Shown one piece after another: positions 1 to 64,000 of a stretch of 64,000 nt of DNA; within the stretch, counting starts at the first letter, position 1; each line of letters opens with the position of its first letter. The translations under genes and the position numbers were made by a program. Source of the stretch: Candidatus Omnitrophota bacterium. GTDB lineage: Bacteria; Omnitrophota; Gorgyraeia; Gygaellales; Profunditerraquicolaceae. Location of the stretch: positions 21,630 to 85,629 of the forward strand of contig JAQURC010000006.1 in NCBI GenBank assembly GCA_028715785.1. Direction: 5' to 3'. The notes under the pieces are model-generated. The model searched no databases and was not told the origin of the DNA. It saw nothing but the letters and a program-made list of their open reading frames with translations.

Positions 1-113
1 TCGGCTCCATCGGTTTTAATTTTGGCACGGCAGACGTCCATCGTTACGATGCCCGAATCACTGATGCGGGAAAATTTTTACTTTTAGCCAGCGGGCAAAA
101 TACTGCCGAATTT

Positions 114-917
114 ATGGGCCGGGTGAATAAAATCAGGGCATTAATTGGCCAAGCTCATGAAAAAGGCGCAGCAGCATTCGTTGTTTCAGGCTTAAAGAAA
201 GATAAGATAGAACTGCTGCTGGAGGCAGTTAACAATGTGCTGCATAAAGGTGATAAAGTAGTAGTGGTGGGCGCTATCAATGCCTATCCTTTAGCCGCCG
301 AAGGAAAGACTACCGGTAAAATGGAGATTAAAAAAGACGCTTTGGAAACCTGGAAAGAAGTAGTTGAAGCGGCAAAAGCCAAAGGTATTGATTTATACTA
401 TCCTAAGGCGCTTAAAATAGTGAAAGATTTAACTACAGCGAAAAACGAAGATATTCAGGTTATTCAGGACGGAAATATTCCTGAGGATTATGTGATTGGC
501 GATGTGGCTGAACAGGGGCTTACAGAGATATTTAATATTCTTGAGGATGAGAATGTTAAATTGGTATTACAATCCGGCCCTGTTGGGCCGTTTGACTTAA
601 ATGATGTTCTCGCTGAAGGCAGTAACAAATTTCAGCAAAAATTGGCAGAGTTATCGTTAAAGAAAAAAGTAGTTTCTCTTGGTTCCGATACTCAAAAGGC
701 CAATAAAAAAGCAGGCGTGGAGGGCAAATTCCCCGATCAATTTACCGACGGCGGTTCGTTCCTTGATGCCTTAACTTGTCCGAAAGGCGAAGATTGTCCG
801 GCTATTAGCGCATTAAAAGAATCGGCAAAAATATATGCTGGGGTTTTAGCCAAAGATATTGAAAAAGAGGCCGAAAAAGTAGAAACGGCTGCAGGTGAAG
901 TTACGACAAAGAATTAA
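114..917 (+). CDS. Hypothetical protein, no recognisable motifs. The frame is open upstream to position 3 with an in-frame ATG at 48, so the gene may be 5'-partial and continue beyond the window edge.
   Basis: Long ORF with coherent codon usage, same strand and 50 nt upstream of the giant ORF. No stop codon in frame between positions 3 and 114. Confidence 0.5.
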   Translation: MGRVNKIRALIGQAHEKGAAAFVVSGLKKDKIELLLEAVNNVLHKGDKVVVVGAINAYPLAAEGKTTGKMEIKKDALETWKEVVEAAKAKGIDLYYPKALKIVKDLTTAKNEDIQVIQDGNIPEDYVIGDVAEQGLTEIFNILEDENVKLVLQSGPVGPFDLNDVLAEGSNKFQQKLAELSLKKKVVSLGSDTQKANKKAGVEGKFPDQFTDGGSFLDALTCPKGEDCPAISALKESAKIYAGVLAKDIEKEAEKVETAAGEVTTKN

Positions 918-939
918 ATTTGAAAAAGTTGGCATAAAA

Positions 940-965
940 GTAGGGGGCGTTTAAACGTCCCCTAC
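940..965. repeat. Palindromic hairpin element, family P1 (GTAGGGGGCG-TTTAAA-CGTCCCCTAC), copy A. It is immediately followed by a perfect DnaA-box 9-mer TGTGGATAA at 968-976.
   Basis: Near-perfect 26-nt inverted repeat centred on GTTTAAAC. The same architecture recurs at 9822, 42096 and 63610. Confidence 0.75.
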
Positions 966-966
966 A

Positions 967-3900
967 ATGTGGATAACTAATAGCTCCGGGAAGACAATGC
1001 GTAAATCAAAATTCAGCCCCTGGATAAGGTCTGTTGCTTTATTAGTAGTGGCTGTTTTTCTGCCGCAGCAGGTAATTTACGCCGGCAGCATCACCGATGA
1101 AATTACGTCTCGTCTCCCCAGCGTATCCAGCCTTAAATCAAGCGTTCAATCCACCATCTCCACCGCCCAATCCTATGTTTCTAAAGCCAATAGCGCCTAC
1201 ACTTCCGCAAGCAATGTTTACAACGCCGTAAAAGCCTCTACCGGCCTATCGGTAAGAAGCTTTGTCTCTCCCTTAAGCAGTATCAATGTCCAAACTATTA
1301 AAACTACTGCCGGCATAGCTACTGCCGCCCTTACCCGTAATCCCCAGGCAGGAATAGCCATAGCCAATACCAATTGGGCCAAGACGATATCTAATGGCCT
1401 TCCCGCAATAAAAAATTCTATTTACGATAAAGCAATCTGGGCAAGAGACCAGACTATATTCAAACCCGGTTTTAACGATAGCCCGGAAGGCCAAGAACAT
1501 TGGAAAGCTCTTGGCACAGCTTTTATCTTTATAACCGGCCCGGCTGGAGCAGCTGAAGGATTGCTTTCAAGCGCTGGCGGATTAGTGACTGTCAGTGTTG
1601 CCCGATACGCGCCTTCTTTAGCGATAAGAGGCGGTTCTTGGGCTTTGCAGGGCAGCCGGTTAATAGAATGGGTAGGGCCGAAAGTGGGGCAGGGCAGCAG
1701 TTGGGTATTTAATAGCCGGCCGGTCGCAGCTTATGGCAAATATGTGCTTGTGCCTGCGGGAATAGAGGTAATGGGTAATACTCTTTACGGTTATTCTCCG
1801 TTTAAATCCGTCGCGTTTACAACTTATAACTCTAATCAAGGGCAGATTACTAATTTGATGGGGGATATCAGCAGAAGGCAGCACTCGCTTGAGGCAGGGA
1901 GTTTTGCCGCTGAAAATTATGAACCGCTGATCAGCGATTTGTCAACCGCGTTTCCCGGTAACACTGCTACGCCCGAAGGAGTAAAGAGTTATTTACAGAA
2001 GAATGAAGGTAAATATCGCGGGGTTATATCCAATGATGCGCAGATTTCCTCCGATTTGGCAGTAATAAGTAATTTAAGCAACGACAATAAACACCAGGCA
2101 GGTAAATTCAATTCTTTTGAAAAAGGGTTTACTGCGTTGGCAGAAGTTAATTATGCCGCAGTTAACGCATTAGGCAATGGAATAAATAGTTCAGGTATTC
2201 CTCTTGCGGGTGAATTTATTAAATCCGTAGGTTCTTTTACCCCGCTTACCGGGCTTTCAATCGGCGGCTCTGTGGGCGCTGACCCCGGCCAAGGATTATA
2301 TGGTTTTGCGAATTTCTTTGCCAGTCCGGTTGAAAATGGTATTGGGCTTCGCGAAGGTTCAATTATTGAGCGTTTATCAAACCGCGAATTTTCGGCGCTT
2401 TTAACAGGCGCAGATTATCATTCTAATTATAGAAACCTTGGGAAAGCCGCAGGCAGCGCTTTTATTATGTTGGGCGGCGGCAGGCAGGTTTCAGGAGCGG
2501 CTAAGTCCGTGAAAGCAAAAGCAGGGACGTTAGATTCATTTTTGTCCGTTCATCCGGATATTAACGCTGTTGTAGCGCACCCTTACTTTAAACCCGCGGC
2601 GCACGCCTTAATATTGACCCTGCCGCTGGTGGGCGCAGCGCTATGGGAAGGTTATCAAAATAATAACTTAGGTAAACCTTTTGCTGCTACTACAGTGATG
2701 GCGGCAAATATGTTTGCGCCTTCTCTTGTTGCCAGGAGTAGATTTAATTCTAACCAGCAACTCGATCCTTTAATGAGTCCTAAAAACGATTTTCCTAAGA
2801 AATCCCCTATACCGGTGAAGAGTTTATTCGAGGATCAGGTAATGACTCTTAAAAGCATGGTTTCCAGCGGGACAAACGACCGCTTGGCGGTAATAAGAGG
2901 TTTAGGCACCGGTAAGACCACAGCCTTGTTAGCTTATATTTTGCCGTATAAAATAGGTGATAACCTAAAGAGAGGCAAGGGCACTCTTATATTGACTCCT
3001 AATGATGGGGTTACTAATGATGTGAAAGCGGTTCTCCGGGGGGCCAATGACGTTGGATTCAATCATCAAGAAATTCAGAAGCGGTTAGGAACAAATGTTA
3101 ATTTCCCTAAAGAGATAACTGAAAAGAAACTAAAAATTGAAAGTGTAACCAAAACTGAAGATAAACTTAAGCAGGAGCAGGATTTTATCGATAAGGTTAT
3201 GAATAATGATGTAGTGGTTATGCCGTATGAACTTTATAGTTCAATTTATCATACTTATTTAATGCGGCCAGGCCGAATGGACGCGGCCAGAGAAAAAGTT
3301 ATCAACAGGATTAAAGACAGTAATTTTCTTATGGATGAAGTTGATCTGCCCGCGTTTCTTCCTTCTTTGATGATGAGTGAGGGCAGAATGTATGTTCCTG
3401 AGGGTAATCCAGAATACAATTACTGGCAGGATGTGGCGGGGAAAAGCCGGCAGATTTATGATAAAGTTAAATATGACAAGGTTAATTCTAATGATATGAA
3501 ATTAGATAAGATAGAAGGCGAAACAAGCGCGGAATTAGAGTTTAGAACTATGGCTCAGGGGCAGAAGTTATTGAGTGAACGAATTCCGGGAATAGAAGAA
3601 TTGCCTTTGCCGGATTCCGCAACAGTGCGGAACTTAGTCCGGGAAATAAAAAATAAACATTCAGAAATAGGATACACTGACCAGGAAATTGCCGAGCATA
3701 TAGCCCATGGAACCTGGGGGTATCGGTCATATGAATTAAGAAACTCGTTTACTAAAGAAGAATACGCTGTTAAGACCGAGGCTGTTCCGGCAGCCGATAT
3801 AGATACATACGGTCCCAAAAAAGCTGTGGATACCGTAAAGATCGGAGGCGTGGAAGGCAGGGATATTCATAATTTTGATTTGCATATACCCGCGGGCCAA

Positions 3901-6513
3901 CAGCAAATCTTAGAAATACTTCACGGTGCCAAGCTTATTTCCCGGCCCTTAAAAGGGGATCATGTGGGTAACGCTATCGATGCTTTAGAAATATTAGGAG
4001 GTAGTATTGGATTCACAGGCACTGTTTCTGATACAGCCAAGCCTGTTCTTGAAAAAGCAGGCTTTACAAAGTTCGATTATGGGCAGGTAAAAGCTTCTGA
4101 TTACGAAGCCCCGGTTGTAAACGCAGATTTGAGCCAGACAATAAAGCAAGTCACAGATGGTATTGTCAATAACCGGGGGGATCGGCTTGATATCGATATA
4201 ACCCCGAATAATCCCCTTTCCCGTCTTATTAAAAAAGTTTTAATATCCAAGGGAATTGCTCCCGCGAAATTGGCAAAAGAGGGGGAAAATTATAAATTTA
4301 TAGAAGGAAAATATGTTCATATCGGAGGCCGGACTCCGGAAAAGGCTGCCCAGGCATTATTGGATTCTTTGAAAACCGAAAAAGCCCCTTATGCTATCGT
4401 CGGGACCGCCAATGAAATCGGCAGAGGCCTGAATTTTGATCCCGCGCCTTATTTAGCCAAAGATGGCACAAAAGTAGCGGTAAATCTTATTGAGCCGGAG
4501 TTGATGACCGCCACCCAGGTTAACCAGGGAGCGGGCCGTATCGGGGGGAAATTCCGATTTACAAATATAAAAGATAAAGAAGGTAATCTTCATAATCCGG
4601 AAAAAATCGTCCGCCTTCTGATGAGCAAAGATATGATGCGGCCAATGCCTGAATTTGAAGAAGCGCTGAAATTAGATAATTCTCAAGATGGTGTAAAAAG
4701 CCTTAAAATTATGGAAGCCCTGCAGGATGTCTGGAATAAAAACGAGAGAGAGGTAGTTGCCAGATCGGGCCTTTCTTCAGAGAGAATCGACAATAAAGTA
4801 GTGAAAAGTGAATTCAAGGAAGTAGATATGCCTACTACTTTGGAGGAAATAAAAGAGAAAGATGCCAAGGATTACCTTGTTTTAAAAGGCTACACGACTG
4901 AAAGTATTGTTAAAAAAGGAGAAGCATATATAAAGGAGAATAAGCTTACGATTAAGGGATTACGGTTTATGCAATTGCTTAAGGAGGCCGAGGCATTATT
5001 GGATAAGCAGCATAAGATTTTGGATAAAATTACTGCGCTTCGCATTTTGAATATAGATAATCCCGTCCAATTCGCGATAGGTTTGACTGAAAAGGGCATC
5101 GTAGAGCTTGAAGATTACAATAAGAGAGGGTTAACTTCCGTTATGTGCTTAGGAAGGGTATTAAAGCCGTTTAATACGGATATTTCAAGCGAAGAAATAA
5201 AACAATATCAGGATATCATAAGCAGCGCTTTGGAACAGAAGCTTGAATTCGTTGAAGGGCTGATAAATAAAAATAAGATAAAAATAGACGATAACGGGAC
5301 AAAAGAGTTAATTCTAAAGAAATTAGGGCTGCTAAGGGGCTCTTTAGCCAATATCCAGGAAATATCCCGTCAGATATCCGACGGATATGCTAAAAATAAA
5401 GGCACTGTTCTTCCAGCAGACAAGTTGCGTTTAAAATCCGCCTACCGTGAATTCGAAAATATTATGGCGTATCAGGATTTAGAGGATATCAGCGCTAAAC
5501 TTGGTTCTCCGGCAATAACTGACCTGATTCCTTTGTTTATTCCCAATGCCGGCACCGATGAGATCGCGAAATTCTCCGCGATTTTTGATTTTGCCAAGGA
5601 TAACAATATTAACTTGGCCCCGTATAATTTATTTGAATTGTTTAATTTGACTGACGGTAACAATAAAATTGATTTTGCCAAATTTATTGACAAGAACACC
5701 GGGGATCCGTATCTAAAAATCTATGCGCAACGATTAGCCCTTTATGAAAACGTTTTAGCCAAACAAATGCAATATTATATCCAATTATTTAGCGGAAAAA
5801 CAAAAGATGCAAAAGAATATGAACAGGGCTTGCAGGAAGATGTCGATTTCTTGAGGAATTTTGACATCGATCCAACAAGGGGCGCCCGGCTTAATTTAGC
5901 TCAACTAAGAAAATTGTCGGATGGAAAGCTCTCCGATAAATTATTGTTAAGAATTTATTTGGGTTTATGCGTTTCCGATGAAGAAATCGAAAATTTTATT
6001 CTTGACGAAGGAATTAATAATATAGTTTTAAAGAAAGAAGGATCGCAAGAAGTATCCGAGGCCTTGGCAGAACTAATTCGCCTTGGAAAATTATACGGGA
6101 TGGAAAGGGCAATAAGAGAGGTGCAGGCAAAATATGCCCCTGATGTAGTAAATGGAGCAATAAAGGAATATTTAGCAAATATAGGACAAGGAAAGTATTT
6201 CAGGCCCGAATACTTTAATACAATACAGGGGGGTATTATTGATGCGGTTTCTACCCTGGCGCCTTTAATAAATAGAGAAGGAGCGATTAACGCAGCTGCG
6301 GTTATGGGTATAGGCCTTCTAAGATATCCGGTTTCAGCAAGTTTTAAGGCTATTACCGAGGCAATTTTTAATACCAATTCTCCGGAGCAACGGCTTCGGG
6401 CTATCAGCGATATCAAAGCAACCCTTGACATCCTTCCTCCAACAGTATCAACCGCGCCTGCCTTACCAGCAGTCGATTCGAAAACAGTTGAAGTGGCCGA
6501 AACCGCCGTATAA
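967..6513 (+). CDS. Giant secreted or membrane-anchored protein (1848 aa) with an internal SF2-helicase-like ATPase core. The true start is probably the Met at 997 (MRKSKFSPWIRSVALLVVAVFLP..., signal-peptide-like), because the 967 ATG lies inside the conserved repeat flank.
   Basis: N-terminal hydrophobic signal/anchor, then an S/T/A-rich region. Walker A GLGTGKTT, motif Ia-like LILTPNDG, Walker B LMDEVD, motif V-like GTANEIGRGLNFD, motif VI-like QGAGRIGG. Long C-terminal alpha-helical, K/E-rich region. Confidence 0.7.
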   Translation: MWITNSSGKTMRKSKFSPWIRSVALLVVAVFLPQQVIYAGSITDEITSRLPSVSSLKSSVQSTISTAQSYVSKANSAYTSASNVYNAVKASTGLSVRSFVSPLSSINVQTIKTTAGIATAALTRNPQAGIAIANTNWAKTISNGLPAIKNSIYDKAIWARDQTIFKPGFNDSPEGQEHWKALGTAFIFITGPAGAAEGLLSSAGGLVTVSVARYAPSLAIRGGSWALQGSRLIEWVGPKVGQGSSWVFNSRPVAAYGKYVLVPAGIEVMGNTLYGYSPFKSVAFTTYNSNQGQITNLMGDISRRQHSLEAGSFAAENYEPLISDLSTAFPGNTATPEGVKSYLQKNEGKYRGVISNDAQISSDLAVISNLSNDNKHQAGKFNSFEKGFTALAEVNYAAVNALGNGINSSGIPLAGEFIKSVGSFTPLTGLSIGGSVGADPGQGLYGFANFFASPVENGIGLREGSIIERLSNREFSALLTGADYHSNYRNLGKAAGSAFIMLGGGRQVSGAAKSVKAKAGTLDSFLSVHPDINAVVAHPYFKPAAHALILTLPLVGAALWEGYQNNNLGKPFAATTVMAANMFAPSLVARSRFNSNQQLDPLMSPKNDFPKKSPIPVKSLFEDQVMTLKSMVSSGTNDRLAVIRGLGTGKTTALLAYILPYKIGDNLKRGKGTLILTPNDGVTNDVKAVLRGANDVGFNHQEIQKRLGTNVNFPKEITEKKLKIESVTKTEDKLKQEQDFIDKVMNNDVVVMPYELYSSIYHTYLMRPGRMDAAREKVINRIKDSNFLMDEVDLPAFLPSLMMSEGRMYVPEGNPEYNYWQDVAGKSRQIYDKVKYDKVNSNDMKLDKIEGETSAELEFRTMAQGQKLLSERIPGIEELPLPDSATVRNLVREIKNKHSEIGYTDQEIAEHIAHGTWGYRSYELRNSFTKEEYAVKTEAVPAADIDTYGPKKAVDTVKIGGVEGRDIHNFDLHIPAGQQQILEILHGAKLISRPLKGDHVGNAIDALEILGGSIGFTGTVSDTAKPVLEKAGFTKFDYGQVKASDYEAPVVNADLSQTIKQVTDGIVNNRGDRLDIDITPNNPLSRLIKKVLISKGIAPAKLAKEGENYKFIEGKYVHIGGRTPEKAAQALLDSLKTEKAPYAIVGTANEIGRGLNFDPAPYLAKDGTKVAVNLIEPELMTATQVNQGAGRIGGKFRFTNIKDKEGNLHNPEKIVRLLMSKDMMRPMPEFEEALKLDNSQDGVKSLKIMEALQDVWNKNEREVVARSGLSSERIDNKVVKSEFKEVDMPTTLEEIKEKDAKDYLVLKGYTTESIVKKGEAYIKENKLTIKGLRFMQLLKEAEALLDKQHKILDKITALRILNIDNPVQFAIGLTEKGIVELEDYNKRGLTSVMCLGRVLKPFNTDISSEEIKQYQDIISSALEQKLEFVEGLINKNKIKIDDNGTKELILKKLGLLRGSLANIQEISRQISDGYAKNKGTVLPADKLRLKSAYREFENIMAYQDLEDISAKLGSPAITDLIPLFIPNAGTDEIAKFSAIFDFAKDNNINLAPYNLFELFNLTDGNNKIDFAKFIDKNTGDPYLKIYAQRLALYENVLAKQMQYYIQLFSGKTKDAKEYEQGLQEDVDFLRNFDIDPTRGARLNLAQLRKLSDGKLSDKLLLRIYLGLCVSDEEIENFILDEGINNIVLKKEGSQEVSEALAELIRLGKLYGMERAIREVQAKYAPDVVNGAIKEYLANIGQGKYFRPEYFNTIQGGIIDAVSTLAPLINREGAINAAAVMGIGLLRYPVSASFKAITEAIFNTNSPEQRLRAISDIKATLDILPPTVSTAPALPAVDSKTVEVAETAV

Positions 6514-6801
6514 TGCATACAGATAACCCTAAATTAATTGATAAGCCATATTTAAAAAGGCGAGGGAAAATGAAATTTATTTCCACGGTCGTAAAAATTA
6601 CCGGATATAGAACCCGCGCAGGAGATAAATGAGATTGTTAAAAATGACGCTGATTTAATTTCCAAGTTTATGGATAGTTTTATTTAAGGTTTTTATGTTC
6701 TTTGAAAATATCGGGCCAAATTTTTTCTTGATTAATTTGATAAATAAAGGATAATATGCGTAAGTTCACTTGGCTCACTAGGTTAGGGCGGGGAGAAAAA
6801 G

Positions 6802-7497
6802 ATGGGCGAACGCAGAAAATTAGCCAGATGGCAGGTAAATCAACACGCCGCGCTTAAATTGGAGCAGGCCGCCGAGGAATTATTCTGCCAAATCAAGGAT
6901 ATCAATTCTAAAGGGGCAAGGATTACTTTAAATACAAAATTGCCGCAGGATAGCCGGCTTAAGATGAGTTTACGGCTCTCTGAAAATTATGCCGTTGAGG
7001 CGGAAGTTTGGGTTGCCTGGCACAAGGTTATTAACGGCATTAACCACTACGGGCTTTATTTTAGCAGGATAAAGGATGCGGATAAGGATAAAATTTATAA
7101 ATTTATCAACAGGTATCGTTCTAATGGTTTGAAACAGGAACCGTCGCCGGCAGCTGCAAGGGTTGAGAAAGAGAAAGGAGGTGAAGGGATGCATGACCAT
7201 CGGATATTCGAAAGGTTCAGGAAGGAATTTTCCGCCCGCTTTATCGGCTTAGACGGAAAAGAGGGGCAGGCTCAAACATTTGATGTAAGCGCAAAAGGCC
7301 TGGGGTTATCAACCACAAATGAATTGGAATCCAAGACTCCTCTAGAGATCTGGTTGGATGTTCCTGGCAGCACCGATCCTTTATACACAAGGGGGCAGGT
7401 TGTCTGGTCAAGGTTGGCAGGGGTAAGCGGATATCGTTCGGGTATCGAATTGGAAAGGGCTGATCTTATGGGTGTTTCGCGCCTCCTGCGCGCCTGA
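6802..7497 (+). CDS. Tandem PilZ-domain protein, a putative c-di-GMP receptor.
   Basis: Two RxxxR ... D/NxSxxG motif pairs: RRKLAR...DINSKGA in the N-terminal half and RIFERFR...DVSAKGLGL in the C-terminal half. Confidence 0.55.
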   Translation: MGERRKLARWQVNQHAALKLEQAAEELFCQIKDINSKGARITLNTKLPQDSRLKMSLRLSENYAVEAEVWVAWHKVINGINHYGLYFSRIKDADKDKIYKFINRYRSNGLKQEPSPAAARVEKEKGGEGMHDHRIFERFRKEFSARFIGLDGKEGQAQTFDVSAKGLGLSTTNELESKTPLEIWLDVPGSTDPLYTRGQVVWSRLAGVSGYRSGIELERADLMGVSRLLRA

Positions 7498-7615
7498 TTT
7501 AGCCGATAAAAAACTTGATTTGTTGGCTAAAATATGCTAAATTTTTATATTAACGTCTTTTATAATCTATTCCTATAGGGTAGATCTCCCACTAAAAGCG
7601 GAAGGAGTTATTAAG

Positions 7616-8914
7616 ATGTGGTTTAAGAACATACTTCTGGGTATTTCTATATTATTTTCAGCATTAGGCTGTTCGGGCCAAAAAGTTGATTCCAAACCCA
7701 CCATAACTATCTGGCACTGGATGACCGACCGCGACGCAACCTTCCAGGATCTGGCAAAAAAATATGAAACTTTAACCGGCGTAAAAGTAAATTTCGAGCT
7801 TTATGCCCCTTCGGACGCTTATTCACAGAAGATCCGCGCCGCAGCCCAGGGCATAAACCTTCCGGATGTTTTTGGCATTTTGGGAGAAAAGAGGGATTTT
7901 GCTTCTTTTATCAAAGCCGGCCACATTTTAGATCTTACCTCCTATATGGAAGCCAATAATAACGGTTGGAAGAACAGTTTTTTCCCCAAGGCGCTGGCGG
8001 TAAATGAATTTGCCGCAGGCAATAGTTATGGGATAAATCCCGGCACCTACGGTGTCCCTGTCGATATTATGACCATCCAGATGGTCTATAACAAAAAACT
8101 TTTTACGCAGTTGGGATTAAATCCCAGCCGGCCTCCGAAGACCCTCCAGGAGTTTTTAGATATCGGTCCGAAAATCCAGGCCGCCGGAATGCAGGGGCTG
8201 GTTTCCGGATGGGGCGAGGTTTGGATGATTGATTGCCTGGCCAATGACTATGCCTTCAATATTATGGGTAAAGATAAGGTAATGGCGACGATCAGGGGCC
8301 AGGTCCCTTATACCGATCCGGATTGGGTCAAGGTATTTTCTATCTTTAAGCAGATGCAGGACTCCGGTGTTTTAGCCAAAGGCCTGGTAACCATGATCAA
8401 TAAATCCGCCGAGCAGCTTTTTGCCAATGAAAAAGCTGTTTTTGCTTTTAACGGTTCCTGGTGCGTGAATGTTTATAAGGGGATGAATCCTAATCTTGAA
8501 TACGGGGCAATACTTCCGCCGCAGGCCTCTGACAAATATCCGATGTCTATCTGGGGCGGGGCAGGTTCTTCTTTTATGGTCAACGCGCGTTCTAAAAATA
8601 AGGAAGAAGCAATTAAGTTTTTAGTCTGGCTGACCGGCCAGGACCAGCAGGCATATTTATCCAGGGCCACCAATAACCTGCCTGCCAACAAAAACTGTTT
8701 GGCTAAGATCCCCGAGGTGCTTGCCCAATTTGCCCGCGGCATGGAGTATGCCACCCATCCGAACGTCTGGGGGGTTTCGGAGTTTTCTTTGGTCATCGAG
8801 GCTTTTGACCGCGGTATCCAATCCATCATTATCGGAGAGAAAACCCCCGAGCAGGTTGCTGATGAAGTTCAGAAAGTAAAGGAAAGGGAATTAAATAAGA
8901 GAAGAGCCAAATAG
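7616..8914 (+). CDS. ABC transporter substrate-binding lipoprotein, carbohydrate (CUT1) type.
   Basis: Lipoprotein signal peptide with lipobox LGC|SG. Length and composition typical of family-1 sugar-binding proteins. Followed by two MalFG-type permease genes. Confidence 0.7.
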   Translation: MWFKNILLGISILFSALGCSGQKVDSKPTITIWHWMTDRDATFQDLAKKYETLTGVKVNFELYAPSDAYSQKIRAAAQGINLPDVFGILGEKRDFASFIKAGHILDLTSYMEANNNGWKNSFFPKALAVNEFAAGNSYGINPGTYGVPVDIMTIQMVYNKKLFTQLGLNPSRPPKTLQEFLDIGPKIQAAGMQGLVSGWGEVWMIDCLANDYAFNIMGKDKVMATIRGQVPYTDPDWVKVFSIFKQMQDSGVLAKGLVTMINKSAEQLFANEKAVFAFNGSWCVNVYKGMNPNLEYGAILPPQASDKYPMSIWGGAGSSFMVNARSKNKEEAIKFLVWLTGQDQQAYLSRATNNLPANKNCLAKIPEVLAQFARGMEYATHPNVWGVSEFSLVIEAFDRGIQSIIIGEKTPEQVADEVQKVKERELNKRRAK

Positions 8915-8917
8915 TCA

Positions 8918-9811
8918 ATGACACACAAATCAATGAAGCTGAAAGATACATTAGAGAATTACACCTTTGTCCTGCCGGCAGTAACCATATTTTCCATATT
9001 CTATATTATTCCTTTTATCTGGGTTTTTCAGTTGGGCCTCTTTGATTGGGACGGGATCTCTTTTAGCAAGACGTTTGTGGGCTTGGCAAATTTCAAAGAG
9101 ATCTTCCTGCAGGATAAAAACTGGTGGCAATCGATGTGGAACGCCGGTTACATCACTTTGATCGCCCTTACTTTTCAGAATATCCTGGCTTTTATGCTCG
9201 CCTGGGCCTGCGACCGCGAAATGAGGATGAAAAATTTTTACCGGGTGATTTTTTTTATCCCTCCGGTCCTCTCGGAAGTGGTCGTGGGCATGGCCTGGCG
9301 TTTTATCATCAATGACATCGACGGGGCGAATGTCATCAATCGCACGCTTACACAAATGGGTTTTCCGCATTTAGTGCATAATTGGTTATCCGACCCCAAC
9401 ACCGCACTTACTACCGTTGCGATTGTGCATTGCTGGAAGGGTTTTGGCTGGGGGTTCCTGATTTTTCTGGCAGGTCTGCAGACCATACCGCGCGAACTTT
9501 ACGAAGCCGCCCGGGTTGACGGGGCAAGCGCCTGGCAGTCATTTAAAAAAGTAACCATACCTTTGATGATCCCGGTGATGGTGCTGGTGGCCATCCTTAC
9601 GGTATTGGGCACGATGCAGGTGTTTGTATTGATTGTCAGCCTGGTGGGAGGCGAATTTGCCGGGCATACTTCGGTTCCGGTTTTAAGGATCCTGGCTTCT
9701 ATGCGCGGCTCATCGCGTTTTGGTTATGCCTGCGCCCAGGGGATTACTTTCGGTCTGGTATTGATTATAATATCTTTTATCCAATACCGTTTTTCCAAAA
9801 AAGGGCAATAG
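8918..9811 (+). CDS. Sugar ABC transporter permease (MalF/UgpA-like).
   Basis: Six hydrophobic segments; EAA loop motif YEAARVDGASAWQSFKKVTIPL. Confidence 0.75.
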   Translation: MTHKSMKLKDTLENYTFVLPAVTIFSIFYIIPFIWVFQLGLFDWDGISFSKTFVGLANFKEIFLQDKNWWQSMWNAGYITLIALTFQNILAFMLAWACDREMRMKNFYRVIFFIPPVLSEVVVGMAWRFIINDIDGANVINRTLTQMGFPHLVHNWLSDPNTALTTVAIVHCWKGFGWGFLIFLAGLQTIPRELYEAARVDGASAWQSFKKVTIPLMIPVMVLVAILTVLGTMQVFVLIVSLVGGEFAGHTSVPVLRILASMRGSSRFGYACAQGITFGLVLIIISFIQYRFSKKGQ

Positions 9812-9821
9812 AGTTATCAAT

Positions 9822-9858
9822 GTAGCGGAGGTTTAAACCTCCGCTACATTGTGGATAA
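9822..9858. repeat. Palindromic hairpin family P1, copy B (GTAGCGGAGG-TTTAAA-CCTCCGCTAC), plus an adjacent perfect DnaA-box 9-mer TGTGGATAA at 9850-9858.
   Basis: Perfect 26-nt inverted repeat lying intercistronically between the two permease genes. Shares the flank AWTGTGGATAAYT with copy A. Confidence 0.75.
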
Positions 9859-9886
9859 TTTTCAAGAAAGGCCAGTGAGATAAAGA

Positions 9887-10735
9887 ATGATGAACTCATT
9901 TTATTATAAGGGTAAAAAGATCGTGGTAAATACGCTGATCCATCTTTTCCTGATTAGCGTGGCAATAACCTGTCTTTATCCGCTGCTTTGGATGATCGTT
10001 TCAAGCCTTAAAACCCAGGATATGATCTTTAAGGATATTTCTTTGATCCCGCATCAGTTCCGCCTGGAGAATTATGTCCTGGCCTGGAAAGAAGGGGGAT
10101 TCGGCGGAAACTTTTTTAACAGTATTATTTATACCGTTTCGGTAGTCTTCGGGATAGTGATTATTTCTTCCATGGCCGCCTATGCTTTCAGCCGCTTACG
10201 TTTTGCGGGAAGTAAATTTTTGTTCATCATGTTTATGGCGGCAATGATGATCCCCATCCCGGGAAGTTTTGTCGCCCTCTATGTTTTATTAAATAAACTG
10301 CATTTAAGGAATACTCCCATCGGTTATATTCTGTGCATGATTAACGTGGGGCTCTCCACCAGCATATTTTTGCTGAAAACTTTTTTTGATAAGATGCCCA
10401 AGGAGCTGGAAGATGCCGCGCGCATCGACGGCTGCTCGAAAATCGGGATTTGGTGGCATGTTGCCCTGCCGCTGGCCAAGCCGGTGCTGGCGGTGGTGAT
10501 TGTTTTTAACGCTTTAGCCGTATGGAACGAATATATCCTGGCGCTGATTATTTTTGATAACCGCAAGTTCATGCCGCTTCAGGTGGCCTTGCAGTCTTTT
10601 CAGGGCGAGTTCGTCACCAATTATCCGCTGTTAATGGCCGGATTGACGATTACGGCCCTGCCGATTATTTTAGTATATCTTTTTATGCAGAAGTATATTA
10701 TCAAGGGCGTTACCCAGGGAGCGGTAGTAGGATGA
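9887..10735 (+). CDS. Sugar ABC transporter permease (MalG/UgpE-like).
   Basis: EAA motif LEDAARIDGCSKIGIWWHVALPL; six TM segments. Confidence 0.75.
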   Translation: MMNSFYYKGKKIVVNTLIHLFLISVAITCLYPLLWMIVSSLKTQDMIFKDISLIPHQFRLENYVLAWKEGGFGGNFFNSIIYTVSVVFGIVIISSMAAYAFSRLRFAGSKFLFIMFMAAMMIPIPGSFVALYVLLNKLHLRNTPIGYILCMINVGLSTSIFLLKTFFDKMPKELEDAARIDGCSKIGIWWHVALPLAKPVLAVVIVFNALAVWNEYILALIIFDNRKFMPLQVALQSFQGEFVTNYPLLMAGLTITALPIILVYLFMQKYIIKGVTQGAVVG

Positions 10736-10758
10736 GTTGTATAAATTTAAAATTTAAT

Positions 10759-10834
10759 GTGTCATTGCGAGCCCGCAGGGCGAAGCAATCTGGGCTTGGA
10801 TTGCTTCGTCGCCTTCGGCTCCTCGCAATGACAC
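10759..10834. repeat. MITE/REP-like palindromic element, family M (terminal inverted repeats GTGTCATTGCGAG ... CTCGCAATGACAC; internal CGAAGCAATC / GATTGCTTCG), copy 1.
   Basis: 76-nt element with terminal and internal inverted repeats. Homologous copies at 15552, 24941 and 57939. Confidence 0.8.
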
Positions 10835-13119
10835 TGCCAGTGTTTTTCATTTGCCAATGTACTGACGTGCTGGCTTCCCAGCCTGTTCCTCCCGCTGCTA
10901 CCGCCAGGCCTTCCTCAAGCGAGTTGACCACTAAGGCCTGGATTGCCCACGGCAAAAGGGATATCGAGGCGACGAATAAATACACTCAGGAATGTATCGA
11001 TCTATACAGTTTCCAAGCGGATAAAGAGCAGGCAGCTTTAGCCGCATTGCCTAAGAATAAAAAAGAGATCGAGGCGGTGCAGGTATTAAACGATGTGGCT
11101 ACCTGTTATTTTATTCAGGCTGAGGGCCTGATGCGCCAGCAAAAAATCGATGAGGCCAAGAAAATATTTAAATTGATCATCGATAAATATTCTTACGGAC
11201 AAGCCTGGGACCCGCGCGGCTGGTTCTGGTCGATAAAACTGGCTGCCGAACAAACGATCAAAAAAATCGAAACCGGCTCGATAGAAGTGGAGCAGAAGAA
11301 AAAAGTCAGCCAGCTTGCGACAAAATTGACTTTATTCGATCCGGGTAAAGAAGAAATTGTCGATTACGCAAAATACGGCGAGTTTCAAAACATCGGGACC
11401 AAAGATTATCAGTATGTTGTCGGCGACCAGAAGGGTTTAATCGAGGCAGCCGGAGAAGGCGTCTACCCCAATAACAGCGCAGTCAGGAAAGACCCGATTT
11501 TTAAGCAGGTGATTAAAGACAAGCGCCTGGAGGGGGATGTCTGGGATTTTCTTTATTCCCCGGATCTAGAGGCGGCATTTGTCAAATGGACAACCTCCAG
11601 CGAGCCGCAAGGGGTGAGATTATATGGCACCGGTTTGATTTTGGAGAAGGCCGGTTTAATCACCCAGGCGATCAAATGCTATTATTCGATTGTCGTGCAT
11701 TTCCCCGGCAGCTACGGCTGGACTTACTGGCATACGCCTTGGTATGTGGGCCAGGCCTCGATTGCCAAAATAAATTTTCTTCTCAGGCGCAACCCGCAGT
11801 TAGGTTATAAACTGGAAGGCGCGCAGATCGATATCATCAATGGTTTTGATAATGATATTTCCAATGATGTTGCGGTGGCTAATCCCGGCAAATTCGTGAA
11901 AGTTGATATGGGCCAGGAAGCGGCCAAGGCCAGGCCTACGGCTGAATCCGTGGGGATTAAAAAGAAGGTAGGACGCGGCAAGGTGCGTTTAGTGCAGTAT
12001 AATAATAATGACTGGCAGCTTCTGGTCGAGGACAAGCCTTATATTATTAAAGCGGTTACTTACGCTCCCACTAAGGTTGGCCAGTCTCCGGATGACGGAA
12101 CGCTTAAGAACTGGATGGAGGAGGATTTGAATAAAAACGGCAAAATCGACGGCCCCTATGATGCCTTCGTGGATAAGAACAGGAACAACATCCAGGATGC
12201 CGATGAGCCGTCGGTCGGTGATTTTAAATTGATGCAGGATATGGGTATTAATACCATACGCCTCTACCATCATCCTTTAAAGGTAAACAAAGAATTAATG
12301 CGCGATATGTATAATGCTTATGGGATAGGCGTAATTATGGGGGATTTTTTAGGTAAATATGCCATCGGCTCCGGGGCTGCCTGGAATCCCGGGACCGACT
12401 ATAACAATGAAGCGCAAAAGAAGAAAATGATCGAGTCGGTCAAAGGGATGGTCAATGAATTTAAAGACGAGCCCTACATTTTATTCTGGCTCCTGGGCAA
12501 TGAGAATGTTTACGGTTATGCCTGCAACGCCAATGAATACCCGGAAGCTTATTTTAAATTCGCCAACGAGGTGGCCAGGATAATTAAGTCTATCGACCCA
12601 AATCATCCGGTAGCCATATGCAGCGGCGATATTTTATTTCTGGATAAATTCGGCAAGAGCGCCCCGGATATAGATATCTTCGGTACCAATGCCTACCGCG
12701 GGGATTATGGTTTCGGCGCTTTTTGGAGGCAGGTCAAGGAACAGGCAGGCAAGCCGGCTTTTATCACCGAGTTTGGCTGTCCGGCATACGCTGAAGGGAA
12801 AAGTGTCGATGAAGCCGAGGAGCTGCAGGCGCAATATCATTTGGGTTCCTGGGAGGACATTCAGGATAATATGGCGTTTGGCGGCACAGCAGGTAACGCA
12901 ATAGGCGCAGTGATCTTTGAATGGCTGGATGAATGGTGGAAGGCTTATGAGCCGGGGATCCATGACACCAAGGGTTTGTGGACCGGGCCGTTTCCCGACG
13001 GATATATGCATGAGGAGTGGCTGGGTGTCAGCGGCCAGGGGGATGGAAAACTAAGCCCGTTTTTGCGGCAACTGCGCAAAGCGTATTATATGTATCAGAA
13101 AAAGTGGAAACAGAATTAA
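10828..13119 (+). CDS. Secreted clan GH-A (TIM-barrel) glycoside hydrolase with a large N-terminal extension. Probable start is ATG 10828 (MTLPVFFICQ..., signal-like); the track's 10732 start reads through the repeat element.
   Basis: C-terminal half carries clan-A catalytic signatures LLGNENVYG (acid/base NE) and FITEFGCPAY (nucleophile E), plus EWLDEWWK, all shared with the 14263 gene. EF-hand/dockerin-like loop DLNKNGKIDGPYD. GH family (GH5/GH2-like) not assignable by eye. Confidence 0.6.
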   Translation: MTLPVFFICQCTDVLASQPVPPAATARPSSSELTTKAWIAHGKRDIEATNKYTQECIDLYSFQADKEQAALAALPKNKKEIEAVQVLNDVATCYFIQAEGLMRQQKIDEAKKIFKLIIDKYSYGQAWDPRGWFWSIKLAAEQTIKKIETGSIEVEQKKKVSQLATKLTLFDPGKEEIVDYAKYGEFQNIGTKDYQYVVGDQKGLIEAAGEGVYPNNSAVRKDPIFKQVIKDKRLEGDVWDFLYSPDLEAAFVKWTTSSEPQGVRLYGTGLILEKAGLITQAIKCYYSIVVHFPGSYGWTYWHTPWYVGQASIAKINFLLRRNPQLGYKLEGAQIDIINGFDNDISNDVAVANPGKFVKVDMGQEAAKARPTAESVGIKKKVGRGKVRLVQYNNNDWQLLVEDKPYIIKAVTYAPTKVGQSPDDGTLKNWMEEDLNKNGKIDGPYDAFVDKNRNNIQDADEPSVGDFKLMQDMGINTIRLYHHPLKVNKELMRDMYNAYGIGVIMGDFLGKYAIGSGAAWNPGTDYNNEAQKKKMIESVKGMVNEFKDEPYILFWLLGNENVYGYACNANEYPEAYFKFANEVARIIKSIDPNHPVAICSGDILFLDKFGKSAPDIDIFGTNAYRGDYGFGAFWRQVKEQAGKPAFITEFGCPAYAEGKSVDEAEELQAQYHLGSWEDIQDNMAFGGTAGNAIGAVIFEWLDEWWKAYEPGIHDTKGLWTGPFPDGYMHEEWLGVSGQGDGKLSPFLRQLRKAYYMYQKKWKQN

Positions 13120-13133
13120 AACGGAGGTGTAAG

Positions 13134-14282
13134 ATGAGAAAGTTGTCAGCAGTATTACTGGCTTTAAGTCTTTTGGTCCCGGCAATGGCCGCTTCCGAAG
13201 AAAAAGCCGCAGGCCCCAAGGAGTTTGTGGTCTACTTGGATAAAAACGCCAAGGAGAATCATTATATTCCTAGCGGCTGGATGGGTGATTACGGCGATAT
13301 CAAAATGAATGACCAGTCAGCGGATAATCCGCATGGCGGGACAACCAGCATTCAATTCATTTATAGCGCCAAGAAATCACAGAATCAGGGTTGGGCCGGA
13401 GTTTACTGGCAGAATCCTTCGAACAACTGGGGAAACAAAAAAGGCGGTTTTGACTTGACCGGCATGACCAAACTTACTTTTTGGGCCCGCGGGGCAAAAG
13501 GCGGTGAAGTGATCCAGAAGGTGATGGTCGGCGGGATCAAGGGGACATATCCTGATACCGCGATGGTGGAGATGGGGCCCATTGAATTGACCAATGCCTG
13601 GAAACAGTATACGGTTAATTTAGTAGGTAAGGATCTTTCTTATGTTAACGGCGCTTTTGGCTGGACTTCAACCGCCGATTTAAATCCGGAGGGAGCCGCG
13701 TTTTATATCGATGATATAAAATTTGAGGCGGATGCGGCTTTGAAACCCGAGGGTAAAAAACAACAGGCAATGCCGTTCTATATTTATGCCGACCGCTCAA
13801 CCGCAGCCAACCATTTTATACCTAGCGGCTGGATGGGCGATTACGGCGATATAAAATATGACGGGGCTTCCAAAGAAGACCCGTATTTAGGCGATACTTG
13901 CGTTAAAATAATCTACAACGGAAAAGCCGCCCAAGGCGCGCGCTGGGCGGGGATTTTCTGGCAGAATCCGGCTAATAACTGGGGCAGCGTTGATGCGGGT
14001 TTTGATCTTTCCAAAGCCGCCAAGCTTACTTTTTGGGCCCGCGGGGCAAAAGGCGGAGAACGCATCGAAGAGTTCAAGGTCGGCGGGATTATGGGGGAGT
14101 TTTCGGATTCAGACAGCGCGACCATCGGCCCGGTCCTCTTGAATAAAGAGTGGACCCAATATACTATTGATTTAAAAGGCAAAGATTTGTCGTATGTTAT
14201 CGGCGGTTTTTGCTGGTCGGCAAATGTGGACAACAACCCGGAAGGCGCTACATTCTATCTGGATGAGATCAAGTTTGAATAA
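13134..14282 (+). CDS. Secreted protein made of two tandem ~170-aa repeats, putatively a carbohydrate-binding module protein.
   Basis: Signal peptide MRKLSAVLLALSLLVPAMAAS, RBS GGAGG before ATG 13134. Internal duplication (HYIPSGWMGDYGDIK...FWARGAKGGE...YVNGAFGW... and HFIPSGWMGDYGDIK...FWARGAKGGE...YVIGGFCW...). Aromatic-rich beta-sandwich-like composition. Confidence 0.6.
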   Translation: MRKLSAVLLALSLLVPAMAASEEKAAGPKEFVVYLDKNAKENHYIPSGWMGDYGDIKMNDQSADNPHGGTTSIQFIYSAKKSQNQGWAGVYWQNPSNNWGNKKGGFDLTGMTKLTFWARGAKGGEVIQKVMVGGIKGTYPDTAMVEMGPIELTNAWKQYTVNLVGKDLSYVNGAFGWTSTADLNPEGAAFYIDDIKFEADAALKPEGKKQQAMPFYIYADRSTAANHFIPSGWMGDYGDIKYDGASKEDPYLGDTCVKIIYNGKAAQGARWAGIFWQNPANNWGSVDAGFDLSKAAKLTFWARGAKGGERIEEFKVGGIMGEFSDSDSATIGPVLLNKEWTQYTIDLKGKDLSYVIGGFCWSANVDNNPEGATFYLDEIKFE

Positions 14283-15540
14283 TAAAAATAGTAATTACAA
14301 AGCTACAGGTTACAGGCATTTCTTGCTTGCAGCCTGTAGCTTTTTGTTTGTATTTATTTTGTCCGCCTGCCAGCCCAAGCAAGGCGCCTATATCCAAAAG
14401 TTAAAAAATCAACACTACGTTCTTATCGTAAACGCCCGGCCGTATATCGTCAAAGGAGTTTGTTATAACCCCATCCCGATAGGTTCAAATCAGGAGTATG
14501 ACTGGTGGGGTGATCCGAATAAGCCCTGGATTACCGACGGCAAACTGATGAAGGATATGGGGGTCAATACTATCCGTCTTTATCAAGCGCATGAGCATCC
14601 CGAAGAAGTAAGGCAGGTAATCCGGGATTTATATAATTTATACGGCATCCGGACACTCCTGGGCGACTGGCTGGGGTTCTGGGAATACCCCTGTCCTTTT
14701 TACGGCGACCAGAAATTCCAGGATAAAGTAAAGGCTCAGGTGTTGGAGATGGTCAAGCTTTATAAAGATGAGCCCGGGATCCTCGGATGGATTTTAGGAA
14801 ATGAGAATAATTATTCCTGCCTGGGGCATGTCAATCCCTGGTCAAGCCCCGAGGTTGACCAGGAAACAAACCCCCAGAAACAAAAAGCGCTGCGCGCAAA
14901 AATTTATTATTCTTTTGTAAATGATATCTCCAAGGAAATACATAAAATCGACTCCAGGCATCCGGTAGGGTTAGGCAACGGGGAGTTGGTGGGGTTGGAT
15001 TCTGCCGACAAATTTTGCCGGGATGTTGATTTTGTGGCCTGTATAATTTACCGCGGCAAGACCTTCGGCAATCTTTTTAGATCCCTCAAGATGACATTCG
15101 ATAAGCCGGTATTATTGTCCGAATTCGGCGCGGATTGCCACGATGCCTACTTAAAAAAAGAAGACCAGAATATGCAGGCGTTCTTCCTGCAATCCCAGTG
15201 GCAGCAGATCTACGAAAACTTAGCCAATAATAAAACAGGGGCGGGCAATTGCATAGGCGGGACGGTTTTTGAATGGACGGATGAATGGTGGAAGCACAGT
15301 TCGGATAATCCGGAAAGCTGGAAGGTCCATGACACCGAAGGCGGCTGGTCCAACGGCAGTTATTATTTTGACATAAAAGTCCCGGGCGGCATGAATATGA
15401 ACGAAGAATGGTTCGGTATATGCGCTTTATCGGAAAACCTTGAAAATGGTCTAAATAAACGTATCCCGCGCAAGGCCTATTATGTTATCAGGGAATTCTG
15501 GAAGCATCCGGTAATTAAAAAAGCGCATAAGAAAAAATAA
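14263..15540 (+). CDS. Clan GH-A glycoside hydrolase lipoprotein, paralogous to the catalytic half of the 10828 gene. Start is uncertain: ATG 14263 overlaps the upstream gene by 20 nt.
   Basis: Lipobox-like FILSAC|QP. Shared motifs WILGNENNYS, LLSEFGADCHD, FEWTDEWWK. Confidence 0.6.
   Translation: MRSSLNNKNSNYKATGYRHFLLAACSFLFVFILSACQPKQGAYIQKLKNQHYVLIVNARPYIVKGVCYNPIPIGSNQEYDWWGDPNKPWITDGKLMKDMGVNTIRLYQAHEHPEEVRQVIRDLYNLYGIRTLLGDWLGFWEYPCPFYGDQKFQDKVKAQVLEMVKLYKDEPGILGWILGNENNYSCLGHVNPWSSPEVDQETNPQKQKALRAKIYYSFVNDISKEIHKIDSRHPVGLGNGELVGLDSADKFCRDVDFVACIIYRGKTFGNLFRSLKMTFDKPVLLSEFGADCHDAYLKKEDQNMQAFFLQSQWQQIYENLANNKTGAGNCIGGTVFEWTDEWWKHSSDNPESWKVHDTEGGWSNGSYYFDIKVPGGMNMNEEWFGICALSENLENGLNKRIPRKAYYVIREFWKHPVIKKAHKKK
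14299..14346 (+). terminator. Candidate intrinsic terminator or intercistronic hairpin (AAAGCTACAGG ... CCTGTAGCTTTTTG).
   Basis: 9-10 bp stem with a 23-nt loop followed by a T-run, just downstream of the 14282 stop. It lies inside the 5' end of the next predicted ORF. Confidence 0.35.
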
Positions 15541-15551
15541 TATAGTTAGGC

Positions 15552-15698
15552 GTGTCATTGCCGGGAGCGCAGCGGTTGCGAGGCGAAGCCGAAGCAAACC
15601 AGCAGCCCCTCGCAACTGGATTCCTTCGCTTCGCTCGGAACAGGCTGCGCAATCCAAAGCGAGATTGCTTCGGGCACTTCGTGCCCTCGCAATGACAC
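15552..15698. repeat. MITE/REP-like family M, copy 2 (long 147-nt variant with extra internal inverted repeats).
   Basis: Starts GTGTCATTGCCGGGAGCGCAGCG, ends CCTCGCAATGACAC; internal GCGAAGCCGAAGCAA / TTGCTTCGGGCACTTCG. Fills the intergenic space upstream of the 15714 gene. Confidence 0.8.
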
Positions 15699-15713
15699 TA
15701 AAGGGGAGGCAAT

Positions 15714-17267
15714 ATGTCAGTATTTTTGAGATGCACTCTGATAATTTTTTTAAGCATATTTTCATGGGCACCTTCGGTTTATTGCGCTCAAACATCCGGT
15801 TGTTCCGGCATCGAAGAATCCAAATCGAAATATCTGGCGGCCAACCGGTATAATGAATTTGTCGAGTTTCTTGATAATTTTAAGGATAAGGATAAAGTTG
15901 ATCCGCTTTGCTTGAATTATTATAAGGCGCAAACCCGTTACCTGCAGCTCGAATACCTGGAAGAAAAACAATCCTGGGATGATTATTTTGCCAACGGCAA
16001 CAATTATCGCCAGCAATTAGAGCAGAATGCCCAAAAGGTTGTTGACCAGGCCGATGCCGCCAATCCCTTAAGGCCGAAAGCAAGGCTTTTGCTTTGGCAA
16101 TTCCATTATGGCCAGCAGGATGCTTTTGTCCAGGCCTCATTAGACGATCTGGTTAGCGACCTTGGCGCTTACGCTAAAATTAAAAGCGACCCGGAACTGA
16201 TCAAAAATGTTGCCGATGCTCTCTTGGCCGTCGAAGAAAAAACAAAGGCCCGCCAAATTTATAAGCTTTATGTAGATCAGCTTGTCGCAGGAACGATGAC
16301 CGATGCAAAGCTCAAAAGCCAGGCCGCCGGATTTTACAAGGAAGGCAACCTGGAATTAGCGCAGGCTGTTTATAATATTTATATAGAAAGGATTTCAAAA
16401 ACCCCGGCTCCGGAGAAACTCATCCAGGAGTTGTTTGAAATTGCCAGCCTTTTTGTTTATAAGCAGACAGGCTTCTATGATATGGCTTACGCGGAGGATA
16501 TTTACGCCAAGATAGAAAAATTGGGCGGTAAGGATGCTTTTAATCAGGCAGCAATCTACTTGCGCGCCTTTAACTTAGAGAAACTCAAGGATTATAAAGG
16601 AGCGCAGAAGCTTTATTTGCAATTAATCCAGCTTTATCCGGATACCAAGTATTTTGATGAGGCCGTTTATAAAATTGCCATGATCGAGGCGTATGCTTTG
16701 GCAAATATTAATGAAGCAAGAAAATATTTTGAAATACTTGCGGCTAAGACCGTATTCAGCCCGCAGGTTATTTCCAGCCTCTATCAGTTAGGGCTATTGG
16801 CGCAATGGGAAGGCAACTTAGTTAAAGCCCAGGAATATTATGGCCTGTTGTTAAAAAATTCCGCGGATAACCATGTTTCCACCGCGGCCCTTGTTAAGGA
16901 CAGGCTCAAGGAGATAGAAGAGAATAAGCAGCTCGATTACAATTTAAAGACTTTCCTCGACCTGTCTTTAAAAAATGAGAATACACTGGTTGAGCCGGGC
17001 AAGGCAGAATTAAGATCTTCCGGATACCTGCTCGATAAAAATCAGAAAGCCGTAATTTCCTCTTTAGTCGCTATGCCGCAGAGCGGCTGTAATCAAGTTG
17101 ACCTGCAGTATCTCTGGAGCGGCGACTTGGGCGGGGAAAACCCTGCGGTAACCGATGGAAGCTTTCAATGCGCCTATTCCGATGCCGGGACAAAAACGAT
17201 AAATATAGTGATAATTTCGCCCGCAGGAGCCATCGACCGCTTCTTTATAATGGTGGATGTCTATTAA
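15714..17267 (+). CDS. Secreted TPR-like repeat protein (517 aa).
   Basis: Signal peptide MSVFLRCTLIIFLSIFSWAPSVYCAQ; helical repeat composition (YYKAQ..., LYLQLIQLYPD...). C-terminal ~80 aa resembles a small beta domain. Confidence 0.5.
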   Translation: MSVFLRCTLIIFLSIFSWAPSVYCAQTSGCSGIEESKSKYLAANRYNEFVEFLDNFKDKDKVDPLCLNYYKAQTRYLQLEYLEEKQSWDDYFANGNNYRQQLEQNAQKVVDQADAANPLRPKARLLLWQFHYGQQDAFVQASLDDLVSDLGAYAKIKSDPELIKNVADALLAVEEKTKARQIYKLYVDQLVAGTMTDAKLKSQAAGFYKEGNLELAQAVYNIYIERISKTPAPEKLIQELFEIASLFVYKQTGFYDMAYAEDIYAKIEKLGGKDAFNQAAIYLRAFNLEKLKDYKGAQKLYLQLIQLYPDTKYFDEAVYKIAMIEAYALANINEARKYFEILAAKTVFSPQVISSLYQLGLLAQWEGNLVKAQEYYGLLLKNSADNHVSTAALVKDRLKEIEENKQLDYNLKTFLDLSLKNENTLVEPGKAELRSSGYLLDKNQKAVISSLVAMPQSGCNQVDLQYLWSGDLGGENPAVTDGSFQCAYSDAGTKTINIVIISPAGAIDRFFIMVDVY

Positions 17268-17288
17268 ATCCAGCCTCGCCGAAAACTA

Positions 17289-17348
17289 GGGGACGTTTCT
17301 ATTTTTTCATAGCCTCGGCTTCAAAAAAATAGAAACGTTCCCTTTTTC
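17289..17348 (+). terminator. Rho-independent terminator, long-hairpin family T2 (GGGGACGTTTCTATTTTTT ... AAAAAAATAGAAACGTTCCC + TTTTTC).
   Basis: ~19-bp stem with a 15-nt loop and a U-tract, 22 nt after the 17267 stop. A related copy lies at 54114. Confidence 0.6.
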
Positions 17349-17436
17349 TTGAAACTACTTGACTTGAGGCTTCTTTAGTAGTAAAGTAAAAATAAATATT
17401 TCCATTTATTTTTATAAAGCGAGGCAATTCCCTCCC

Positions 17437-18669
17437 ATGCATCTATTAGATCTACAAAAAGAAGATTTTAGCGAAAAAGAAAAACGCAATATCGAGATAC
17501 TGGGCATACTTAGGAAGCAGGGGCCGATAAGCCGCCCGGATATTTCCCAGGAGATGGGGATAAATATAGTGAGCGTTTCCAACTATATCGACGATTTCAT
17601 CAAGAGTAACCTGGTTTATGAAAAGGAGCTTGATGTGTCCGAAGGGGGCCGCAGGCCGGTGTTGCTGGATTTAAACCCGCGGGCCGGATACGCCATCGGG
17701 GTGGGGTTAAACCTGATGAACATGGTCGGGCTTCTTGTGGATTTAAAGGGCAACATTATTACCAAAACTCAAATTGTCCGGCCGCAGGCTTCGGTTAAGG
17801 AAGTCTCTGAGTGCCTTTTAGAAATTGTGCGCGAAATCTTAAGGCGCTCCAAAGGATATGTTGAAAATATAAAAGGTATCGGCGTGGGCGTTGCCGGATT
17901 GATCAATAAAAAAGACGGCTCTATCCGCTGGCCGCAGAAAATGGACCATTATTATACTTATGCCTCGGTAGACCTTCCTTTAAAGGGGTTGATCGAGAAA
18001 GAATTCAACCTGCCGACACTGATCGAGAATGACGCCAGCAGCGCCTGCTTTGGCGAACATTGGCTGGATTTAGGAGGGGCCTATAAAGATGTCATTTATA
18101 TGTTCTCCGGGGTCGGCTGCGGGATCATGATCAACGGGGAGCTTTATCGCGGCTGGCAGGGATATGCCGGCGAGGTTTCCGTTTATAATTATAAGGAGCA
18201 GGACCTTTTTAACTGCCCAACCGGATCCCCCTGTTTTGTCAAACGCTGGGATATGGATTTGGGGATTGTCGATGAGATAAAAGCAATTTTGCTTAAAGAT
18301 AAAGAAAAAGCAGCGGAGTTTTTGCGGGCCAGCTCAACCAGCATAGAGAGCATAGATTTAAAAAGCATATTCAGCGCCTCCCGCTTAAAGAATGAAGTGG
18401 CCTTGACGGTACTAGAGCGGGCGGCCAAAAGATTAGGGATAAAAATCGCTTACCTGGTTAACCTGCTTAACCCGCAGGTGGTAATCATCGGCGGAGGCTT
18501 CGAAGAGTCAGGAGAAGAGTTTTTAAATAAAGTCAGGAGCACGGTTATGGATTGGGCTTTCCGCGAAGTAACCAGTGATTTGAAAATCGTTTATTCTCAA
18601 TTAAGAGAGAATGCCGTGGCCATGGGTGCGGCAAGTTTGGTTTTAGAGAGAGTATTCGCTCAATTATAA
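17437..18669 (+). CDS. ROK-family transcriptional regulator (NagC/XylR-like).
   Basis: N-terminal wHTH (ILGILRKQGPISRPDISQEMGI), ROK sugar-kinase-like fold with glycine-rich segments GVGVAGLIN and MFSGVGCGIMINGELYRG. Confidence 0.7.
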   Translation: MHLLDLQKEDFSEKEKRNIEILGILRKQGPISRPDISQEMGINIVSVSNYIDDFIKSNLVYEKELDVSEGGRRPVLLDLNPRAGYAIGVGLNLMNMVGLLVDLKGNIITKTQIVRPQASVKEVSECLLEIVREILRRSKGYVENIKGIGVGVAGLINKKDGSIRWPQKMDHYYTYASVDLPLKGLIEKEFNLPTLIENDASSACFGEHWLDLGGAYKDVIYMFSGVGCGIMINGELYRGWQGYAGEVSVYNYKEQDLFNCPTGSPCFVKRWDMDLGIVDEIKAILLKDKEKAAEFLRASSTSIESIDLKSIFSASRLKNEVALTVLERAAKRLGIKIAYLVNLLNPQVVIIGGGFEESGEEFLNKVRSTVMDWAFREVTSDLKIVYSQLRENAVAMGAASLVLERVFAQL

Positions 18670-18687
18670 GCCATAACAGGGGGGATT

Positions 18688-19560
18688 ATGGAACAAAAAA
18701 CAAAATTTATTATTATTGGCTTGATAGTTTTTTCCGTAGTATGCCTTTTTTTCCTTTTTCAGGCGACTAACCAGCAGCAGACGCTGCTTAGGGAAAACAA
18801 TGATTTAAAGAGCGAGAATGCCACCCTGTTGAGTAAAGTTAACCGGCTTGAAAATGACTTAAGAGGAAACCAGAGTAAAATAGATTCTCTTAGAGGCGAG
18901 AGGGATAAGTGGGCCGAGGAGTTGAATGATTTACAGAAGAAATACGAATCAGTAGCCAGGGTCAGGGACGAACTGATTGAGAAGTTAAAGAAGCAAAGCC
19001 AGCGTCAGCAGGAGATGTTCGTTGCCCAAGACGCGCTGAAAACGCTTAAGGCTGAGAATGAAGAGTTTACCCGGCAATTAAAGAGTTTAAGCAGCCGTAA
19101 AATTATTTTGGATCAAAAAATCCAGAGCCTTCAGGAAACTAACTCCGCGCTGGAGAAGCGCTTGAATGAAATGAATACGATGCTTGTCAACAGGATGCCT
19201 CAGGCGGGTTCTCTTGGAAGCGAATCGGATATGATTAAGAGCGGCGTCCCCGCGGCGACTTTAGAGAAAAAAAGAGAGTCTGTGGAGCTGCCGGCAATAA
19301 TAGTGCGGTCATCGTTTTCTCCGGAAAAGCCAGTGGTGCCGGCATTTGGCGGCAAGATCTTAGCGGTAAATACGGATAATAACTTTGTAATTATAGATTT
19401 GGGGTCTGCATCAGGAGTGAAGGTTGGAGATATGTTTAATGTTTACCGCGCGCAAAAATCAATTGGTTCTATCGCGGTAATCCAGATAAGAGACAGTATT
19501 TCCGCCTGCGACATAAAGAGGACAAGTACGCCGTTAAAAATCGGCGATAATATCAAATAG
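18688..19560 (+). CDS. Membrane-anchored coiled-coil protein, hypothetical.
   Basis: One N-terminal TM (IIIGLIVFSVVCLFFLF), ~150 aa of heptad-rich coiled coil (LENDLRGNQSKIDSLRGERDKWAEELNDLQKK...), small C-terminal beta domain. Confidence 0.5.
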   Translation: MEQKTKFIIIGLIVFSVVCLFFLFQATNQQQTLLRENNDLKSENATLLSKVNRLENDLRGNQSKIDSLRGERDKWAEELNDLQKKYESVARVRDELIEKLKKQSQRQQEMFVAQDALKTLKAENEEFTRQLKSLSSRKIILDQKIQSLQETNSALEKRLNEMNTMLVNRMPQAGSLGSESDMIKSGVPAATLEKKRESVELPAIIVRSSFSPEKPVVPAFGGKILAVNTDNNFVIIDLGSASGVKVGDMFNVYRAQKSIGSIAVIQIRDSISACDIKRTSTPLKIGDNIK

Positions 19561-19563
19561 CCA

Positions 19564-20595
19564 ATGGCACGTATTAAAAAAGCAGTATCTGCCTCCAGAA
19601 ATAATTCTATTGTTGATGTCGCGCGGGCCAGCGGAGTATCCATTACTACCGTTTCCCGGGTAATCAATAAGATCGGCTCGGTCAAAGAATCCAACCGTAT
19701 AAAAGTAATGAATGCGGTCCGTGAATTGAAATTCCAGCCGTCTGTCTTTGCGCAGCGCCTGGCAACCGGCAAAAGCAATGTTGTGGCTTTGGTGATCCCG
19801 CGCTATGAAGGGGTATTTTATTCATTCTATGCCCTGGAGCTTATCCGCGGGGTAGGCACGATGTGCGAAGCTCTCAAGCTGGATTTACTTTTGCATTTAA
19901 CCGATGCGCGCTCTCCATTATCTCTGCGCGGAGTAGGCGGGATAATCTTTTCCGATATTATCGGTAACCGCGCCCAGTTGGAGGAATGTTTGGCAAAAGG
20001 CATACCCAGCGTCGTGATTAATTATTATGTGGATGATTTGGACGTTTCATGTATCGCCATCGATAACGCAGGCGGTGCCGAGAGGGCGGTTAATTATTTG
20101 ATCGAGCTGGGGCATCGAAAAATAGCGCATATTACCGGGGACGTAATGACCCAGGCGGCAGCCAAGCGCCTGGAGGGTTATAAGCACGCACTAACGAAAA
20201 ATAATATCAAGGTCAGGGAGGATTATATATTCCACACCGATTATTCCCGCGGGGCGGCAAGGAGCGCGGCCGAGAAGTTGATCAAGGCGGCGGATCCGGC
20301 AACCGCTGTATTTGTCGCCTCGGATGCGATGGCCCTGGAAGTAATGGCTGTGGCCCGTGAGTCAGGCAAGAATATTCCGGATGATTTATCGATTGTCGGT
20401 TTTGATGATAATCCTTCGGGGCTTTATGGCCCGGTCGGGCTTACTACCGTGCGCCAGCCGTTGATCCGGATGGCCGAAGAAAGCGTTAAAGAATTGAACC
20501 GGCTGATTGTCTTAAATAAAAATGCGCCAAAAAAGATCCTGCTTCCGGCGGAATTAGTGATCCGGGAGTCCTGCAAGCCTTTTTCCGGCGGATAA
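19564..20595 (+). CDS. LacI-family transcriptional regulator.
   Basis: N-terminal HTH (IVDVARASGVSITTVSRVINK) followed by a periplasmic-binding-protein-like sugar-binding core. Confidence 0.75.
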   Translation: MARIKKAVSASRNNSIVDVARASGVSITTVSRVINKIGSVKESNRIKVMNAVRELKFQPSVFAQRLATGKSNVVALVIPRYEGVFYSFYALELIRGVGTMCEALKLDLLLHLTDARSPLSLRGVGGIIFSDIIGNRAQLEECLAKGIPSVVINYYVDDLDVSCIAIDNAGGAERAVNYLIELGHRKIAHITGDVMTQAAAKRLEGYKHALTKNNIKVREDYIFHTDYSRGAARSAAEKLIKAADPATAVFVASDAMALEVMAVARESGKNIPDDLSIVGFDDNPSGLYGPVGLTTVRQPLIRMAEESVKELNRLIVLNKNAPKKILLPAELVIRESCKPFSGG

Positions 20596-20602
20596 GCTTT
20601 TC

Positions 20603-20649
20603 CTACAATCTATTGTATATTGCATAAATATCTATACAATATGTTGTAA
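20603..20649. promoter_or_regulatory. Tandem NrdR boxes: CTACAATCTATTGTAT (centre ~20610.5) and ATACAATATGTTGTAA (centre ~20641.5), centre-to-centre 31 bp.
   Basis: Both 16-mers match the NrdR-box consensus acaCwAtATaTwGtgt at 12 or more of 16 positions. The ~31-bp spacing matches the paired NrdR sites typical upstream of RNR genes. They sit directly upstream of the nrdJ promoter. Confidence 0.6.
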
Positions 20650-20656
20650 TTTTTTA

Positions 20657-20685
20657 TTGACAACCGTTGCCTCCTTTGTTATATT
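20657..20685 (+). promoter_or_regulatory. Sigma-70-type promoter for nrdJ: TTGACA (20657-20662), 17-bp spacer, TATATT (20680-20685).
   Basis: Consensus -35 with exact 17-bp spacing to a TATAAT-like hexamer; ~45 nt upstream of ATG 20732. Confidence 0.55.
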
Positions 20686-20731
20686 GCTTAAGTAATTTGT
20701 CGTTAACCTTCCTAAATATTCGAGGTGAAAA

Positions 20732-23026
20732 ATGGAATTAAAGTTATCCCCCAACGCCGTCAAAGTCCTTGAGCGCAGGTATCTGCGCAAGGATCAAGAG
20801 GGTAAACTTATCGAAACCCCGGAGCAGTTGTTTGCCCGCGTAGCCGGCGCCATTGCTATCGCGGATAAACAATACGGCGCATCAGAACAGGATGTAAAAC
20901 TTCTTACGGAGGCATTTTTTAAGATGATGGCCAATTTAGAATTCCTGCCTAATTCCCCGTGCCTGATGAACGCGGGAAAAGAATTAGGGCAGCTTTCCGC
21001 CTGCTTTACCCTTCCCATCGAAGATTCGATGGAATCCATTTTTGAAACCTTAAAAGTTACCAGCCTTATCCATAAATCCGGCGGCGGCACAGGTTTTAAT
21101 TTTTCACGCCTGCGCCCCAAGAATGCCGTAGTCAAAACTACCGGCGGAGTAGCCAGCGGGCCGATTTCATTTATGCGCGTCTATGATGCGGCAACCGAGG
21201 CGGTCAAACAGGGCGGCACACGCCGGGGCGCAAATATGGGGATTCTGCGCGTGGACCATCCGGATATCCTGGAGTTTATTACCTGCAAGGAAAACAATAA
21301 TCATATTACTAATTTTAATATTTCCGTTGCCATTACCGATGAGTTTATGCAGAGATTGGCCAAGGGCGAGGATTATGACTTGATCGATCCGCACACGCAT
21401 AAGCCGGTGCAGAAAATCAACAGTAAAGATGTATTTAATTTAATCGTAAAACAGGCGCACAAAAACGGGGAGCCCGGGATTATCTTTATTGACCGGATTA
21501 ACCAGTATAACCCCACTCCGAAATTAGGGGAGATTGAAAGTACCAATCCCTGCGGTGAACAGCCTCTCTTGCCTTATGAAAGCTGCGATTTAGGCTCGAT
21601 AAACCTGGACCAGATGTGCAAAAAATCCGGGGCACGCTGCGAGATCAATTGGGAGAGGTTAAAAGAGGTTACGGCTTTAGCGGTGCATTTTCTGGATAAT
21701 CTGATCGATGTGAATAAATTCCCGCTTCCGGAGATCGAGGAGGCCACCAAGGCCACTCGGAAGATCGGCTTAGGGGTTATGGGCTGGGCAAGCTTATTGA
21801 TCCGCCTGAATATCCCTTATAATAGCGAAGAGGCCGTGGCTTTGGGGGAAAAAGTAATGTCATTTATCCTGGAGGAAGCCAATAAAAAATCCCTGGAATT
21901 GGGGAAAAATAAAGGCGTATTCCCGGCTTTTAAAGGAAGTATTTATGATAAAAAAGACGGTTCAAGCAGGATGCGCAGCGCCACGCTGACAACCATCGCC
22001 CCCACGGGGACGATCAGTATCATCGCCGGCCCCTGTTCTTCGGGAATCGAGCCTTTATTCGCCCTCTCATATTATCGTAATGTCATGGACAATGATAAGC
22101 TGGTGGAGGTGGAGCCGTTATTTGAGCAGGTTGCGCGGCAAAGAGGGTTCTATAGCACCAAGCTTATGGAAAAGATTGCCGAGAGCGCTTCAATAAAAGA
22201 TATTAAGGAGATTCCCGAAGATGTGCGCAGGATTTTTGTGACCAGCCACGACATCGCTCCTGAATGGCATGTGCGGATGCAGGCAGCTTTCCAGAAATAT
22301 GTGCATAATGCGACAAGCAAGACGATTAATTTTCCGCATGAGGCAACTATTGAGGAAGTGCGCAAATCTTATATCATGGCGTTTGATTTAAATTGCAAAG
22401 GCATAACTATTTACCGCGATAAGAGCCGCGAGGAGCAGGTGTTAAATGTCGGCAAGCCCAAGGAAAAGCAGGAAAGAATTATTCATGAGATCAAGAAAGA
22501 GATTGCCCCGCGCCCGCGGCCGGAAGTAATTATCGGCACGACCACCAAGGTTTCTACCGGTTGCGGCAATCTTTACGTGACCATAAATATCGACGAGGAC
22601 GGCAAACCCTTTGAGTTATTTACCCAGATGGGTAAGGCCGGCGGTTGCGCCGCCAGCCAGCTGGAAGCAACCGGACGACTGGTTTCTTTGGCTTTTCGCG
22701 CCAATATCGAGGTAAAGTCTATTATCGAGCAATTACGTAATATCCGCTGCCCGTCTCCCTCCTGGGAAAAGGGGCAGAGAATATTTTCTTGCGCTGATGC
22801 CATTGCCCGGGTTATCGAGCGCCGGCTGATCAATACGCAGCCAGTTGCTATGGTTGCCGCAGAATCCGCGACCATTCCGATGAAGCATTCGCACGATGAC
22901 CAATTACAATCATCGGATTTGGATGAGCAGGTCAATATTGTGGGAATGTGCCCTGATTGCGGAGGCGCCCTGCGTCATGAAGAAGGCTGCGTCAAATGCC
23001 ATGGCTGCGGATATTCCAAGTGTTAA
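20732..23026 (+). CDS. nrdJ: Class II (adenosylcobalamin-dependent) ribonucleotide reductase, NrdJ.
   Basis: 764 aa. RNR 10-stranded barrel signatures (SACFTLPIEDSM..., active-site region NPCGEQPL, CDLGSINL). C-terminal Zn-ribbon CPDCGG...CVKCHGCGYSKC, typical of monomeric class II RNRs. Confidence 0.8.
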   Translation: MELKLSPNAVKVLERRYLRKDQEGKLIETPEQLFARVAGAIAIADKQYGASEQDVKLLTEAFFKMMANLEFLPNSPCLMNAGKELGQLSACFTLPIEDSMESIFETLKVTSLIHKSGGGTGFNFSRLRPKNAVVKTTGGVASGPISFMRVYDAATEAVKQGGTRRGANMGILRVDHPDILEFITCKENNNHITNFNISVAITDEFMQRLAKGEDYDLIDPHTHKPVQKINSKDVFNLIVKQAHKNGEPGIIFIDRINQYNPTPKLGEIESTNPCGEQPLLPYESCDLGSINLDQMCKKSGARCEINWERLKEVTALAVHFLDNLIDVNKFPLPEIEEATKATRKIGLGVMGWASLLIRLNIPYNSEEAVALGEKVMSFILEEANKKSLELGKNKGVFPAFKGSIYDKKDGSSRMRSATLTTIAPTGTISIIAGPCSSGIEPLFALSYYRNVMDNDKLVEVEPLFEQVARQRGFYSTKLMEKIAESASIKDIKEIPEDVRRIFVTSHDIAPEWHVRMQAAFQKYVHNATSKTINFPHEATIEEVRKSYIMAFDLNCKGITIYRDKSREEQVLNVGKPKEKQERIIHEIKKEIAPRPRPEVIIGTTTKVSTGCGNLYVTINIDEDGKPFELFTQMGKAGGCAASQLEATGRLVSLAFRANIEVKSIIEQLRNIRCPSPSWEKGQRIFSCADAIARVIERRLINTQPVAMVAAESATIPMKHSHDDQLQSSDLDEQVNIVGMCPDCGGALRHEEGCVKCHGCGYSKC

Positions 23027-23034
23027 ATATTTAA

Positions 23035-23091
23035 GGGGACGTGCCAAAAGGGGACACCCTCTTAAAGGGTGTCCCCCAAGAGGACGTCCCC
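23035..23091. terminator. Nested double hairpin (family T1): GGGGACGTGCC-AAAA-[GGGGACACCCT-CTTAA-AGGGTGTCCCC]-CAAGA-GGACGTCCCC. Likely a bidirectional terminator or REP.
   Basis: Inner 11-bp perfect stem nested in an outer ~9-bp stem, 9 nt after the nrdJ stop. The reverse-complement copy lies at 46083. Confidence 0.55.
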
Positions 23092-23114
23092 GACTACACC
23101 TCTAATTATTTTCC

Positions 23115-24941
23115 ATGGATAATTTTGATGTAATTATTGTCGGTGCCGGCCATGCCGGCATCGAGGCAAGCTTGGCGTGCGCCCGGCTTGGCGCTAAAAC
23201 CTTGATGCTTACCTTGGATATTAATTCCATCGGTAGGATGAGCTGTAATCCGGCTATCGGCGGGGTAGGCAAGGGCCAGCTGGTAAAAGAAATCGATGCT
23301 TTAGGCGGCCAGATGGGCCGGGCTGCCGATGCCTGCGCGATCCAGTTCCGTATCCTTAACTCCTCAAAAGGCGCGGCGGTGCAGTCATCACGGGCCCAGA
23401 TCGATATGCATAAATATAGCCGTTATATGCGGCGTATAGTTTTACATCAGAAAAATTTAACGGTAAAAGAGGCAGAGGCAAAGAAATTAATCGTTAGAGA
23501 TGGCAGGGTTTTAGGAGTAGTTACGGATAAGGGGGAGATTGGCTCTAAATGCGTAATTATTTGCCCGGGGACATTTTTAGACGGTATAATTCATATAGGG
23601 TTAAAACATTTCAGCGCCGGCCGGATTAATGAACGCGCTTCCGTGGGGCTGGCGGATCACCTGAAAAGTTTAGGTTTTAACACCTTGCGTTTTAAAACCG
23701 GGACCTGCCCGCGCCTGAATAAGCATACCATTAATTTTTCCAATCTAATAATCCAGGAAGGGGATTTAATCCCCAAGCCGTTTTCGTTCTCAACAAAAAA
23801 CATAAAGCAAAAACAGGTTTGCTGCCACATTACTTATACCAATAAAAATACGCATGAGTTAATTCGGGCTAACCTCAACCGCTCCCCGCTTTATGCCGGT
23901 ATAATCAAAGCTACGGGCGTCAGATATTGCCCGTCGATCGAGGACAAAATCGTTAAATTCGCGGATAAAGAACGCCATCAGGTATTTTTAGAGCCCGAAG
24001 GTTTAGGAGTGGATGAAATTTATCCTAACGGCATATCCACCAGTTTACCCGAAGATGTGCAGCTTAAGCTTTTGCATTCTATTGCAGGGTTAGAGACAAC
24101 AAAGGTCATCCGTTTTGGTTATGGCATTGAACATACCGTGGTTGACTCCACTCAGCTTTACCCCAGCCTGGAAACAAAATTAATCAAAAATCTTTTTTTT
24201 GCCGGACAGATTAACGGCACAACCGGTTATGAAGAAGCAGCGGCCCAGGGATTGGTCGCCGGAATTAATGCCGCCCTGCGCCTTAAAGATAAAGAAGCTT
24301 TTATTCTGGACCGCTCAAGCAGCTATATCGGCGTGTTAATCGATGATTTAACCACTAAAGGCACGGCTGAACCATACCGCATGTTTACCTCAAGGGTGGA
24401 ATACCGTTTAATTATCCGCGAGGACAACGCGGACTTGCGTTTAGCCAAGGCAGGCTTTGATTTAGGTTTGGTAAAAAAAGATGTTTACCGTAAAATAAAA
24501 AAGAAAGCCCAGGGTATTAAAGAAGGCCTGATTTTTTTAAGAAAAACCCGGATTAATTGCGCTCCTTTTCATAAACCGTTAACTTTGGAAAAATTATTAA
24601 AACGGCCGCAGATAAGCATCAAAGATGTAAATAAGCTGCATAAATTAAAACCGGCGATACCTGAATCCGCTTGGCGGCAGGTTGAAATTGAGGTAAAATA
24701 TGCCGGGTTTATCCAAAGGCAAGAGAAGGATGTGGAACGGTTTAAGCATATAGAGAAAATCAAGCTCCCGGCGAATTTTGATTACGGCAGTTTAGCCGGC
24801 ATATCCCGGGAGATAAGGGAGAAGTTGTCTAAATTTAGGCCGCTTAATTTGGGCCAGGCCTCGCGTATTTCAGGGGTTACGCCTGCGGCAATTTCCCTGC
24901 TTATGGTTTATTTGAGAAAACTAAAAGGCTGTCCAAGTTAG
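23115..24941 (+). CDS. mnmG: tRNA uridine 5-carboxymethylaminomethyl modification enzyme MnmG (GidA).
   Basis: 608 aa. N-terminal FAD Rossmann motif VIIVGAGHAGIEA. Conserved GidA blocks (YCPSIEDK, GQINGTTGYEEAAAQG) and C-terminal helical domain. Confidence 0.85.
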   Translation: MDNFDVIIVGAGHAGIEASLACARLGAKTLMLTLDINSIGRMSCNPAIGGVGKGQLVKEIDALGGQMGRAADACAIQFRILNSSKGAAVQSSRAQIDMHKYSRYMRRIVLHQKNLTVKEAEAKKLIVRDGRVLGVVTDKGEIGSKCVIICPGTFLDGIIHIGLKHFSAGRINERASVGLADHLKSLGFNTLRFKTGTCPRLNKHTINFSNLIIQEGDLIPKPFSFSTKNIKQKQVCCHITYTNKNTHELIRANLNRSPLYAGIIKATGVRYCPSIEDKIVKFADKERHQVFLEPEGLGVDEIYPNGISTSLPEDVQLKLLHSIAGLETTKVIRFGYGIEHTVVDSTQLYPSLETKLIKNLFFAGQINGTTGYEEAAAQGLVAGINAALRLKDKEAFILDRSSSYIGVLIDDLTTKGTAEPYRMFTSRVEYRLIIREDNADLRLAKAGFDLGLVKKDVYRKIKKKAQGIKEGLIFLRKTRINCAPFHKPLTLEKLLKRPQISIKDVNKLHKLKPAIPESAWRQVEIEVKYAGFIQRQEKDVERFKHIEKIKLPANFDYGSLAGISREIREKLSKFRPLNLGQASRISGVTPAAISLLMVYLRKLKGCPS

Positions 24942-25014
24942 TGTCATTGCCAGGAGCGTAGCGACGAAGCAATCTAATACGAGATTGCTTCGCCCTTCGG
25001 GCTCGCAATGACAC
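24941..25014. repeat. MITE/REP-like family M, copy 3. It fills the entire mnmG-queG intergenic space.
   Basis: GTGTCATTGCCAGGAGCGTAGCGACGAAGCAATC ... GATTGCTTCGCCCTTCGGGCTCGCAATGACAC. Its first G is the last base of the mnmG TAG stop. Its terminal CAATGACAC supplies the ATG (25008) used by the ORF track. Confidence 0.8.
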
Positions 25015-25025
25015 GCTATTTTAGA

Positions 25026-25703
25026 ATGGATAAAAATAAGAACTATTCAATTTTAAAGAAATTCTGCCTCGATGAAGGTATTGATCTTTTTGGGGTTGCC
25101 GATATAAGCCGGATAAGGGGTGAATTTAAGATCTCTCCCAAAATTTCGCAGAATTTCGACAAGGCTATTTGTTTGGGGGTCATGCTTTCCGCAGCCGTGC
25201 TTTCCGAAATAGATATTGTGCCTACCAAGCTGTATTTCCATCATTATAAAATAGTAAATTCTTTCCTGGACCACATAGCTTTAAGATTATGTAATATAAT
25301 CCAGAAGCGGGGTTTTTTGGCCCTTGCCGTCCCCGCGACCCAAATCATTGATTGGGAAAATAACATTGCGCATCTTTCGCACCGGAAATTAGGGGTTTTG
25401 GCCGGGTTGGGCTGGATTGGCCGGAATAACCTTTTGGTGAACGAGAGATTAGGCAGCCAATTCCGCTTGGTTTCGGTATTAACCAACATGCCGTTAAAGG
25501 CAGATGAGTTAAGTAAAAAAGATTGTGGGCAGTGCAGGCTTTGTGTTAAGATATGCCCGTCAGGGGCGATTCAGGATAATCCGGCGGATTTTGACCATGT
25601 TAAATGTTTTGAAAAACTCAAGAGTTTTCAGAAACAGCGCCAGGTTGAGCAGTTTGTCTGCGGAGTATGCGTGAATGTTTGCAAAGGCAAGGAAAAACAA
25701 TAG
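25026..25703 (+). CDS. queG: QueG-like epoxyqueuosine reductase family protein (short form; 4Fe-4S ferredoxin-type). Start probably MDKNK at 25026 rather than 25008.
   Basis: Cys clusters CGQCRLCVKICPSG and CGVCVNVC. Resembles the C-terminal half of QueG, but at ~226 aa it is much shorter than canonical QueG (~380 aa). Confidence 0.4.
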   Translation: MDKNKNYSILKKFCLDEGIDLFGVADISRIRGEFKISPKISQNFDKAICLGVMLSAAVLSEIDIVPTKLYFHHYKIVNSFLDHIALRLCNIIQKRGFLALAVPATQIIDWENNIAHLSHRKLGVLAGLGWIGRNNLLVNERLGSQFRLVSVLTNMPLKADELSKKDCGQCRLCVKICPSGAIQDNPADFDHVKCFEKLKSFQKQRQVEQFVCGVCVNVCKGKEKQ

Positions 25704-26396
25704 ATGAAAGAAAAAATATTAATCGTCGAGGATGAAAGAGATATCATTAAGATGCTTGAGTATAACCTTAAGAAGGAGGGTTTTAAGGTTATTAGCGCCG
25801 GTGACGGTGAGGATGCTTTGGACCTGGCGGTGCGCGGGCAGCCGGACCTTATTTTGCTGGATTTGATGCTTCCGGGAATGGACGGCCTGGAGGTATGCAA
25901 GGCCTTAAAAAAAGAAAGCAAGGCCGCAGCTATACCGATAATTATGCTTACGGCCAAAGGCCAGGAATCGGATAAAGTGGTCGGTTTAGAATTAGGCGCG
26001 GATGATTATATGACCAAGCCGTTTAGCGTGCGCGAACTGATCGCCCGTATCAAGGCGGTCCTGCGCCGGGTAGCTGAAAAAGAAAAACTTCCGGAGATAT
26101 TCCAAGCCGGGGATTTAAAAATAGATTTTGCCAAAATATCCGTAACGGTCAAGGATAAGCCGGTTGAGTTAACGGCCAAGGAGTTTGAGCTTTTAAGGAC
26201 TTTGCTTGCCGCCAAAGGCAGGGTCTTATCGCGGGATTATCTATTAGACACAATTTGGGGTTTTGATCATGCGATGGAGATCCAGACGCGCACAGTCGAT
26301 GTGCATATCCGCACCCTGCGTAAAAAACTAAAAAACGCATCCAAATATATTCTAACAGTGAAAAATTACGGTTACCGTTTTGAGGTAGAGGGATAA
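25704..26396 (+). CDS. phoB: OmpR/PhoB-family response regulator.
   Basis: Receiver domain (ILIVEDERD, LILLDLMLPGMDG, phospho-acceptor Asp in LDLMLPG, conserved K in YMTKPF) plus winged-helix trans_reg_C (TAKEFELLRTL..., VDVHIRTLRKKL). Adjacent to a histidine kinase and the Pho island. Confidence 0.75.
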   Translation: MKEKILIVEDERDIIKMLEYNLKKEGFKVISAGDGEDALDLAVRGQPDLILLDLMLPGMDGLEVCKALKKESKAAAIPIIMLTAKGQESDKVVGLELGADDYMTKPFSVRELIARIKAVLRRVAEKEKLPEIFQAGDLKIDFAKISVTVKDKPVELTAKEFELLRTLLAAKGRVLSRDYLLDTIWGFDHAMEIQTRTVDVHIRTLRKKLKNASKYILTVKNYGYRFEVEG

Positions 26397-26399
26397 AAA

Positions 26400-27509
26400 T
26401 TGTTCAATTCCCGCCTAAAGAAAAAAATATCCGAGCTGGATTCCGAACTGGAAATATTCAAGCAGCGCATCGACCTTTTAGAAAATGAGAACAACCGCAT
26501 ACATGCCATATTAAACAGTATGGTTGAGGGGGTAATCGCGGTAGATAAAGACACGCGTGTTCTTTGGCTTAATCCAACAGCCGAAAATATTTTTAATATC
26601 TCCCAAAAGAACGCGCAAGGTAAGATTTTTCTAGAGGTATTCCCTAACAATGATATTGCTGATGTAATTGCCTTGGTCTTAAAAGGCAAAGAACCCGTTT
26701 CTAAAGAGCTGGCTCTTATTTGGCCGGTACAAAAAGTATTCCAGGTGAATGCCTCCCCGATTTTTGAATCCAAAGTAACCAGCGGCTGCCTTTTAGTCAT
26801 CCACGATATTACCGAGATCAGGCGCCTTGAGACGATGCGCCGGGATTTTGTGGCCAATGTTTCGCACGAGTTGAAAACGCCGCTTACCTCGATAAAAGGT
26901 TTTGTGGAAACCCTGCTTGAGGGGGCCCTGGAGGACAAAGAAAACAGCGTCAATTTCCTCAAGATCATCAATACCCACGCTGACAGGCTGAATACTTTAA
27001 TTAATGACCTGCTGGATCTTTCGCATATCGAATCCAAAGAAATTGTGCTTAAAAAAGATAAATTTGATTTAGCCGGGCTTGTCAATGAGGTTATATCGGG
27101 ATTTAAGTCTCAGGCAAAAAAGAAAGGGATAGAGATCAATTCGGCATTACCCCAAGGCCTGGAAATTTTTGCCGATAAGAGCAAGATCGAACAAGTTTTC
27201 ACTAACCTGGTTAATAATGCAATAAAATACAATAAAGAGAACGGTTTTGTGCGTATTTATTCTGAGCAGCTTGCCGATAAAATAAAAATTGTTGTCGAAG
27301 ATTCCGGTTCAGGCATACCCGCAAAAGATATCCCCCGTATTTTTGAGCGCTTTTACCGCGTCGATAAAGCCCGCTCCCGCCAGCTTGGAGGCACCGGCCT
27401 TGGGCTTTCTATTGTTAAGCATATCATCGAACTGCATGGCGGTAATGTTGGAGTGGAAAGCACCGAAGGCTTAGGCTCCAAATTTTGGTTTATCCTGCCA
27501 ATTTCCTAA
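26400..27509 (+). CDS. phoR: PhoR-like sensor histidine kinase lacking obvious transmembrane segments (coiled coil - PAS - HisKA - HATPase).
   Basis: H-box VSHELKTPLTSIKG, N-box NLVNNAIKYN, G-boxes DSGSGIP and GGTGLGLSIV. No hydrophobic N-terminus. Confidence 0.65.
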   Translation: MFNSRLKKKISELDSELEIFKQRIDLLENENNRIHAILNSMVEGVIAVDKDTRVLWLNPTAENIFNISQKNAQGKIFLEVFPNNDIADVIALVLKGKEPVSKELALIWPVQKVFQVNASPIFESKVTSGCLLVIHDITEIRRLETMRRDFVANVSHELKTPLTSIKGFVETLLEGALEDKENSVNFLKIINTHADRLNTLINDLLDLSHIESKEIVLKKDKFDLAGLVNEVISGFKSQAKKKGIEINSALPQGLEIFADKSKIEQVFTNLVNNAIKYNKENGFVRIYSEQLADKIKIVVEDSGSGIPAKDIPRIFERFYRVDKARSRQLGGTGLGLSIVKHIIELHGGNVGVESTEGLGSKFWFILPIS

Positions 27510-27543
27510 TTACCACAATATCTTCTCGAGTGTCATTTTTAAT

Positions 27544-27597
27544 TTTACCCAGATTTTACCTCTCTTTGAAGTAGATTTAACCCCTTTATTTTATACT
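27544..27597 (+). promoter_or_regulatory. Pho-box-like promoter: direct repeats TTTACC (27544), TTTACC (27555), TTTGAA (27565), TTTAAC (27576) with 10-11 bp periodicity, then TATACT (27592-27597).
   Basis: Four hexamer repeats in helical phase replace the -35 region, as in PhoB/PhoP-activated promoters. The -10 sits only 6-7 nt before ATG 27604 / TTG 27598, suggesting a possibly leaderless mRNA. Confidence 0.45.
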
Positions 27598-28002
27598 TTG
27601 GCCATGGTTAAGAAAATAATGATCGTAGAAGATGATAAAGATGTCAACGACCTTATTGCCTATAACCTGCGCAAAGAGGATTTTTATGTGGAGCAGGCTT
27701 TTGACGGCTTAAGTGCACAGGAGAGAATTAGAAAAGAAAGTTTTAATATTGTTATTCTCGATATTATGCTGCCCGGCATAGATGGGTTTGATATATGCAA
27801 ACTGATAAAAGATGACCCGCGGAATTTTCACACCTTTATTATAGTGGTGAGCGCTAAATCTCATGAACAGGATAAATTATATGCCCATCTTTTGGGGGCG
27901 GATTGTTATCTAAGCAAACCCTTCAATTTGGCAAGCTTATTAAGCACGGTAAGGGAAATAAGCGCCAACCTGGATAAAGAATTTTTAGTAAAAAGCAGAT
28001 AA
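27598..28002 (+). CDS. Stand-alone CheY-like receiver-domain protein (134 aa). The start may be TTG 27598 or ATG 27604.
   Basis: Receiver motifs IMIVEDDKD, IVILDIMLPGIDG, YLSKPF. No output domain. Confidence 0.65.
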   Translation: MAMVKKIMIVEDDKDVNDLIAYNLRKEDFYVEQAFDGLSAQERIRKESFNIVILDIMLPGIDGFDICKLIKDDPRNFHTFIIVVSAKSHEQDKLYAHLLGADCYLSKPFNLASLLSTVREISANLDKEFLVKSR

Positions 28003-28007
28003 ATTGA

Positions 28008-28061
28008 ATTTACACAGATTTTACCTGCGTTTAATTTAGAATCAATATGAAAAATGTAATA
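28008..28061 (+). promoter_or_regulatory. Pho-box-like promoter upstream of the porin gene: TTTACA (28008), TTTACC (28019), TTTAAT (28029), then extended -10 TGTAATAT (28054-28061).
   Basis: The sequence TTTACMCAGATTTTACCT is nearly identical to the box at 27544-27561. 11-bp periodicity. Confidence 0.45.
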
Positions 28062-28107
28062 TTGCAGTGATATCAGGGGAGGGTTAACAAAAAAAGGAGG
28101 GACAGGA

Positions 28108-29394
28108 ATGAAAAGGTTGTTAATCGCAGTATTGTTGGGAACTTTCTGCTTGATGAGCGCAGGTGTCCGGGTTTCATACGCAGGGGAAATCGATTTATTG
28201 TTACAAAAGTTAGTAGATAAAGGTGTTTTAACCGGCGCAGAAGCACAGCAGGTAAAACTTGAGACTCAGGAGCAGGTAAAGAAGGAAATTGCCCAGGGCA
28301 AGTATTCTTCTCTGCCGGCTTGGGTGCAGAATATCAAGTTAAAAGGTGATTTACGGCTGAGATATCAGAATCAACATGAAAAAAATAATGCTGATATACA
28401 AAAAGACGCCAACATCGGCCGTGTGCGTATGCGCTTGGGCTTAGAGGCCAAGGTAAACGATAAGATCCTCGCCGGAGTCGGTATAGCTACCGGAAGCGGA
28501 GATCCGCGCTCTACCAATATATCTTTCGGCGGTTACAATAGTAAAAAGACGGTTGTGCTGGATTATGCTTACGGTAAGTATGCGCCGCTTCCCTGGCTAA
28601 AACTTGTCGGCGGAAAAATGCTTCCTGGTGATGTATTTTGGGAGCCTACCGATTTAATATGGGATACGGATATAACTCCTGAAGGCGCGGTTATCGGGCT
28701 TAGCAAGGATTTGAATCCCAGAACCAATTTGTTTATGAACGGCAGTTTCTTAGTTGTCGAGACAGATTCTACATCAACTTCCGGGGCTTCGGCGTTCCTT
28801 ATTCAGCCGGGAGCAAGTTACAAATTTAATGATACCTACTCATTAAAAGGGGCGGTTTCTTTTTCCTCGTTCGATGTCAAAGACCAGGTTCCTTCAAGCC
28901 ACGATAAAGGCTCCAATACTAAATATAATAGCACTTCTGCTACTACGGGAAACTATGCCTTTAATTACGCGATGCTTAATCCTGCGTTAGAATTTAAGAT
29001 TATGCAGCCTTTTAAAGTTTTTGGGTTAAGCCCTGAATCTTTAAAGTTTTTTGGTGAATATGTGAATAACCTGGATGTTTCCAAGAAAAATACCGGTTTC
29101 TCGGCAGGGTTCCAGCTTGGCAATGAAAAAATCGAAAAGTGGGGTGATTGGCAGTTACGATACCTCTATGCTATGTTAGGCAAGGATGCCGTGCTTGATA
29201 TATTGCCTGACTCTGACCGTTATAGCGGTAAAACAGGCATAAGAAGCCATGAGGTTATTTTAAATTTCGGCTTAGCTAAAAATACCTCCCTTGGTTTTGA
29301 TATCTACCGTTCATGGGGAATAAACGGGATAAATAGCGGCGGAAGGGCGCAGCCTGAAACCTTGGCTCAGGTTGATCTTAATATGAAGTTCTGA
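28108..29394 (+). CDS. Outer-membrane porin, putatively anion/phosphate-selective (OprO/OprP-like), first gene of the pst operon.
   Basis: Signal peptide and an N-terminal coiled-coil-like segment. Alternating beta-strand pattern with C-terminal ...DLNMKF (terminal Phe). Sits under a Pho box and immediately upstream of pstS. Confidence 0.5.
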   Translation: MKRLLIAVLLGTFCLMSAGVRVSYAGEIDLLLQKLVDKGVLTGAEAQQVKLETQEQVKKEIAQGKYSSLPAWVQNIKLKGDLRLRYQNQHEKNNADIQKDANIGRVRMRLGLEAKVNDKILAGVGIATGSGDPRSTNISFGGYNSKKTVVLDYAYGKYAPLPWLKLVGGKMLPGDVFWEPTDLIWDTDITPEGAVIGLSKDLNPRTNLFMNGSFLVVETDSTSTSGASAFLIQPGASYKFNDTYSLKGAVSFSSFDVKDQVPSSHDKGSNTKYNSTSATTGNYAFNYAMLNPALEFKIMQPFKVFGLSPESLKFFGEYVNNLDVSKKNTGFSAGFQLGNEKIEKWGDWQLRYLYAMLGKDAVLDILPDSDRYSGKTGIRSHEVILNFGLAKNTSLGFDIYRSWGINGINSGGRAQPETLAQVDLNMKF

Positions 29395-29427
29395 CAAGCG
29401 TAATCAGCGAAAAGAGGAGGAATTAAA

Positions 29428-30246
29428 ATGAAATTAACAAGGTTAGCGGTAATGGGAACGTTGATTTTGGGCCTTGCGTTACCCTGCTACGCAGAGAAGA
29501 TTGTGGTTGAAGGCTCTACTACTGTGCTTCCTATCGCCCAAAAAACAGCTGAAGTTTATATGGACAAAAATCCCGGTGCCAATATTTCTGTGCGCGGCGG
29601 AGGTTCAGGAGTGGGTATTGCATCGTTGTTAGATAAAAATTGCGATATCGCTGATTCTTCCCGTCCGATTAAGGACACAGAGCTTGATAAAGCAGTAACT
29701 AACGGCGTTGATGCTACAGCTAATATAGTTGCCATGGATGGTTTAGCAGTAATTGTCAATCCGGAAAATAGCATTAGTAAATTAAGTAAAAAACAGGTAA
29801 AAGATATTTTTACCGGCACAATTTCTAACTGGTCTCAGTTAGGAGGCAAAGATGAGAAGATTGTAGTTGTATCCCGCGATACTTCAAGCGGGACATTTGA
29901 AGCTTTCCTCACGTTAGTATTGGAAGGCGGTAAAACCCGCTCTGATGCTTTAATGCAGGCATCTAATCAGGCAGTGGCAACTACTGTTGCTGGCACCCCG
30001 GGAGCTATAGGTTATGTGGGGTTAGGTTTTCTTTCATCTTCGGTAAAGGCGATTGAAATAAACGGAGTTATGCCTTCAAGGGATACGGTTGTCTCCGGTA
30101 AATATCCAGTTACCCGCCCGCTTTTTATGTACACCAATGGTAAACCTAAAGGGTTAGTTAAGGAATACATTGATTTTATTTTAAGCGATGAAGGACAGAA
30201 GTTAGTTGAAGAAGAGGGTTTTGTAGGGTTAAAGGAGAAAAAATAA
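29428..30246 (+). CDS. pstS: Phosphate ABC transporter substrate-binding protein PstS.
   Basis: Signal peptide. PBP-like fold motifs (GSTTVLPIAQK, SVRGGGSGVGIASL, VSRDTSSGTFEAF, GAIGYVGLGF) characteristic of the PstS family. Confidence 0.8.
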   Translation: MKLTRLAVMGTLILGLALPCYAEKIVVEGSTTVLPIAQKTAEVYMDKNPGANISVRGGGSGVGIASLLDKNCDIADSSRPIKDTELDKAVTNGVDATANIVAMDGLAVIVNPENSISKLSKKQVKDIFTGTISNWSQLGGKDEKIVVVSRDTSSGTFEAFLTLVLEGGKTRSDALMQASNQAVATTVAGTPGAIGYVGLGFLSSSVKAIEINGVMPSRDTVVSGKYPVTRPLFMYTNGKPKGLVKEYIDFILSDEGQKLVEEEGFVGLKEKK

Positions 30247-30269
30247 AGCGTTTACTCGGTAACCCTAAG

Positions 30270-30300
30270 ATGGCACGGTGGATTTATTCTGCCGTGCCAT
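30270..30300 (+). other. Intercistronic pstS-pstC stem-loop (ATGGCACGG ... CCGTGCCAT, 9-bp perfect stem, 13-nt loop, no U-tract).
   Basis: Perfect inverted repeat between pstS and pstC. It occupies the position taken by a P1 palindrome in operon 2. Candidate mRNA-stabilising or processing hairpin. Confidence 0.5.
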
Positions 30301-30310
30301 TACTCCTATT

Positions 30311-31201
30311 ATGAAGATACTGCGTTTTAAAGAAAGACTATACAAATGGATTTTTACTATCCTTGCCTTTGCTTCGCTTTTTTTCCTGATGGGCATTGTG
30401 TTAGTGCTGGTTAAAGAAAGCCTGCCCATATTCCAGAAAGTAAACTTCTTTAAATTTATCTTTGGCCGCAGCTGGTATCCTACTTATAATCCCGCGGAAT
30501 TCGGAATCTTACCTTTAATTTTAGCTTCTATTTGGGTAACTTTGGGCGCGGTTGTAGTTTGTGTTCCTTTAGGGGTTGGCAGCGCGCTTTATCTAAATGA
30601 ATTAGCCGGGAGGCGCCAAAAAGCCGTACTCAAGCCAATCGTTGAATTGTTAGCCAGCATCCCTTCGGTAGTTTTCGGATTTTTTGGCGTGGTTATACTT
30701 ACGCCTTTATTACAGAAGGTATTTCATTTACCTACAGGGTTAACTGCCTTAAATGCCAGTATTATTTTGGGGGTTATGGCTACTCCTACGGTATGCAGTA
30801 TCGCAGAAGACGCATTAAATTATGTCCCGAATGCGTTTCGCGAGGCTTCATTTGCGGTAGGGGCCACACGCTGGCAAACTTTGACTCAAGTAATAATCCC
30901 GGCAGCGGGTTCAGGAATAGCTACGGCCATAATTTTAGGGATGAGCCGGGCGATCGGCGAAACGATGACTGTGTTAATGGTTGCCGGAGGTTCAGCAGTC
31001 ATACCTCATACATTCTTAGAGCCGGTGCGGCCGATGACCGCGGCGATTGCCGCGGAGATGGGGGAGGCTCCTATGGGCGGCAGCCATTATCACGCGCTTT
31101 TTGCCATCGCGCTCATATTATTTGTGATTACATTTATATTTAATGTTATCGCCGAGATAATCAGCCGGAGTTTTAGGGTAAAGCTGGGGTTAAGCGGATG
31201 A
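30311..31201 (+). CDS. pstC: Phosphate ABC transporter permease PstC. The start is ambiguous: ATG 30311 or GTG 30278 inside the hairpin.
   Basis: Six TM segments and an EAA-like loop. Conserved PstC blocks (WYPTYNPAEFGILP, PSVVFGFFG, ASIILGVMATPTV). Confidence 0.75.
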   Translation: MKILRFKERLYKWIFTILAFASLFFLMGIVLVLVKESLPIFQKVNFFKFIFGRSWYPTYNPAEFGILPLILASIWVTLGAVVVCVPLGVGSALYLNELAGRRQKAVLKPIVELLASIPSVVFGFFGVVILTPLLQKVFHLPTGLTALNASIILGVMATPTVCSIAEDALNYVPNAFREASFAVGATRWQTLTQVIIPAAGSGIATAIILGMSRAIGETMTVLMVAGGSAVIPHTFLEPVRPMTAAIAAEMGEAPMGGSHYHALFAIALILFVITFIFNVIAEIISRSFRVKLGLSG

Positions 31202-32046
31202 AGAAAGAGTTTTCGCAAAATTTGGGATTTTTTGGTTTATTCCTCTGCATGCTTACTACCATTTTGGCCCTGGGCTCAATTATTTATTTTATCGCGGCGC
31301 GTGGATTTAGCGTGTTGAGTTGGAGTTTTCTTACCCAGGTGCCGTATTCGGCGATGACTAAAGGCGGGATTGCGCCGGTTATCGTGGGCACATTTTATAT
31401 TACTTTGGGGGCGATTATGTTTGCTCTTCCGCTGGGGATTGCTTGCGCGGTATATCTTTGCGAGTATTCACCTAAGAGCATCGTGGTAAATATTATTAGA
31501 ATCAGCATCAATAATCTGGCCGGCGTGCCATCGGTTGTCTTTGGCCTATTTGGCTTAGCGGTGTTCGTTAAATTCTTCGGTTTTGGAGTTTCCATTCTCT
31601 CCGGAAGCCTGACTTTAGGGATTTTGGCGCTGCCAATGATAATCTCCTCAGCGCAAGAGGCGCTTTTGGCCGTTCCTCAATCAATCAGGGAAGCTTCATT
31701 ATCTCTGGGGGCGACGAAATGGGGAACTATCAAAAATATCGTCTTACCTACAGCTTTGCCCGGGATCCTTACCGGTGTGATTTTAAGTATTGGCAGGGTG
31801 GCCGGAGAAACTGCACCGATTCTATTTACCGCCGCCGCCTTTTATACGCGCGGCTATCCTAAATCCGTATTTTCCGAAGTCATGGCCCTGCCGTACCATA
31901 TTTACGCGCTGATGACTGAAGGAGCGCATCCGGATAAGCAAAGAGCGATTGCCTATGGTTGCAGCTTGGTGCTTTTATTTTTGGTTTTATTTATTTCAGG
32001 ATTTGCTATATTCTTGCGTCAAAGGCAGAGGAGTTTGTATGGATAA
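31198..32046 (+). CDS. pstA: Phosphate ABC transporter permease PstA.
   Basis: ATGA start/stop overlap with pstC. PstA blocks ([34 protein letters not shown]-loop [12 protein letters not shown]). Confidence 0.8.
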
Positions 32047-32800
32047 CAAGATAAAAATGCAGGCAAAAAACGTGGATTTTTTTTACGGGAAAAACCAGGC
32101 GCTAAAAAATGTCAACCTCAATGTTTATGCCAATAAAGTTACGGCGATGATCGGGCCTTCAGGCTGCGGCAAATCAACATTCATCCGTCTGTTTAACCGG
32201 ATGAATGAATTAGTCGCGCATACAACCCTTAAAGGCAAGATTTTGCTGGATGATTTGGATATTAACAGCCCTCTGGTTGATGCCGTGGATATTCGAAAAA
32301 GGGTGGGGATGGTTTTTCAGAAACCCAATCCTTTTCCTAAAACTATATTTGAAAATATAAGCTACGGTTTAAAAGTGAACGGAATAAAAGATAAAGCGTT
32401 TATTGAGCAGAAGGTTGAAGATTCCTTAAAGAAGGCGGTTATCTGGGCTGAAGTAAAGGACAGGCTTAATGACAGTGCTTTGAAATTATCCGGCGGGCAG
32501 CAACAACGTTTATGTATTGCCCGGTGTTTGGCCGTAGAGACAGAGGTAATACTATTTGATGAGCCATGTGCCAGCCTGGATCCGATATCAACCGCTAAGA
32601 TAGAGGAATTGATTTTGGAGCTTAAAAAAGATTATTCCATTGTGATTGTCACGCATAATATGCAGCAGGCAGCGCGGGTCTCTGATTATACAGGGTTTTT
32701 CCTTTTGGGGGAGTTGATTGAGTTTGGAAAAACGCAGGATATATTTACCGCTCCCAAAGATAAAAAAACCGAGGCTTATATAACCGGTAGGTTTGGTTAA
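32039..32800 (+). CDS. pstB: Phosphate ABC transporter ATPase PstB (canonical).
   Basis: Walker [11 protein letters not shown]-loop [12 protein letters not shown], signature LSGGQQQRL, Walker [13 protein letters not shown]-loop [11 protein letters not shown]. 8-nt overlap with pstA. Start taken as MDNKI (32039), not the track's 31949. Confidence 0.85.
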
Positions 32801-32829
32801 ACAAGGCAACTTATTAGCGAGGTCTGATT

Positions 32830-33507
32830 ATGGAAAGACATTTTGACGTAGAGTTGGCCGATTTAAAAAGTAGTATACTTCAGATGGGTGATTTAGTGGA
32901 GGAAGCGATTATTGATTCGGTGGAGGCGCTTAAACAGTTACGTAAAGATAAAGCTGCCAGGGTGATTGCCGAAGATAAGATTGTTGATGAGTGCGAACTT
33001 AAAATTGATGAAGAGTGTCTGGATCTTTTGGCTTTAAGGCAGCCGATGGCAGTGGACCTGCGTTTTATTACCATGGCGATGAAGATCTCTACTGATTTGG
33101 AAAGAATGGCGGATCTGGCTGTGGATATCTCCCAGCGGGTGTTGGAATTAGCAGATAAGCCGCTGCTTAAGCCGCTGGTAGATATACCAAAATTAACCCT
33201 GCTTGCGCAAAAGATGACTCGTGATGCCATAAGTTCATTTGTTAATAAAGACGCGGAATTAGCCAGGATAGTAATATCGAGCGATCGAGAAGCCGATAAC
33301 CTGCGTGATCTAGTTCAACAGGAGCTGCTCAATGATTATATCTCCAAAAATAAAACAACTATTCCACGCGCTATTCCTTTACTTTTGATTGCCCGCCATC
33401 TTGAGCGTATCTGCGATCACGCCACTAATATCGCCGAAGATGTAATCTATATGGTTGAGGCAAAGGTAGTAAAACACCACCTGGAAAAATTAGATGAAAA
33501 CAGTTGA
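32830..33507 (+). CDS. phoU: Phosphate uptake regulator PhoU.
   Basis: Two PhoU repeats with conserved ERxADxxTNIAE-type motifs (DLERMADLAVDIS; LERICDHATNIAEDVIY). Confidence 0.8.
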   Translation: MERHFDVELADLKSSILQMGDLVEEAIIDSVEALKQLRKDKAARVIAEDKIVDECELKIDEECLDLLALRQPMAVDLRFITMAMKISTDLERMADLAVDISQRVLELADKPLLKPLVDIPKLTLLAQKMTRDAISSFVNKDAELARIVISSDREADNLRDLVQQELLNDYISKNKTTIPRAIPLLLIARHLERICDHATNIAEDVIYMVEAKVVKHHLEKLDENS

Positions 33508-33569
33508 TTTAAGATGGTTGCTGCAATATTATAATGTCGCGTTGTATTTTAAAAGGAGATACTTTTAGC

Positions 33570-34001
33570 ATGGATAAGAAAAAAGTTTTATTTGTTTGCG
33601 TGCATAACTCGGCTCGTTCGCAAATGGCCGAAGCGTTTTTAAAACAGATGGCTGGTGATAGATTTGAGGTGGAGAGCGCGGGCCTGGAGCCTGGCAAGTT
33701 AAATCCCACAGTTGTCGAGGTGATGAAAGAGGTAGGCATCGATATTTCACAGAACAAGACTAAGAGTGTGTTTGATTTCTACAAACAGGGTAAACGATAT
33801 GATTATGTTGTGACTGTGTGCGCTGAATCGCAAGCGGAAAAGTGTCCTATTTTTCCCGGGACAGCAGTCACACAAAGAATGCATTGGGGTTTTGATGACC
33901 CCTCGAGTTTTCAGGGGGGCCAGGATGAGAGAATGAAGAAAATCCGCCAGGTTAGAGATAAAATTAAACGCCGGATTATGGAATGGATTAATGAAAGATA
34001 G
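33570..34001 (+). CDS. arsC: Low-molecular-weight protein-tyrosine-phosphatase / arsenate reductase (ArsC, LMWP family).
   Basis: Catalytic P-loop CVHNSARSQMAE (CX5R(S/T)) at the N-terminus, plus a downstream Cys pair (VTVCAES, EKCPIF) as in thioredoxin-coupled ArsC. 144 aa. Confidence 0.6.
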   Translation: MDKKKVLFVCVHNSARSQMAEAFLKQMAGDRFEVESAGLEPGKLNPTVVEVMKEVGIDISQNKTKSVFDFYKQGKRYDYVVTVCAESQAEKCPIFPGTAVTQRMHWGFDDPSSFQGGQDERMKKIRQVRDKIKRRIMEWINER

Positions 34002-34875
34002 CCGGTGCAAAGTATTTTGCTTGCCTGTTATTATCCGCCCCCGTTTACTATCAGTTATTTTAATGGTATTAGCTTTATCCTTGAATACAGTTGTTCAGGG
34101 TTCCTTTGCCCAAGGTGCCGATTCTACTTATCGCAAAGGTATAGAATACGCTTCCGAAGGAAGATTCCCGGAGGCTGCGGATTGGTTTCAAGATAACCTA
34201 AAAAACAATAAATCAGATTCTACTTCACTTAGTTCCCTTATCGTTATTAAGGATTTAAATGACGGTAAAATTACCGATGTGTATGCCAAGTCTTTTTTTA
34301 CAGGATTGAATTTTCTACAAAACGGTAATATAGATGATGGGCTTAAGGAGCTCCAGAAGGCTATAGAATTTAATCCAGGCTATCCTAAGCCGTATAATGT
34401 CATTGGTGTGGTTTATGCTTCAGTTGGGGATAAATCCAAAGCCATTGATTATTTCCAAAAAGCCATAGAAATAAATCCTCAATATAGCCAGGCATGTTTT
34501 AACCTAGCCGCGTTGTATCAATCATCAGCCCAGCCGGAAGATGCCCTTAAGTATTATGAGAAAGTAATATCTTTGGATCCAAATTCTTTCGAAGCAATAA
34601 TTAATATGGCCGCAATTTATGCTTTACTTGGGAAATACTCCGAAGCGATTAGGTATTATCAAAATGCCATCGGGTTGGATGGGAATAACCCCGAACTGTA
34701 TTATAACCTCGCCCTATCTTATTTTATGTCTGATCAATTTAGAAAGTTTAAAGAAAATCTTCTTAAATCCCAAGAATTATATCAAGAAAAAGGTGATCGC
34801 CAGGGGCTTGAGAAAGTAGCAGTATATATGAATAAGATGAAAGAAATTGAAAGCAAGGCAAGGCATACCAAGTAA
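33991..34875 (+). CDS. Secreted TPR-repeat protein.
   Basis: Signal peptide (LSVILMVLALSLNTVVQGSFAQ). Several 34-aa TPR-like repeats (AIEYFQKAIEINPQYSQACFNLAALYQ...). Confidence 0.6.
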   Translation: MKDSRCKVFCLPVIIRPRLLSVILMVLALSLNTVVQGSFAQGADSTYRKGIEYASEGRFPEAADWFQDNLKNNKSDSTSLSSLIVIKDLNDGKITDVYAKSFFTGLNFLQNGNIDDGLKELQKAIEFNPGYPKPYNVIGVVYASVGDKSKAIDYFQKAIEINPQYSQACFNLAALYQSSAQPEDALKYYEKVISLDPNSFEAIINMAAIYALLGKYSEAIRYYQNAIGLDGNNPELYYNLALSYFMSDQFRKFKENLLKSQELYQEKGDRQGLEKVAVYMNKMKEIESKARHTK

Positions 34876-34933
34876 GCAACTCCCCTCATTAGAACGGACA
34901 CTCCCTGATTGTTAATTGTAATTATGCGGTAAA

Positions 34934-34987
34934 TTTACAAAGAATTTACATTGCCTTAATAATTAGTTAACAAATTAATTGTATATT
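34934..34987 (+). promoter_or_regulatory. Pho-box-like promoter: TTTACA (34934), TTTACA (34945), TTAATA (34956) at 11-bp period, then extended -10 TGTATATT (34980-34987).
   Basis: Direct hexamer repeats of the same type as at 27544 and 28008. Located upstream of the TPR / giant-membrane-protein unit. Confidence 0.45.
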
Positions 34988-35076
34988 TTCTATGTAAGCA
35001 ATGGATTAAAAAGCCACGGAAGGGAAAGGTCTCGTAAAAGAGGCTTTTCCCTTAAAATATCACCAGGGAATCAAAA

Positions 35077-35730
35077 ATGTTAAAAATAAGAGGCACTATT
35101 TTATCCATAATATTTATCCTTTTATTGTCGCGCTATGCCGTGGCCGAAGTAGTTACTCTCAAATCCGGCAAGGTTATTGACGGTGAAATTGTCGAAAGAA
35201 ATAAAGACTATGTTAAAGTTAAATATGATGGACAAGAGATTTATTATGAAAATAAATATATTAAAAATATAGAGGCACAAAATACGCCTGAGCCAGCCGT
35301 GAATGCGGAAAAAGAAAAAGCAGCGCAAGATCCAATGCCATCTTTTAAGAGCGCAATAGAGTTGGCTGCGGCAGGGAACTTCAGCCAGGCTAGGCAGGAA
35401 TTTCAAAAGCAGTTCAATGATATAAAAGGAGGGCTTAATATTCTTGATGATGTGGAGAAAGGCTTAATCAGTAAAGAGTATGCCATCTATTTATTTCAAG
35501 GGTCATTGCATATGATTAACGGGGAATATAATTTAGCCATAACATCTTTGGAAAAGGCCTGGGAAATTAATCCCAGGGATCCGGATCTAAATTATAACCT
35601 CGGTTCCGCTTATTTTTCCTTGGGGGAATATAAAGAATCAATCGTGTATTTGTCCGCTGTTTTAAAATTACAACCGCTTGATACCGAGGCCCAGGAGCTT
35701 CTAACCAGGGCTTATCATGGACAAAACTAA
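35077..35730 (+). CDS. Secreted TPR-repeat protein (217 aa).
   Basis: Signal peptide MLKIRGTILSIIFILLLSRYAVA. C-terminal TPR repeats (YNLAITSLEKAWEINPRDPDLNYNLGSAYFSLGEYKESIVYL). Confidence 0.6.
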   Translation: MLKIRGTILSIIFILLLSRYAVAEVVTLKSGKVIDGEIVERNKDYVKVKYDGQEIYYENKYIKNIEAQNTPEPAVNAEKEKAAQDPMPSFKSAIELAAAGNFSQARQEFQKQFNDIKGGLNILDDVEKGLISKEYAIYLFQGSLHMINGEYNLAITSLEKAWEINPRDPDLNYNLGSAYFSLGEYKESIVYLSAVLKLQPLDTEAQELLTRAYHGQN

Positions 35731-35747
35731 ACAGCTAATTCCTCAAC

Positions 35748-38700
35748 ATGTTTAGAATGTTACGTAGAATCTTAGCCTGCCTGTTATGTTTTACGCTCCT
35801 CTTTGAACAGAGTGGTTTTGCCCAGTCTGTAGCGGAAGGCAATTTCTTAGGTTTTTTTGCCCCTCCTCACCTAAGCGGCGCCTTTAATCCCGCGCGTCTT
35901 CGCTATGTTGCATACGCCGAAAACATCAATAAATTTAAATTTTTATTTGACAAGGGTGATTTAAGAGATACTGACGATTTTACTTTAAAGGATTCAATCA
36001 GCGGACCTTTAAGTTATTTTTTGGTAGGGATAACTTTACCGAGCGAAAGTTTCTGGGTAAATCTGCGGCCGGATTCCCCGGCTAATGTTATCGATGATTT
36101 ACTGGCTGAAACTGATGTGGGCAAGATTTTCTTAGAAGCCGACTTGCAGTTAAAGAAGGAGTTTGCTCGTTACACTATGTCTGCCCAGCAGGGAAAAGAA
36201 TATCGGCTGCAAATCAGGAAAAAAGCCGAAGAGCTTTTTGGCTGCCTGGCGTTAGCTCCTTCAACTTTTACCCGCGTGTGGATTGACCCGGGTGAGATAA
36301 TCATCAGAGAAACTCAAAACAGCGCTTATATATATAAAGCAAATTTGAATGTGCTTACGGAGGAAGATTATTTTGGAAATTCCTTGGCCTCTGAAGATAA
36401 ACGGGTACAGGCTTTTAACGAATACGCGTCAGAACTTATAAAAAATTTAATTTTACCCAAGCTTATCAAGGAGGTGAATACCGGGAAAGAATTTGCCGCT
36501 TTAAGACAGGTTTATTATTCTTTTATTTTAGCTCAGTGGTTTAAAAATAGATTCTTGCAGCGTAACGGTCCAGCGCCCCGGTTTATCGATAGTAAAATTT
36601 TATCTGGTCTTAATTCTAAACATCCTTGGTCCAAGGAGGATTATTTTGCGCAATACCAGGAATCAGTACAAAGGGGGGACTACCGTTTTGATGAAAGAGA
36701 ACCTTTAGTTTTTGGAGAAATGGTAACTAGTTATTCTTGCGGCGGGGTAACTCTGGCATTAAAAATTCCGCCTTTTGCTTCTGCGGGGATGATCACTAGT
36801 GATGGGAGTATGACTTTAATAGGCGGAAGAGAAATAGAAGGTATTTTATCCCCTGACCGGGTTCTTGACCTAGGGTTAATCAGTGCAACTGCAAAATTTG
36901 ATCTAAAGGATCCGCTGGGTAATGTTATTGTTGAATCCGCAGCAAGTTCAGTTCGTAATGCTGCGTCAGCCGCTCCTGTTTCTGCTGCCAGCAGCGCGCA
37001 GGCGATGAATGACGGTGGAAGCCAGGTATTGAAAAAAGCAAAAGAAAAACTAAGTGTGTTAGAATTAAATAATCCGGCTTATTTAATTGCCGCGGAGCTA
37101 TTGCTTGGCGCTTTATTTATTTTTGGATTTTTTGTTGACGCCGGGAGTATGTTTTATAACTATGGGGTATTTGGACACTCCGTAATAGAAAGGTTTGTCG
37201 GTTATCCCTTGCCGAGTTTGAATGAGTATTTCCAGATTATCTCGCTTTCTTTTATTGCCTTTAACGCCTTGTTTGGATTATCAAAATCACCCGCGGTTAG
37301 GGCAAAAACCGGGCTTGCCCCCATTTTTTCAATACTTTCGGGATTTACGCTTTTTGGGATAGTGCCGCTGGCTATCAGCCTTACGGGTTTAGATAAATAT
37401 TTCAACTTGCAACTGGCGGTTTCTCCTTACGCGATGGAGGCCTTCGCGCTTTTGGGCGCGGCAGTTATAGGTCTATTGCCGGGGATGAATACTAAAAAGG
37501 AGAGCCCGGTTGATTTCCCTGAGAGTAGTCCGGATATAGAAAATAATACGGGTTGGGTGGAGCCTTCATGGGACGCTGTAGTAGAGGCGGCTTTGAATGA
37601 AGTAAACAAAAGGGCCGGTATTTCCGGCCTTACCGATGGAGCCTGTCTTGAGTTCCTGGAACAAACGCGCAAGCTCAGAAACCTCCTGCCTTTTGAATCG
37701 CATATCGTTACCGACAAAAGAGTCGCCTATTATCAGATTTACGACGAAGCTTTACAGTCTCTGTGCAAGAAACTCCAGGAAATTATGGATAGGCTGCGTG
37801 TAAGTACAGATGAGTTGGAACGAAAACGCCTGAATATCTACGCTTCTGAAATATTGGTTACTGCCGAATATTTTAATGAATGCCTGCGCGCTCTTAATGA
37901 GGTAGAGAATATCCCTCTTTCATCCGGTGACCGGCTTGACCGCAGCACCCCTTTTCGTAAAACAATCTCTTTTATTGTCGGGCATGCCTTTGGGTTTAAT
38001 AAGACATTTAACTATTCCAAGAAGGAGCTTATGAAGCAGCTAAAGGAGAAAATCATTCCGTTAGGCAATAGCTTGGATAACCTTTATTCGACAAAAGCCG
38101 ATATCGATAAGCAGGTTATTAAAAAGTGGGGGGAATGGATCCAAAACTGTTATGAAGGCAAAAGAAAAAGGCTGGGCGCCAGAAAAGGCTGGGTTTTTTG
38201 GAAAGAGATGTTCGGCCCGCTTGTCAGCCTGGTCTTGGTGGCTTCTGCACTTCCGATTGGCGGGAACATTGGTTTTCTAGAGTTCTTGTCCGCCCCTGAC
38301 TTTAGCGCGGGCGCTTTATGGAACGCAAAACCATTGGTAGGGCTTTCGCTTATTTTTTTGGGTTGGTATGTGTTACTGTTTCCCGGCAGAGGTAAAGCCG
38401 ACCAGACTTATAAAGAACACAATAAGACAATTGAGAAGTTAAAGCGGCAATTTAAAGACACTTTTTTCCTTATTGAGGGGGATTCAAGAAACAAGGCATT
38501 ACAATTTGCTTATGAGCAGTCTCTTGAAGCGGCTTGGAAAGAACTTTCTAGCGCCAGCGCAAGCGCGCAGGCAGTCATTGTTGTCACGGAACAGCCCAAA
38601 ATAATTCAGGATTTTCTTGAAAATTTGCGCGGTACGATATTACGAAAAGATGTCGAATTATTGGCTATTTCCGCCGAAAACAAAGGCAGTGCCGCGGCGT

Positions 38701-40094
38701 TTATCGAAGGTATGTTAGAAGCGCGGAAGTTTAAGAGAAGTATACTGTTGTTGGGAAGAGAGCAGGATATTGCGCGGTCATTGCAGCTTTTGCCGCTTCC
38801 GGCGTTTGAGCCGCTGGGGCGGCCATTGACCCCTTTGGAATTATCGCTGATTAATGGTTATCAGCTAACCCAGGCTTTAAAACAAAAAGGCCGTTGGGGT
38901 ACAGCGGTAGAAGTTACGCATAAATGCTTGATTCGTGATCTGAATTCATCATTGGAAGAAGTGCCTGACATGGAATTAACAACGGCATTGGTCGATATAG
39001 AGCAAATGGCCAGGCAGGATCTGGCATTAATTGTTGAAAATAACGGTAATGGCGGAAACGGTAAGCCAAAACCGTATGGGTGGATCCGCAAGATATTTAA
39101 ACATTTGAGTCTAGAAGACGTGAGAAATAAGACCGGGCCAAGGCATTTGCCCGCGTTTTCTGTTGACTGGCGCAATAAAGAAAAGCGGCAAATGCGCGTA
39201 TTCAGCGGAGAGATATTGGTAAGTATTCAGGATAAAGAACGCAATGAGTCTTTTATGTCGTTTCTTTCGCAAATGAAGGATTATATGGCTGAGCATTCCA
39301 AAGATAGTTTTCAACCCAATCTTACTACCCATTTTCTCGTTCCTCTGGTTATGCTTACTAATAACGAAGGAGCAGGGATTCACCGTTTTCGGGAGGGCCT
39401 GAATTTAAAAAATAAAGAGGATATTTTTTTAAAGGGGCTCTTCAATTTGTTTTGGCCTGAAGATGATACAGGGTATCACAGTAAATTAGCAGCTCTTCAA
39501 ATAGAAGCTCTTATACCCCATCAAAGTTCATTCTATACGCGTTTAGACGGCACTACGGATGCGGATGCGGTATTGAAACAACAATTAGGCGGCCTTTATA
39601 CTGAACCGCCTAACAAAGAAATTTTAACTTTACTGTACAGGGCTGCCCAAAACGAGGATACAGCCTCAATGCAACATGAATTAGACGGCGGGCATTCATC
39701 ATCCAATGTAATATCCTCCAGCCCGCAGAGAGTTGTAATTCCATCATTGGGAGCCGGCGTCGGCGGCATAGGTTTTTCTTCAATGAAAGTTGTCCTGAAC
39801 TACGATGATCTGTTGAAAATAGATGGGGAGTGGGGTCAAATTGAAAAGATGTTGGAGTCCGGAAACCTTCCCTCGATACCTTCGGTCACAAATTATGTGG
39901 AAACGGCGGTAAAAAATACTGATTCCGGTATGCAGTTATATAAAGCGATGGCCTGCGTTGCCGGTATCCTCAAACTGGAAGAAGAATTGGTAATCCCGGC
40001 GCAGATGGAAATTAAAAGGCTGTTGCTGGTGCTGGAAGAACATCTAAACCGGCAGGGCGGCCAAATGAATTCTAAGAATCTTGCTTTAAGGTAA
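35748..40094 (+). CDS. Giant hypothetical membrane protein (1448 aa) with signal peptide and two internal clusters of TM helices.
   Basis: Signal peptide MFRMLRRILACLLCFTLLFEQSGFAQS. Hydrophobic cluster ~aa 440-590 (four helices) and ~aa 820-880 (two helices). No recognisable catalytic motifs. Downstream of the Pho box at 34934. Confidence 0.6.
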   Translation: MFRMLRRILACLLCFTLLFEQSGFAQSVAEGNFLGFFAPPHLSGAFNPARLRYVAYAENINKFKFLFDKGDLRDTDDFTLKDSISGPLSYFLVGITLPSESFWVNLRPDSPANVIDDLLAETDVGKIFLEADLQLKKEFARYTMSAQQGKEYRLQIRKKAEELFGCLALAPSTFTRVWIDPGEIIIRETQNSAYIYKANLNVLTEEDYFGNSLASEDKRVQAFNEYASELIKNLILPKLIKEVNTGKEFAALRQVYYSFILAQWFKNRFLQRNGPAPRFIDSKILSGLNSKHPWSKEDYFAQYQESVQRGDYRFDEREPLVFGEMVTSYSCGGVTLALKIPPFASAGMITSDGSMTLIGGREIEGILSPDRVLDLGLISATAKFDLKDPLGNVIVESAASSVRNAASAAPVSAASSAQAMNDGGSQVLKKAKEKLSVLELNNPAYLIAAELLLGALFIFGFFVDAGSMFYNYGVFGHSVIERFVGYPLPSLNEYFQIISLSFIAFNALFGLSKSPAVRAKTGLAPIFSILSGFTLFGIVPLAISLTGLDKYFNLQLAVSPYAMEAFALLGAAVIGLLPGMNTKKESPVDFPESSPDIENNTGWVEPSWDAVVEAALNEVNKRAGISGLTDGACLEFLEQTRKLRNLLPFESHIVTDKRVAYYQIYDEALQSLCKKLQEIMDRLRVSTDELERKRLNIYASEILVTAEYFNECLRALNEVENIPLSSGDRLDRSTPFRKTISFIVGHAFGFNKTFNYSKKELMKQLKEKIIPLGNSLDNLYSTKADIDKQVIKKWGEWIQNCYEGKRKRLGARKGWVFWKEMFGPLVSLVLVASALPIGGNIGFLEFLSAPDFSAGALWNAKPLVGLSLIFLGWYVLLFPGRGKADQTYKEHNKTIEKLKRQFKDTFFLIEGDSRNKALQFAYEQSLEAAWKELSSASASAQAVIVVTEQPKIIQDFLENLRGTILRKDVELLAISAENKGSAAAFIEGMLEARKFKRSILLLGREQDIARSLQLLPLPAFEPLGRPLTPLELSLINGYQLTQALKQKGRWGTAVEVTHKCLIRDLNSSLEEVPDMELTTALVDIEQMARQDLALIVENNGNGGNGKPKPYGWIRKIFKHLSLEDVRNKTGPRHLPAFSVDWRNKEKRQMRVFSGEILVSIQDKERNESFMSFLSQMKDYMAEHSKDSFQPNLTTHFLVPLVMLTNNEGAGIHRFREGLNLKNKEDIFLKGLFNLFWPEDDTGYHSKLAALQIEALIPHQSSFYTRLDGTTDADAVLKQQLGGLYTEPPNKEILTLLYRAAQNEDTASMQHELDGGHSSSNVISSSPQRVVIPSLGAGVGGIGFSSMKVVLNYDDLLKIDGEWGQIEKMLESGNLPSIPSVTNYVETAVKNTDSGMQLYKAMACVAGILKLEEELVIPAQMEIKRLLLVLEEHLNRQGGQMNSKNLALR

Positions 40095-40109
40095 GGGGGC
40101 ATTTACGGC

Positions 40110-40385
40110 ATGAAAAATTACATTTTCAAAAATGATTTAAGGCGCAAGAATACAAAATTTCTTACAACAGCCAGCATGGTTTTAAAAACGTACGCTTGGT
40201 TTATTCTTATTTTAAGCGTATTGTCGGCAATATTGATAATGTCCGGGGTTTTAAGCAGCGTGCCGCCGTGGGCAGGCCTGGTTGTTTTATCCGCGTATAC
40301 ATTCTTCTTCTTTTTCTTCTACACCATAGCCGAAATTTCAGATTTATTGGTAGCGATCAAAGAGGCGTTACAAAGTAATTGTTGA
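40110..40385 (+). CDS. Small two-TM membrane protein (91 aa).
   Basis: Two hydrophobic helices (AWFILILSVLSAILIMSGVL; LVVLSAYTFFFFFFYTIAEI). Located 16 nt after the giant gene. Confidence 0.4.
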   Translation: MKNYIFKNDLRRKNTKFLTTASMVLKTYAWFILILSVLSAILIMSGVLSSVPPWAGLVVLSAYTFFFFFFYTIAEISDLLVAIKEALQSNC

Positions 40386-40483
40386 CTAAATCCCCGATTA
40401 ATTATTTACTTACTCATTAACATATCATATAATAATTCAGATTGTTTTACCCGCAATAATCTTTCCAAAGAAAGGTTAAAGAA

Positions 40484-41140
40484 ATGAATAAAACAGGCTT
40501 GGTGGCTATTGGTTTGATACTATTGTTATTAGCTAATGCCTATGCTTATGACGACGGTGATTTTCAGGTATGGAACACGGATGTCGAGGAAATCCAGCTT
40601 AAGAAAGATTTAAAGCTGGCCTTTGAGCAGGAGTTTCGCTGGGGGGATAACGCCAGTGAATTTTACTACCAGCATTATGATGTCGGATTAACCTATAACC
40701 TAAATAAATATTGGAGTGCCGGCGGTGGATACCGGCATGTGCTTAATAAAAGCAAAGATAAATTTTTGGTAGAAAACGAGCCTTATGTTACGGCCACTTT
40801 TGCCAGCCAATTTGCCGGATTTAAATATGATGACCGCAGCCGGCTGGAATATAACCATTTTGATTATAAAGATGACACCTGGCGCTACCGCAATAAGCTT
40901 ACGGTAAAGGCCCCCTGGAAATTTACTAAATTAGAGATCCAGCCGTTTGCTGCCGATGAGATATTCATTCTTTTTGATGATGGCCAGAGGTTAAGTGAAA
41001 ACAGGACGACTGCGGGTTTGGCGATGAATATCGCCAAAAACCTAAAAGGTGAAGTTTATTATATGTTCAGAACCGTAAAAAGCGGACTGAAGTGGACGGA
41101 TACGAATGTATTGGGAACAAAACTAAAGTTAGTGTTTTAA
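40484..41140 (+). CDS. Small outer-membrane beta-barrel-type protein (DUF2490-like), hypothetical.
   Basis: Signal peptide ending ANAYA. Alternating amphipathic strands rich in Y/W/G. C-terminal LKLVF (terminal Phe). Confidence 0.45.
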   Translation: MNKTGLVAIGLILLLLANAYAYDDGDFQVWNTDVEEIQLKKDLKLAFEQEFRWGDNASEFYYQHYDVGLTYNLNKYWSAGGGYRHVLNKSKDKFLVENEPYVTATFASQFAGFKYDDRSRLEYNHFDYKDDTWRYRNKLTVKAPWKFTKLEIQPFAADEIFILFDDGQRLSENRTTAGLAMNIAKNLKGEVYYMFRTVKSGLKWTDTNVLGTKLKLVF

Positions 41141-41142
41141 AT

Positions 41143-41186
41143 TTTACTTAGATTTAACATGGATTTAGAGTAAATACAAGTATAAT
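41143..41186 (+). promoter_or_regulatory. Pho-box-like promoter for operon 2: TTTACT (41143), TTTAAC (41153), TTTAGA (41164), AATACA (~41173), then perfect -10 TATAAT (41181-41186).
   Basis: Hexamer direct repeats at 10-11 bp phase abutting a consensus -10, ~35 nt before pstS2 ATG 41221. Confidence 0.45.
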
Positions 41187-41220
41187 AAAGGTAATATAAA
41201 TATGAGCAAATGGAGGAGAA

Positions 41221-42075
41221 ATGTTTAAGAAAGGTTTGTTTATTTTAGCTTTGCTTATCTTTACGGTTCCGGCGTTTGCCGGAAAAGATAAAAATTCCAT
41301 CCAGATTAAAGGCTCGGATACTATGGTCAATCTCGGACAGGCCTGGGCAGAGAAATATATGGAAAAAAATCCCGGGGATTTTGTGGCGGTAACCGGCGGC
41401 GGCTCCGGGACAGGATTGTCCAGTTTAATCAGCGGAACCTGCGATATCGCGATGAGCTCAAGAAATATCAAGGATAAAGAGATTTCTTTGGCCGAACAAA
41501 AAGGGATTGATCCTTTTGAGATAAAAGTTGCTTTGGATGGTTTGGCGGTAGTCGTCAATCCGGCTAATCCGGTGAGCAAGCTCACAGTGGAACAGCTGGC
41601 CGGAATCTTTACCGGCAGTATCACTAACTGGAAAGAAGTGGGGGGAAAAGACGGGAAGATCGTCATTCTTTCGCGCGAAGTAAATTCCGGGACCCACGTT
41701 TATTTTAAAGAGCACGTATTAAGGAAAGGCAATGCCAACGGCAGAGAGGAATTTGCTCCCGGAGCCTTGTTATTATCTTCTTCGCAGGCGATTGCCGATG
41801 AAGTTGCCGGTAATTCCGCAACGATAGGTTATTATGGGATGGGTTATATCTCAAGCAAGCAAAAGCCCGTTGCTATTGCTAAAGACGCTAAATCCGAATA
41901 CGTTAATCCCAGTATCGAGAATGTTCTAAGCGGTAAATACCCCATATCCAGGCCGCTTTTTCTATATACTAATGGAGAGCCGCAAGGACTGATTAGGAAA
42001 TTCGTTGATTATGCCCTTTCTAAAGAAGGTCAGGATATTGTAGTCAAGACGGACTTTGTTCCCATTAAAAAATAA
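41221..42075 (+). CDS. pstS: Phosphate-binding protein PstS (second copy).
   Basis: Signal peptide. Conserved PstS blocks (GSDTMVNLGQAWAEKY, VTGGGSGTGLSSL, LSREVNSGTHVYF, IGYYGMGY). Confidence 0.8.
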   Translation: MFKKGLFILALLIFTVPAFAGKDKNSIQIKGSDTMVNLGQAWAEKYMEKNPGDFVAVTGGGSGTGLSSLISGTCDIAMSSRNIKDKEISLAEQKGIDPFEIKVALDGLAVVVNPANPVSKLTVEQLAGIFTGSITNWKEVGGKDGKIVILSREVNSGTHVYFKEHVLRKGNANGREEFAPGALLLSSSQAIADEVAGNSATIGYYGMGYISSKQKPVAIAKDAKSEYVNPSIENVLSGKYPISRPLFLYTNGEPQGLIRKFVDYALSKEGQDIVVKTDFVPIKK

Positions 42076-42095
42076 TGCGAAAGTTATTAACAGTT

Positions 42096-42121
42096 GTAGG
42101 GGAGGTTTAAACCTCCCCTAC
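42096..42121. repeat. Palindromic hairpin family P1, copy C (GTAGGGGAGG-TTTAAA-CCTCCCCTAC), intercistronic between pstS2 and pstC2.
   Basis: Perfect 26-nt palindrome centred on GTTTAAAC. Confidence 0.75.
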
Positions 42122-42141
42122 ATTAAGGGTATCAGGCGGCT

Positions 42142-43005
42142 ATGCGGAAAATCAAGGAGTTTGTTATTGAGAAGCTAATCCTGGTCTGCGGCTTAGCTTC
42201 CATATTTTTTGTCATCCTAATTTTTTTATTTCTAACCAAAGAAGGCCTGTCCGTATTTAAATCGGTTAGTCCTTTTAATTTTCTTTTTGGCAAAAGCTGG
42301 TATCCCATCTCTGAACCGCCGCAATTAGGGATCTTACCGCTAATATTGGGTTCATTATTAGTGACCTTGGGAGCGGCAATTATTTCTATCCCTATAGGCG
42401 TAGCCTGCGCAGTTTATATCGCCGAAATCGCGCCATTAAAAATTAAAGAAATTCTAAAAGCCGGAATTGAATTATTGGCGGCTATACCCAGCGTGGTCTT
42501 AGGTTTTATTGGTATGGTAACTTTAGTCCCCTGGGTAAAGACTACTTTTCATCTGCCTACGGGTTTAACTGCCTTGTCCGGTTCGATAATTTTAGCTTTT
42601 ATGGCTATGCCGACGATAGTTTCGATTGCCGAGGACGCGCTTTATTCTGTTCCCAAAAGTTATAAAGAAGGCGCCTTTGCTTTAGGGGCTACGCATTGGC
42701 AGACAATTTACCGGGTTTTGCTTCCGGCTGCTTCTTCAGGGATAGTCGCGGCGGTAATGCTTGGTATCGGCCGGGTAATCGGCGAGACCATGGCGGTAAT
42801 GATGATTACCGGCAACGCCGCGGTCATTCCGCAGAGCATTCTTGTGCCGGTGCGCACTTTGACCGCCACCATTGCCGCGGAAATGGGCGAGGCGGTTGTG
42901 GGCAGCGAACATTATTTTGCGCTTTTTGCTATCGGCATAGTTTTATTCATCATAAGTTTTATCATCAATGTTACCGCGGACCTATTCTTGCACAAGAGGC
43001 ATTAA
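42142..43005 (+). CDS. pstC: Phosphate ABC permease PstC (second copy).
   Basis: Paralog of the 30311 gene (WYPISEPPQLGILP, PSVVLGFIG, ILAFMAMPTIVSIAEDAL). Confidence 0.8.
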   Translation: MRKIKEFVIEKLILVCGLASIFFVILIFLFLTKEGLSVFKSVSPFNFLFGKSWYPISEPPQLGILPLILGSLLVTLGAAIISIPIGVACAVYIAEIAPLKIKEILKAGIELLAAIPSVVLGFIGMVTLVPWVKTTFHLPTGLTALSGSIILAFMAMPTIVSIAEDALYSVPKSYKEGAFALGATHWQTIYRVLLPAASSGIVAAVMLGIGRVIGETMAVMMITGNAAVIPQSILVPVRTLTATIAAEMGEAVVGSEHYFALFAIGIVLFIISFIINVTADLFLHKRH

Positions 43006-43853
43006 TGCGTAATACGCAAAGATCACAAAAGATCGCCTTCTTTTTTCTTTTCCTGGCTACGCTTTTAATTGTTGTGCCGGTTGGCTTGATTGTTGTGATT
43101 ATTATCCAGAAAGGCCTGCCGGCGATTAACTGGCAATTTTTAGCGGATATTCCGCGCCAGGGGATGCGCGCCGGAGGGATTTTCCCGGCGATCATCGGGA
43201 CAATTTATCTTGTTTTGGGCGCGATAATCTTTGCCCTGCCCATAGGCCTGCTGGCGGCAATTTATTTAAGTGAATACGCAAAGGACAATATTCTTAACCG
43301 CATAATCAAGCTGGCAATCGTGAATCTCTCCGGTGTGCCTTCGGTTGTCTATGGTTTATTTGGTTTGGCGCTTTTTGTGGTTTTCTTAAAATTTGGCGCA
43401 TCGATTTTATCCGGTTCGCTCACTTTAGGGATAATGATCCTGCCGATAATCATTACTACCTCCCGGGAGGCTTTGGAAAGCGTGCCGCATTCGTTTCGCG
43501 AGGTAAGCTTGTCTTTGGGGGCAAGTAAATGGCAAACCATAAGGCATATAGTTTTACCCAATGCCGTACCCGGAATTCTAACCGGGACCATTCTGGGATT
43601 AGGCCGCGCAGCGGGAGAAACCGCCCCGATTCTTTTTACTGTGGCGGCTTTTTATCTGCCGCAGCTGCCTAAATCTATTTTTGATCAGGCGATGGCGCTG
43701 CCGTATCACTTGTATGTAATTTCAACGCAGGTGCCTAATGTGGATGAAAAAATACGTTATGGCACGGCTTTAGTCCTGTTATCTTTGGTTTTGTTTATGA
43801 ATTTAGTGGCCATAATCATCCGTTATAATTTCAGAAAGAAGAAGAAATGGTAA
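43005..43853 (+). CDS. pstA: Phosphate ABC permease PstA (second copy). Start MRNTQRSQK at 43005 (TAATG overlap); the track's 42696 extension is an out-of-context frame.
   Basis: Paralog of the 31198 gene (GGIFPAIIGTIYLVLGA, NLSGVPSVVYGLFG, REVSLSLGASKW). Confidence 0.75.
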   Translation: MRNTQRSQKIAFFFLFLATLLIVVPVGLIVVIIIQKGLPAINWQFLADIPRQGMRAGGIFPAIIGTIYLVLGAIIFALPIGLLAAIYLSEYAKDNILNRIIKLAIVNLSGVPSVVYGLFGLALFVVFLKFGASILSGSLTLGIMILPIIITTSREALESVPHSFREVSLSLGASKWQTIRHIVLPNAVPGILTGTILGLGRAAGETAPILFTVAAFYLPQLPKSIFDQAMALPYHLYVISTQVPNVDEKIRYGTALVLLSLVLFMNLVAIIIRYNFRKKKKW

Positions 43854-44593
43854 AACTTAACGCCAGGAACCTGAATATCTGGTTTGGCCAGATCCACGCT
43901 TTAAAAAGCGTGAACATCGAGGTAGAGGCCAATGAGATTTTAAGCGTAATCGGCCCGTCCAACAGCGGAAAGACCAGTTTCCTGCGCATGCTTAATCGTC
44001 TGAATGACCTGTATCCGGGTTTTAAAATGAGCGGCAGCTTAGAGTTTGATCAAGAGGATATCAGAAAAATAGATATTGAGGTTTTGCGCAAAAAAGTAGG
44101 CATGGTTTTTGCTTTACCCCTGCCCCTGCCTTTATCGATTTTTGAAAATGTGGCCTATGGGGTCAGGATGCACGGAGAAAATAACCGCGGCCGGATCTCC
44201 GGGATTGTCGAGCGTTCCTTAAAGCAAGCCTATCTCTGGGATGAGGTCAAGGACAGGTTGGATGTCTCGGCTTTTAAATTATCCGGCGGACAGCAGCAGC
44301 GTCTTTGCATTGCCCGGACCCTGGCGGTTGAGCCGGAGGTCATCTTATTCGATGAGCCTTGTTCCGGGCTTGACCCGATTTCAACCGCCAAAGTTGAAGA
44401 GGCAATGTTAAAGCTGAAAAAAGACTATACAATAGTTTTAGTAACTAACAATGTAAAGCAGGCGGCCAGGGTGGGGGACCGCACGGCTTTTTTTCTGTCA
44501 GGAGAGCTGATAGAATTGGACAAAACAGAAAAGATGTTTACGGCGCCCAGCGACCAGCGTACCGATGGCTATATTAGAGGAAAGTTTGGATAA
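43847..44593 (+). CDS. pstB: PstB-like ATPase with degenerate catalytic loops (Q-loop Gln to Ala, H-loop His to Asn); signature motif intact.
   Basis: Walker [11 protein letters not shown]-loop region [13 protein letters not shown] (canonical [10 protein letters not shown]). Signature LSGGQQQRL. Walker [13 protein letters not shown]-loop [12 protein letters not shown] (canonical VTHNMQQ). Confidence 0.75.
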
Positions 44594-45348
44594 TGGCGGA
44601 TATTTTAGTAAATAATTTAAATTTATGGTACGCTGATTTCCAGGCGCTGATAGGCGTAAAAGCGCATTTTACCCAAAAGCAGATTACCGCTATGATTGGG
44701 CCATCAGGGTGCGGTAAGTCGACTTTACTGCGGGTGTTTAACCGGATGAATGACCTTATCGAAGGGGTGCGCGTAGAAGGGGAAGTAATCATTGACGCCG
44801 AAAATATAATTTCCGATAAAACGGATTTAGTGGGCTTGCGTAAAAAAGTAGGCATGGTCTTTCAGCGGCCCAACCCCTTCCCGTTATCTATTTATGAGAA
44901 TATTGTTTTTGGCCAGAAGGTGCATGCCGAAGGCTTAACTAAGCTAAAACTCAATGAGATAGTTGAGGATAGCTTAAAATCCGTTCTTTTGTGGGATGAA
45001 CTTAAAGATAAGCTGAATAAATCCGCGCTGAGTTTGTCGCTTGAACAGAAGCAGCGGCTTTGCATTGCCAGGCTGATCGCGGTTAAGCCTGAGATTTTGC
45101 TGATGGATGAGCCCTGTTCGACCCTTGACCCGCAGGCAACCAGCCGTATCGAAGAATTAATGCGTGAACTTAAGAATAACTATACTATAATAATTGTTAC
45201 GCACAATATGCAGCAGGCAGCGCGCGTTTCGGACCAAACAGGTTTTATGCTTTTAGGCGAATTGGTTGAATTTGGTAAAACAGAGGATATTTTTACCCGG
45301 CCAAAAGATAAGCGGACAGAAGATTATATTACCGGCCGATACGGTTAG
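44593..45348 (+). CDS. pstB: PstB ATPase with consensus catalytic loops but a degenerate ABC signature (LSLEQKQRL instead of LSGGQQQRL).
   Basis: Walker [11 protein letters not shown]-loop [12 protein letters not shown], Walker [13 protein letters not shown]-loop [11 protein letters not shown]. Signature [14 protein letters not shown]. Confidence 0.8.
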
Positions 45349-45383
45349 ACACCCCGCGCTTATAAGGTATTGCGCGGGTATGG
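45349..45383. repeat. REP-like hairpin family R2 (ACACCCCGCGC-TTATAAGGTATT-GCGCGGGTAT), copy 1.
   Basis: ~10-bp GC-rich stem with a conserved 12-nt loop, starting 1 nt after the pstB stop. Further copies at 47899, 51208 (inverted) and 51287 (inverted). Confidence 0.7.
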
Positions 45384-45404
45384 CCTTGTGGCCAAGGAGG
45401 ATAA

Positions 45405-46073
45405 ATGCTAAGGCATTTAGATGAAGAATTAAAGGAACTGCACAAAGATATTTTGAAGATGGCGGTATTTGCCCAGGAGTCGATATTTAAATCTATCGAG
45501 TCGCTAAAGAACCGCGATAAAAACCTGGCTCAGGATGTAATCGATACTGATAATAAGATCGATGAACTGGAGTTGGCAATCGATGAAAAATGCATTGATC
45601 TTATTGCCCGTTATCAGCCGATGGCAGGAGATTTAAGGTATATTACCACCGGGATGAAGATAAATACGGAGCTGGAGCGGATTGCCGACATAGCATTAGA
45701 TATCTCGCAAAAATCATTAGCATTGATGGATAAGCCTTTACTTAAACCATTAGTGGATATTCCCAAGCTTTCCCAGGTGGCGCAGAATATGGTTAAGGAT
45801 GCCATTGACGCATTTGTCAAAAAGGATGCCCAGTTGGCCCGGCAGGTGGTTTTAGCGGATTGCGAAGCCGACAGGTTGCGTAACCTGGTTCAGGATGAGC
45901 TGGTTAATGAATATCTGGCGCGCGATCCTAAAACCGCGGAGCGGGCGGTGGCATTATTGCTTATTGCCCGGTATTTGGAGCGTATCTGCGACCACACTAC
46001 CAATATTGCCGAAGACGTAATTTATATGGTCGAGGCAAAAGTAGTCAAGCACCATCCCGAAGAATTGAAATAA
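45405..46073 (+). CDS. phoU: PhoU (second copy).
   Basis: Paralog of the 32830 gene (ELERIADIALDIS; LERICDHTTNIAEDVIY). Confidence 0.8.
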   Translation: MLRHLDEELKELHKDILKMAVFAQESIFKSIESLKNRDKNLAQDVIDTDNKIDELELAIDEKCIDLIARYQPMAGDLRYITTGMKINTELERIADIALDISQKSLALMDKPLLKPLVDIPKLSQVAQNMVKDAIDAFVKKDAQLARQVVLADCEADRLRNLVQDELVNEYLARDPKTAERAVALLLIARYLERICDHTTNIAEDVIYMVEAKVVKHHPEELK

Positions 46074-46082
46074 TTTCTAGTT

Positions 46083-46150
46083 GGGGGGACGTCCTCTTAG
46101 GGGACACCCTTTAAAAAGGGTGTCCCTTTTTGGCACGTCCCTTTTAATTT
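46083..46150. terminator. Nested double hairpin family T1, copy 2 (reverse-complement orientation of 23035-23091), followed by TTTTAATTT.
   Basis: GGGACGTCC-TCTTA-[GGGGACACCC-TTTAAAAA-GGGTGTCCC]-TTTTTGGCACGTCCC; 10 nt after the phoU2 stop. Confidence 0.55.
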
Positions 46151-46161
46151 AATATATCCCC

Positions 46162-46190
46162 TTGACCCCTCGTATTTAGTGGTATATAAT
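46162..46190 (+). promoter_or_regulatory. Sigma-70 promoter for the Lrp-family gene: TTGACC (46162-46167), 17 bp, TATAAT (46185-46190).
   Basis: Near-consensus -35, 17-bp spacer, perfect -10; ~70 nt before ATG 46261. Confidence 0.55.
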
Positions 46191-46260
46191 CCATTCAATA
46201 TCTGTTTAAATATTGTAAAATAATTTTTTAGGCCATTACAATAGCAAAAGGAGTGAAAAA

Positions 46261-46746
46261 ATGGATGAGATTCTAGAAATTTTAGAAAAAGACGGCCGGG
46301 CAAGCGTGGAAGATATCGCTAAAATGACCCGCAAGAATCCGGAGGATGTAAAAAAGGCGATCAAGAAATACGAAAAAGAGGGGGCAATTTTAAAATATAA
46401 GGCGGTAATCAATAAGGATTTGATTAAGGACAATGAATCCGAGGTCAGGGCTTTAATTGAGGTGAATATCATCCCCCAGAAGGACCTGGGTTTTGAGAAA
46501 ATTGCCGAGCGTATCTATTCATTCCCCGAGGTAACCAGTTGTTATTTAATCAGCGGAACATATGATTTATTGGTGGTTGTCGAGGGCAAGAACCTGCATA
46601 CGGTTTCCAACTTTGTGGCGGAGAAGCTTTCCTGTTTAGAGAATGTCCGCGGCACAGCCACCCATTTTTTATTGAAAAAGTATAAGGAAGACGGAGTAAT
46701 TTTGAAGCAGAAAGCGGAGAACAAAAGGATAGCCATATCCTATTAA
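46261..46746 (+). CDS. Lrp/AsnC-family transcriptional regulator.
   Basis: N-terminal HTH (ILEILEKDGRASVEDIAKMTRKNPEDVKKAIKKYE) and C-terminal RAM/ACT-like domain (ALIEVNI..., TYDLLVVVEG). 161 aa. Confidence 0.75.
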   Translation: MDEILEILEKDGRASVEDIAKMTRKNPEDVKKAIKKYEKEGAILKYKAVINKDLIKDNESEVRALIEVNIIPQKDLGFEKIAERIYSFPEVTSCYLISGTYDLLVVVEGKNLHTVSNFVAEKLSCLENVRGTATHFLLKKYKEDGVILKQKAENKRIAISY

Positions 46747-46753
46747 AGGGCAA

Positions 46754-47914
46754 ATGCAAATATCAAAAGTTGTAGAAAAAATGCAGCCATCGGGCATCCG
46801 GGCGTTCTTTGATTTAGTGCTCGGGATGAAGGATGTTATATCTTTAGGAGTGGGGGAGCCGGATTTTGTCACCCCCTGGCAGATCCGTGAGGCCGGGATC
46901 TATTCCCTGGAGCAGGGTTTTACCAGTTATACCTCGAATAAAGGGCTGTATAAACTGCGTTTAGGAATCCACCGTTTTTTAAAAAGTGAATACGGCCTGG
47001 ACTATTGCCCGGATGAGGAAATATTAATTACCGTGGGAGTCAGCGAGGGCATTGACCTGCTTATGCGGGCGATCATTAACCCCGGCGATAAGATATTGGT
47101 TCCCCAACCCAGTTATGTTTCATACGGCCCGGTTACCGAGCTTGCCGGCGGCACTCCGGTTTATATCGATACCTCAAAAGATGGATTCAAAATCACGCCC
47201 AGGCTTTTAGAAAAACATATCGATAAGAAGACCAAAGGTATTGTTTTGAATTACCCCACCAATCCTACCGGTGTTTCATACCGCCGCAAGGAGCTGCTGG
47301 ATATAAATAAAGTTTTATTAAAACATAAAATACTTTGTATCAGTGATGAAGTTTATGGCGACCTGACTTATGATTTTGAGCATGTTGCTTTTCCGGCTTT
47401 ACCGGGTGCCAGGAAAAATACGGTTTATTTTAACGGATTTTCCAAGTCATACGCGATGACCGGCTGGCGCGTGGGATTTGCCTGCGGCCCGAAAGAGATC
47501 ATCGCGGCGATGACTAAAATCCATCAATATACGATTATGTGCGTATCGATCACCAGCCAGATGGCCGCGGCAGAGGCATTGGTCAGCGGCAGGAGATCGG
47601 TAGAGCAGATGAAACGCGAATATAACCGCAGGCGGGAGCTGATGACCTTTGAATTAAATTCTTTGGGATTAAAATGCTTCCGGCCGCAGGGAGCTTTTTA
47701 TGTTTTTCCCTGCATTAAAAGCGCAGGTTTGTCGTCTATGGAATTCTCGCGCCAATTATTGAAAGAGGAGAAGGTGGCGGTGGTCCCGGGAACTGCTTTT
47801 GGTCCCTGCGCGGAAGGTTATATCAGGATTTCTTACGCTTCCAGCATGGATAATTTAAAGGAAGCTTTGAATAGAATAAAAAGATTTTTAAATAGAAGGA
47901 CACCCCGCGCTTAA
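46754..47914 (+). CDS. PLP-dependent aminotransferase, class I (aspartate/aromatic family).
   Basis: Conserved PLP-lysine context FSKSYAMTGWRVGF. N-terminal ISLGVGEPDF and NYPTNPTG motifs typical of fold-type I aminotransferases. Confidence 0.8.
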   Translation: MQISKVVEKMQPSGIRAFFDLVLGMKDVISLGVGEPDFVTPWQIREAGIYSLEQGFTSYTSNKGLYKLRLGIHRFLKSEYGLDYCPDEEILITVGVSEGIDLLMRAIINPGDKILVPQPSYVSYGPVTELAGGTPVYIDTSKDGFKITPRLLEKHIDKKTKGIVLNYPTNPTGVSYRRKELLDINKVLLKHKILCISDEVYGDLTYDFEHVAFPALPGARKNTVYFNGFSKSYAMTGWRVGFACGPKEIIAAMTKIHQYTIMCVSITSQMAAAEALVSGRRSVEQMKREYNRRRELMTFELNSLGLKCFRPQGAFYVFPCIKSAGLSSMEFSRQLLKEEKVAVVPGTAFGPCAEGYIRISYASSMDNLKEALNRIKRFLNRRTPRA

Positions 47915-47932
47915 AGGTATTGCGCGGGTGTT
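47899..47932. repeat. REP-like hairpin family R2, copy 2 (ACACCCCGCGC-TTAAAGGTATT-GCGCGGGTGTTG). It overlaps the last four codons and the stop of the aminotransferase gene.
   Basis: Same stem and loop as 45349. The gene's C-terminal ...TPRA* is encoded by the element. Confidence 0.7.
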
Positions 47933-47950
47933 GTCTTCGTAGACAAGATA

Positions 47951-48673
47951 ATGGCTGCTAAAAAAGACAATTTCCAGGTTTATGTAAAACAGATTGAGGC
48001 TATTTCAAAAGTGGCAAACCTGCTTACTTCCGGGATGTATTTGGAAGAGCTCCTGCGTTTAGTGGTGCAGGTTACCGCTGAAATTATGAACTCCAAAATT
48101 TCTTCTTTGATGCTGCTTGACCCGGAGAAAAAAGAGCTGGTGGTTAAAGCTACGCAGTCAATATCCGAGGCCTACAATAAAAAGCCTAATATCCGTTTAG
48201 GCGAAGGTATAGCCGGCATGGTTGCCCGGGAGAATAAGCCGATGTGTATCCTGGATGTTAAAAGCGATGCGCGCTATCTAAACCAGGATGTGGCTAAAAA
48301 AGAGGGCTTATGTTCTTTGGCTTGCGTGCCGTTGGCAGTCAAGGGAAGAGTCATCGGGGTACTCAACTGTTATACTTCTAAAAAGCACAAATTTTCTAAA
48401 CACGAATTGGATCTTTTGACGGCTCTGGCCAATCAGGCGGCCATTGCTATCGAAAACGCAGAGCTGGATTTACGCGTCCGCTCGGCAGAAGAGGCCCTGA
48501 CCATTCGTAAGCTGGTCGAGAGGGCAAAGGACATCCTTTCCCAGGAAGCAAACATTGCGCCTTCAGAAGCATACCGTTTGATCCAGAAGCAAAGTATGGA
48601 TATGCGAAAATCCATGCGCGAGGTGGCCGAGGCGATTATTCTGGCAAAAGATATAAGGACCAGGAAAAAATGA
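47951..48673 (+). CDS. GAF-ANTAR one-component RNA-binding antitermination regulator.
   Basis: N-terminal GAF-like domain (~aa 20-170). C-terminal ANTAR domain ending ...[45 protein letters not shown], matching the ANTAR helical signature. 4-nt overlap with nadE. Confidence 0.7.
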
Positions 48674-50355
48674 AAGATAAATCTTTGCGCCTGGCAATTG
48701 CGCAGGTAAATTCCACTGTCGGCGACCTGCGAGGGAATGCCGCTAAAATCAGCCGGTATATCGAAAAAGCAAAAGATTGCGGCGCAGATATCGTCTGTTT
48801 CCCGGAATTGGCGCTTTGCGGATACCCTCCCGAAGACCTCCTGTTAAAACCAAAATTCATCAGTGATAACCTCAAAGCCTTAAAAAAGTTGGCCAGGGCC
48901 ATAAAAGGCAATATCACCGCGATTGTAGGTTTTGCCGATGGCAGGGGCAAAGTGGCCTATAATGCCGCCGCGGTAATTTATAACCGGAAAATTAAAGGGG
49001 TCTACCGCAAGGTCCTTCTGCCCAATTACGGGGTTTTTGATGAGAAACGTTATTTTGAGCCCGGAGACAAGCCCCTGGTTTTTAAGTTTGGTGATTTTAT
49101 CTTTGGAGTAAATATCTGTGAGGACATTTGGTATCCGAGCGGCCCGACAAAATCGCAGGCGGAAGCGGGAGCAAAATTAATCCTGAATATCAATGCCTCT
49201 CCCTATTATGCGGCTAAATTCAAGCAAAGGCAGGCGGTTATTGCCGGCCAGGCCAAGAGCAACAGGGTGTTTGTGGTTTACGCTAACCTTGTCGGCGGCC
49301 AGGATGAGCTGGTATTTGACGGCCAGAGCATGATTGTCGATAATAAGGGGAAAACGCTGGCGCGCGCCAGGGCCTTTGCGGAGGATTTATTAATCCAGGA
49401 TTTAGATATTCCCGCAAGCAAGGTAAGCCCTTCTAGAAAGATAATTAGAATTTCGAACATATTGCAGCCGGCAAAGAAAAAAATAGTTACCCAGGAAGAG
49501 CCTGAGATTTTACGGCCTGTAGAAGAGATTTACCGGGCATTGGTCTTAGGATTAAGGGATTATGTGCTTAAAAACGGTTTTGGAAAAGTTATCATCGGTT
49601 TAAGCGGCGGGATTGATTCTTCTTTGGTGGCGGCGCTGGCAGTGGATGCTTTAGGTAAAGAAAATGTTACCGGCGTATTCATGCCTTCGCGCTATTCTTC
49701 CAGCCACTCACATGAAGACGCTATCATGCTAGCGAGAAATTTAGGGATTAAATTTATCACTATTTCTATCGAGCAAATATTCAAGTTTTACCTGTTGGCG
49801 CTTGAGCCGCATTTTAAAGGCCTGGGAAGGGATAGCGCCGAGGAGAACCTGCAGGCGCGCATAAGAGGTAATATCCTGATGGCTTTTTCCAACAAATTCG
49901 GCTGGCTGGTCCTGGCTACCGGAAATAAATCAGAGATGAGCACCGGTTATGCCACTCTTTACGGCGATATGGCCGGAGGGCTTGCCGTGATCAAAGATGT
50001 GCCCAAAACATTGGTTTATAAATTATCCAGGCACAGGAATTCTATCTGTCAAGTTATCCCCGAGCGCGTATTTACCAAGGCCCCTACTGCCGAACTGAAA
50101 CCAAACCAGAAGGACCAGGATACCCTGCCGCCTTATGAAATCCTGGATGCGATCCTGAAAGCCTATGTTGAAGAAGATAAGGATTTGGCAAAAATTGTCT
50201 CTTCAGGTTTTAATAAAGAAACAGTCAATAAGACTATTAGTATGGTGGATAAAAATGAATATAAACGCAGGCAGTCTCCGCCGGGTATCAAGATTACGCC
50301 CAAGGCCTTTGGCCGGGACAGGCGCATGCCGATTACCAATAAGTACCGCGGTTAG
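48670..50355 (+). CDS. nadE: Glutamine-dependent NAD+ synthetase NadE (N-terminal nitrilase/glutaminase domain plus C-terminal synthetase domain).
   Basis: CN-hydrolase domain (LRLAIAQVN..., catalytic context [19 protein letters not shown]). PP-loop GLSGGIDSS and the NAD synthetase core. Confidence 0.85.
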
Positions 50356-50381
50356 AAAGATATAAAAGGCGAAAAGCAGCT

Positions 50382-51062
50382 GTGCAATTCATGGAGTTAT
50401 TTCAAAAACTAATTAATATATTGCTTAATTTTGATACCCACCTTAGTGTCCTGATCCAGCAGTGCGGTTTGTGGACATATCTCATACTTTTCGGGGTTAT
50501 CTTTGCCGAGACCGGGTTTGTGGTAACGCCGTTTCTGCCCGGAGATTCGCTTCTTTTTGTGCTGGGCGCTTTTGCCGCGCAAGGGACATTCCATCCTTTT
50601 GTTTTGGCCGGCATCCTGATGTGCGCGGCAATATTGGGCGACAGTGTTAATTATGCCATTGGGAAATATTTGGGAAATCGCCTGGTCAACGCCAAACATA
50701 TCCCTTTTTTTAAGAAAGAGTACCTGGATCGCACCCATCACTTTTATAAAAAGTACGGCGGAAAAACTATTATTTTAGCCAGGTTTATACCCGTAGTACG
50801 GATGTTTGCGCCGTTTATAGCAGGAATCGTGCGTATGGATTACGCCAAATTCTTTATCTATAATGTAATCGGAGGCGTATTATGGGTGGCAATTTTTGTG
50901 TTCGGCGGTTTTTATTTCGGGAATATTCCTATTGTGAAAGAGAATTTTTCTTTAGTCGCGCTATTGATTATAGGTATTTCAATAATGCCGGTTATAATTG
51001 AATTTTTTAAAGCAAGAACAAGAATTAAGCAGGGAGCTAAATACGCCGCACCTTCGGAATGA
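50382..51062 (+). CDS. DedA-family membrane protein.
   Basis: Four or more TM segments with the DedA signature region (FGVIFAETGFVVTPFLPGDSLLF; YGGKTIILARFIPVVRMFAPFIAGI). Confidence 0.75.
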   Translation: MQFMELFQKLINILLNFDTHLSVLIQQCGLWTYLILFGVIFAETGFVVTPFLPGDSLLFVLGAFAAQGTFHPFVLAGILMCAAILGDSVNYAIGKYLGNRLVNAKHIPFFKKEYLDRTHHFYKKYGGKTIILARFIPVVRMFAPFIAGIVRMDYAKFFIYNVIGGVLWVAIFVFGGFYFGNIPIVKENFSLVALLIIGISIMPVIIEFFKARTRIKQGAKYAAPSE

Positions 51063-51129
51063 ATTTTAGTTGACAAATCCCTAAAATGTGTTAAACTTTA
51101 AATAGATTACAGCGTTGTAGTAAAAGACA

Positions 51130-51176
51130 CAGAAGTCTTCTGGCAGGAAAGTTTGCCCAGAAGGCTTTTTTATTTG
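51130..51176 (+). terminator. Rho-independent terminator after dedA (CTTCTGGC ... GCCCAGAAGGC + TTTTTTATTT).
   Basis: ~9-bp stem with one bulge followed by a T-run, 70 nt after the stop. Confidence 0.5.
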
Positions 51177-51186
51177 TCAGGACTAA

Positions 51187-51320
51187 GGCGTCCTTTGCCC
51201 ACCGGGGCACATCCGCGCAATACCTTATAAGCGCGGGGTGTACCCATATGGGGCCAAAGGACGTTTTTGTTTTCCACCACCTGGTGGACATCCGCGCAAT
51301 ACCTATTAGCGCGGGGTGTT
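51187..51320. repeat. Structured region with two inverted-orientation R2 hairpins (51208-51244 and 51287-51320). The first is nested in an outer stem GGCGTCCTTTGCCC / GGGCCAAAGGACG + TTTTTGTTTT. It precedes the sigma-factor gene.
   Basis: CACATCCGCGC-AATACCTTATAA-GCGCGGGGTGT and GACATCCGCGC-AATACCTATTA-GCGCGGGGTGT, the reverse complements of the 45349 family. The outer 13-bp inverted repeat plus T-run resembles a terminator. Confidence 0.65.
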
Positions 51321-51334
51321 ATGAGGATTAAAAT

Positions 51335-51853
51335 ATGAGTTTTGAAGAGCTGCACCAGAAACTGTCGCCGACAATCAAGCGGATTGCCTATAAGCTAAAC
51401 GGGCGTTATCGCTCCTTTAACCATGACGACCTGTATCAGGAGGCATCAATCCACCTTTGGAGCAATTTTCTAAAAGGAAAGCTTAGCGATAAGACCGAAA
51501 GCTATATCCTGCAGGGGTGTTATTTTCATCTGAAAAATTATATCCGTAAGGTGAATGAACGCTCCAATGTTATCAGTATTGATGCTACGTTGAGCGCGGA
51601 TGGGGCAACTATAGAGGATGTGTTGGGGAAATATTGGTCTTCTCCGGATTGCCGGGGGCAATTGCATAATATATTTTTAGCGCGGAGTATCCAGAATAAT
51701 GGTTTCAACCTCAAAGAAAAAAAGCTGCTTGCCTATTTCAGCCAGGGCCTGACTACCAGAGAGATAGGCAAGCGTATGGGGATCTCTCACGTTAGCGTAG
51801 TAAAGCTGATGCAGAAGGTTAGAGCCAGGGCCCAAAAACATTTGGATAAATAA
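51335..51853 (+). CDS. Small sigma-70-family / LuxR-type HTH protein (ECF-like sigma factor, 172 aa).
   Basis: Region-2-like segment (DDLYQEASIHLWSNF) and C-terminal region-4 HTH (LTTREIGKRMGISHVSVVKLMQKVR). Confidence 0.5.
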   Translation: MSFEELHQKLSPTIKRIAYKLNGRYRSFNHDDLYQEASIHLWSNFLKGKLSDKTESYILQGCYFHLKNYIRKVNERSNVISIDATLSADGATIEDVLGKYWSSPDCRGQLHNIFLARSIQNNGFNLKEKKLLAYFSQGLTTREIGKRMGISHVSVVKLMQKVRARAQKHLDK

Positions 51854-51920
51854 AAGAGATCCTTCGTTTGTAGATAAAAGCTTATTGTAGACTCAGGACA
51901 AATTTTGCTACGCAAAATTT

Positions 51921-51951
51921 GGTTACCAGATTTAAGCATTCTTTACTTGTA
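51921..51951 (+). promoter_or_regulatory. Conserved promoter/operator-like motif GGTTACCA-N11-TCTTTACTTGTA (copy 1 of 3), preceded by the perfect palindrome CAAATTTTGC-TAC-GCAAAATTTG (51899-51921).
   Basis: Same bipartite motif at 54591 and 56928, each upstream of a nitrogen-assimilation unit and each preceded by an A/T-rich tract. Confidence 0.55.
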
Positions 51952-51989
51952 GTGACGTAAGGCACATTGAAGTGTAAGATTTAAACATA

Positions 51990-52020
51990 GGCGTTCTATG
52001 AAAATAGAGCGCCTTTTTTA
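51990..52020 (+). terminator. Leader terminator/attenuator: GGCGTTCTAT-GAAA-ATAGAGCGCC + TTTTTTATT. Alternative hairpin CATAG-GCGTT-CTATG (51985-51999) overlaps its 5' arm.
   Basis: 10-bp stem, GNRA tetraloop, U-tract. It sits between the conserved motif and the RBS GGAAAGGAG of the OMP gene. Mutually exclusive alternative pairing is seen directly in the sequence. Confidence 0.6.
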
Positions 52021-52036
52021 TTCGGAAAGGAGAATA

Positions 52037-52864
52037 ATGGCGAAACGAATTGGATTGATTTTTGCGGTTTTCTGCGTCTTTGTTTTATCAAATGCGTACG
52101 CAACTCCTTCAACGCACATCTGGGCTCCGTCAACGGATATCCAGCCTTATAAGAAAATCCACGTTACCTCGGATTTTTATTTTCCCACGACCGGCAAAGG
52201 CACCAACGCCGATAATTACGATCAGCATAATTATGTCCAGCAGGTATACGGCCTTACCTTTAGTTTATTATCGGATAAACCGGAAGAGAATCTTTTAGGC
52301 AAACTCTGGCAGCCGCTGGGAAAGATTATGGCGGAGACCGGTTTTGATTATAAAAAGGGGTTTGGTTCTTTCTATGATTCGACTCCCTGGTATTTTCATT
52401 TTAAGTTCGGCATCCCCGAAGGTTATTCAAAATTTACCTGCCCGTTAGGCAGCGCGGATATGCCCGCAATCGCCGCGGGTATGTATGACATGGGAACCAG
52501 AAGCCACCGGACGAATTATAACGTTGCTTATGTTAAGGCCGCAAAGACCGTTAATCTAGGCAAGGTTAATCTGGGAAGGTTTTCCGCCGGTTATTTTAAG
52601 GGAAATGGCAGGCTGCTTAGGGGCAGGGATGGTTTGCGGGATAACGCCGGGCCGATGTTTGCCTGGGAACGCACAATGTGCGAGATAAGCCCGAAGTTAT
52701 GGCTGTGCGTGGATTATCAGGGCACGCAATCATCTTACGGAGCGATTAATTACGGTTTTGCCTGGAGTTTTACGCCGGACATCTCGGCGATCCTTGCGTA
52801 TGATATTTATAATAACCGTAATTTAACCGACACTATTACGCTTCAATTGGATATTAATTTCTAA
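52037..52864 (+). CDS. Outer-membrane beta-barrel protein, first gene of the amt operon. Start MAKRIGLIFAV... at 52037; the track's 51998 start lies inside the leader hairpin.
   Basis: Signal peptide ending SNAYA. Beta-strand-rich, ends ...LQLDINF (terminal Phe). RBS GGAAAGGAG 7 nt upstream. Confidence 0.55.
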   Translation: MAKRIGLIFAVFCVFVLSNAYATPSTHIWAPSTDIQPYKKIHVTSDFYFPTTGKGTNADNYDQHNYVQQVYGLTFSLLSDKPEENLLGKLWQPLGKIMAETGFDYKKGFGSFYDSTPWYFHFKFGIPEGYSKFTCPLGSADMPAIAAGMYDMGTRSHRTNYNVAYVKAAKTVNLGKVNLGRFSAGYFKGNGRLLRGRDGLRDNAGPMFAWERTMCEISPKLWLCVDYQGTQSSYGAINYGFAWSFTPDISAILAYDIYNNRNLTDTITLQLDINF

Positions 52865-52879
52865 CAGAGGAGGAGCCAA

Positions 52880-54106
52880 ATGAATTCAGGCGATACAGCA
52901 TGGGTGTTAATCTCATCAGCCCTGGTTTTACTGATGACCCCCGGCCTTGCTTTTTTCTACGGAGGCATGGTGCGGCGAAAAAATGTTTTAAGCGTTTTGA
53001 TGCAGTGTTTTATTATTATGTGTGTCTTAAGCCTGCAATGGGTTTTGATTGGTTATAGCTTATCATTTCATCCGGGAAATGGGTTTTGGGGAGGTCTGCA
53101 ATGGCTGGGTTTAAACGGAGTGGGGTTGGAGCCTTACGCGGATTACGCCGGCACAATTCCGCATCAGGCGTTTATGATCTTTCAGGCGATGTTCGCCATA
53201 ATTACTCCGGCTTTGATTATCGGCGCGTTTGCCGAGAGGATGAAATTTTCCGCGTTTCTGATTTTTACTCTGCTTTGGGCAACTTTTGTTTATGATCCGT
53301 TATGCCATTGGGTTTGGGGAATGGGCGGATGGTTAAGGAATTTAGGGGCAATGGATTTTGCCGGAGGAACTGTCGTGCATATTAATGCCGGTATTGCCGC
53401 TCTTGTTACGGCAATAGTATTAGGCAGAAGAGGTAATTTAGAAAAAAATGTGCCTACTCCGCATAATATGCCTTTCGTGGTTTTGGGCACAGGGCTCTTA
53501 TGGTTTGGCTGGTTTGGTTTTAATGCCGGAAGCGCTTTGGCGGCAAATGGATTAGCGGTAAACGCCTTTGTCGTAACCAATACTGCCGCCGCGGCTGCGG
53601 GATTAAGCTGGGCGTTGATTGAATGGATACGCAATGGCAAACCCACAATTTTCGGCGTATGTTCCGGGGCGGTCGCCGGGTTAGTCGCGATTACTCCGGC
53701 AGCCGGGTTTGTGGGCGTGGTTGCGGCGATAATTATCGGTTTATTAGTCAGCGTGATTTGTTTTATCGCTGTAACTGTGATTAAGCCTCTGTTCGGTTAT
53801 GATGATTCTCTTGATGCCTTCGGCGTGCATTGCGTAGGAGGGATTTGGGGGGCCTTGGCTACCGGATTATTCGCTTCAAAATTAGTTAACCCTGCCGGAG
53901 CCGACGGATTATTTTTTGGCAACCCCAAACAATTCCTAACACAGCTTTTAGCCGTAGCCGTAACTATTGTTTATACGGCGGTTGTAACATTCGTAATTTA
54001 TAAATTAGTGGATATTTTTGTCGGGGTCAGGGTGGATGAAAAATCCGAAGCTATTGGCTTGGACCTTACGCAGCATCGCGAGAGAGCGTATACGATATTA
54101 GAATGA
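52880..54106 (+). CDS. amtB: Ammonium transporter Amt.
   Basis: 11 TM helices. Amt signature blocks (DFAGGTVVHINAGIAALV, twin-His context GFNAGSAL ... GVHCVGGIWG). Confidence 0.85.
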   Translation: MNSGDTAWVLISSALVLLMTPGLAFFYGGMVRRKNVLSVLMQCFIIMCVLSLQWVLIGYSLSFHPGNGFWGGLQWLGLNGVGLEPYADYAGTIPHQAFMIFQAMFAIITPALIIGAFAERMKFSAFLIFTLLWATFVYDPLCHWVWGMGGWLRNLGAMDFAGGTVVHINAGIAALVTAIVLGRRGNLEKNVPTPHNMPFVVLGTGLLWFGWFGFNAGSALAANGLAVNAFVVTNTAAAAAGLSWALIEWIRNGKPTIFGVCSGAVAGLVAITPAAGFVGVVAAIIIGLLVSVICFIAVTVIKPLFGYDDSLDAFGVHCVGGIWGALATGLFASKLVNPAGADGLFFGNPKQFLTQLLAVAVTIVYTAVVTFVIYKLVDIFVGVRVDEKSEAIGLDLTQHRERAYTILE

Positions 54107-54113
54107 GAAACAT

Positions 54114-54168
54114 GGGGACGGTTCTATTTTTCCATAGCTAACCGTGTTCGAAAAATAGAACCGTCCCC
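54114..54168 (+). other. Long perfect hairpin family T2, copy 2 (GGGGACGGTTCTATTTTT-19 nt loop-AAAAATAGAACCGTCCCC) between amt and glnB.
   Basis: 18-bp perfect stem. Related to the terminator at 17289 (shared arms GGGGACGKTTCTATTTTT and loop start CATAGC). No strong U-tract, so probably a partial terminator or processing site. Confidence 0.5.
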
Positions 54169-54195
54169 AGGATTTTAAAAACTCGGGAGGTATAA

Positions 54196-54537
54196 ATGAA
54201 ATTAATTATTGCGATAATTCAACCCTATAAATTAGAAGAGGTAAAAGAAGAATTGTATAAAGCGGAAGTAAATCTAATTACGGTCAGTGAGGTTTTAGGC
54301 CACGGCCGCCAGAAGGGCCTGACCGAAGTTTACCGCGGCGCAAAGGAAACCGGAAATCTCCTGCGCAAAATCCGCCTTGAGATCGCGGTAAATGATAATT
54401 ATCTTGAGCCAACCATTAAAGCAATCGTCAAAGGTGCCAAAACCGGCGAAACCGGCGACGGAAAAATTTTTGTGCTGGATTTAAAAGAGTGTGTGCGTAT
54501 AAGGACTGAAGAGCGCGGAAGCTTGGCGATAGGATAG
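54196..54537 (+). CDS. glnB: Nitrogen regulatory protein P-II (GlnB/GlnK).
   Basis: 113 aa. [20 protein letters not shown]..., T-loop region GHGRQKG..YRGA, C-terminal GDGKIFV. Confidence 0.85.
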
Positions 54538-54545
54538 TAAAACAT

Positions 54546-54589
54546 GGGGGCTGTCCTCTTGAGAGGACCGTCCCCTATTTTAAAAATTT
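54546..54589 (+). terminator. Terminator hairpin after glnB (GGGGGCTGTCCTC-TTGA-GAGGACCGTCCCC) followed by the U-rich TATTTTAAAAATTT.
   Basis: Imperfect ~12-bp stem and U-rich tail, 9 nt after the stop. Confidence 0.5.
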
Positions 54590-54590
54590 A

Positions 54591-54621
54591 GGTTACCAAC
54601 GCTTTGTATTTCTTACTTGTA
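54591..54621 (+). promoter_or_regulatory. Conserved motif GGTTACCA-N11-TTCTTACTTGTA (copy 2), upstream of the GS type III gene. A weak hairpin plus U-tract (54643-54672) follows in the leader.
   Basis: Identical half-sites to the copies at 51921 and 56928. Leader contains GGGGC...GCCTC followed by TTTTATTTT. Confidence 0.55.
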
Positions 54622-54727
54622 ATTAGAGGACGGGGGCGTTCTGGGGCCTTAAAGAATGCCTCTTTTATTTTAACTTAATTGTGGTAAAATTAAACTTAAC
54701 GGAAGAATAGATAATCAGGAGGAAGGA

Positions 54728-56923
54728 ATGAGCATAAGACAGAAAGTTCTATTTAAAATTAAAAGCACCGAATTAGAAAAAATAGATTTTCCTAAAAAAG
54801 TTTCCTCTTATTTCGGCGTGAATACCTTTAGCACGGAAACTATGCAAAAGCATATTTCTAAAGGTACTTTTGAGGCATTCAAGACCTGGATGTCTGAAGG
54901 TAAAACCATAACTTTAGCGCAGGCAAACGAAATTGCCGATGCGATGAAGGAGTGGGCAATTGCCAAAGGCGCTACCTATTATACGCACTGGTTCCAGCCG
55001 ATGACCGGGCTTACCGCGGAAAAGCACGACAGCTTTATTTCGATAACCGCTCCGGGAAAAGTAATCGAAAAATTCTCGGGGAATAAATTAATCCAGGGGG
55101 AGCCGGATGCATCCAGCTTTCCTTCAGGAGGAATCCGGGCGACCTTTGAAGCCAGAGGTTATACTGCCTGGGATCCATCAAGTGCGGCGTTTATTATCGA
55201 AAGTACGCTTGGCAAAACTTTGTGTATCCCCACAATATTTATTTCTTACCACGGTGAAGCTTTAGACAAGAAGCTGCCGCTTTTGCGTTCGGATGAAGCG
55301 TTAAATAACGCCGCTTTAGGCCTGATTAAACTTTTCGGCCATAAAGATGTAAAAAAGATATTTTCTACCTGCGGTCCGGAGCAGGAATATTTCCTGATCG
55401 ATAAGAACTATTACAATTTACGCCAGGATTTGATCATGACCGGCCGGACCCTGGTTGGAGCGCCGTCTCCTAAAGGCCAGCAGTTAGAGGACCAGTATTT
55501 CGGCACGATTAAAGAGCGGGTGGTTAATTTTATGTTCGAGGTCGCTGAAGAGGCTTACAAGCTGGGCATACCGGTAATGACCCGGCACAATGAAGTTGCC
55601 CCGCATCAGTATGAATTTGCTCCGATATTCGAAGAATCAAATATCGCCGCCGATCACAATCAACTGCTTATGGAATTGATGAAAAAGATTGCCTTAAGGC
55701 ATGGGATGGTCTGCCTTTTGCATGAGAAACCTTTTGCCGGAATCAACGGCAGCGGAAAACACCTGAACTGGTCGCTGGCCGATGATAAAGGCAATAACCT
55801 GCTTAATCCCGGGCAGACTCCGGAGGATAACCTGCAGTTTTTGGCAGTTTTAGCCGCGGTATTAAGAGCGGTCTATCTGCACGCTGATCTCCTGCGTGCT
55901 TCGGTTGCCCTGGCTGGCAATGAACATCGCTTAGGCGCTAACGAGGCCCCTCCGGCCATTATCAGCGTATTTTTAGGCGAACAATTGACTTCGATCCTGG
56001 ACATGATTGAAAAAGGGGCTAAATCCAAAGTTTCTAAAAGCGACATTATCGATTTAGGGATAGGCCGCCTGCCCAAATTTAACAAGGATACAACCGATAG
56101 GAACCGCACCTCGCCTTTTGCCTTTACCGGGGCCAAATTTGAATTTCGCGCCGTCGGTTCATCGCAGAATATCTCCACACCCATCGCGGTAATCAATACC
56201 ATTATTGCTGAAAGCCTTGATTATGTTGCTGAGCAGATTAAAAAGGCCAAGTCCACGGGCAAGGATTTTAATTCCGCGGTATTGCTGGTAATCTCTAAGA
56301 TTGTTAAAGAGACCAAGGATATCCGCTTTGAAGGAAATAACTACGCGCAAGAGTGGATTAAAGAAGCTAAGAAACGGGGACTGCCGAACATCGCTTCGAC
56401 TTACCAGTCCCTGGAGGCTTTAACCAAAAAAGAGAATATCGCCCTTTTTGAGAAATACAAAGTCTTTTCTAAAGAAGAGCTGATCGCCCGTTACCATATC
56501 TGGATCCATATGTATAACCTGACCCTGGAAATCGAGGCCAATACCTTAAACGAAATGGTTAATGCTTCGGTAGTGCCGGCAGGTTATGAATATGAAAAAT
56601 TATTGGCGGCAAACCTGGACGCGTTAGTCAAATTACATAAAGACGCCAGCCTGAAAGTTGATAGCGGAGCGTTAAAAGACAAAAAGGATCATTTGGCTGA
56701 GATAGTTGCCAAGATTTATTATGTGCGCAGGAATGTCGGTGAAATGGTTAAGTTGCTTGAGGATGCCGGTAAACTAAACAACGAAAAACGCGCCGCGCTT
56801 TATTTTGATGAGCTTAAGCCTTTGATGGAGCATATTCGAAGGCACGTTGATCAGCTGGAATGCGTAGTTTCCGATGATGCCTGGGATCTGCCTAAGTATC
56901 GGGAAATGCTGTTCATAAAATAA
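54728..56923 (+). CDS. glnN: Glutamine synthetase type III (GlnN/GSIII).
   Basis: 731 aa, the characteristic GSIII length. GS catalytic-domain motifs (NGSGKHLNWS, EYEFAPIFEESN, AAVLRAVYLHADLLRAS, NRTSPFAFTGAKFEFRAVGSS). Confidence 0.8.
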   Translation: MSIRQKVLFKIKSTELEKIDFPKKVSSYFGVNTFSTETMQKHISKGTFEAFKTWMSEGKTITLAQANEIADAMKEWAIAKGATYYTHWFQPMTGLTAEKHDSFISITAPGKVIEKFSGNKLIQGEPDASSFPSGGIRATFEARGYTAWDPSSAAFIIESTLGKTLCIPTIFISYHGEALDKKLPLLRSDEALNNAALGLIKLFGHKDVKKIFSTCGPEQEYFLIDKNYYNLRQDLIMTGRTLVGAPSPKGQQLEDQYFGTIKERVVNFMFEVAEEAYKLGIPVMTRHNEVAPHQYEFAPIFEESNIAADHNQLLMELMKKIALRHGMVCLLHEKPFAGINGSGKHLNWSLADDKGNNLLNPGQTPEDNLQFLAVLAAVLRAVYLHADLLRASVALAGNEHRLGANEAPPAIISVFLGEQLTSILDMIEKGAKSKVSKSDIIDLGIGRLPKFNKDTTDRNRTSPFAFTGAKFEFRAVGSSQNISTPIAVINTIIAESLDYVAEQIKKAKSTGKDFNSAVLLVISKIVKETKDIRFEGNNYAQEWIKEAKKRGLPNIASTYQSLEALTKKENIALFEKYKVFSKEELIARYHIWIHMYNLTLEIEANTLNEMVNASVVPAGYEYEKLLAANLDALVKLHKDASLKVDSGALKDKKDHLAEIVAKIYYVRRNVGEMVKLLEDAGKLNNEKRAALYFDELKPLMEHIRRHVDQLECVVSDDAWDLPKYREMLFIK

Positions 56924-56927
56924 AAAG

Positions 56928-56958
56928 GGTTACCAAAACAGCCCTTTTCTTACTTGTA
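56928..56958 (+). promoter_or_regulatory. Conserved motif GGTTACCA-N11-TTCTTACTTGTA (copy 3), 5 nt after the glnN stop and upstream of the gltBD leader.
   Basis: Third exact occurrence of both half-sites with identical 11-nt spacing. Confidence 0.55.
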
Positions 56959-57001
56959 TATATAGACACGCTGTTGTGTTTATCATAACGAATAGAACGT
57001 A

Positions 57002-57052
57002 GACGTTCATGCTGGCTAAAACTGTTTTTTGCCAAAATGAACGTCTTTTTTT
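57002..57052 (+). terminator. Leader terminator: GACGTTCAT ... ATGAACGTC + TTTTTTTG. Alternative upstream hairpin GAACG-TAGA-CGTTC (56995-57008) overlaps its 5' arm.
   Basis: 9-bp stem with internal substructure and a 7-T run. It lies between the conserved motif and gltB. The ORF track's ATG at 57037 lies inside the 3' arm. Confidence 0.55.
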
Positions 57053-57084
57053 GTCAACAGCCATGCCTAAAGTTTGGGCATAAT

Positions 57085-57468
57085 ATGATTACTATAGTTA
57101 TTACCGAAGATGAAACAAAGGCAAAAGAGGCTTTGGCTAAGATGTTAAAGCAGGAGGGGTACACTTTATCCCCGGATACAAGCCGGGAAAATGTAATCCG
57201 CGTCGTGAAAAAGGATTGTATAAGGGACCTGGCTTTTATCAAAGACAGGGTAGTGGAATTAGAAAATTCATTGTTTATTGAAAAAAAGGGAGTATTGTAT
57301 AAATCCGTTTTGGAGGCAATCGAGAAACCTTTGCTTGAACAGACGCTAGAGCGTTGTGAAGGCAACCAGCTTAAAGCCGCCCGCATCCTGGGGATTAACC
57401 GCAACACCATGCGGGCCAAAATTAACAAATTAGGTATTGATGTTTCAAGGTGGAAAATAAATTTATGA
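57085..57468 (+). CDS. Small Fis-type HTH protein (like the C-terminal DNA-binding domain of NtrC-family activators, without receiver or AAA+ domains). Start uncertain: 57085 or 57037.
   Basis: C-terminus LEQTLERCEGNQLKAARILGINRNTMRAKINKLGI is the Fis/NtrC HTH signature. The preceding ~80 aa have no sigma-54 activator motifs (no GAFTGA, no Walker A). Confidence 0.5.
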   Translation: MITIVITEDETKAKEALAKMLKQEGYTLSPDTSRENVIRVVKKDCIRDLAFIKDRVVELENSLFIEKKGVLYKSVLEAIEKPLLEQTLERCEGNQLKAARILGINRNTMRAKINKLGIDVSRWKINL

Positions 57469-60400
57469 AACAGGCGCGTTTACCAAAAAAGCAGGGTCTA
57501 TACGACCCGCGGTTTGAGCATGATTCCTGCGGAGTAGGGTTTGTTTGCAATATCAAAGGCAAGAAAAGCCATGATATTGTTAAGCAGGGGCTGGAGGTTT
57601 TACGGCGCTTAAGCCACCGCGGAGCAACCGGCGCGGACCCTAAAACCGGTGACGGCGCGGGCCTGCTTATCCAGTTTCCTCATGAATTTTTTGTATCGAT
57701 ATGCGCGAAAGAAAAGATCAATCTGCCTAAAGAAGGTGAATATGCCTCAGGGTTAGTCTTCCTGCCGCAGGATGCCAAAGAGCGCAGGTTTTGTAAAGAG
57801 GCCTTTGAGAAAATAATTAATAGCGAAGGGCAGTTATTTTTGGGCTGGCGTAATGTACCGGTAGATAATTCTGATATCGGCCAGAGCGCCAAAGACACCC
57901 AGCCGGTGATCGAGCAGATATTTATTGGCGCTGCTGCGGTGTCATTGCGAGCCCCGAAGGGGCGAAGCAATCCAAAAGAGATTGCTTCGTCGCCTGCGGC
58001 TCCTGGCAATGACAATTTAGATAACCTGGCTTTTGAAAGAAAGCTTTATGTTATTCGTAGGCAGGTTGAAAATATTATCCGCGCCTCCAAAATAAAACAA
58101 AAAACATCTTTCTATATTCCCAGCTTGTCCGGCCGCACATTTATCTATAAGGGCCTGCTTATGCCGCATCAGGTAGAAAACTTCTTTTTGGATTTAAGTT
58201 CCCAGGAAATTAAAAGCGCTTTAGCCATGGTCCATTCGCGTTACTCTACCAATACTTTTCCCACCTGGGACCTCTCTCAACCGTTTAGATTTATCGCCCA
58301 TAACGGAGAGATCAATACTTTAAGGGGCAATATTAATTGGATGCGTGCCCGCCAAAACTTCTTAAAGAGCCAATTATTCGGCCAAGACTTAAAGAAAATA
58401 TTTCCGGTAATTGTTCCGGGCGGCAGTGATTCGGCGGCCATTGATAATGTTTTTGAGCTCCTGACCTTGTCCGGCAGAAGCCTGACGCAGGCAATCTCGA
58501 TGCTCATACCGGCTGCTTGGGAACAGAATAACCTGCTTACCCAGGAGGTAAGGGCTTTTCATAAATACCACACCTGTCTTATTGAGCCCTGGGACGGCCC
58601 GGCAGCCATGGTTTTTACTGACGGGATATCTATCGGAGCAGTGCTTGACCGTAACGGATTGCGGCCCTGCCGTTATATTGTTACCAAAGATGATTTTGTG
58701 GTGATGGCCTCCGAAGTAGGAGTTTTAGATATCGATCCTGCCAAGATCCTTCATTCAGGACGGCTTGAGCCGGGCAAGGCATTTTTTATCGATACCAAAG
58801 CCGGGTGCATAATTGAAGACAGCCGGATAAAAAAAGAGCTCAGCGAAGATAAGCCATACGATCAATGGGTTAAGAAGAATATACTGGAGTTAGACAGTTT
58901 AAAAGACAGAGGACAGAAGACAGAAGATAGAGGACAGAGGAGAGAAACAAATATTTTGACCCAATTAAAGGTTTTTGGTTATACCCGCGAAGATCTGAAA
59001 ATGATTATTAAGCCGATGGCTGAAAATGCCCAGGAACCGGTGGGCTCGATGGGCAATGATACCCCGCACGCCGTACTTTCAACCAGGCCGCAACTCTTGT
59101 TTTCCTATTTTAAACAATTATTCGCCCAGGTAACTAACCCTCCGATTGATCCTATCCGTGAGGAGCTGGTGATGAGCCTGGCCAGTTATTTGGGCCCGGA
59201 AAAGAATATTTTAAGCGATGGAGAGGACCACTGCCATAAATTATTAGTAAAACAGCCGATTTTAAACGACGCGGAATTAAAGAAAATCAGAAAAATTAGA
59301 ACAAGCGGATTTAGGACTAAAACAATCTCCATAAATTTTAAGATTTCCGAAAAGGACGCCTTCAAAAGGACATTGGAGAGAATACGTAAAGAGGCAGAGC
59401 AGGCGATATCCGCCAAAGGCGGATCCCTGCCTGTCCGGCAGGCAGGCGCCTCCGGCGGAAAAAAAGGCTATACTTTTATTATTTTAAGCGACCGCGGAGT
59501 GAATAAAGATTATGCCGCTATTCCCAGCCTCCTGGCGGTTTCAGCGCTGCACCATTATCTGGTGCGCCGTTCTTTGCGCACGCAGATCAGCATTATTTTA
59601 GAGAGCGCCGAGCCCCGCGAAGTAAATCATTTTGCCCTGCTTTTTGCCTACGGAGTTGATTGTGTTAATCCGTATCTTGTATTTGGCGCCTTGGAAAAGA
59701 TGGCTAAAGAGAAAGAATTGAACCTTGGCGCCGAGAAGGCAAAGCATAATTACATAAAAGCCATCGACAAAGGGATACTCAAAGTCCTTTCCAAGATGGG
59801 CATCTCGACTTTACAGAGTTACCGCGGGGCCCAGATTTTTGAAGCGGTGGGATTAAATAAAAGCGTAATTGATGAATATTTCACCGGCACAGTTTCCCGG
59901 ATTAACGGCGCATCTTTAGGGGTAATTGTTAAAGAAACTATTCTGCGCCATAAGGAGGCTTTTGCCGTAAGGAGCCAAGGCGAAAATCATCTGGCTTCCG
60001 GCGGCCTTTATCAGTGGAGGCGCGACGGAGAATTCCATCTCTGGAACCCGGACACGATTGCCGCTTTGCAGGATGCCGCGCGCAATAATGATGCCAAAAA
60101 ATATCAGGAGTTTGCCAGCTTAATTAATGATCAGTCAAAAAATCCGACTACTCTAAGAAGCCTGCTAAAATTTAAAATACAAAAATCTATCCCGCTAAGT
60201 GAAGTTGAGCCGGTTGAAGAAATTGTAAAAAGGTTTGCTACCGGGGCGATGAGTTTTGGCTCAATCAGCCGCGCCACGCATGAAACGATTGCTATCGCCA
60301 TGAATAGGTTAGGTGGAAGGTCTAATACTGGAGAGGGCGGCGAAGACCCCGCGCGTTTTGTTCCGTTGCCTGGCGGAGATTCTGCCAGAAGCGCGATAAA

Positions 60401-62132
60401 GCAGGTTGCCTCCGGGCGTTTCGGCGTAACCACGAATTATTTAGTTAATGCCGATGAAATCCAGATAAAAATGGCCCAAGGCGCAAAACCCGGCGAGGGC
60501 GGCCAGCTTCCCGGGCATAAGGTAAGCGCGATAATCGCCAAGACCCGCTATACTACCCCGGGAGTTACTTTGATTTCCCCGCCTCCGCACCATGATATAT
60601 ATTCAATCGAAGATTTAGCGCAGCTTATCTTTGACCTAAAAAACGCAAATCCCAAAGCGCGGATTAGCGTAAAATTAGTTTCTGAAATCGGCGTAGGCAC
60701 GGTAGCCGCGGGTGTGGCTAAAGGGCATGCCGATATGATCCTTATTTCCGGCCAGGACGGAGGCACCGGAGCTTCTCCTTTGAGTTCAATTAAACACGCC
60801 GGACTTCCCTGGGAGCTGGGGCTTTCCGAAACGCACCAGACTTTAGTCTTAAATGATTTAAGGAGCAGGGTGCGCCTGCAGAGTGACGGCCAGATGCGCA
60901 CCGGACGGGATGTGGCGATTGCCGCAATGCTTGGCGCCGAAGAGTTCGGTTTCTGCACCGCGGTATTAATCGTGTTGGGATGCGTGATGCTGCGTCATTG
61001 TAATTTAAATAATTGTTCGGTAGGGATTGCTACCCAAGATGAGATCCTGGAAAAAAGATTTACCGGCCGGCCGGAATATATTATTAATTATTTTACCTTT
61101 ATCGCCGATGAACTGCGCCAGATCATGAGCTCTTTAGGCATAAAAAAATTAGAGGATATGGTCGGCAGGGTGGATCTGCTGGAATTGAATCAGGAGATTT
61201 TACCCTGGAAGGCAAAAGAAATCGATTTTTCTAAAATCCTTTATAAACCTCAGGTGCCGGAGTCAGTAATTACGCATTATTGTAAAAAACAGGACCATGG
61301 TATTGATAAGATTCTGGATTTAAAGTTGATTGAATTATCCGAGCCGGCATTGGCAGAAGCTAAAAACGTGGAAATAAATCAAAAGATCGAAAACGTAAAC
61401 CGCGCCACCGGGGCAATGTTAAGCGGGGAGGTTTGCCGGCGGTTTGGCGAAAGCGGGCTGCCCGAAGATACGATTAAATGTAATTTTAAAGGGGTGGCCG
61501 GCCAAAGCTTCGGGGCTTTTTTGGCCAAAGGGATAACTTTTGCCCTGGAAGGCATGGCTAATGATTATGTGGGCAAAGGGATATCCGGAGGTAAAATTAT
61601 AATTTATCCGGATAAAAAAGTTGATTACAAACCGGATGAAAATATTATTATCGGCAACACTACTTTCTACGGGGCAATCAACGGAGAGGCATATATACGG
61701 GGGGTTGCCGGAGAGAGGTTCTGTATCCGGAATTCCGGGTTAAATGCGGTTATTGAGGGTTTGGGAGACCACGGTTGTGAATATATGACCGGAGGAAGGG
61801 TGGTTGTCCTGGGAAAATGCGGCAGGAATTTCGGGGCAGGGATGTCCGGGGGGATTGCCTATTGTCTGGATGAAAGAAGAGATTTTAAGAAAAAATGTAA
61901 TTTGGAGATGGTGGCTTTGGAGAAAATAAATGCCCAAGACGCAGAGACGATCAAAAACCTGCTGTTTAACCACCGCAAATACACGCAAAGCTTTAAAGCC
62001 AAAGAGATTCTCGATGATTTTCATAAGTATGCCAATCTTTTTGTCAAAGTCATGCCTTTGGAATACAAACGTATATTGGAAGAAAAAAAGGCTGTTGGGA
62101 AGGCTGACCTGGGAGAATATACTGATGGGTGA
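57450..62132 (+). CDS. gltB: Glutamate synthase large subunit GltB (1560 aa), carrying an in-frame family-M repeat insertion and a low-complexity linker insert.
   Basis: Ntn amidotransferase start HDSCGVGFVCN. Central and FMN domains (GGKKGYTFIILSDRG, FGVTTNYLVNADEIQIKMAQGAKPGEGGQLPG, ISGQDGGTGASP). C-terminal GXGXG beta-helix (GAINGEAYIRGVAGERF). Confidence 0.9.
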   Translation: MENKFMKQARLPKKQGLYDPRFEHDSCGVGFVCNIKGKKSHDIVKQGLEVLRRLSHRGATGADPKTGDGAGLLIQFPHEFFVSICAKEKINLPKEGEYASGLVFLPQDAKERRFCKEAFEKIINSEGQLFLGWRNVPVDNSDIGQSAKDTQPVIEQIFIGAAAVSLRAPKGRSNPKEIASSPAAPGNDNLDNLAFERKLYVIRRQVENIIRASKIKQKTSFYIPSLSGRTFIYKGLLMPHQVENFFLDLSSQEIKSALAMVHSRYSTNTFPTWDLSQPFRFIAHNGEINTLRGNINWMRARQNFLKSQLFGQDLKKIFPVIVPGGSDSAAIDNVFELLTLSGRSLTQAISMLIPAAWEQNNLLTQEVRAFHKYHTCLIEPWDGPAAMVFTDGISIGAVLDRNGLRPCRYIVTKDDFVVMASEVGVLDIDPAKILHSGRLEPGKAFFIDTKAGCIIEDSRIKKELSEDKPYDQWVKKNILELDSLKDRGQKTEDRGQRRETNILTQLKVFGYTREDLKMIIKPMAENAQEPVGSMGNDTPHAVLSTRPQLLFSYFKQLFAQVTNPPIDPIREELVMSLASYLGPEKNILSDGEDHCHKLLVKQPILNDAELKKIRKIRTSGFRTKTISINFKISEKDAFKRTLERIRKEAEQAISAKGGSLPVRQAGASGGKKGYTFIILSDRGVNKDYAAIPSLLAVSALHHYLVRRSLRTQISIILESAEPREVNHFALLFAYGVDCVNPYLVFGALEKMAKEKELNLGAEKAKHNYIKAIDKGILKVLSKMGISTLQSYRGAQIFEAVGLNKSVIDEYFTGTVSRINGASLGVIVKETILRHKEAFAVRSQGENHLASGGLYQWRRDGEFHLWNPDTIAALQDAARNNDAKKYQEFASLINDQSKNPTTLRSLLKFKIQKSIPLSEVEPVEEIVKRFATGAMSFGSISRATHETIAIAMNRLGGRSNTGEGGEDPARFVPLPGGDSARSAIKQVASGRFGVTTNYLVNADEIQIKMAQGAKPGEGGQLPGHKVSAIIAKTRYTTPGVTLISPPPHHDIYSIEDLAQLIFDLKNANPKARISVKLVSEIGVGTVAAGVAKGHADMILISGQDGGTGASPLSSIKHAGLPWELGLSETHQTLVLNDLRSRVRLQSDGQMRTGRDVAIAAMLGAEEFGFCTAVLIVLGCVMLRHCNLNNCSVGIATQDEILEKRFTGRPEYIINYFTFIADELRQIMSSLGIKKLEDMVGRVDLLELNQEILPWKAKEIDFSKILYKPQVPESVITHYCKKQDHGIDKILDLKLIELSEPALAEAKNVEINQKIENVNRATGAMLSGEVCRRFGESGLPEDTIKCNFKGVAGQSFGAFLAKGITFALEGMANDYVGKGISGGKIIIYPDKKVDYKPDENIIIGNTTFYGAINGEAYIRGVAGERFCIRNSGLNAVIEGLGDHGCEYMTGGRVVVLGKCGRNFGAGMSGGIAYCLDERRDFKKKCNLEMVALEKINAQDAETIKNLLFNHRKYTQSFKAKEILDDFHKYANLFVKVMPLEYKRILEEKKAVGKADLGEYTDG
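57939..58016. repeat. MITE/REP-like family M, copy 4, inserted in-frame within gltB (encodes AAVSLRAPKGRSNPKEIASSPAAPGND).
   Basis: GTGTCATTGCGAGCCCCGAAGGGGCGAAGCAATCCAAAAGAGATTGCTTCGTCGCCTGCGGCTCCTGGCAATGACAAT. Same terminal and internal inverted repeats as the intergenic copies. 78 nt, which is 26 codons, with no stop. Confidence 0.8.
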
Positions 62133-63567
62133 TCCAAAAGGATTCTTAAAAGTTAAAAGACAGCCCGGGACATACCGTCTGGTTTGCGAAAGAATAAAAG
62201 ATTTCGCCGAAGTTAATTTATTGCGGACTGAATTTCAAAACAAGGAGCAGGCATCGCGCTGTATGGATTGCGGCACGCCTTTTTGCCACTCCGGCTGCCC
62301 CATCGGTAATTATATACCGGAATGGAATGACCTTGTTTTTGCCGGCCAGTGGGAAAAGGCCTTTAGTTTACTTAACGCCACCAATAACCTTCCGGAAATT
62401 ACCGGAAGGATTTGCCCTGCGCTTTGTGAATATGCCTGTGTTTTGGGGATCAATGATGACCCGGTAACGATTCGGGAAAACGAATTGAGTATTATCGAGT
62501 ATGCCTTTAAGAATGATTTAATCCAGCCGCGAATTTTAAGCAAGAGGACAGGAAAAAAAATAGCCGTAGTCGGTTCCGGGCCGGCAGGCCTGGCCTGCGC
62601 CGACCAGCTGAATTGCGCCGGGCATAAGGTTGTGGTTTTTGAAAGGGATGATGCCATTGGAGGAATTTTGCGTTATGGGATCCCCGAGTTTAAGCTGGAG
62701 AAGAAAATAATCGACCGCCGGATAAAGATCCTGCAAAAGGAAGGGATAAAATTTAAAACGAATGTTGATGTAGGCGCGGATTTATCCGCGCGAAAATTGT
62801 TGCGGGAGTTTGACGCGGTTTGTATTGCCTGCGGGTCGCGGCAGCCGCGGGACCTGCATATTGAGGGCAGAAACCTTTCCGGCATCCATTTTGCCATGGA
62901 TTATTTGATTCAATCCAATAAAAGGATAAAAGGAGAGAGGATACCGGATGATTTATTGATTGACGCAAAGGATAAGCGCGTAGCGGTGATCGGCGGAGGA
63001 GATACCGGAGCAGATTGCGTGGGAGTGGCGCATCGGCAAGGCGCATCCTGCGTTACGCAGATCGAGATTATGCCTAAACCCGCCTCCTGCCGCACTAAAG
63101 ATTACCCCTGGCCAAAGTATCCTTTATTGCTTAAATCTTCGACCAGCCATGAAGAAGGCGGACAAAGAGATTGGTCAATATTAACCAAAAAATTTACCGG
63201 CTCAAGCGGAAAGGTAAAAAAACTTTCCTGCGCAAGGGTGGAGTTTAAAAAAGATGCCGCGGGGTGCCCGGTCATGCAGGAAGTAAGGGATTCGGAGTTT
63301 GAAATCGAAACCGACCTGGTGATTCTGGCTTTGGGTTTTTTGCACCCTGAGAAAAAAGGGATAATCGAGGAACTCAGATTGGATTTGGATCAAAAGGGAA
63401 ATGTAAAAACAAGCGATAATTTTATGACTTCTAACGAAGGCCTGTTTGCCTGTGGAGATATGCGCCGCGGCCAATCCCTGATTGTCTGGGCAATTGCCGA
63501 AGGCAGGCGCGCTGCCCACTATATCGACAAATACCTTATGGGTGATTCAATCCTGCCGGTGTTATAA
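62125..63567 (+). CDS. gltD: Glutamate synthase small subunit GltD (NADPH-dependent). Start MGDPKGF at 62125 (8-nt overlap with gltB); the track's 61930 extension is rejected.
   Basis: N-terminal Fe-S cysteine clusters ([17 protein letters not shown]; CPALCEYAC). FAD/NADPH Rossmann motifs [12 protein letters not shown] and [14 protein letters not shown]-terminal [18 protein letters not shown]. Confidence 0.9.
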
Positions 63568-63572
63568 AATTC

Positions 63573-63668
63573 GTAACAGTTCAACTCTTGGAAGCGCTCC
63601 GACAAGATTGTAGGGCAGGTTTAAACCTGCCCTACGACGATCTCCTTCTGAAAGCTGAACTGTTACTA
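63573..63668. repeat. Composite nested hairpin after gltD: outer arms GTAACAGTTCAACTCTTGGAAG / CTTCTGAAAGCTGAACTGTTAC enclose P1 palindrome copy D (63610-63635, GTAGGGCAGG-TTTAAA-CCTGCCCTAC).
   Basis: Perfect 26-nt GTTTAAAC-centred palindrome flanked by a ~22-nt imperfect inverted repeat, 6 nt after the stop. Likely operon terminator or REP. Confidence 0.65.
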
Positions 63669-63753
63669 AAATTCAAGCTTTTTTACTAATTTTAAGTTAC
63701 AATATTAAGAAAAAGACAAGGAGAGAGGTTTGTATTTATTAGAGTTTTTAATC

Positions 63754-64000
63754 ATGTTTCCGTTGTTAATCTCCGTAATCCTGCTTTTGTTAAAAGGGGA
63801 AAGATTGCGGGCCGGCCTGGTCAAGATATCCGCCTTAGCCATTTCTTCGGCAGCCATTGCCCTGCTCATAAGCACTTTCCATCGAAGTATCCAGTATTTT
63901 AAAGCCGAATCCCATCTGGTTGATAAAATCATGTTTTTTACGGAATGGGCTTTGGCAGGTTATATTTTATATTTAGGGTTAAAATTCAAACGCGCCCGCC
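63754..64000 (+). CDS. 3'-partial ORF for a hydrophobic membrane protein (continues past the window end).
   Basis: ATG 63754, no stop to the window edge. MFPLLISVILLLLKG...ISALAISSAAIALLIS... predicts two or three TM helices. The overlapping minus-strand ORF 63705..63932 is judged spurious. Confidence 0.35.
   Translation, partial: MFPLLISVILLLLKGERLRAGLVKISALAISSAAIALLISTFHRSIQYFKAESHLVDKIMFFTEWALAGYILYLGLKFKRAR

Follow-up and report, generated by a model that had tools for sequence, protein, structure and literature searches.

In 2012, the dual-hexaloop ANTAR element was defined and linked to nitrogen genes, and nitrogen regulons under ANTAR control were predicted (Ramesh et al. 2012, PMC3369931). 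In Geobacter, the GnfK/GnfR system, with its REC-ANTAR regulator, controls the nif, glnK and amtB leaders, as the earlier note on the DNA studied here had correctly cited (PMC2995071). The sensors that reviews give as examples for ANTAR proteins are only REC, pseudo-REC, NIT and PAS/LOV, and these reviews contain no binding or termination data for GAF-ANTAR proteins (PMC7496416, PMC12591593); no characterised GAF-ANTAR protein was found in the literature that we searched. Here, we describe a GAF-ANTAR protein encoded in a 64-kb stretch of DNA from an uncultured Omnitrophota bacterium (the window), which, judging from the sequence, is probably a one-component transcription antiterminator for an ammonium-assimilation regulon, including a cascade through the sigma factor SigL. 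All features given below with a coordinate range lie on the + strand.

The regulator, which represents the paralog lineage R1, is encoded at 47951..48673 and is the sole ANTAR ORF within the window. Both domains proposed in the earlier note were confirmed by Pfam matches above cut-off, with a GAF_2/GAF domain (PF13185, 1.7e-25) at approximately aa 31-168 and an ANTAR domain (PF03861, 58.3 bits vs a cut-off of 27.3) at approximately aa 179-230. Among PDB sequences, the ANTAR region matched the corresponding regions of Rv1626, NasR and a response regulator. At the N-terminus, Pfam detected no Response_reg domain but GAF instead, which places R1 outside the GnfR-type REC-ANTAR class; the circuit is functionally GnfR-like, yet R1 is not a GnfR-type member. 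Proteins with 80-96% identity to R1 are found in many Omnitrophota MAGs. The gene neighborhood had likewise been read correctly: a class I/II aminotransferase gene precedes R1, and the R1 stop overlaps the start of nadE (48670..50355; glutamine-dependent NAD synthetase, Pfam CN_hydrolase and NAD_synthase) by 4 nt (ATGA). nadE is translationally coupled to R1, and the ANTAR-nadE adjacency is seen repeatedly in Omnitrophota and Nitrospirota loci. Genes identified by Pfam 3' of the regulator encode Amt, P-II, a type III glutamine synthetase and GltB/GltD.

The GAF domains of NifA and PtsP (EI-Ntr) sense nitrogen-status metabolites. These proteins gave the best NCBIfam matches to the R1 GAF domain (3e-15 and 5e-15), and PtsP and NifA GAF structures were among the PDB matches, but the similarity is partial and generic and falls far short of the family cut-offs, the output domain differs, and no ligand can be inferred from the sequence. 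Both 2-oxoglutarate and glutamine are guesses for the GAF ligand.

Four leaders were mapped 3' of the regulator. The leader of sigL, whose ANTAR element the earlier note had overlooked, carries a dual hairpin at 51106..51140 (35.4 bits, E = 1.3e-6 with covariance model R2), composed of P1' (AUUAC-AGCGUU-GUAGU, 51106-51121) and P2' (AAGAC-ACAGAA-GUCUU, 51125-51140), both with A1/G4 loops; this dual hairpin is kept in the related loci L001-L008, L014 and L021. Terminator T1 (51131..51175, followed by U6) overlaps with its 5' arm the loop and 3' half of P2', and RNAfold gave it an MFE of -22.5 kcal/mol vs -10.6 with P1'/P2' enforced. A second sigL module, recognised by folding and by a weak 11.3-bit match to covariance model R2, lies at 51180..51268; its hairpin (GGAC-UAAGGC-GUCC, 51180-51193) overlaps terminator T2 (51185-51267), which has a U-run and a REP-like insert in its loop, and the stretch GGACUAAGGCGUCCUUU of this module is invariant in alignment A2.

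The amt-operon leader (51962..52020; fold, and 41.6 bits with covariance model R2) contains P1 (GCAC-AUUGAA-GUGU, 51962-51975), P2 (AAC-AUAGGC-GUU, 51984-51995) with a stem of only 3 bp, and a terminator at 51989-52014 followed by U6. The operon behind it (52037..54537) encodes a signal-peptide (porin-like) protein, the ammonium transporter Amt and P-II according to Pfam; the true start of the porin-like gene is probably 52037, because the start in the ORF list, 51998, falls within the terminator. The glnN leader (54629..54672), recognised by folding, has a single hairpin (GGAC-GGGGGC-GUUC, 54629-54642; GAAC-AGNGGC-GUUC in its orthologues) that overlaps a terminator at 54632-54663 with its U-run, and it precedes the type III glutamine synthetase gene glnN (54728..56923; Pfam GSIII_N, Gln-synt_C and Gln-synt_C-ter). 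Finally, the gltB-operon leader (56962..57053; fold, and 34.3 bits with covariance model R2) contains P1 (AUAGACAC-GCUGUU-GUGUUUAU, 56962-56983), P2 (GAAC-GUAGAC-GUUC, 56995-57008) and a terminator at 57001-57046 followed by U7. It lies upstream of an operon (57085..63567) that encodes, by Pfam, a small REC-like/Fis-HTH protein and the large (gltB) and small (gltD) glutamate synthase subunits; the start at 57085 was inferred from orthologues opening with MITLLIAEDE.

A simple terminator scan found one leader terminator only, due to its loop-size limit, and RNAfold was used for this reason. The amt, glnN and gltB leaders that the earlier note had singled out fold into strong hairpins followed by U-runs (-20.6, -17.3 and -28.4 kcal/mol, with z-scores of -4.1, -2.2 and -5.0, respectively), and these terminators are real. 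Compared with folds in which P2 is enforced, they are more stable by 9-17 kcal/mol, which makes termination the likely default state. P2 overlaps the 5' arm of a U-tract terminator in 4/4 leaders of the window and in every one of the 21 folded dual-hairpin leaders (2 from the window and 19 from relatives). Of the structures that had been noticed by eye, GAACG-TAGA-CGTTC at 56995-57008 is exact, and the CGTTC pentamer does occur in all three terminator 5' arms, which have GRCGUUC in common, a heptamer also found in relatives. The inverted repeat CATAG-GCGTT-CTATG is present, but at 51986-52000 and not at 51985-51999, and it is genome-specific, being fully paired in 1/14 orthologous leaders; the inner 3 bp of the overlapping hexaloop hairpin AAC-AUAGGC-GUU are kept in 10/14.

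The consensus of the two hairpins is CAC-RNNGNN-GUG for P1 and GAAC-RNNGRC-GUUC for P2, the loop and 3' half of P2 being the terminator 5' arm. It had been thought that the A1/G4 hexaloop signature was not evident. This was wrong, since the loops then listed (GCUGUU, GUAGAC, GCGUU and UUGAAG) were mis-registered; the corrected loops are AUUGAA and AUAGGC for amt, GCUGUU and GUAGAC for gltB, and GGGGGC for glnN, all with G4 and all with a purine at position 1. Within the window, the amt and sigL leaders are A1/G4, and the gltB and glnN leaders are G1/G4. Among 40 leaders from relatives, the P1 loop has G4 in every case, with A (28) or G (12) at position 1; the P2 loop has G4 in 59 of 60 such hairpins, position 1 being A 41 times and G 12 times. 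The ANTAR target signature is found with two hexaloops in the sigL, amt and gltB leaders and one hairpin in the glnN leader, and with G making up most of the non-A bases at position 1. Three features count against an antiterminator model: the glnN leader is without P1, the P2 stem of amt has 3 bp, and loop position 1 is G, not A, in the gltB and glnN leaders.

Across relatives, compensatory changes were found in both stems. In a MAFFT alignment, 4/5 pairs of P1 showed such changes and none of 500 shuffles matched the observed score; for P1 and P2 together, 6/9 pairs and 48 cells did so, and 86% of the cells were paired vs 23-43% with the partners slid. Alignment A1, of amt and gltB leaders only, is almost without covariation because the core stems are invariant, and the compensatory changes came from the added sigL, gdhA and paralog leaders. 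In alignment A3, MAFFT had moved the sigL-type P2 by 2 nt, and it was realigned as A4 after the sequences had been cut at the 3' end of P2. Since the core stems (CAC/GUG and AC/GU) hardly vary, much of the signal amounts to conserved sequence in fairly closely related genomes. Covariance model R2, trained on other genomes only and without the window sequences, gave exactly three strong matches in 64 kb, the sigL, amt and gltB leaders (34-42 bits, E = 4e-8 to 2e-6), the next best match scoring 11 bits. A regular expression for paired R..G.. hexaloops followed by a T-run was non-specific, with dozens of chance matches in the window, and was replaced by covariance models.

The locus shares with EutV, NasR and AmiR the ANTAR output, two short hexaloop stem-loops conserved at positions 1 and 4, and the nitrogen-metabolism theme (PMC3369931). 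It differs from them in its sensor, which is GAF and not REC, NIT or a pseudo-receiver, in allowing A or G at loop position 1 and a single hairpin in the glnN leader, in targeting core ammonium-assimilation genes together with a sigma-factor gene, and in its uncultured Omnitrophota host. Compared with GnfR, the antitermination again concerns nitrogen genes, including amtB and glnK, and the GnfR site CAGGCAANGGCGCC has the same loop type as P2 here (A-N-N-G-G-C, then the terminator arm) (PMC2995071).

SigL (51335..51853) matches TIGR02937 over aa 3-170 (NCBIfam, 50.1 bits vs a cut-off of 42.9), which identifies it as an ECF-type member of the sigma-70 family; Pfam matches to Sigma70_r2 and a GerE-like region 4 are weak. 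It has 985 homologous clusters, and among the 120 matches listed all organism-named ones are from Omnitrophota. The sigL leader itself starts from a sigma-70-type promoter found by consensus scan (51070..51097; TTGACA-16-TAAACT, with TG upstream of the -10), and in 9 aligned orthologous regions the TTGACA is invariant and a -10 box is present. The amt, glnN and gltB operons have in common another, invariant promoter, GTTACCA-N14-TTACTTGTA, with 14 nt between GGTTACCA and TTACTTGTA. It was mapped at 51921..51951 before the porin-like gene, amt and glnB (GGTTACCA-N14-TTACTTGTA), at 54591..54621 before glnN, and at 56928..56958 before the HTH_8 gene and gltBD. Promoter motif and sigL co-occur in 15/15 sequences vs 0/66, all 29 copies of the motif are on the + strand, and the spacing is rigid and ECF-like. 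This promoter is most likely read by SigL, a link drawn from co-occurrence in phylogenetically related, syntenic loci. A fourth candidate at 63662 was rejected as a poor match without a leader. Like ECF sigma factors (TIGR02937), SigL has two domains and about 170 aa, and is encoded beside its probable target operons, whose promoter is rigid, bipartite and highly conserved; unlike them, no anti-sigma gene was recognised adjacent to sigL, and control is apparently exerted through attenuation in its own leader. The literature searched yielded no ECF sigma factor dedicated to nitrogen assimilation.

Other readings of the leaders have to be weighed against antitermination by R1. Glutamine riboswitches serve nitrogen genes in other phyla, and the leaders could be protein-free metabolite sensors for glutamine or another ligand, an alternative that the earlier note had itself named as one that would replace its hypothesis. 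We consider this extremely improbable: no Rfam family reached its gathering score in the 64 kb, the glutamine riboswitch included, a search of 51300-57600 at E <= 10 returned scattered matches at chance level (the highest-scoring one, to a Moco model, reached 21 bits vs a 36-bit cut-off), and two hexaloop hairpins of 3-5 bp offer no plausible ligand pocket. Since CAC-N6-GTG and GAAC-N6-GTTC are also DNA palindromes, and the island encodes an HTH_8 protein and an Lrp/AsnC protein, the repeats might instead be operators for a dimeric transcription factor, such as the nearby Fis-HTH protein or Lrp, with the terminators acting constitutively at operon ends. However, the many G-U pairs preserve RNA helices and break DNA symmetry, which argues for RNA rather than a DNA palindrome, and every element is sense-oriented, follows the promoter and overlaps a terminator arm. 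A hairpin of its own is present at the 3' end of both the amt-glnB operon and glnN, ahead of the promoter that follows, and the extra terminators must therefore be leader attenuators; operators are accordingly a highly improbable explanation. The shortness of the hairpins and the invariant sequence of their core stems would also suit binding by another RNA-binding factor, or protein-independent pause or processing signals, with the ANTAR adjacency a coincidence. That the element agrees in every point with the published ANTAR definition (PMC3369931), and that the motif tracks GAF-ANTAR genes across phyla in the same strand orientation, makes this very unlikely.

In relatives, the motif adjoins genes of the GAF-ANTAR family in Omnitrophota, lies on the strand of the ANTAR gene in 38/39 and 25/26 matches in such loci, and is found in many Omnitrophota upstream of amt, glnN, gltB, gdhA, carB-like, GS-like/glnA-like and paralog-ANTAR genes. 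The order ANTAR-(nadE)-sigL-amt-glnB-glnN-gltB recurs and extends to Nitrospirota, where a dual-hexaloop attenuator is located directly 3' of a homologous regulator gene. Related genomes also contain a second GAF-ANTAR lineage, paralog R2, with approximately 54% identity to R1 and a nearly identical ANTAR domain, and the RNA motifs do not tell the two apart. The leaders may thus be ANTAR attenuators whose working regulator is a paralog R2 protein encoded elsewhere in the genome, with R1 having a different or narrower role (sigL only, another signal, or a heterodimer with paralog R2). Paralog R2 is widespread, and other Omnitrophota as well as Nitrospirota have it alone beside sigL/amt, nadE/glnN and gdhA leaders; it has an ANTAR-type leader of its own, and occurs together with R1 in L028, L038 and the MAG Prado152 (L027 and L042). 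Nevertheless, we regard it as an unlikely regulator here: the window contains no ANTAR gene besides R1, which lies 2.4 kb upstream of the sigL leader and less than 10 kb from all four leaders, is directly upstream of the sigL promoter and leader in L001-L008, and holds the ANTAR-nadE-sigL position occupied by the regulator in L031.

The earlier reading of ANTAR antitermination in nitrogen-gene leaders is supported, and better than the earlier note had anticipated, by the conserved dual-hexaloop signature, covariation, P2/terminator overlap and motif distribution. Domain identities, motif anatomy, conservation, covariation, mutual exclusivity, synteny and promoter/sigma co-occurrence are properties of the sequences themselves; we infer from them RNA binding by R1 and the direction of the signal. 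In the antitermination model with R1 as regulator, RNA polymerase would by default halt at the leader terminators of sigL, porin-amt-glnB, glnN and HTH8-gltBD, sigL being transcribed from its sigma-70 promoter and the other three units from the SigL-type promoter. When the GAF domain senses nitrogen limitation, the ANTAR dimer would bind the two hexaloops of the nascent RNA and keep P2 closed, which would block the terminator and allow read-through. The antiterminator would be required first for synthesis of the sigma factor and again on each sigma-dependent transcript. As sigL would be gated like its targets, this would constitute a coherent feed-forward loop. GnfR antitermination is similarly layered beneath the control of transcription initiation, but GnfR is phosphorylated by a kinase and is under sigma-54/GnfM, whereas the sensor here would be a one-component GAF protein and the upper layer an ANTAR-gated ECF-type sigma factor.

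More broadly, and tentatively, ammonium assimilation in Omnitrophota might be governed by a two-tier feed-forward circuit at the RNA level, in which a metabolite-sensing GAF-ANTAR protein licenses the synthesis of a dedicated ECF sigma factor lacking an anti-sigma factor and then elongation of each transcript started by it, with paralogs R1 and R2 feeding different nitrogen/carbon signals into the same RNA element and related GAF-ANTAR attenuators operating in Nitrospirota; we hold this to be possible rather than probable. The locus is a compact test case, with one regulator gene, four leaders with canonical elements, an attenuated sigma gene and an invariant promoter, and its parts are small enough for experiments in vitro or in E. 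coli that need no culture of the organism. It offers a candidate for a direct sensor of a nitrogen-status metabolite coupled to RNA binding, and would be an example of an ECF-type sigma factor governed by attenuation instead of an anti-sigma factor. The model would be a first one of how the uncultured phylum Omnitrophota regulates nitrogen assimilation, with hints of a reach into Nitrospirota, and the two-tier circuit, if true, would offer a full alternative to the NtrBC/sigma-54, GlnR/TnrA and NtcA paradigms.

The regulator is a 240-aa GAF-ANTAR protein encoded on the forward strand (47951-48673). Its N-terminal part matches the GAF family (PF13185, E = 1.7e-25) and its C-terminal part the ANTAR family (PF03861, 58.3 bits; cut-off 27.3); no other ANTAR gene lies within the window. 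As described in the earlier note, the gene is preceded by a class I/II aminotransferase gene and overlaps nadE, the start of this glutamine-dependent NAD synthetase sharing 4 nt with the GAF-ANTAR stop. Downstream are encoded, in this order, a membrane protein of the DedA/VTT type, a sigma-like protein of 172 aa, a protein with a signal peptide, Amt and P-II; the genes of type III glutamine synthetase and of a small HTH_8 protein come next, and then gltB and gltD. The immediate upstream flank of this nitrogen island (43847-46746) contains a pair of genes for pstB-like ABC ATPases together with phoU; the gene of an Lrp/AsnC-family regulator, also located there, stands directly before the aminotransferase-ANTAR pair. 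For two listed ORFs (51998-52864 and 57037-57468) the mechanical start falls within a leader terminator; translation probably begins at 52037 for the signal-peptide, porin-like gene (RBS AAAGGAG) and at 57085 for the HTH_8 gene (MITIVITEDE...). A homologue of the porin-like protein in L038 has a weak Gcw_chp match, and the 127-aa HTH_8 protein, co-transcribed with gltB, combines a REC-like N-terminus with a Fis/NtrC-type HTH_8. The gltD ORF as listed (start 61930) overlaps the gltB end by about 200 nt (61930-62132), and its real start is probably further downstream.

The intergenic leaders of amt, glnN and gltB all contain strong folded hairpins followed by U-runs (-20.6, -17.3 and -28.4 kcal/mol; z-scores -4.1, -2.2 and -5.0), and the shared CGTTC pentamer noticed earlier does sit in the terminator 5' arm of all three. 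The elements conserved in orthologous leaders differ from the hairpins first proposed: a first hexaloop hairpin, P1 (CAC-RNNGNN-GUG), and a second, P2 (GAAC-RNNGRC-GUUC), whose GRCGUUC portion is the terminator 5' arm. The CATAG-GCGTT-CTATG sequence is real, but lies at 51986-52000 and pairs fully in only 1 of 14 relatives; the inner three pairs of the hexaloop hairpin AAC-AUAGGC-GUU are kept in 10 of the 14. The gltB hairpin can be drawn with a tetraloop (GAACG-TAGA-CGTTC) in only 3/10 relatives. The A1/G4 hexaloop signature, judged not evident in the earlier note, appears once the loops are read in the correct register, as AUUGAA and AUAGGC for amt, GCUGUU and GUAGAC for gltB, and GGGGGC for glnN. 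In the relatives, G stands at loop position 4 of 40/40 P1 and 59/60 P2 hairpins; at position 1, 28/40 and 41/60, respectively, have A, and most of the others have G. Short stems, hexaloops and critical positions 1 and 4 were defined experimentally for EutV and NasR, in whose targets the terminator competes with the second hairpin (PMC3369931). Judged by sequence, the conserved leader elements are this ANTAR signature.

Compensatory changes across relatives, which the earlier note had proposed looking for, were found both for P1 and for P1 and P2 together. The amt and gltB leaders alone gave weak covariation because their core stems are invariant; more divergent leaders were added, using a MAFFT alignment blind to structure. 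For P1, four of the five pairs showed compensatory changes, with 34 cells changed on both sides (0/500 shuffles reaching the observed score), and 86.5% of the cells were paired, against 15-46% with the partners slid. For P1 and P2 (alignment A4, 35 leaders, window leaders excluded), the figures were six of nine pairs, 48 cells and 0/500 shuffles. A covariance model built solely from other genomes (model R2) and run with filters off gave three strong matches in the 64-kb window, to the leaders of amt (51959-51996, 41.6 bits), of sigL, the gene of the sigma-like protein (51104-51138, 35.4 bits), and of gltB (56963-57008, 34.3 bits). At 11.3 bits, the next-best match fell on the sigL leader's second hairpin, and the glnN leader, which has P2 only, scored 7-13 bits with the covariance models. 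In related loci, 38/39 matches of the R1 model and 25/26 of model R2 had the same orientation as the ANTAR gene. Non-seed matches sit upstream of gdhA and amt, of carB-like and GS-like ORFs, and of a gene encoding a second GAF-ANTAR paralog; the gdhA copy of L028 was confirmed as an ELFV dehydrogenase, and the others were recognised from near-identical N-termini.

Several other readings of these structures were weighed. A DNA palindrome would also give symmetric arms, but the numerous G-U pairs in the hairpins favour an RNA helix; P2 pair 3 was found as A-U in 24 hairpins, G-C in 22 and G-U in 9. The terminators might mark operon ends, but both glnN and the amt-glnB operon already have a separate 3' hairpin ahead of the following promoter, so the extra terminators are leader attenuators. 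A glutamine riboswitch is without support, since no Rfam family reached its gathering score across the entire window; with the threshold relaxed to E <= 10, the region 51300-57600 yielded chance-level matches only. Folds with P1 and P2 enforced are less favourable than the terminators by 9-17 kcal/mol; termination would therefore be the default and P2 would need a factor to stabilise it. The ANTAR-type antitermination put forward in the earlier note is the interpretation supported by the conserved dual-hexaloop signature and the covarying stems. At 56923-56948, the glnN 3' hairpin (AAAAGGG...CCCTTTT) runs into the -35-like GTTACCA of the gltB promoter, so that terminator and promoter have sequence in common. 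In several relatives (L001, at ~11508-11545, L003, L005, L008, L014 and L038), an extra tandem module, (A/G)GAC-GCAGGC-GUCU then a U-run, forms a second P2-like hairpin and terminator 3' of the first amt-leader terminator; the amt leader of the window does not have it.

The 172-aa protein (51335-51853), here named SigL, scores 50.1 bits with TIGR02937, the NCBIfam model for ECF-type sigma factors (cut-off 42.9), and no adjoining anti-sigma gene was recognised. The region 51070-51268 supplies its gene with a promoter of its own and with an ANTAR-type leader, absent from the earlier note, in which two terminators stand in tandem. Behind a forward-strand sigma-70 promoter (51070-51097, TTGACA-16-TAAACT), a first module comprises P1' AUUAC-AGCGUU-GUAGU, P2' AAGAC-ACAGAA-GUCUU and terminator T1, and a second comprises the hairpin GGAC-UAAGGC-GUCC with terminator T2. 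Promoter and leader elements are kept in L001-L008, L014 and L021. A REP-like palindromic element (...CCGCGCAATACCT...AGCGCGGGGTGT) occurs at four intergenic sites where chance would give 0.12, namely at 45365 and 47915 on the reverse strand and 51213 and 51292 on the forward strand; one sits inside the T2 loop and another between the aminotransferase and ANTAR genes.

The amt, glnN and gltB units share a promoter-like motif, GGTTACCA-N14-TTACTTGTA, with identical spacing on the forward strand (51921-51951, 54591-54621 and 56928-56958), placed in front of each unit; TTACTTGTA itself has just three copies in the window (0.42 expected). Its invariant, bipartite core is GTTACCA-N14-TTACTTGTA, and the logo over 29 copies reads aaaatttrGTTACCAr-N9-TTnTTTACTTGTA. 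The motif was found in 15/15 sequences encoding SigL and 0/66 without it, always on the + strand; in distant Omnitrophota without sigL nearby, the ANTAR leaders lie behind ordinary TTGACA/TATAAT promoters. From this co-occurrence we infer that SigL reads the GTTACCA-N14-TTACTTGTA promoter.

Homologues whose sources name an organism place the window in Candidatus Omnitrophota. A genome scan with the GAF-ANTAR protein gave 80 loci, whose synteny was determined by tblastn with the window proteins. The order aminotransferase-ANTAR-sigL-(porin-like)-amt-glnB-glnN-HTH8-gltB is found in L001-L008 and L021, ANTAR-nadE-sigL or ANTAR-nadE-glnN in L031, L032 and L034, ANTAR-nadE alone in L037, and ANTAR-nadE-amt-glnB in Nitrospirota. 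In a Nitrospira locus, the DNA directly after the GAF-ANTAR gene, ahead of nadE-amt-glnB, carries a sigma-70 promoter and then GGAGAC-AACGAC-GUCUCC, GGAC-AAUGGU-GUCC and two terminators. In Nitrospirota and Elusimicrobia-type loci (L059, L063, L068, L069, L071 and L073-L080), a small ORF about 70-500 nt directly upstream of the GAF-ANTAR gene shares 23-30% identity with the regulator's GAF portion and may encode a stand-alone GAF partner. The GAF domain of the window protein is most like the NifA and PtsP/EI-Ntr GAF families (3e-15 and 5e-15, far below cut-offs) and, among solved structures, those of CyaB2, Nlh1/2, PtsP and NifA. These similarities are compatible with a nitrogen-status ligand but do not identify one.

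The family comprises two lineages. R1, the window type, is linked to the aminotransferase (L001-L028 and L038; sister branches L030 and L066), and R2, a protein lineage distinct from model R2, has a wider distribution that takes in further Omnitrophota, Nitrospirota and MAGs labelled Syntrophales. L028 and L038 each carry both lineages on one contig, and MAG Prado152 has both as well. R2 (L028:14682-15602, L038:7369-8321, L042:6436-7253) is ~54% identical to the window protein and neighbours gdhA or a Glu_synthase-domain gene, the latter downstream in L028 and L038. The R2 gene has an ANTAR-type dual-hexaloop/terminator leader of its own, which suggests auto- or cross-regulation between the paralogs. 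The ANTAR domains of R1 and R2 are nearly identical, and the RNA motifs did not separate into two classes. The case for R1 as candidate leader-binding regulator rests on gene position: R1 lies directly upstream of the sigL leader in L001-L008, and the ANTAR-nadE-sigL slot is occupied by R1 in the window and by the regulator likewise in L031.

The mechanism would resemble that of EutV, NasR and AmiR. The closest likeness is to Geobacter GnfR, which antiterminates the glnK and amtB leaders and whose RNA site CAGGCAANGGCGCC has the P2 loop type of the window (PMC2995071). ANTAR elements were predicted upstream of P-II, amt and glutamine/glutamate synthase genes in diverse bacteria by Ramesh et al. 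(PMC3369931), so the principle of ANTAR nitrogen control is already known. In the literature searched, we found no description of a characterised GAF-ANTAR regulator, of ANTAR attenuation of a sigma-factor gene or of an ECF-type sigma factor dedicated to ammonium assimilation. In the circuit proposed here, the ANTAR protein would gate the sigL leader, SigL would then initiate at the amt, glnN and gltB promoters, and the ANTAR protein would be required again on each SigL-initiated transcript. The simplest reading of this circuit is a coherent feed-forward loop.

Follow-up and report, generated by a model that had tools for sequence, protein, structure and literature searches.

Three identical copies of a bipartite motif, GGTTACCA-N11-TYYTTACTTGTA, precede the nitrogen-assimilation genes of the window (the whole 64,000 bp stretch of DNA analysed here). 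Judged by sequence comparison, they are very probably promoters of a small dedicated sigma factor whose gene is adjacent, and such promoters very probably switch on genes for ammonium uptake and assimilation in Omnitrophota and some Desulfobacterota. We consider it likely, with a probability of about 0.7, that a GAF-ANTAR antiterminator, this small ECF-like sigma factor and the sigma-dependent promoters together form a control module for nitrogen assimilation, a wiring of nitrogen control that has apparently not been described before.

Motif copies and the genes they precede

A pattern search of the window for GGTTACCA-N11-TYYTTACTTGTA that tolerated up to three mismatches returned exactly three sites, all with zero mismatches and all on the + strand, and none was found in 100 dinucleotide shuffles (0 expected by chance); the exact threefold motif with an invariant 11-nt spacer described in the initial annotation was thus reproduced. 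The exact sequence TTACTTGTA occurs in the window only at the three motif sites, and three of the four occurrences of GGTTACCA are motif copies. Copy 1 (51921-51951, predicted start about 51957) is the putative promoter of an operon on the + strand (52037-54537) encoding a putative, porin-like outer-membrane protein (52037-52864; unannotated and with no family match), Amt (52880-54106) and PII (glnB, 54196-54537). Copy 2 (54591-54621, predicted start about 54627), whose direct 5′ neighbour is the glnB terminator (54546-54581), is the putative promoter of a type III GS gene (54728-56923, +; Pfam GSIII_N, 1.9e-74). Copy 3 (56928-56958, predicted start about 56964) is that of a third operon (57085-63567, +), which consists of genes for a Fis-type HTH protein of 127 aa (57085-57468), GltB (57450-62132) and GltD (ORF 61930-63567, true start uncertain). 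The perfect palindrome reported before copy 1, CAAATTTTGC-tac-GCAAAATTTG, is present at 51899-51921 and shares the first G of the motif, and it is peculiar to the window; in relatives the stop codon of the sigma gene abuts the motif. Neither a sigma54 -24/-12 element nor an NtcA site was found in the intergenic regions of the nitrogen operons, in agreement with the initial annotation.

The genome-wide motif search that had been called for gave a pattern unlike that of a general repeat. Among the matches listed, the motif lies 5′ of nitrogen genes in at least 119 loci from about 100 species, and essentially all of the 132 exact sites listed precede nitrogen genes. The first genes 3′ of the motif encode porins, Amt, PII, GS, Fis-HTH/GltB (in the conserved order Fis-HTH then GltB), GAF-ANTAR, GATase1, NifH or Hcp. 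The hosts are mostly Omnitrophota, together with some GC-rich Syntrophorhabdales- or Syntrophaceae-like MAGs (Desulfobacterota), and in the GC-rich genomes (57-64% GC) the core is reduced to GGTTACCA-N16-ACTTGTA. This specificity for nitrogen genes, and the recurrence of the motif at the orthologous loci of relatives as well as in a second phylum, argue for the earlier proposal of a dedicated nitrogen-regulon promoter.

Near-exact copies of the motif differ only at positions 1, 2, 20 and 23, an A-tract is the sole conserved feature upstream, and position 37, which follows a T, carries a purine at 112 of 130 sites. In the short GS leaders a hairpin that has to be part of the transcript begins only 6-8 nt past the motif, so that the 3′ box should lie near -10 and the 5′ box near -35. 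GGTTACCA would accordingly be read as a -35 box and ACTTGTA as a -10 box, with a start predicted about 6 nt downstream. Compared with the housekeeping consensus the boxes are a poor match (TTACCA versus TTGACA and TACTTG versus TATAAT, with a 15-nt spacer), and canonical sigma70-type promoters in the same DNA look unlike the motif. Counting against our preferred reading, the motif boxes are also unlike the usual AAC/CGT boxes of ECF factors.

The adjacent sigma factor and its leader

The candidate reader of the motif is a sigma-70-family factor of 172 aa with sigma2 and sigma4 domains (51335-51853, +). TIGR02937 (sigma70-ECF) matches its residues 3-170 with 50.1 bits (cut-off 42.9), Pfam Sigma70_r2 falls slightly under its cut-off, and for every named ECF subfamily of NCBIfam the protein stays far under the cut-off. 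Its AlphaFold model is poor (pLDDT 58), with fold matches to sigma factors that are not significant, which also counts against our preferred reading. Homologues form about 985 clusters (73-95% identical), and a second branch of the family comprises 752 clusters from GC-rich lineages; residues of regions 2.3/2.4 and 4.2 are invariant, which fits an invariant promoter.

The earlier suggestion that the motif might be read by the adjacent sigma factor survives a survey of related loci. In loci selected by the motif, 50 of 51 sigma genes have it within -40 to +300 nt of their stop codon. We also compiled an unbiased set of 80 metagenome loci chosen solely by homology to the 172-aa protein, and in all 76 with enough downstream DNA the motif lies at the sigma stop codon (75 with at most two mismatches and one with a 1-nt shift). 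The Fis-HTH protein co-occurs with the motif as well, so that co-occurrence by itself is no reason to prefer the sigma factor. In three relatives (L018, L205 and L206) the sigma gene additionally has CGTTACCA-N16-ACTTGTA 5′ of it, apparently an ECF-style autoregulation. The sigma gene in the window lacks such an upstream motif, unlike those of classical ECF factors, which speaks against our preferred reading, as does the lack of an anti-sigma gene nearby.

Further features overlooked in the initial annotation are a promoter of canonical sigma70 type and what appear to be two ANTAR-type attenuators in front of the sigma gene, an arrangement that would make the system a cascade. The promoter (TTGACA-16-TAAACT with a TG extension, 51070-51097, +) has a counterpart in 58 of 68 unbiased loci, where TTGAC[AT] is found no more than 300 nt 5′ of the sigma gene. 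Attenuator 1 (51108-51175, +) is predicted by folding to contain P1 (UAC-AGCGUU-GUA, 51108-51119), P2 (GAC-ACAGAA-GUC, 51126-51137) and a terminator (51132-51168) with a U-run; it matches the leader covariance model described below with E=5.5e-4, and 65 of the 68 loci have GAC-NNNGNN-GTC 5′ of their sigma gene. In attenuator 2 (51180-51273, +) the hexaloop hairpin GGAC-UAAGGC-GUCC (51180-51193) overlaps a long terminator (51185-51266; U-run 51264-51273), and GGAC-NNNGGC-GTCC recurs in 47 of the 68 loci. We also noted that the terminator loop of attenuator 2 holds an inserted REP-like hairpin.

Leader terminators and the GAF-ANTAR protein

Intrinsic terminators follow all three motif copies, as had been claimed together with a coupling to attenuation, and we infer from their RNA features that they are ANTAR-type antiterminator/terminator switches with dual hexaloop hairpins, the second of which overlaps the terminator. 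Leader 1 (51962-52020, +) comprises P1 (GCAC-AUUGAA-GUGU, 51962-51975), P2 (AAC-AUAGGC-GUU, 51984-51995) and a terminator with a GAAA loop (51989-52014; U-run 52015-52020), and folds with z=-4.5; it scores 72 bits with the covariance model, the seed of which includes this very sequence. Leader 3 (56966-57052, +; fold z=-5.0, covariance model E=7.8e-4) has the same architecture, with P1 (ACAC-GCUGUU-GUGU, 56966-56979), P2 (GAAC-GUAGAC-GUUC, 56995-57008) and a terminator (57001-57045; U-run 57046-57052). Leader 2, that of GS III (54628-54672, +), has no P1 and a single hexaloop hairpin (GGAC-GGGGGC-GUUC, 54628-54641) overlapping the terminator, and its covariance model match is weak (E=0.2). Its terminator had been placed at 54643-54672; the element stands, with its extent revised to 54632-54663 and a U-run to 54672. 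This short form also occurs in relatives (e.g. L020, L044 and L071), and it counts against our preferred reading that position 1 of the single loop is G rather than A and that EutV-type binding needs two hairpins.

A terminator is present in 157 of 168 leaders, and in 140 a hexaloop hairpin overlaps its 5′ arm, with A at loop position 1 in 107 and G at position 4 in 121 of these 140. RNAalifold applied to a structure-blind MAFFT alignment of 98 homologous leaders yields P1 and the terminator again, supported by compensatory changes. P1 is 97.9% paired, with a covariation score of 0.201 against 0.143 for shuffles, a value reached by 0 of 500 shuffles. The P1 loop has the consensus A-U-U-G-A-A and the P2 loop A-N-A-G-G-C; as P2 is a helix of just 3 bp with very little variation, covariation says little about it. 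Within the 64-kb window the covariance model matches only the four leaders. No Rfam family matches them, and their features agree with the published definition of ANTAR targets (PMC3369931, PMC8164766).

The ANTAR-type nature of the leaders had been missed in the initial annotation, which merely listed the GAF-ANTAR protein, and it links them to that protein (240 aa; 47951-48673, +) as the candidate antiterminator for all leaders, whose RNAs it may bind. It matches Pfam GAF_2 (1.7e-25) and ANTAR (6.5e-16), its GAF part resembles the GAF domains of NifA and PtsP, and its PDB sequence matches include the ANTAR proteins 1s8n and 4akk (NasR). Synteny is conserved: in most relatives whose upstream DNA is covered, the gene is the direct 5′ neighbour of the sigma gene, and this arrangement is found in GC-rich lineages too.

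A proposed cascade, its alternatives and known systems

In the proposed module, the sigma gene (51335) would be transcribed from its ordinary TTGACA/TAAACT promoter, and its mRNA would be completed only with active GAF-ANTAR (47951), because each of the two tandem terminators in the leader has hexaloop hairpins like those of ANTAR targets in front of it. Low nitrogen is the presumed signal, with 2-oxoglutarate and/or glutamine sensed by the NifA/PtsP-like GAF domain. The sigma factor would then bring core RNA polymerase to GGTTACCA (-35)-N16-ACTTGTA (-10), for a start about 6 nt downstream, its targets in the window being porin-amt-glnB, GS type III and fis-gltBD. The ANTAR protein would be needed again in each target leader, because the terminator 5′ arm is common to hairpin P2, and the outcome would be a coherent feed-forward AND gate. 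If the model is true, every transcript, the sigma factor's own included, is also gated by an ANTAR antiterminator.

It is unlikely, in our judgement, that the nitrogen-regulon promoter is genuine and yet read by a different sigma factor (another alternative one, or the housekeeping sigma with an activator), in which case the adjacent sigma would be no more than a neighbour that is conserved, or would belong to the regulon while acting on other targets. Reading of the motif by the adjacent sigma is something we infer from sequence, its gene in the window has a sigma70-type promoter and not its own motif, orphan sigma genes lie away from nitrogen genes in L202 and L209, and the boxes depart from the typical ECF consensus. 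Such a division of roles sits poorly, however, with the adjacency in every usable unbiased locus, with the sigma family and the motif travelling together into a second, GC-rich phylum, and with the autoregulatory copies in L018, L205 and L206; the boxes also suit the housekeeping sigma badly where good canonical promoters lie nearby, and no conserved activator site was found upstream of the motif. We think it quite improbable that the motif chiefly serves the Fis-type HTH protein (57085-57468) or Lrp (46261-46746) as an operator or activator site. TTAC is repeated directly at motif positions 3-6 and 23-26, 20 bp apart, and the Fis-HTH gene, whose product has an HTH similar to the ones in Fis and NtrC, is kept in the regulon before gltB. 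NtrC/Fis-type HTH dimers, however, bind inverted rather than direct repeats, the RNA hairpins 6-8 nt past the motif put its boxes at -35 and -10, no other conserved element is available as a promoter, and the GC-rich loci L204, L207 and L208 have the motif and the adjacent sigma with no Fis-HTH gene in the stretch examined.

At the RNA level, the terminators could answer to a riboswitch, a PII-dependent factor or constitutive attenuation, the hexaloop hairpins being incidental. The missing P1 of leader 2, the short, nearly invariant P2 and the putative status of ANTAR binding leave some room for this, which we nevertheless rate as highly improbable: the leaders match nothing in Rfam, about 140 of them share the A1/G4 signature, the length of the linker and the overlap of P2 with the terminator, the signature extends to the sigma leaders of two phyla, the GAF-ANTAR gene is nearby in relatives, and other systems are documented in which an ANTAR regulon covers PII, Amt, GS and GOGAT (PMC3369931).

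The preferred module of sigma factor and antiterminator resembles ANTAR antitermination as known from EutV/eut of Enterococcus, NasR/nasF and AmiR, and the ANTAR regulons predicted for nitrogen genes (Ramesh et al. 2012, PMC3369931). Shared features are two short hairpins with A1/G4 hexanucleotide loops and a short linker, a second hairpin with sequence in common with an intrinsic terminator, an ANTAR-domain protein encoded nearby, and the targets PII, Amt, GS and glutamate synthase. In contrast to these systems, the sensor is a GAF domain and not a REC, NIT or AmiC-partnered one, the antiterminator would also gate the mRNA of the sigma factor driving the same operons, and there is a single hairpin in the GS III leader; the module occurs in Omnitrophota and Syntrophorhabdales-like lineages, whereas the ANTAR targets predicted in the papers cited here are from Firmicutes, Proteobacteria and Actinobacteria. 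In the GnfL/GnfM and GnfK/GnfR cascade of Geobacter sulfurreducens (Ueki and Lovley 2010, PMC2995071), nitrogen genes likewise need dedicated initiation and ANTAR-type antitermination wired as a cascade, and a conserved recognition sequence (CAGGCAANGGCGCC there and ANAGGCGUUC in the window) lies beside a terminator arm rich in GC. Initiation there uses sigma54 -24/-12 promoters and the enhancer-binding GnfM, whereas here -24/-12 elements are absent and a small ECF-like sigma apparently takes this part; GnfM turns on GnfR, an ANTAR response regulator of the two-component receiver type, whereas the proposed order here is reversed, from a GAF-type ANTAR protein to the initiation factor. With ECF (group 4) factors the sigma shares sigma2 and sigma4, a length of about 170 aa, a stringent, highly conserved bipartite putative promoter adjoining its gene and, in some lineages (L205, L206), autoregulatory copies; it differs in having no anti-sigma partner that we could find, in a gene that in most genomes has a housekeeping-type promoter and would be controlled by transcription attenuation, and in boxes (GGTTACCA and ACTTGTA) without the usual AAC/CGT signature. 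The controlled genes amt, glnB, GS and GOGAT are those of the classical regulators sigma54/NtrBC, NtcA, GlnR/TnrA and AmtR, none of whose cis elements occur here; control would instead consist of a change of sigma factor combined with antitermination at the RNA level.

The nitrogen-gene motif in the window and in other genomes

A pattern search of the window located the bipartite motif GGTTACCA-N11-TYYTTACTTGTA at 51921, 54591 and 56928, all on the forward strand, and together with the gene calls confirmed the three exact copies and flanking genes described in the initial annotation. Copy 1 precedes genes for a putative outer-membrane protein (unannotated), Amt and PII, copy 2 precedes GS type III, and copy 3 precedes genes for a 127-aa Fis-type HTH protein (true start at 57085), GltB and GltD. 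A putative sigma factor of 172 aa is encoded at 51335-51853, and genes for Lrp, an aminotransferase, a GAF-ANTAR protein (47951-48673), NadE and a DedA/VTT protein lie on the upstream side. No fourth site was present in the window even with up to three mismatches allowed (0 in 100 shuffles), and exact matches to the 9-mer TTACTTGTA were confined to the same three places. Copy 2 lies directly after the glnB terminator and therefore opens a new transcription unit.

Scanning one genome per species with the query GGTTACCA-N11-TNNTTACTTGTA returned at least 119 loci from approximately 100 assemblies, and the matches listed came mostly from Candidatus Omnitrophota, with a few from MAGs labelled Syntrophaceae, delta proteobacterium, Planctomycetia, Firestonebacteria and Elusimicrobia. 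The genes found 3′ of 132 exact sites among these matches encode porin-like proteins, Amt, PII, GS type III or I, Fis-HTH/GltB, GAF-ANTAR, a GATase1 protein, NifH (one genome) and Hcp (one genome). Within those loci, a further 37 sites with one to three mismatches precede additional nitrogen operons and vary at positions 1, 2, 20 and 23 only, while genomes of 57-64% GC have lost the T-tract and retained GGTTACCA-N16-ACTTGTA. This genome comparison marks the motif as a conserved, nitrogen-gene-specific signal. We ruled out that it is a mobile or REP-like repeat, as it occurs only before nitrogen genes and always in gene orientation, with an unconserved spacer. Three Bacteroidota matches (L047, L078 and L116), the only ones of their kind among the matches listed, had neither nitrogen context nor leader; they were rejected as regulon members and treated as chance.

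The nifH site (L079:3002) and the site 5′ of a prismane/Hcp (hydroxylamine reductase-like) gene (L001, reverse strand) each belong to a single Omnitrophota MAG, and indicate a regulon wider than ammonium assimilation in some species. In two other Omnitrophota MAGs a motif copy lies 5′ of the GAF-ANTAR gene itself (L036:5816 and L084:4095), an arrangement that would link sigma factor and antiterminator in positive feedback. The small Fis/NtrC-type HTH protein is conserved at 75-143 aa with a motif copy upstream and gltB immediately downstream (window 57085-57468; L006, L016, L020, L034, L040, L118 and others), and its N-terminal ~50 residues bear a weak likeness to a truncated receiver domain. 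Elsewhere in the window, a very stable hairpin of about 20 bp without a U-run (54104-54177; -37.7 kcal/mol, z=-5.2) lies between the amt stop codon and the glnB start codon, perhaps as an intercistronic element for processing or stability; one of its arms, ACATGGGGAC, is similar to an arm of the glnB terminator at 54543-54575. An AAAAGGG/CCCUUUU pairing is possible in the copy 3 spacer (56923-56948), giving a weak terminator-like hairpin right after the GS III stop codon that relatives do not conserve.

Promoter geometry and the adjacent sigma factor

Upstream of the motif only a short A-tract is conserved. Six nucleotides past it, position 37 holds a purine in 112 of 130 sites, with T before it, and in short GS leaders a hairpin that must be in the RNA starts just 6-8 nt past the motif. 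This hairpin position implies a transcription start just downstream, placing ACTTGTA near -10 and GGTTACCA near -35, so that the motif has the geometry of a promoter with a predicted start site. The earlier statement that sigma54 and NtcA elements are lacking was borne out by consensus searches: TGGCAC-N5-TTGC with up to two mismatches gave 24 matches against 27 expected by chance and none in the three promoter regions, and the NtcA site GTA-N8-TAC (centred near -41.5) was absent from the intergenic intervals 51854-52036, 54538-54727 and 56924-57084. We dropped the palindrome before copy 1 as part of the conserved element, since relatives lack it and have the sigma stop codon abutting the motif there.

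The candidate reader of this promoter is the small protein encoded at 51335-51853, which matches NCBIfam TIGR02937 (sigma70-ECF) over residues 3-170 of 172 at 50.1 bits (cut-off 42.9) and falls just under the cut-off of Pfam Sigma70_r2 (22.9 against 24). It has neither region 1.1 nor region 3, and its homologues are 170-180 aa long, or 189-233 aa as called in a GC-rich branch. An AlphaFold2 model was all-helical with four helices per half and of low confidence (pLDDT 58, the sigma4 part alone being confident); the top Foldseek matches of this model were all sigma factors, at E>0.02. The family is highly conserved and comprises about 985 clusters at 73-95% identity. A second branch, from Syntrophorhabdales-, Syntrophorhabdus- and Syntrophaceae-like genomes, numbers 752 clusters; there, in loci such as L204, L207 and L208, the sigma gene precedes Amt, PII and GS operons that carry the core motif.

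Sigma gene and motif are closely tied. Among motif-selected loci, 50 of 51 sigma genes had a motif copy between -40 and +300 nt relative to their stop codon. We then took 80 metagenome loci chosen by sigma homology alone (50-84% identity), hereafter unbiased loci; the motif was found at the sigma stop codon with up to two mismatches in 75 of the 76 with enough downstream DNA, and with a 1-nt shift in the 76th. The invariant residues of the protein lie in region 2.3/2.4 (SYILQGCYFHLKNY) and region 4.2 (SHV..VK), in parallel to the invariant boxes. Geometry and co-occurrence support the prediction that the sigma factor would bind core RNA polymerase and start transcription at the proposed -35 and -10 boxes. 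The -35 box often overlaps the end of the sigma gene, with GGT-TAC-CAx forming the C-terminal Gly-Tyr-Gln codons, or with the A of the TAA stop serving as motif position 1 (L017, L062, L094, L115 and most of L121-L189), the latter accounting for the frequent A at that position.

In the window and most relatives the sigma gene is itself preceded by TTGACA-16-TAAACT and not by the motif; autoregulation, an arrangement typical of ECF sigmas, is predicted in L018, L205 and L206, where CGTTACCA-N16-ACTTGTA lies about 220 nt 5′ of the sigma gene. No co-transcribed anti-sigma candidate was seen in about 40 loci, the sigma neighbours being GAF-ANTAR, NadE and DedA upstream and porin/Amt downstream; an anti-sigma partner is common among ECFs and not universal.

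ANTAR-type leaders

All three leaders, the regions after the motif copies, fold as intrinsic terminators followed by U-runs, upholding the earlier claim of a leader terminator after every copy. An Rfam search of 50900-57500 at permissive thresholds gave chance-level matches only and no family for the leaders. Leader 1 carries two hexaloop hairpins separated by an 8-nt linker, P1 at 51962-51975 (GCAC-AUUGAA-GUGU) and P2 at 51984-51995 (AAC-AUAGGC-GUU), and the GGCGUUC of P2 doubles as the terminator 5′ arm. Leader 3 is arranged likewise with a 15-nt linker between P1 at 56966-56979 (ACAC-GCUGUU-GUGU) and P2 at 56995-57008 (GAAC-GUAGAC-GUUC); its loops keep G at position 4 but have G at position 1, where relatives have A. 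In leader 2 only the second hairpin is present, and not the tandem pair.

A terminator was found in 157 of 168 motif-linked leaders, and in 140 of these 157 a hexaloop hairpin overlapped its 5′ arm, with A at loop position 1 in 107 and G at position 4 in 121. We aligned 98 non-redundant leaders adjoining sigma genes with MAFFT, without regard to structure; RNAalifold recovered P1 and the terminator from this alignment with compensatory changes. P1 was 97.9% paired, with a covariation score above all 500 shuffles and all slid controls, and P2, a 3-bp helix, showed hardly any variation. Loop positions 1 (A) and 4 (G) were conserved in both hairpins (P1, 76/98 and 96/98; P2, 79/98 and 92/98). A covariance model built from the alignment had only four matches in the 64-kb window, namely the three leaders and the region before the sigma gene; with this model and a regular expression, no further ANTAR-type leader was found in the window, for example 5′ of the Lrp/aminotransferase/GAF-ANTAR/NadE operon.

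By the published definition (PMC8164766), an ANTAR target has a tandem pair of stem-loops, each at least 3 bp long and closed by a six-nucleotide loop, with a linker of 2-25 nt between them. Further marks are A at loop position 1, G at position 4, overlap of the 3′ part of P2 with the 5′ arm of an intrinsic terminator, and an ANTAR-domain protein encoded by the genome. Other bacteria have ANTAR regulons that include PII, Amt, GS and GOGAT (PMC3369931, PMC8164766). As the leader features match this definition, we infer that the leaders are ANTAR-type switches, with protein binding and antitermination predicted. The ORF at 47951-48673 (Pfam ANTAR, 6.5e-16) is the candidate antiterminator; its gene lies directly 5′ of sigma in most relatives and likewise in the GC-rich branch, there with two GAF domains. 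Its GAF domain is closest to those of NifA and PtsP, which sense 2-oxoglutarate or glutamine.

The sigma leader contains two predicted attenuators 3′ of the TTGACA-16-TAAACT promoter, one with P1 at 51108-51119 (UAC-AGCGUU-GUA), a 6-nt linker, P2 at 51126-51137 (GAC-ACAGAA-GUC) and a terminator whose 5′ arm P2 overlaps, the other with GGAC-UAAGGC-GUCC and a terminator. Of the unbiased loci, 68 extended far enough upstream to be scored: 65 had the first hexaloop hairpin (GAC-NNNGNN-GTC), 47 the second (GGAC-NNNGGC-GTCC), 58 TTGAC[AT] and 66 a U-run. Orphan sigma genes of GC-rich genomes also retain these elements.

Leader architecture varies among relatives. Many porin/amt leaders have a second tandem attenuator (AAGAC-GCAGGC-GUCUUU plus terminator; columns ~245-262 of alignment A3, e.g. 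L123, L142, L157 and L188) that is missing from leader 1 of the window, which has one only. Long-form GS leaders (L010, L021, L049, L075, L087 and others) have two UAGGCA boxes flanking P1 (uUAGGCAC-AUUGUA-GUGyaaaaUUAGGCA), which call to mind the CAGGCAA site of Geobacter GnfR; the GS leader of the window is of the short form and contains neither. A REP-like hairpin, ACAYCCGCGCAATACCT(T)ATWAGCGCGGGGTGT, is present in three copies, at 51209-51241 (+), 51283-51320 (+) and 45349-45381 (-). The first is inserted in the terminator loop of the second sigma-leader attenuator, the second lies just 5′ of the sigma start codon, and the third is flanked by pstB and phoU. The equivalent leaders of L008, L011, L029, L031 and L032 contain hairpins built alike but differing in sequence (GGCACACC-N5-AATCCTATA-N5-GGTGT).

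A proposed circuit and known nitrogen control

The most far-reaching interpretation, at a probability of roughly 0.6, is that a new nitrogen-dedicated sigma family with the invariant promoter GGTTACCA-N16-ACTTGTA replaces sigma54/NtrC-type control in Omnitrophota and in Syntrophorhabdales-/Syntrophaceae-like Desulfobacterota, as part of a feed-forward loop whose metabolite-sensing GAF-ANTAR protein licenses both sigma synthesis and every sigma-initiated transcript. In the model we favour, active GAF-ANTAR protein would allow the sigma mRNA to be completed, the sigma factor would start transcription from the motif promoters, and every leader would call on that antiterminator once more, giving a coherent feed-forward AND gate. 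The initial annotation had proposed a dedicated nitrogen promoter, possibly read by the adjacent sigma and coupled to attenuation; the comparative evidence, strong though drawn from sequence, supports and sharpens that proposal.

That another sigma factor reads the motif appears unlikely: read directly against the housekeeping consensus, TTACCA matches 4/6 and TACTTG 2/6 with a 15-nt spacer, and a scan for TTGACA-(16-18)-TATAAT gave no match at the motif sites, though it found good promoters ahead of Lrp (46162) and of the sigma gene (51070). The motif could instead be an operator bound by the Fis-HTH protein or by Lrp, both encoded in the window, the former behind a motif copy; the two-box spacing and the RNA hairpins starting so close to the motif suit a promoter, and we regard an operator as very improbable. 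Control of the leader terminators by something other than an ANTAR protein would accommodate the single hairpin of leader 2, and is given hardly any credence beside the recurrent overlap of hexaloop hairpin and terminator.

Literature searches found nothing relevant on the motif or on ECF/ANTAR control of ammonium transport in Omnitrophota. If correct, the circuit would be the first predictable in detail for this widespread phylum with essentially no cultured representatives. Its invariant promoter would offer a ready marker for nitrogen-regulated genes in MAGs, here flagging porins, nifH, hcp and the GATase1 protein; the compact, highly specific sigma-promoter pair could become an orthogonal expression part; and the GAF-ANTAR protein lends itself to study as a possible RNA-acting sensor that detects 2-oxoglutarate or glutamine directly.

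Known nitrogen control is already diverse (sigma54/NtrC, NtcA, GlnR, TnrA and AmtR), and a regulon with a dedicated ECF-like sigma, double-gated by ANTAR antitermination, would, if true, be a new architecture. We considered Geobacter GnfM acting on a similar site at sigma70-type promoters as a parallel and dropped it, as GnfM promoters are RpoN-dependent in the published work. Of documented systems, the Geobacter GnfLM/GnfKR cascade comes nearest in logic; it differs from the proposed circuit in using sigma54 promoters and in having the opposite order of control.

Follow-up and report, generated by a model that had tools for sequence, protein, structure and literature searches.

Described repeats of the CGTC type and their relatives

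The superfamily of REPs tagged with CGTC or TGTC (Di Nocera, De Gregorio and Rocco 2013; PMC3733652) includes Rickettsia RPE-4 and RPE-6 as well as Neisseria dRS3. It is defined by an unpaired terminal CGTC tag (with the variants TGTC and CCTC), an 8-9 bp stem whose first pairs are A-T and T-A, a loop of 4-5 nt and a short unpaired tail with the consensus CCA. Such repeats were reported from five phyla, intragenic REP dimers were shown to encode 20-30 amino acids, RPE-4 and RPE-6 being themselves CGTC REPs, and an associated enzyme gene was not found in that study (PMC3733652). A second related system comprises the Ssn proteins of family cd10448, GIY-YIG single-strand nucleases whose genes are flanked by hairpin repeats that are cleaved as ssDNA (Chenal et al. 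2025; PMC11893778). In Neisseria, the Ssn role is the restriction of transforming ssDNA, and the NTS repeat has the form CGTCATT-stem-loop-stem-AATCYRG; the text of that paper does not contain the word 'intragenic' and uses 'coding sequence' twice, on other matters (PMC11893778). Rickettsia palindromic elements lie in frame in unrelated housekeeping genes, where they are translated and compatible with the fold (Ogata et al. 2000, 2002, summarised in PMC10969869). REPINs and their RAYT genes provide a further point of comparison.

The window, which is the whole 64-kb stretch of Omnitrophota DNA that was analysed, contains four copies of a palindromic repeat, one of them inside gltB (Table 1). 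The gltB copy is 76-78 nt long and reads GTGTCATTGCGAG...CGAAGCAATC...GATTGCTTCG...GGCAATGACAA, with a predicted folding energy of -44 kcal/mol (z = -8.4 relative to shuffled controls). Two units are placed tail to tail, each of the general form (T/C)GTC-ATTGCGAG-[variable small hairpin]-CGAAGCAAT-C(C/T)N, and one repeat unit as a single strand reads TGTCATTGCGAGCCCCGAAGGGGCGAAGCAATCCA. Inside the unit are 9-25 variable nucleotides, which often form a hairpin. The right unit departs from the consensus at one position of its outer block and at the base flanking the tag.

Table 1 Positions of gltB and of the repeat copies in the 64-kb window.
Feature	Position	Strand	Description
gltB, glutamate synthase large subunit, insertion host	57450..62132	+	1560 aa
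Palindromic repeat within gltB	57939..58016	+	tail-to-tail pair of two TGTC-tagged hairpin units; translation VSLRAPKGRSNPKEIASSPAAPGN(DN)
Left unit of gltB copy	57940..57974	+	TGTC tag, ATTGCGAG, variable hairpin CCCCGAAGGGG, CGAAGCAAT, tail CCA; relaxed unit pattern
Right unit of gltB copy, inverted	57978..58014	-	TGTC tag, ATTGCCAG, GAGCCGCAGGCGA, CGAAGCAAT, tail CTC
Intergenic copy, 76 nt	10759..10834	+	begins 24 nt past upstream ORF stop
Composite intergenic copy, 147 nt	15552..15698	+	extra hairpin material between outer blocks; begins 12 nt past upstream stop codon
Intergenic copy, 74 nt, opposite orientation	24941..25014	-	first base is the G of the mnmG/gidA TAG stop codon

The CGTC-REP and NTS formulas served as references for the left unit in gltB. 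As in the CGTC/TGTC REPs, the units in the window open with TGTC, in place of which other genomes have CGTC, and the first stem bases are AT (ATTGC...GCAAT); moreover, the units form inverted dimers that fold into one long hairpin, with copies located just downstream of ORFs and some that are intragenic. In contrast, the present unit is longer (33-37 nt), and instead of an 8-9 bp stem and a 4-5 nt loop it has a 5-bp closing helix with a variable mini-hairpin, a departure from that part of the definition. The short tail has the form C-C/T-N, the REP consensus being CCA. The present hosts also add to the five phyla reported, for example Omnitrophota, Chloroflexota and Patescibacteria. With its terminal tag and its inverted dimers downstream of ORFs, the repeat belongs, as judged from its sequence, to the CGTC/TGTC-tagged REP superfamily.

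The units resemble SRM/NTS repeats as well, reading (C/T)GTCATT...AATC(C/T)N, and at the level of the family the NTS-ssnA-NTS layout recurs in genes for single-domain GIY-YIG proteins of ~95 aa with repeats on both sides. Unlike SRM/NTS, however, the window units miss the published SRM search string, HGTCWYN(0-2)YYVSBRHN(0-5)WNVSBRGN(0-2)RNCYNB, which yields 0 matches in the window and in 0/6 tested units but does match a canonical NTS control; nor does the 64-kb window contain an ssn-like gene detectable by tblastn or a profile HMM. The gltB repeat shares with the Rickettsia palindromic elements its translation as an extra segment in a housekeeping gene. It differs from RPE-1 (~150 bp, with its own conserved peptide) in that the present element is 74-78 nt long and has ~8% of its sampled copies in long open frames, and from the Rickettsia elements in that its lengths show no bias to multiples of three. 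REPINs and RAYTs share the inverted doublets, the long hairpin, the lack of target duplications and the repeats on either side of one small gene for a nuclease or transposase, but they have a GTAG tag and an HUH/Y1 transposase, whereas the present tag is TGTC/CGTC and the gene encodes a GIY-YIG protein. The translated repeat in gltB is a real case of a phenomenon that has already been described in other bacteria.

The insertion in GltB and its host loop

The gltB ORF runs in frame through the repeat without a stop, and the ATG at 57465 is likely the true start. All four Pfam domains of the product (GATase_2, Glu_syn_central, Glu_synthase and GXGXG) are full-length, which corresponds to the organization of a class-II amidotransferase with an N-terminal Cys followed by the central, FMN/synthase and GXGXG domains. 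Matches in the PDB include 7mfm, 1ea0 and 1ofd, with E-values down to 2e-151, and the catalytic Cys that follows the propeptide is retained, as are the family-invariant residues. The neighbourhood, amtB-glnB-glnA(III)-HTH_8-gltB-gltD, is conserved and is common to a syntenic locus (L120). A sequence-only reading of the window had placed a stop-free, in-frame palindromic repeat at 57939-58016 within an otherwise intact 1560-aa ORF with its catalytic motifs, and the sequence, the open frame and the domain content bear this out. A second, small palindromic insertion is located in the central domain of gltB, and neither insertion interrupts the 1560-aa frame.

Alignment with orthologues shows a net gain of 24 aa (72 nt), comprising residues 164-187 and nucleotides 57939-58010. 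This segment is present in 0/120 homologues, the nearest (83% and 77% identity) included, and zero residues of B. subtilis GltA align opposite it. These alignments rule out an ancestral GltB loop and uphold the earlier proposal of an insertion. On the other hand, the earlier figure of 26 residues, inserted exactly at the repeat boundaries, does not agree with a net gain of 24 aa and a repeat spanning 76-78 nt; either the last two repeat codons replace residues of the host loop or a few host bases were lost. The empty site is represented by the DNA of L120, which has an 8-aa loop at the insertion site and is, at 77% protein identity, too distant to fix the insertion junctions to the base. The core blocks of the gltB segment are identical in DNA sequence to those of the intergenic copies.

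The host loop of ~8 aa connects a strand ending in FIG and a helix starting with FERKLY in the N-terminal amidotransferase domain. In the AlphaFold2 model the insert has block-mean pLDDT values of 45-65, in contrast to about 97 and 90+ for its flanks, which include a confident strand (residues 153-160) and a helix (residues 188-212, at 90+). The rest of the GltB model superposes on 7mfm_G with an rmsd of 1.9 Å over 423/450 columns. The length of the loop varies across the GltB family, and other homologues insert other segments at this position. Unrelated palindromes occupy the same loop in at least three other homologues (P0006/L203, P0009/L121 and P0064/L205), two of which come from loci with the same neighbouring nitrogen-assimilation genes. 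Across homologues the loop thus carries at least four unrelated hairpin repeats, and the two with a named source are both annotated as Omnitrophota. According to the model, which is silent on exposure in the holoenzyme complex, the insertion site behaves as a permissive loop; the low pLDDT of the insert, the superposition on 7mfm_G and the other insertions in homologues all support the earlier suggestion that the segment is tolerated as a loop insertion.

The explanation that we favour, with a probability of about 0.8 for the whole, is that a non-coding REP-like dimer landed in the gltB loop and is translated as a flexible segment of ~24 residues, which is tolerated. The repeat would be a non-coding element of two inverted REP-like hairpin units whose copies normally reside just downstream of genes, and one copy would have landed in gltB, in the loop between the β-strand and the α-helix of the N-terminal amidotransferase domain. 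As the net change is a multiple of three and the frame used is stop-free, gltB would stay open and the repeat would be translated. Selection would not have removed the insertion because the loop tolerates length changes, and GltB with the extra loop is presumably made and active. To spread, the repeat may need an Ssn-like single-strand nuclease that acts on its hairpin when the DNA is single-stranded.

It is very unlikely that the insertion instead cripples GltB, in which case the gene would be a young pseudogene, its ORF open only through recency, and glutamate would come from another enzyme or another copy. Such a history would fit the absence of the insertion from all 120 homologues and the presence of a second small palindromic insertion in the central domain. 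However, the frame remains open through both insertions, the four domains are full-length with the catalytic Cys and invariant residues in place, the site is a loop of family-variable length, and the operon context is conserved. In addition, the right outer block is already substituted relative to the consensus, which argues against a very recent insertion.

The repeat family and its association with small GIY-YIG genes

The 13-mer end motif, with up to two mismatches allowed, occurs eight times in the window against 0.76 expected, a count reached by 0/100 shuffles. The eight sites are the two ends each of four elements, namely the three intergenic copies of Table 1 and the gltB copy (57939-58015 by this measure), all of which fold far better than shuffled controls. 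All four are inverted dimers, and the three intergenic ones begin 0-24 nt after the upstream stop codon. TGTC is found at 8/8 unit ends, with the tail CCA in the left unit of the gltB copy and CTG, CTA or CTC in the others. The further copies noted earlier at 10759, 15552 and 24941 are all present, although the second is a 147-nt composite (15552-15698) and not a simple copy. Separate palindromes of the GTAG type occur elsewhere in the window.

A search with a 30-base exact pattern located the family at no fewer than 119 loci in many phyla. It is distributed over more than 20 phylum-level groups, the candidate phyla radiation included, with hosts among the Omnitrophota, Chloroflexota, Planctomycetota, Patescibacteria, Cyanobacteria and others. 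The repeat is modular, consisting of conserved blocks and variable side hairpins whose sequences differ while the hairpins persist. Novosphingobium resinovorum has a complete copy with a CGTC tag and a CCAG tail, and the same tag and tail are seen in metagenome copies. In blastn searches, plasmids gave partial single-unit matches only (~34 nt, on two Novosphingobium megaplasmids), with a complete dimer around one of them, and phage genomes gave no repeat match. Rfam returned no family for the whole window at the gathering threshold or for the element alone at a permissive E-value. Full-text literature searches with the repeat DNA strings and the encoded peptides gave chance primer matches or nothing, and nothing was found on palindromic repeats in Omnitrophota; the repeat was thus found under no name in the Rfam or literature searches.

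In 72 of 80 GIY-YIG loci that were picked by protein similarity alone, the distance from the GIY-YIG gene to a repeat end is at most 150 nt. The density of repeat sites is 9.2 per kb near the GIY-YIG ORF compared with 0.3 per kb beyond 500 nt, a 30-fold enrichment. These loci are arranged either as AB[orf]B'A' or with complete elements on both sides of the gene, and in one case (L061) the ORF is enclosed in the repeat hairpin. The repeat-associated ORFs match Pfam GIY-YIG. With a length of ~95 aa, a single domain and Tyr/Tyr/Glu positions that fit Ssn, the encoded proteins are Ssn-like by these features; the nearest solved structures are those of UPF0213 proteins, and NCBIfam has no specific family for them. 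The repeat family is tightly linked to small GIY-YIG genes resembling Ssn. Since the family surrounds or encloses such genes, the ~75-nt form would be the gene-less version of the cassette.

The element had been described as MITE-like, a label that is loosely right inasmuch as terminal inverted repeats are present. A classical MITE would be a deletion derivative of an insertion sequence with a DDE transposase, mobilized in trans by cut-and-paste via its terminal inverted repeats, and such an origin could also underlie the 13-bp terminal inverted repeats, the small size, the many copies and the differences in presence or absence at orthologous sites. Examination of 114 copies, however, revealed neither a target-site duplication nor a conserved target motif, the flanks being random past a G/C at -1/+1. 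Among the 119 loci, a longer element that combines these ends with a transposase, as a parent insertion sequence would, was not seen, and the only gene between or next to the repeat ends encodes the ~95-aa GIY-YIG protein. The ends, moreover, fit the CGTC-REP formula. A classical MITE is therefore highly improbable, and because the 114 copies are without target-site duplications the name does not fit best; the units are TGTC/CGTC-tagged REP-like hairpins.

Coding copies and implications of a translated repeat

In-frame copies are also found in PGK, ComEC and an isochorismate-synthase-like (chorismate-binding) protein. About 8% of the sampled copies fall within long open frames. These have no stop codon and preserve the frame of the host gene, in a screen able to detect readable copies only, and several are located in recognisable proteins. 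Element lengths are uniform modulo 3 (33/117 are multiples of three), and one to two of the three frames per strand are open in the repeat copies. A family adapted to coding is ruled out by these properties. Given the lack of a length bias to multiples of three, the coding compatibility ascribed to the family by the sequence-only reading, which the in-frame copies do illustrate, is a matter of chance and selection.

An explanation at the RNA level is less probable still than a classical MITE. It holds that the repeat is untranslated, serving as a regulatory mRNA hairpin or being removed or bypassed, and that the open frame is incidental; we know of no splice-like or bypass signals for this repeat class. 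The very stable predicted hairpin and the side hairpins that change in sequence yet stay hairpins are compatible with such a role, but the published Ssn enzymes work on ssDNA, not RNA (PMC11893778). The lack of an Rfam family match also argues against it, as do the open-frame copies, which within a screen that sees readable copies only are stop-free and frame-keeping, as selection on translated insertions predicts. Least probable of all is a misjoin of a repeat copy into gltB during metagenome assembly, for although misjoins often arise at repeats and this element has several copies in the genome, such joins normally link unrelated loci, whereas here both flanks continue gltB in frame, the residues adjoining the segment are orthologous, and comparable in-frame copies occur in independent assemblies.

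If the repeat in gltB is translated and tolerated, as favoured above, a translated selfish repeat can reside in a central nitrogen-assimilation enzyme of an uncultured phylum. Such segments are therefore to be expected in annotation, together with the many spurious short ORFs arising from intergenic copies. A very widespread repeat is now also tied to the recently described Ssn nuclease-hairpin system. As a tentative and rather doubtful extension, the GltB loop may be a preferred landing site, the family may extend the Ssn-hairpin system, and the dimer with a nuclease gene in its hairpin may represent a minimal mobile element of which the 75-nt repeats are gene-less miniatures. A true preference for the loop would imply that hairpin repeats target some local DNA or replication feature. 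A true extension of the Ssn system would imply a much wider host range, over 20 phylum-level groups, for a family that the SRM string misses. That unrelated palindromes have repeatedly entered one and the same GltB loop constitutes a natural test of site choice versus a selection filter, and the loop could serve as a permissive position for engineered tags in GOGAT.

In-frame insertion of a palindromic repeat in gltB

The open reading frame of gltB, which encodes the large subunit of glutamate synthase, runs without a stop codon through a copy of a palindromic repeat (GTGTCATTGCGAGCCCCGAAGGGGCGAAGCAATCCAAAAGAGATTGCTTCGTCGCCTGCGGCTCCTGGCAATGACAAT, 57939-58016), and the product retains four of four Pfam domains, each full-length against its model. 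The insertion described in the sequence-only reading is real and its essentials were read correctly, including the preserved frame and the otherwise intact 1560-aa ORF. The gene lies in a nitrogen-assimilation cluster (type III glutamine synthetase, HTH_8 regulator, gltB, gltD) that is also present at L120, the locus of a GltB homologue with 77% identity. With reading frame, domains and neighbourhood as described, a young pseudogene is unlikely, and we infer that the enlarged GltB is produced and active.

Alignment to B. subtilis GltA (structure 7mfm_G) pairs residues 9-163 with 4-156 and residues 188-482 with 157-447, and residues 164-187 are therefore unmatched in the B. subtilis enzyme. Across 120 homologues aligned with MAFFT, FIG and (L)xFERKLY are separated by about 8 residues in the nearest homologues (83% and 77% identity) and in nearly all others, and by 32 residues in the window protein. 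Codon by codon, the L120 sequence is FIG-RNKKITDS-LVFERKLY, against FIG-AAA-[repeat]-NLDN-LAFERKLY in the window. The segment is an insertion relative to the orthologues, as proposed, but it adds a net 24 codons (72 nt) rather than about 26 residues. As the repeat spans 76-78 nt, either its final codons would take the place of codons in the host loop or a small number of host bases may have been lost; L120 provides the nearest available empty site, and its divergence is too high for base-exact junctions. Misassembly, which would make the insertion an artefact, is unlikely.

An AlphaFold2 model of residues 1-450 (60 aligned sequences, mean pLDDT 82.5) has pLDDT values of about 97 for strand 153-160 and at least 90 for helix 188-212, with means of 65, 46 and 45 for the 10-residue blocks covering the insert. 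The model superposes on 7mfm_G with an rmsd of 1.9 Å over 423 of 450 columns, so that the predicted GltB fold is unchanged except for the added loop. Other homologues in the 120-sequence alignment carry different insertions in the same loop, and the DNA was read for three of them. The loop of P0009, annotated as Omnitrophota (locus L121), contains a palindrome with 25-nt arms, AAAATAGGGACAGCTACCATTTTTC...GAAAAATGGTAGCTGTCCCTATTTT; that of P0006 (L203) contains ACAGGGACACATTACTTAATTCC...GGAATTAAGTTATGTGTCCCTGA, and that of P0064 (L205) two small hairpins, the latter two proteins having no source name. All three repeats belong to families distinct from the window's element. The insertion site is a permissive loop, as the proposal of a tolerated loop insertion had it, and palindromes have been gained there independently by at least four homologues, including that of the window. 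Such repeated use of one GltB loop by unrelated palindromes was not found described in the literature searched.

Distribution and classification of the repeat family

The end motif GTGTCATTGCGAG occurs at 8 sites in the window with up to two mismatches, versus 0.76 expected, a count matched by 0 of 100 shuffles. These sites are both ends of four elements, in agreement with the further copies already noticed at 10759, 15552 and 24941. All four copies fold far more stably than shuffled controls (the gltB copy at -44 kcal/mol, z = -8.4). A role of the element at the RNA level is nevertheless unlikely. The first G of the copy at 24941 is the G of the mnmG stop codon TAG. The composite copy at 15552 contains ~70 nt of additional hairpin-forming sequence from outer block to inner block, suggestive of nesting or expansion. 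The longest ORF of the gene that follows the intergenic copy at 10759 (10732-13119, glycosyl hydrolase family 2-like) begins upstream of this copy and runs through it (10732-10834); the real start is probably downstream of the repeat, which could therefore be mis-annotated as coding.

When one genome per species was scanned, an exact 30-base pattern matched at least 119 loci. Hosts among the matches listed include Omnitrophota, Chloroflexota, Planctomycetota, Binatia, Nitrospirota, Patescibacteria, Cyanobacteria, Elusimicrobiota, Acidobacteriota, Spirochaetota, Pseudomonadota and others. The conserved blocks are A, (G)TGTCATTGCGAG, and B, CGAAGCAATC, with their complements B' and A'; the A-to-B and B'-to-A' stretches, often small hairpins, and the central loop are variable. 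No Rfam family matches the element. The earlier term MITE-like is loosely apt for a palindromic repeat family, but the 114 copies examined lack a target-site duplication, and their flanks share no motif other than a G at -1 and a C at +1. The element therefore does not fit a transposase-type MITE; a classical MITE is unlikely.

CGTC-tagged REPs, defined by Di Nocera et al. 2013, often carry the tag TGTC, a stem starting with AT and a tail of about CCA. They are commonly inverted dimers just 3' of ORFs, are sometimes intra-ORF, where dimers encode 20-30 aa, include Rickettsia RPE-4/-6 and Neisseria dRS3, and have no dedicated transposase found (PMC3733652). The extended dRS3 motif NTS (CGTCATTCCCGCGMAVGCGGGAATCYRG) and the related SRM hairpins flank small GIY-YIG genes (Ssn, cd10448) whose products cleave ssDNA beside the hairpin, and the NTS-ssnA-NTS layout has been likened to an insertion sequence (Chenal et al. 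2025, PMC11893778). CGTC-REP/SRM repeats are reported from sphingomonads in both papers (PMC3733652, PMC11893778). A Novosphingobium megaplasmid carries a complete copy of the present element, with a CGTC tag and CCAG tail. The window units, TGTC-ATT-GCGAG...CGAAGC-AAT-C(C/T)N, have the tag and ATT...AAT frame of this class and a C(C/T)N tail that reads CCA in the left unit of the gltB copy and CTG, CTA or CTC in other units. Their stem departs from a simple 8-9 bp helix, however, and no window unit matches the published SRM search string. Because both stem detail and SRM string differ, the element is treated as a variant, non-canonical member of the CGTC-REP/SRM class. The gltB case adds a new phylum and host gene to a phenomenon already known from the Rickettsia palindromic elements.

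Seventeen of 117 listed copies lie in a frame that stays free of stops for 60 codons or more to either side, and ~9 of these are in plausible genes. Coding compatibility, as previously suggested, holds for in-frame copies in three hosts confirmed by Pfam, phosphoglycerate kinase (L094, with the Pfam PGK model fully covered across the insert), ComEC (L117, between the DUF4131 and Competence domains) and a chorismate-binding enzyme (L096), but the family is not shaped for coding, because lengths modulo 3 are spread evenly (33, 38 and 46 of the 117) and each strand usually has only 1-2 of 3 frames free of stop codons. Roughly one in five to seven random insertions would be readable, and selection would then retain only those in tolerant loops. 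The A/S/P/G/R-rich composition of the peptide reflects the GC-rich stems. The L094 kinase (3730-5112, unclassified MAG) has its repeat at aa 110-139 and a second insertion of different sequence ~50 residues further on.

Association with GIY-YIG nuclease genes

In L061, a Brocadia contig, an 84-aa GIY-YIG ORF lies between the A-B and B'-A' halves, which are separated by 320 nt. Three further GIY-YIG ORFs were detected by tblastn in the 119 listed loci, each <100 nt from repeat parts, and the repeat-associated proteins match Pfam GIY-YIG. Conversely, among 80 metagenome loci chosen solely by similarity to these proteins, 72 show the GIY-YIG ORF no more than 150 nt from a repeat end. Repeat sites per kb number 9.2 within 150 nt of the ORF, 2.4 at 150-500 nt and 0.3 beyond 500 nt; the dominant layouts are A-B-[ORF]-B'-A' or complete elements flanking the ORF on both sides. 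A Patescibacteria contig (L089, 6850-7340) has an Ssn-like GIY-YIG ORF within a sister repeat, GTCATCCTGA...GAAGGATC, which suggests several co-varying pairs of repeat and nuclease; the sequences around this ORF are GTCATCCTGAACGAAGTGAAGGATC ... GATCCTTCGCTATCGCTCAGGATGAC. No such GIY-YIG gene lies within the 64-kb window. By analogy to the 2025 work, an Ssn-type nuclease would recognise the hairpin in single-stranded DNA. The present element is a variant of the Ssn-linked hairpins that is very widespread, is missed by the published motif and was not found described in the literature searched.

Other repeats in gltB and the window

Positions of the element copies and other repeat features in the window
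Feature	Position	Size or orientation	Context
gltB	57450-62132	(+), 1560 aa	
Element copy	10759-10834	76 nt	intergenic, starts 24 nt past upstream gene's stop codon
Element copy	15552-15698	147 nt, composite	intergenic, starts 12 nt past upstream stop codon
Element copy	24941-25014	74 nt, opposite orientation	intergenic, starts 0 nt after upstream stop
Element copy	57939-58015		inside gltB; end-motif pair
Second small insertion	59412-59461	residues 656-671	gltB
Duplicated motif DRGQKTEDRGQRRETN	~58896-58950		gltB, linker after amidotransferase domain
GTAG-tagged palindromes TGTAGGGGAGGTTTAAACCTCCCCTACA	939-975, 9821-9857, 42095-42131, 63609-63645		separate family
Palindromic repeats ACACCCCGCGCTTATAAGGTATTGCGCGGGTGT	45349-45395, 47900-47931, 51195-51241, 51288-51319		four copies
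Palindromes, GGGGACG.../GGGACACCC and GGGGACGGTTCTATTTTTC types	23029-23091, 46078-46148, 17288-17343, 54108-54174		
Direct repeats	31513-33491 and 43323-46066		~11.8-12.6 kb apart

The second small gltB insertion (KGGSLPVRQAGASGGK) has no B. subtilis GltA counterpart; its DNA comprises small hairpins, TCCGCCaaaGGCGGA and CCTGCCTGtccggCAGGCAGG, and its 21-mer has no other occurrence in the window. The short duplication gives the GltB linker 6 residues more than that of B. subtilis GltA. The TGTAGGGGAGGTTTAAACCTCCCCTACA palindromes resemble the RAYT-associated REP class in their GTAG tag. By eye and unaligned, the GGGGACG.../GGGACACCC and GGGGACGGTTCTATTTTTC palindromes are like the GltB-loop palindromes of L121 and L203. 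The direct repeats (60-80% identity) look like two paralogous gene clusters, and one appeared, by eye, to span an ABC-type ATPase motif.
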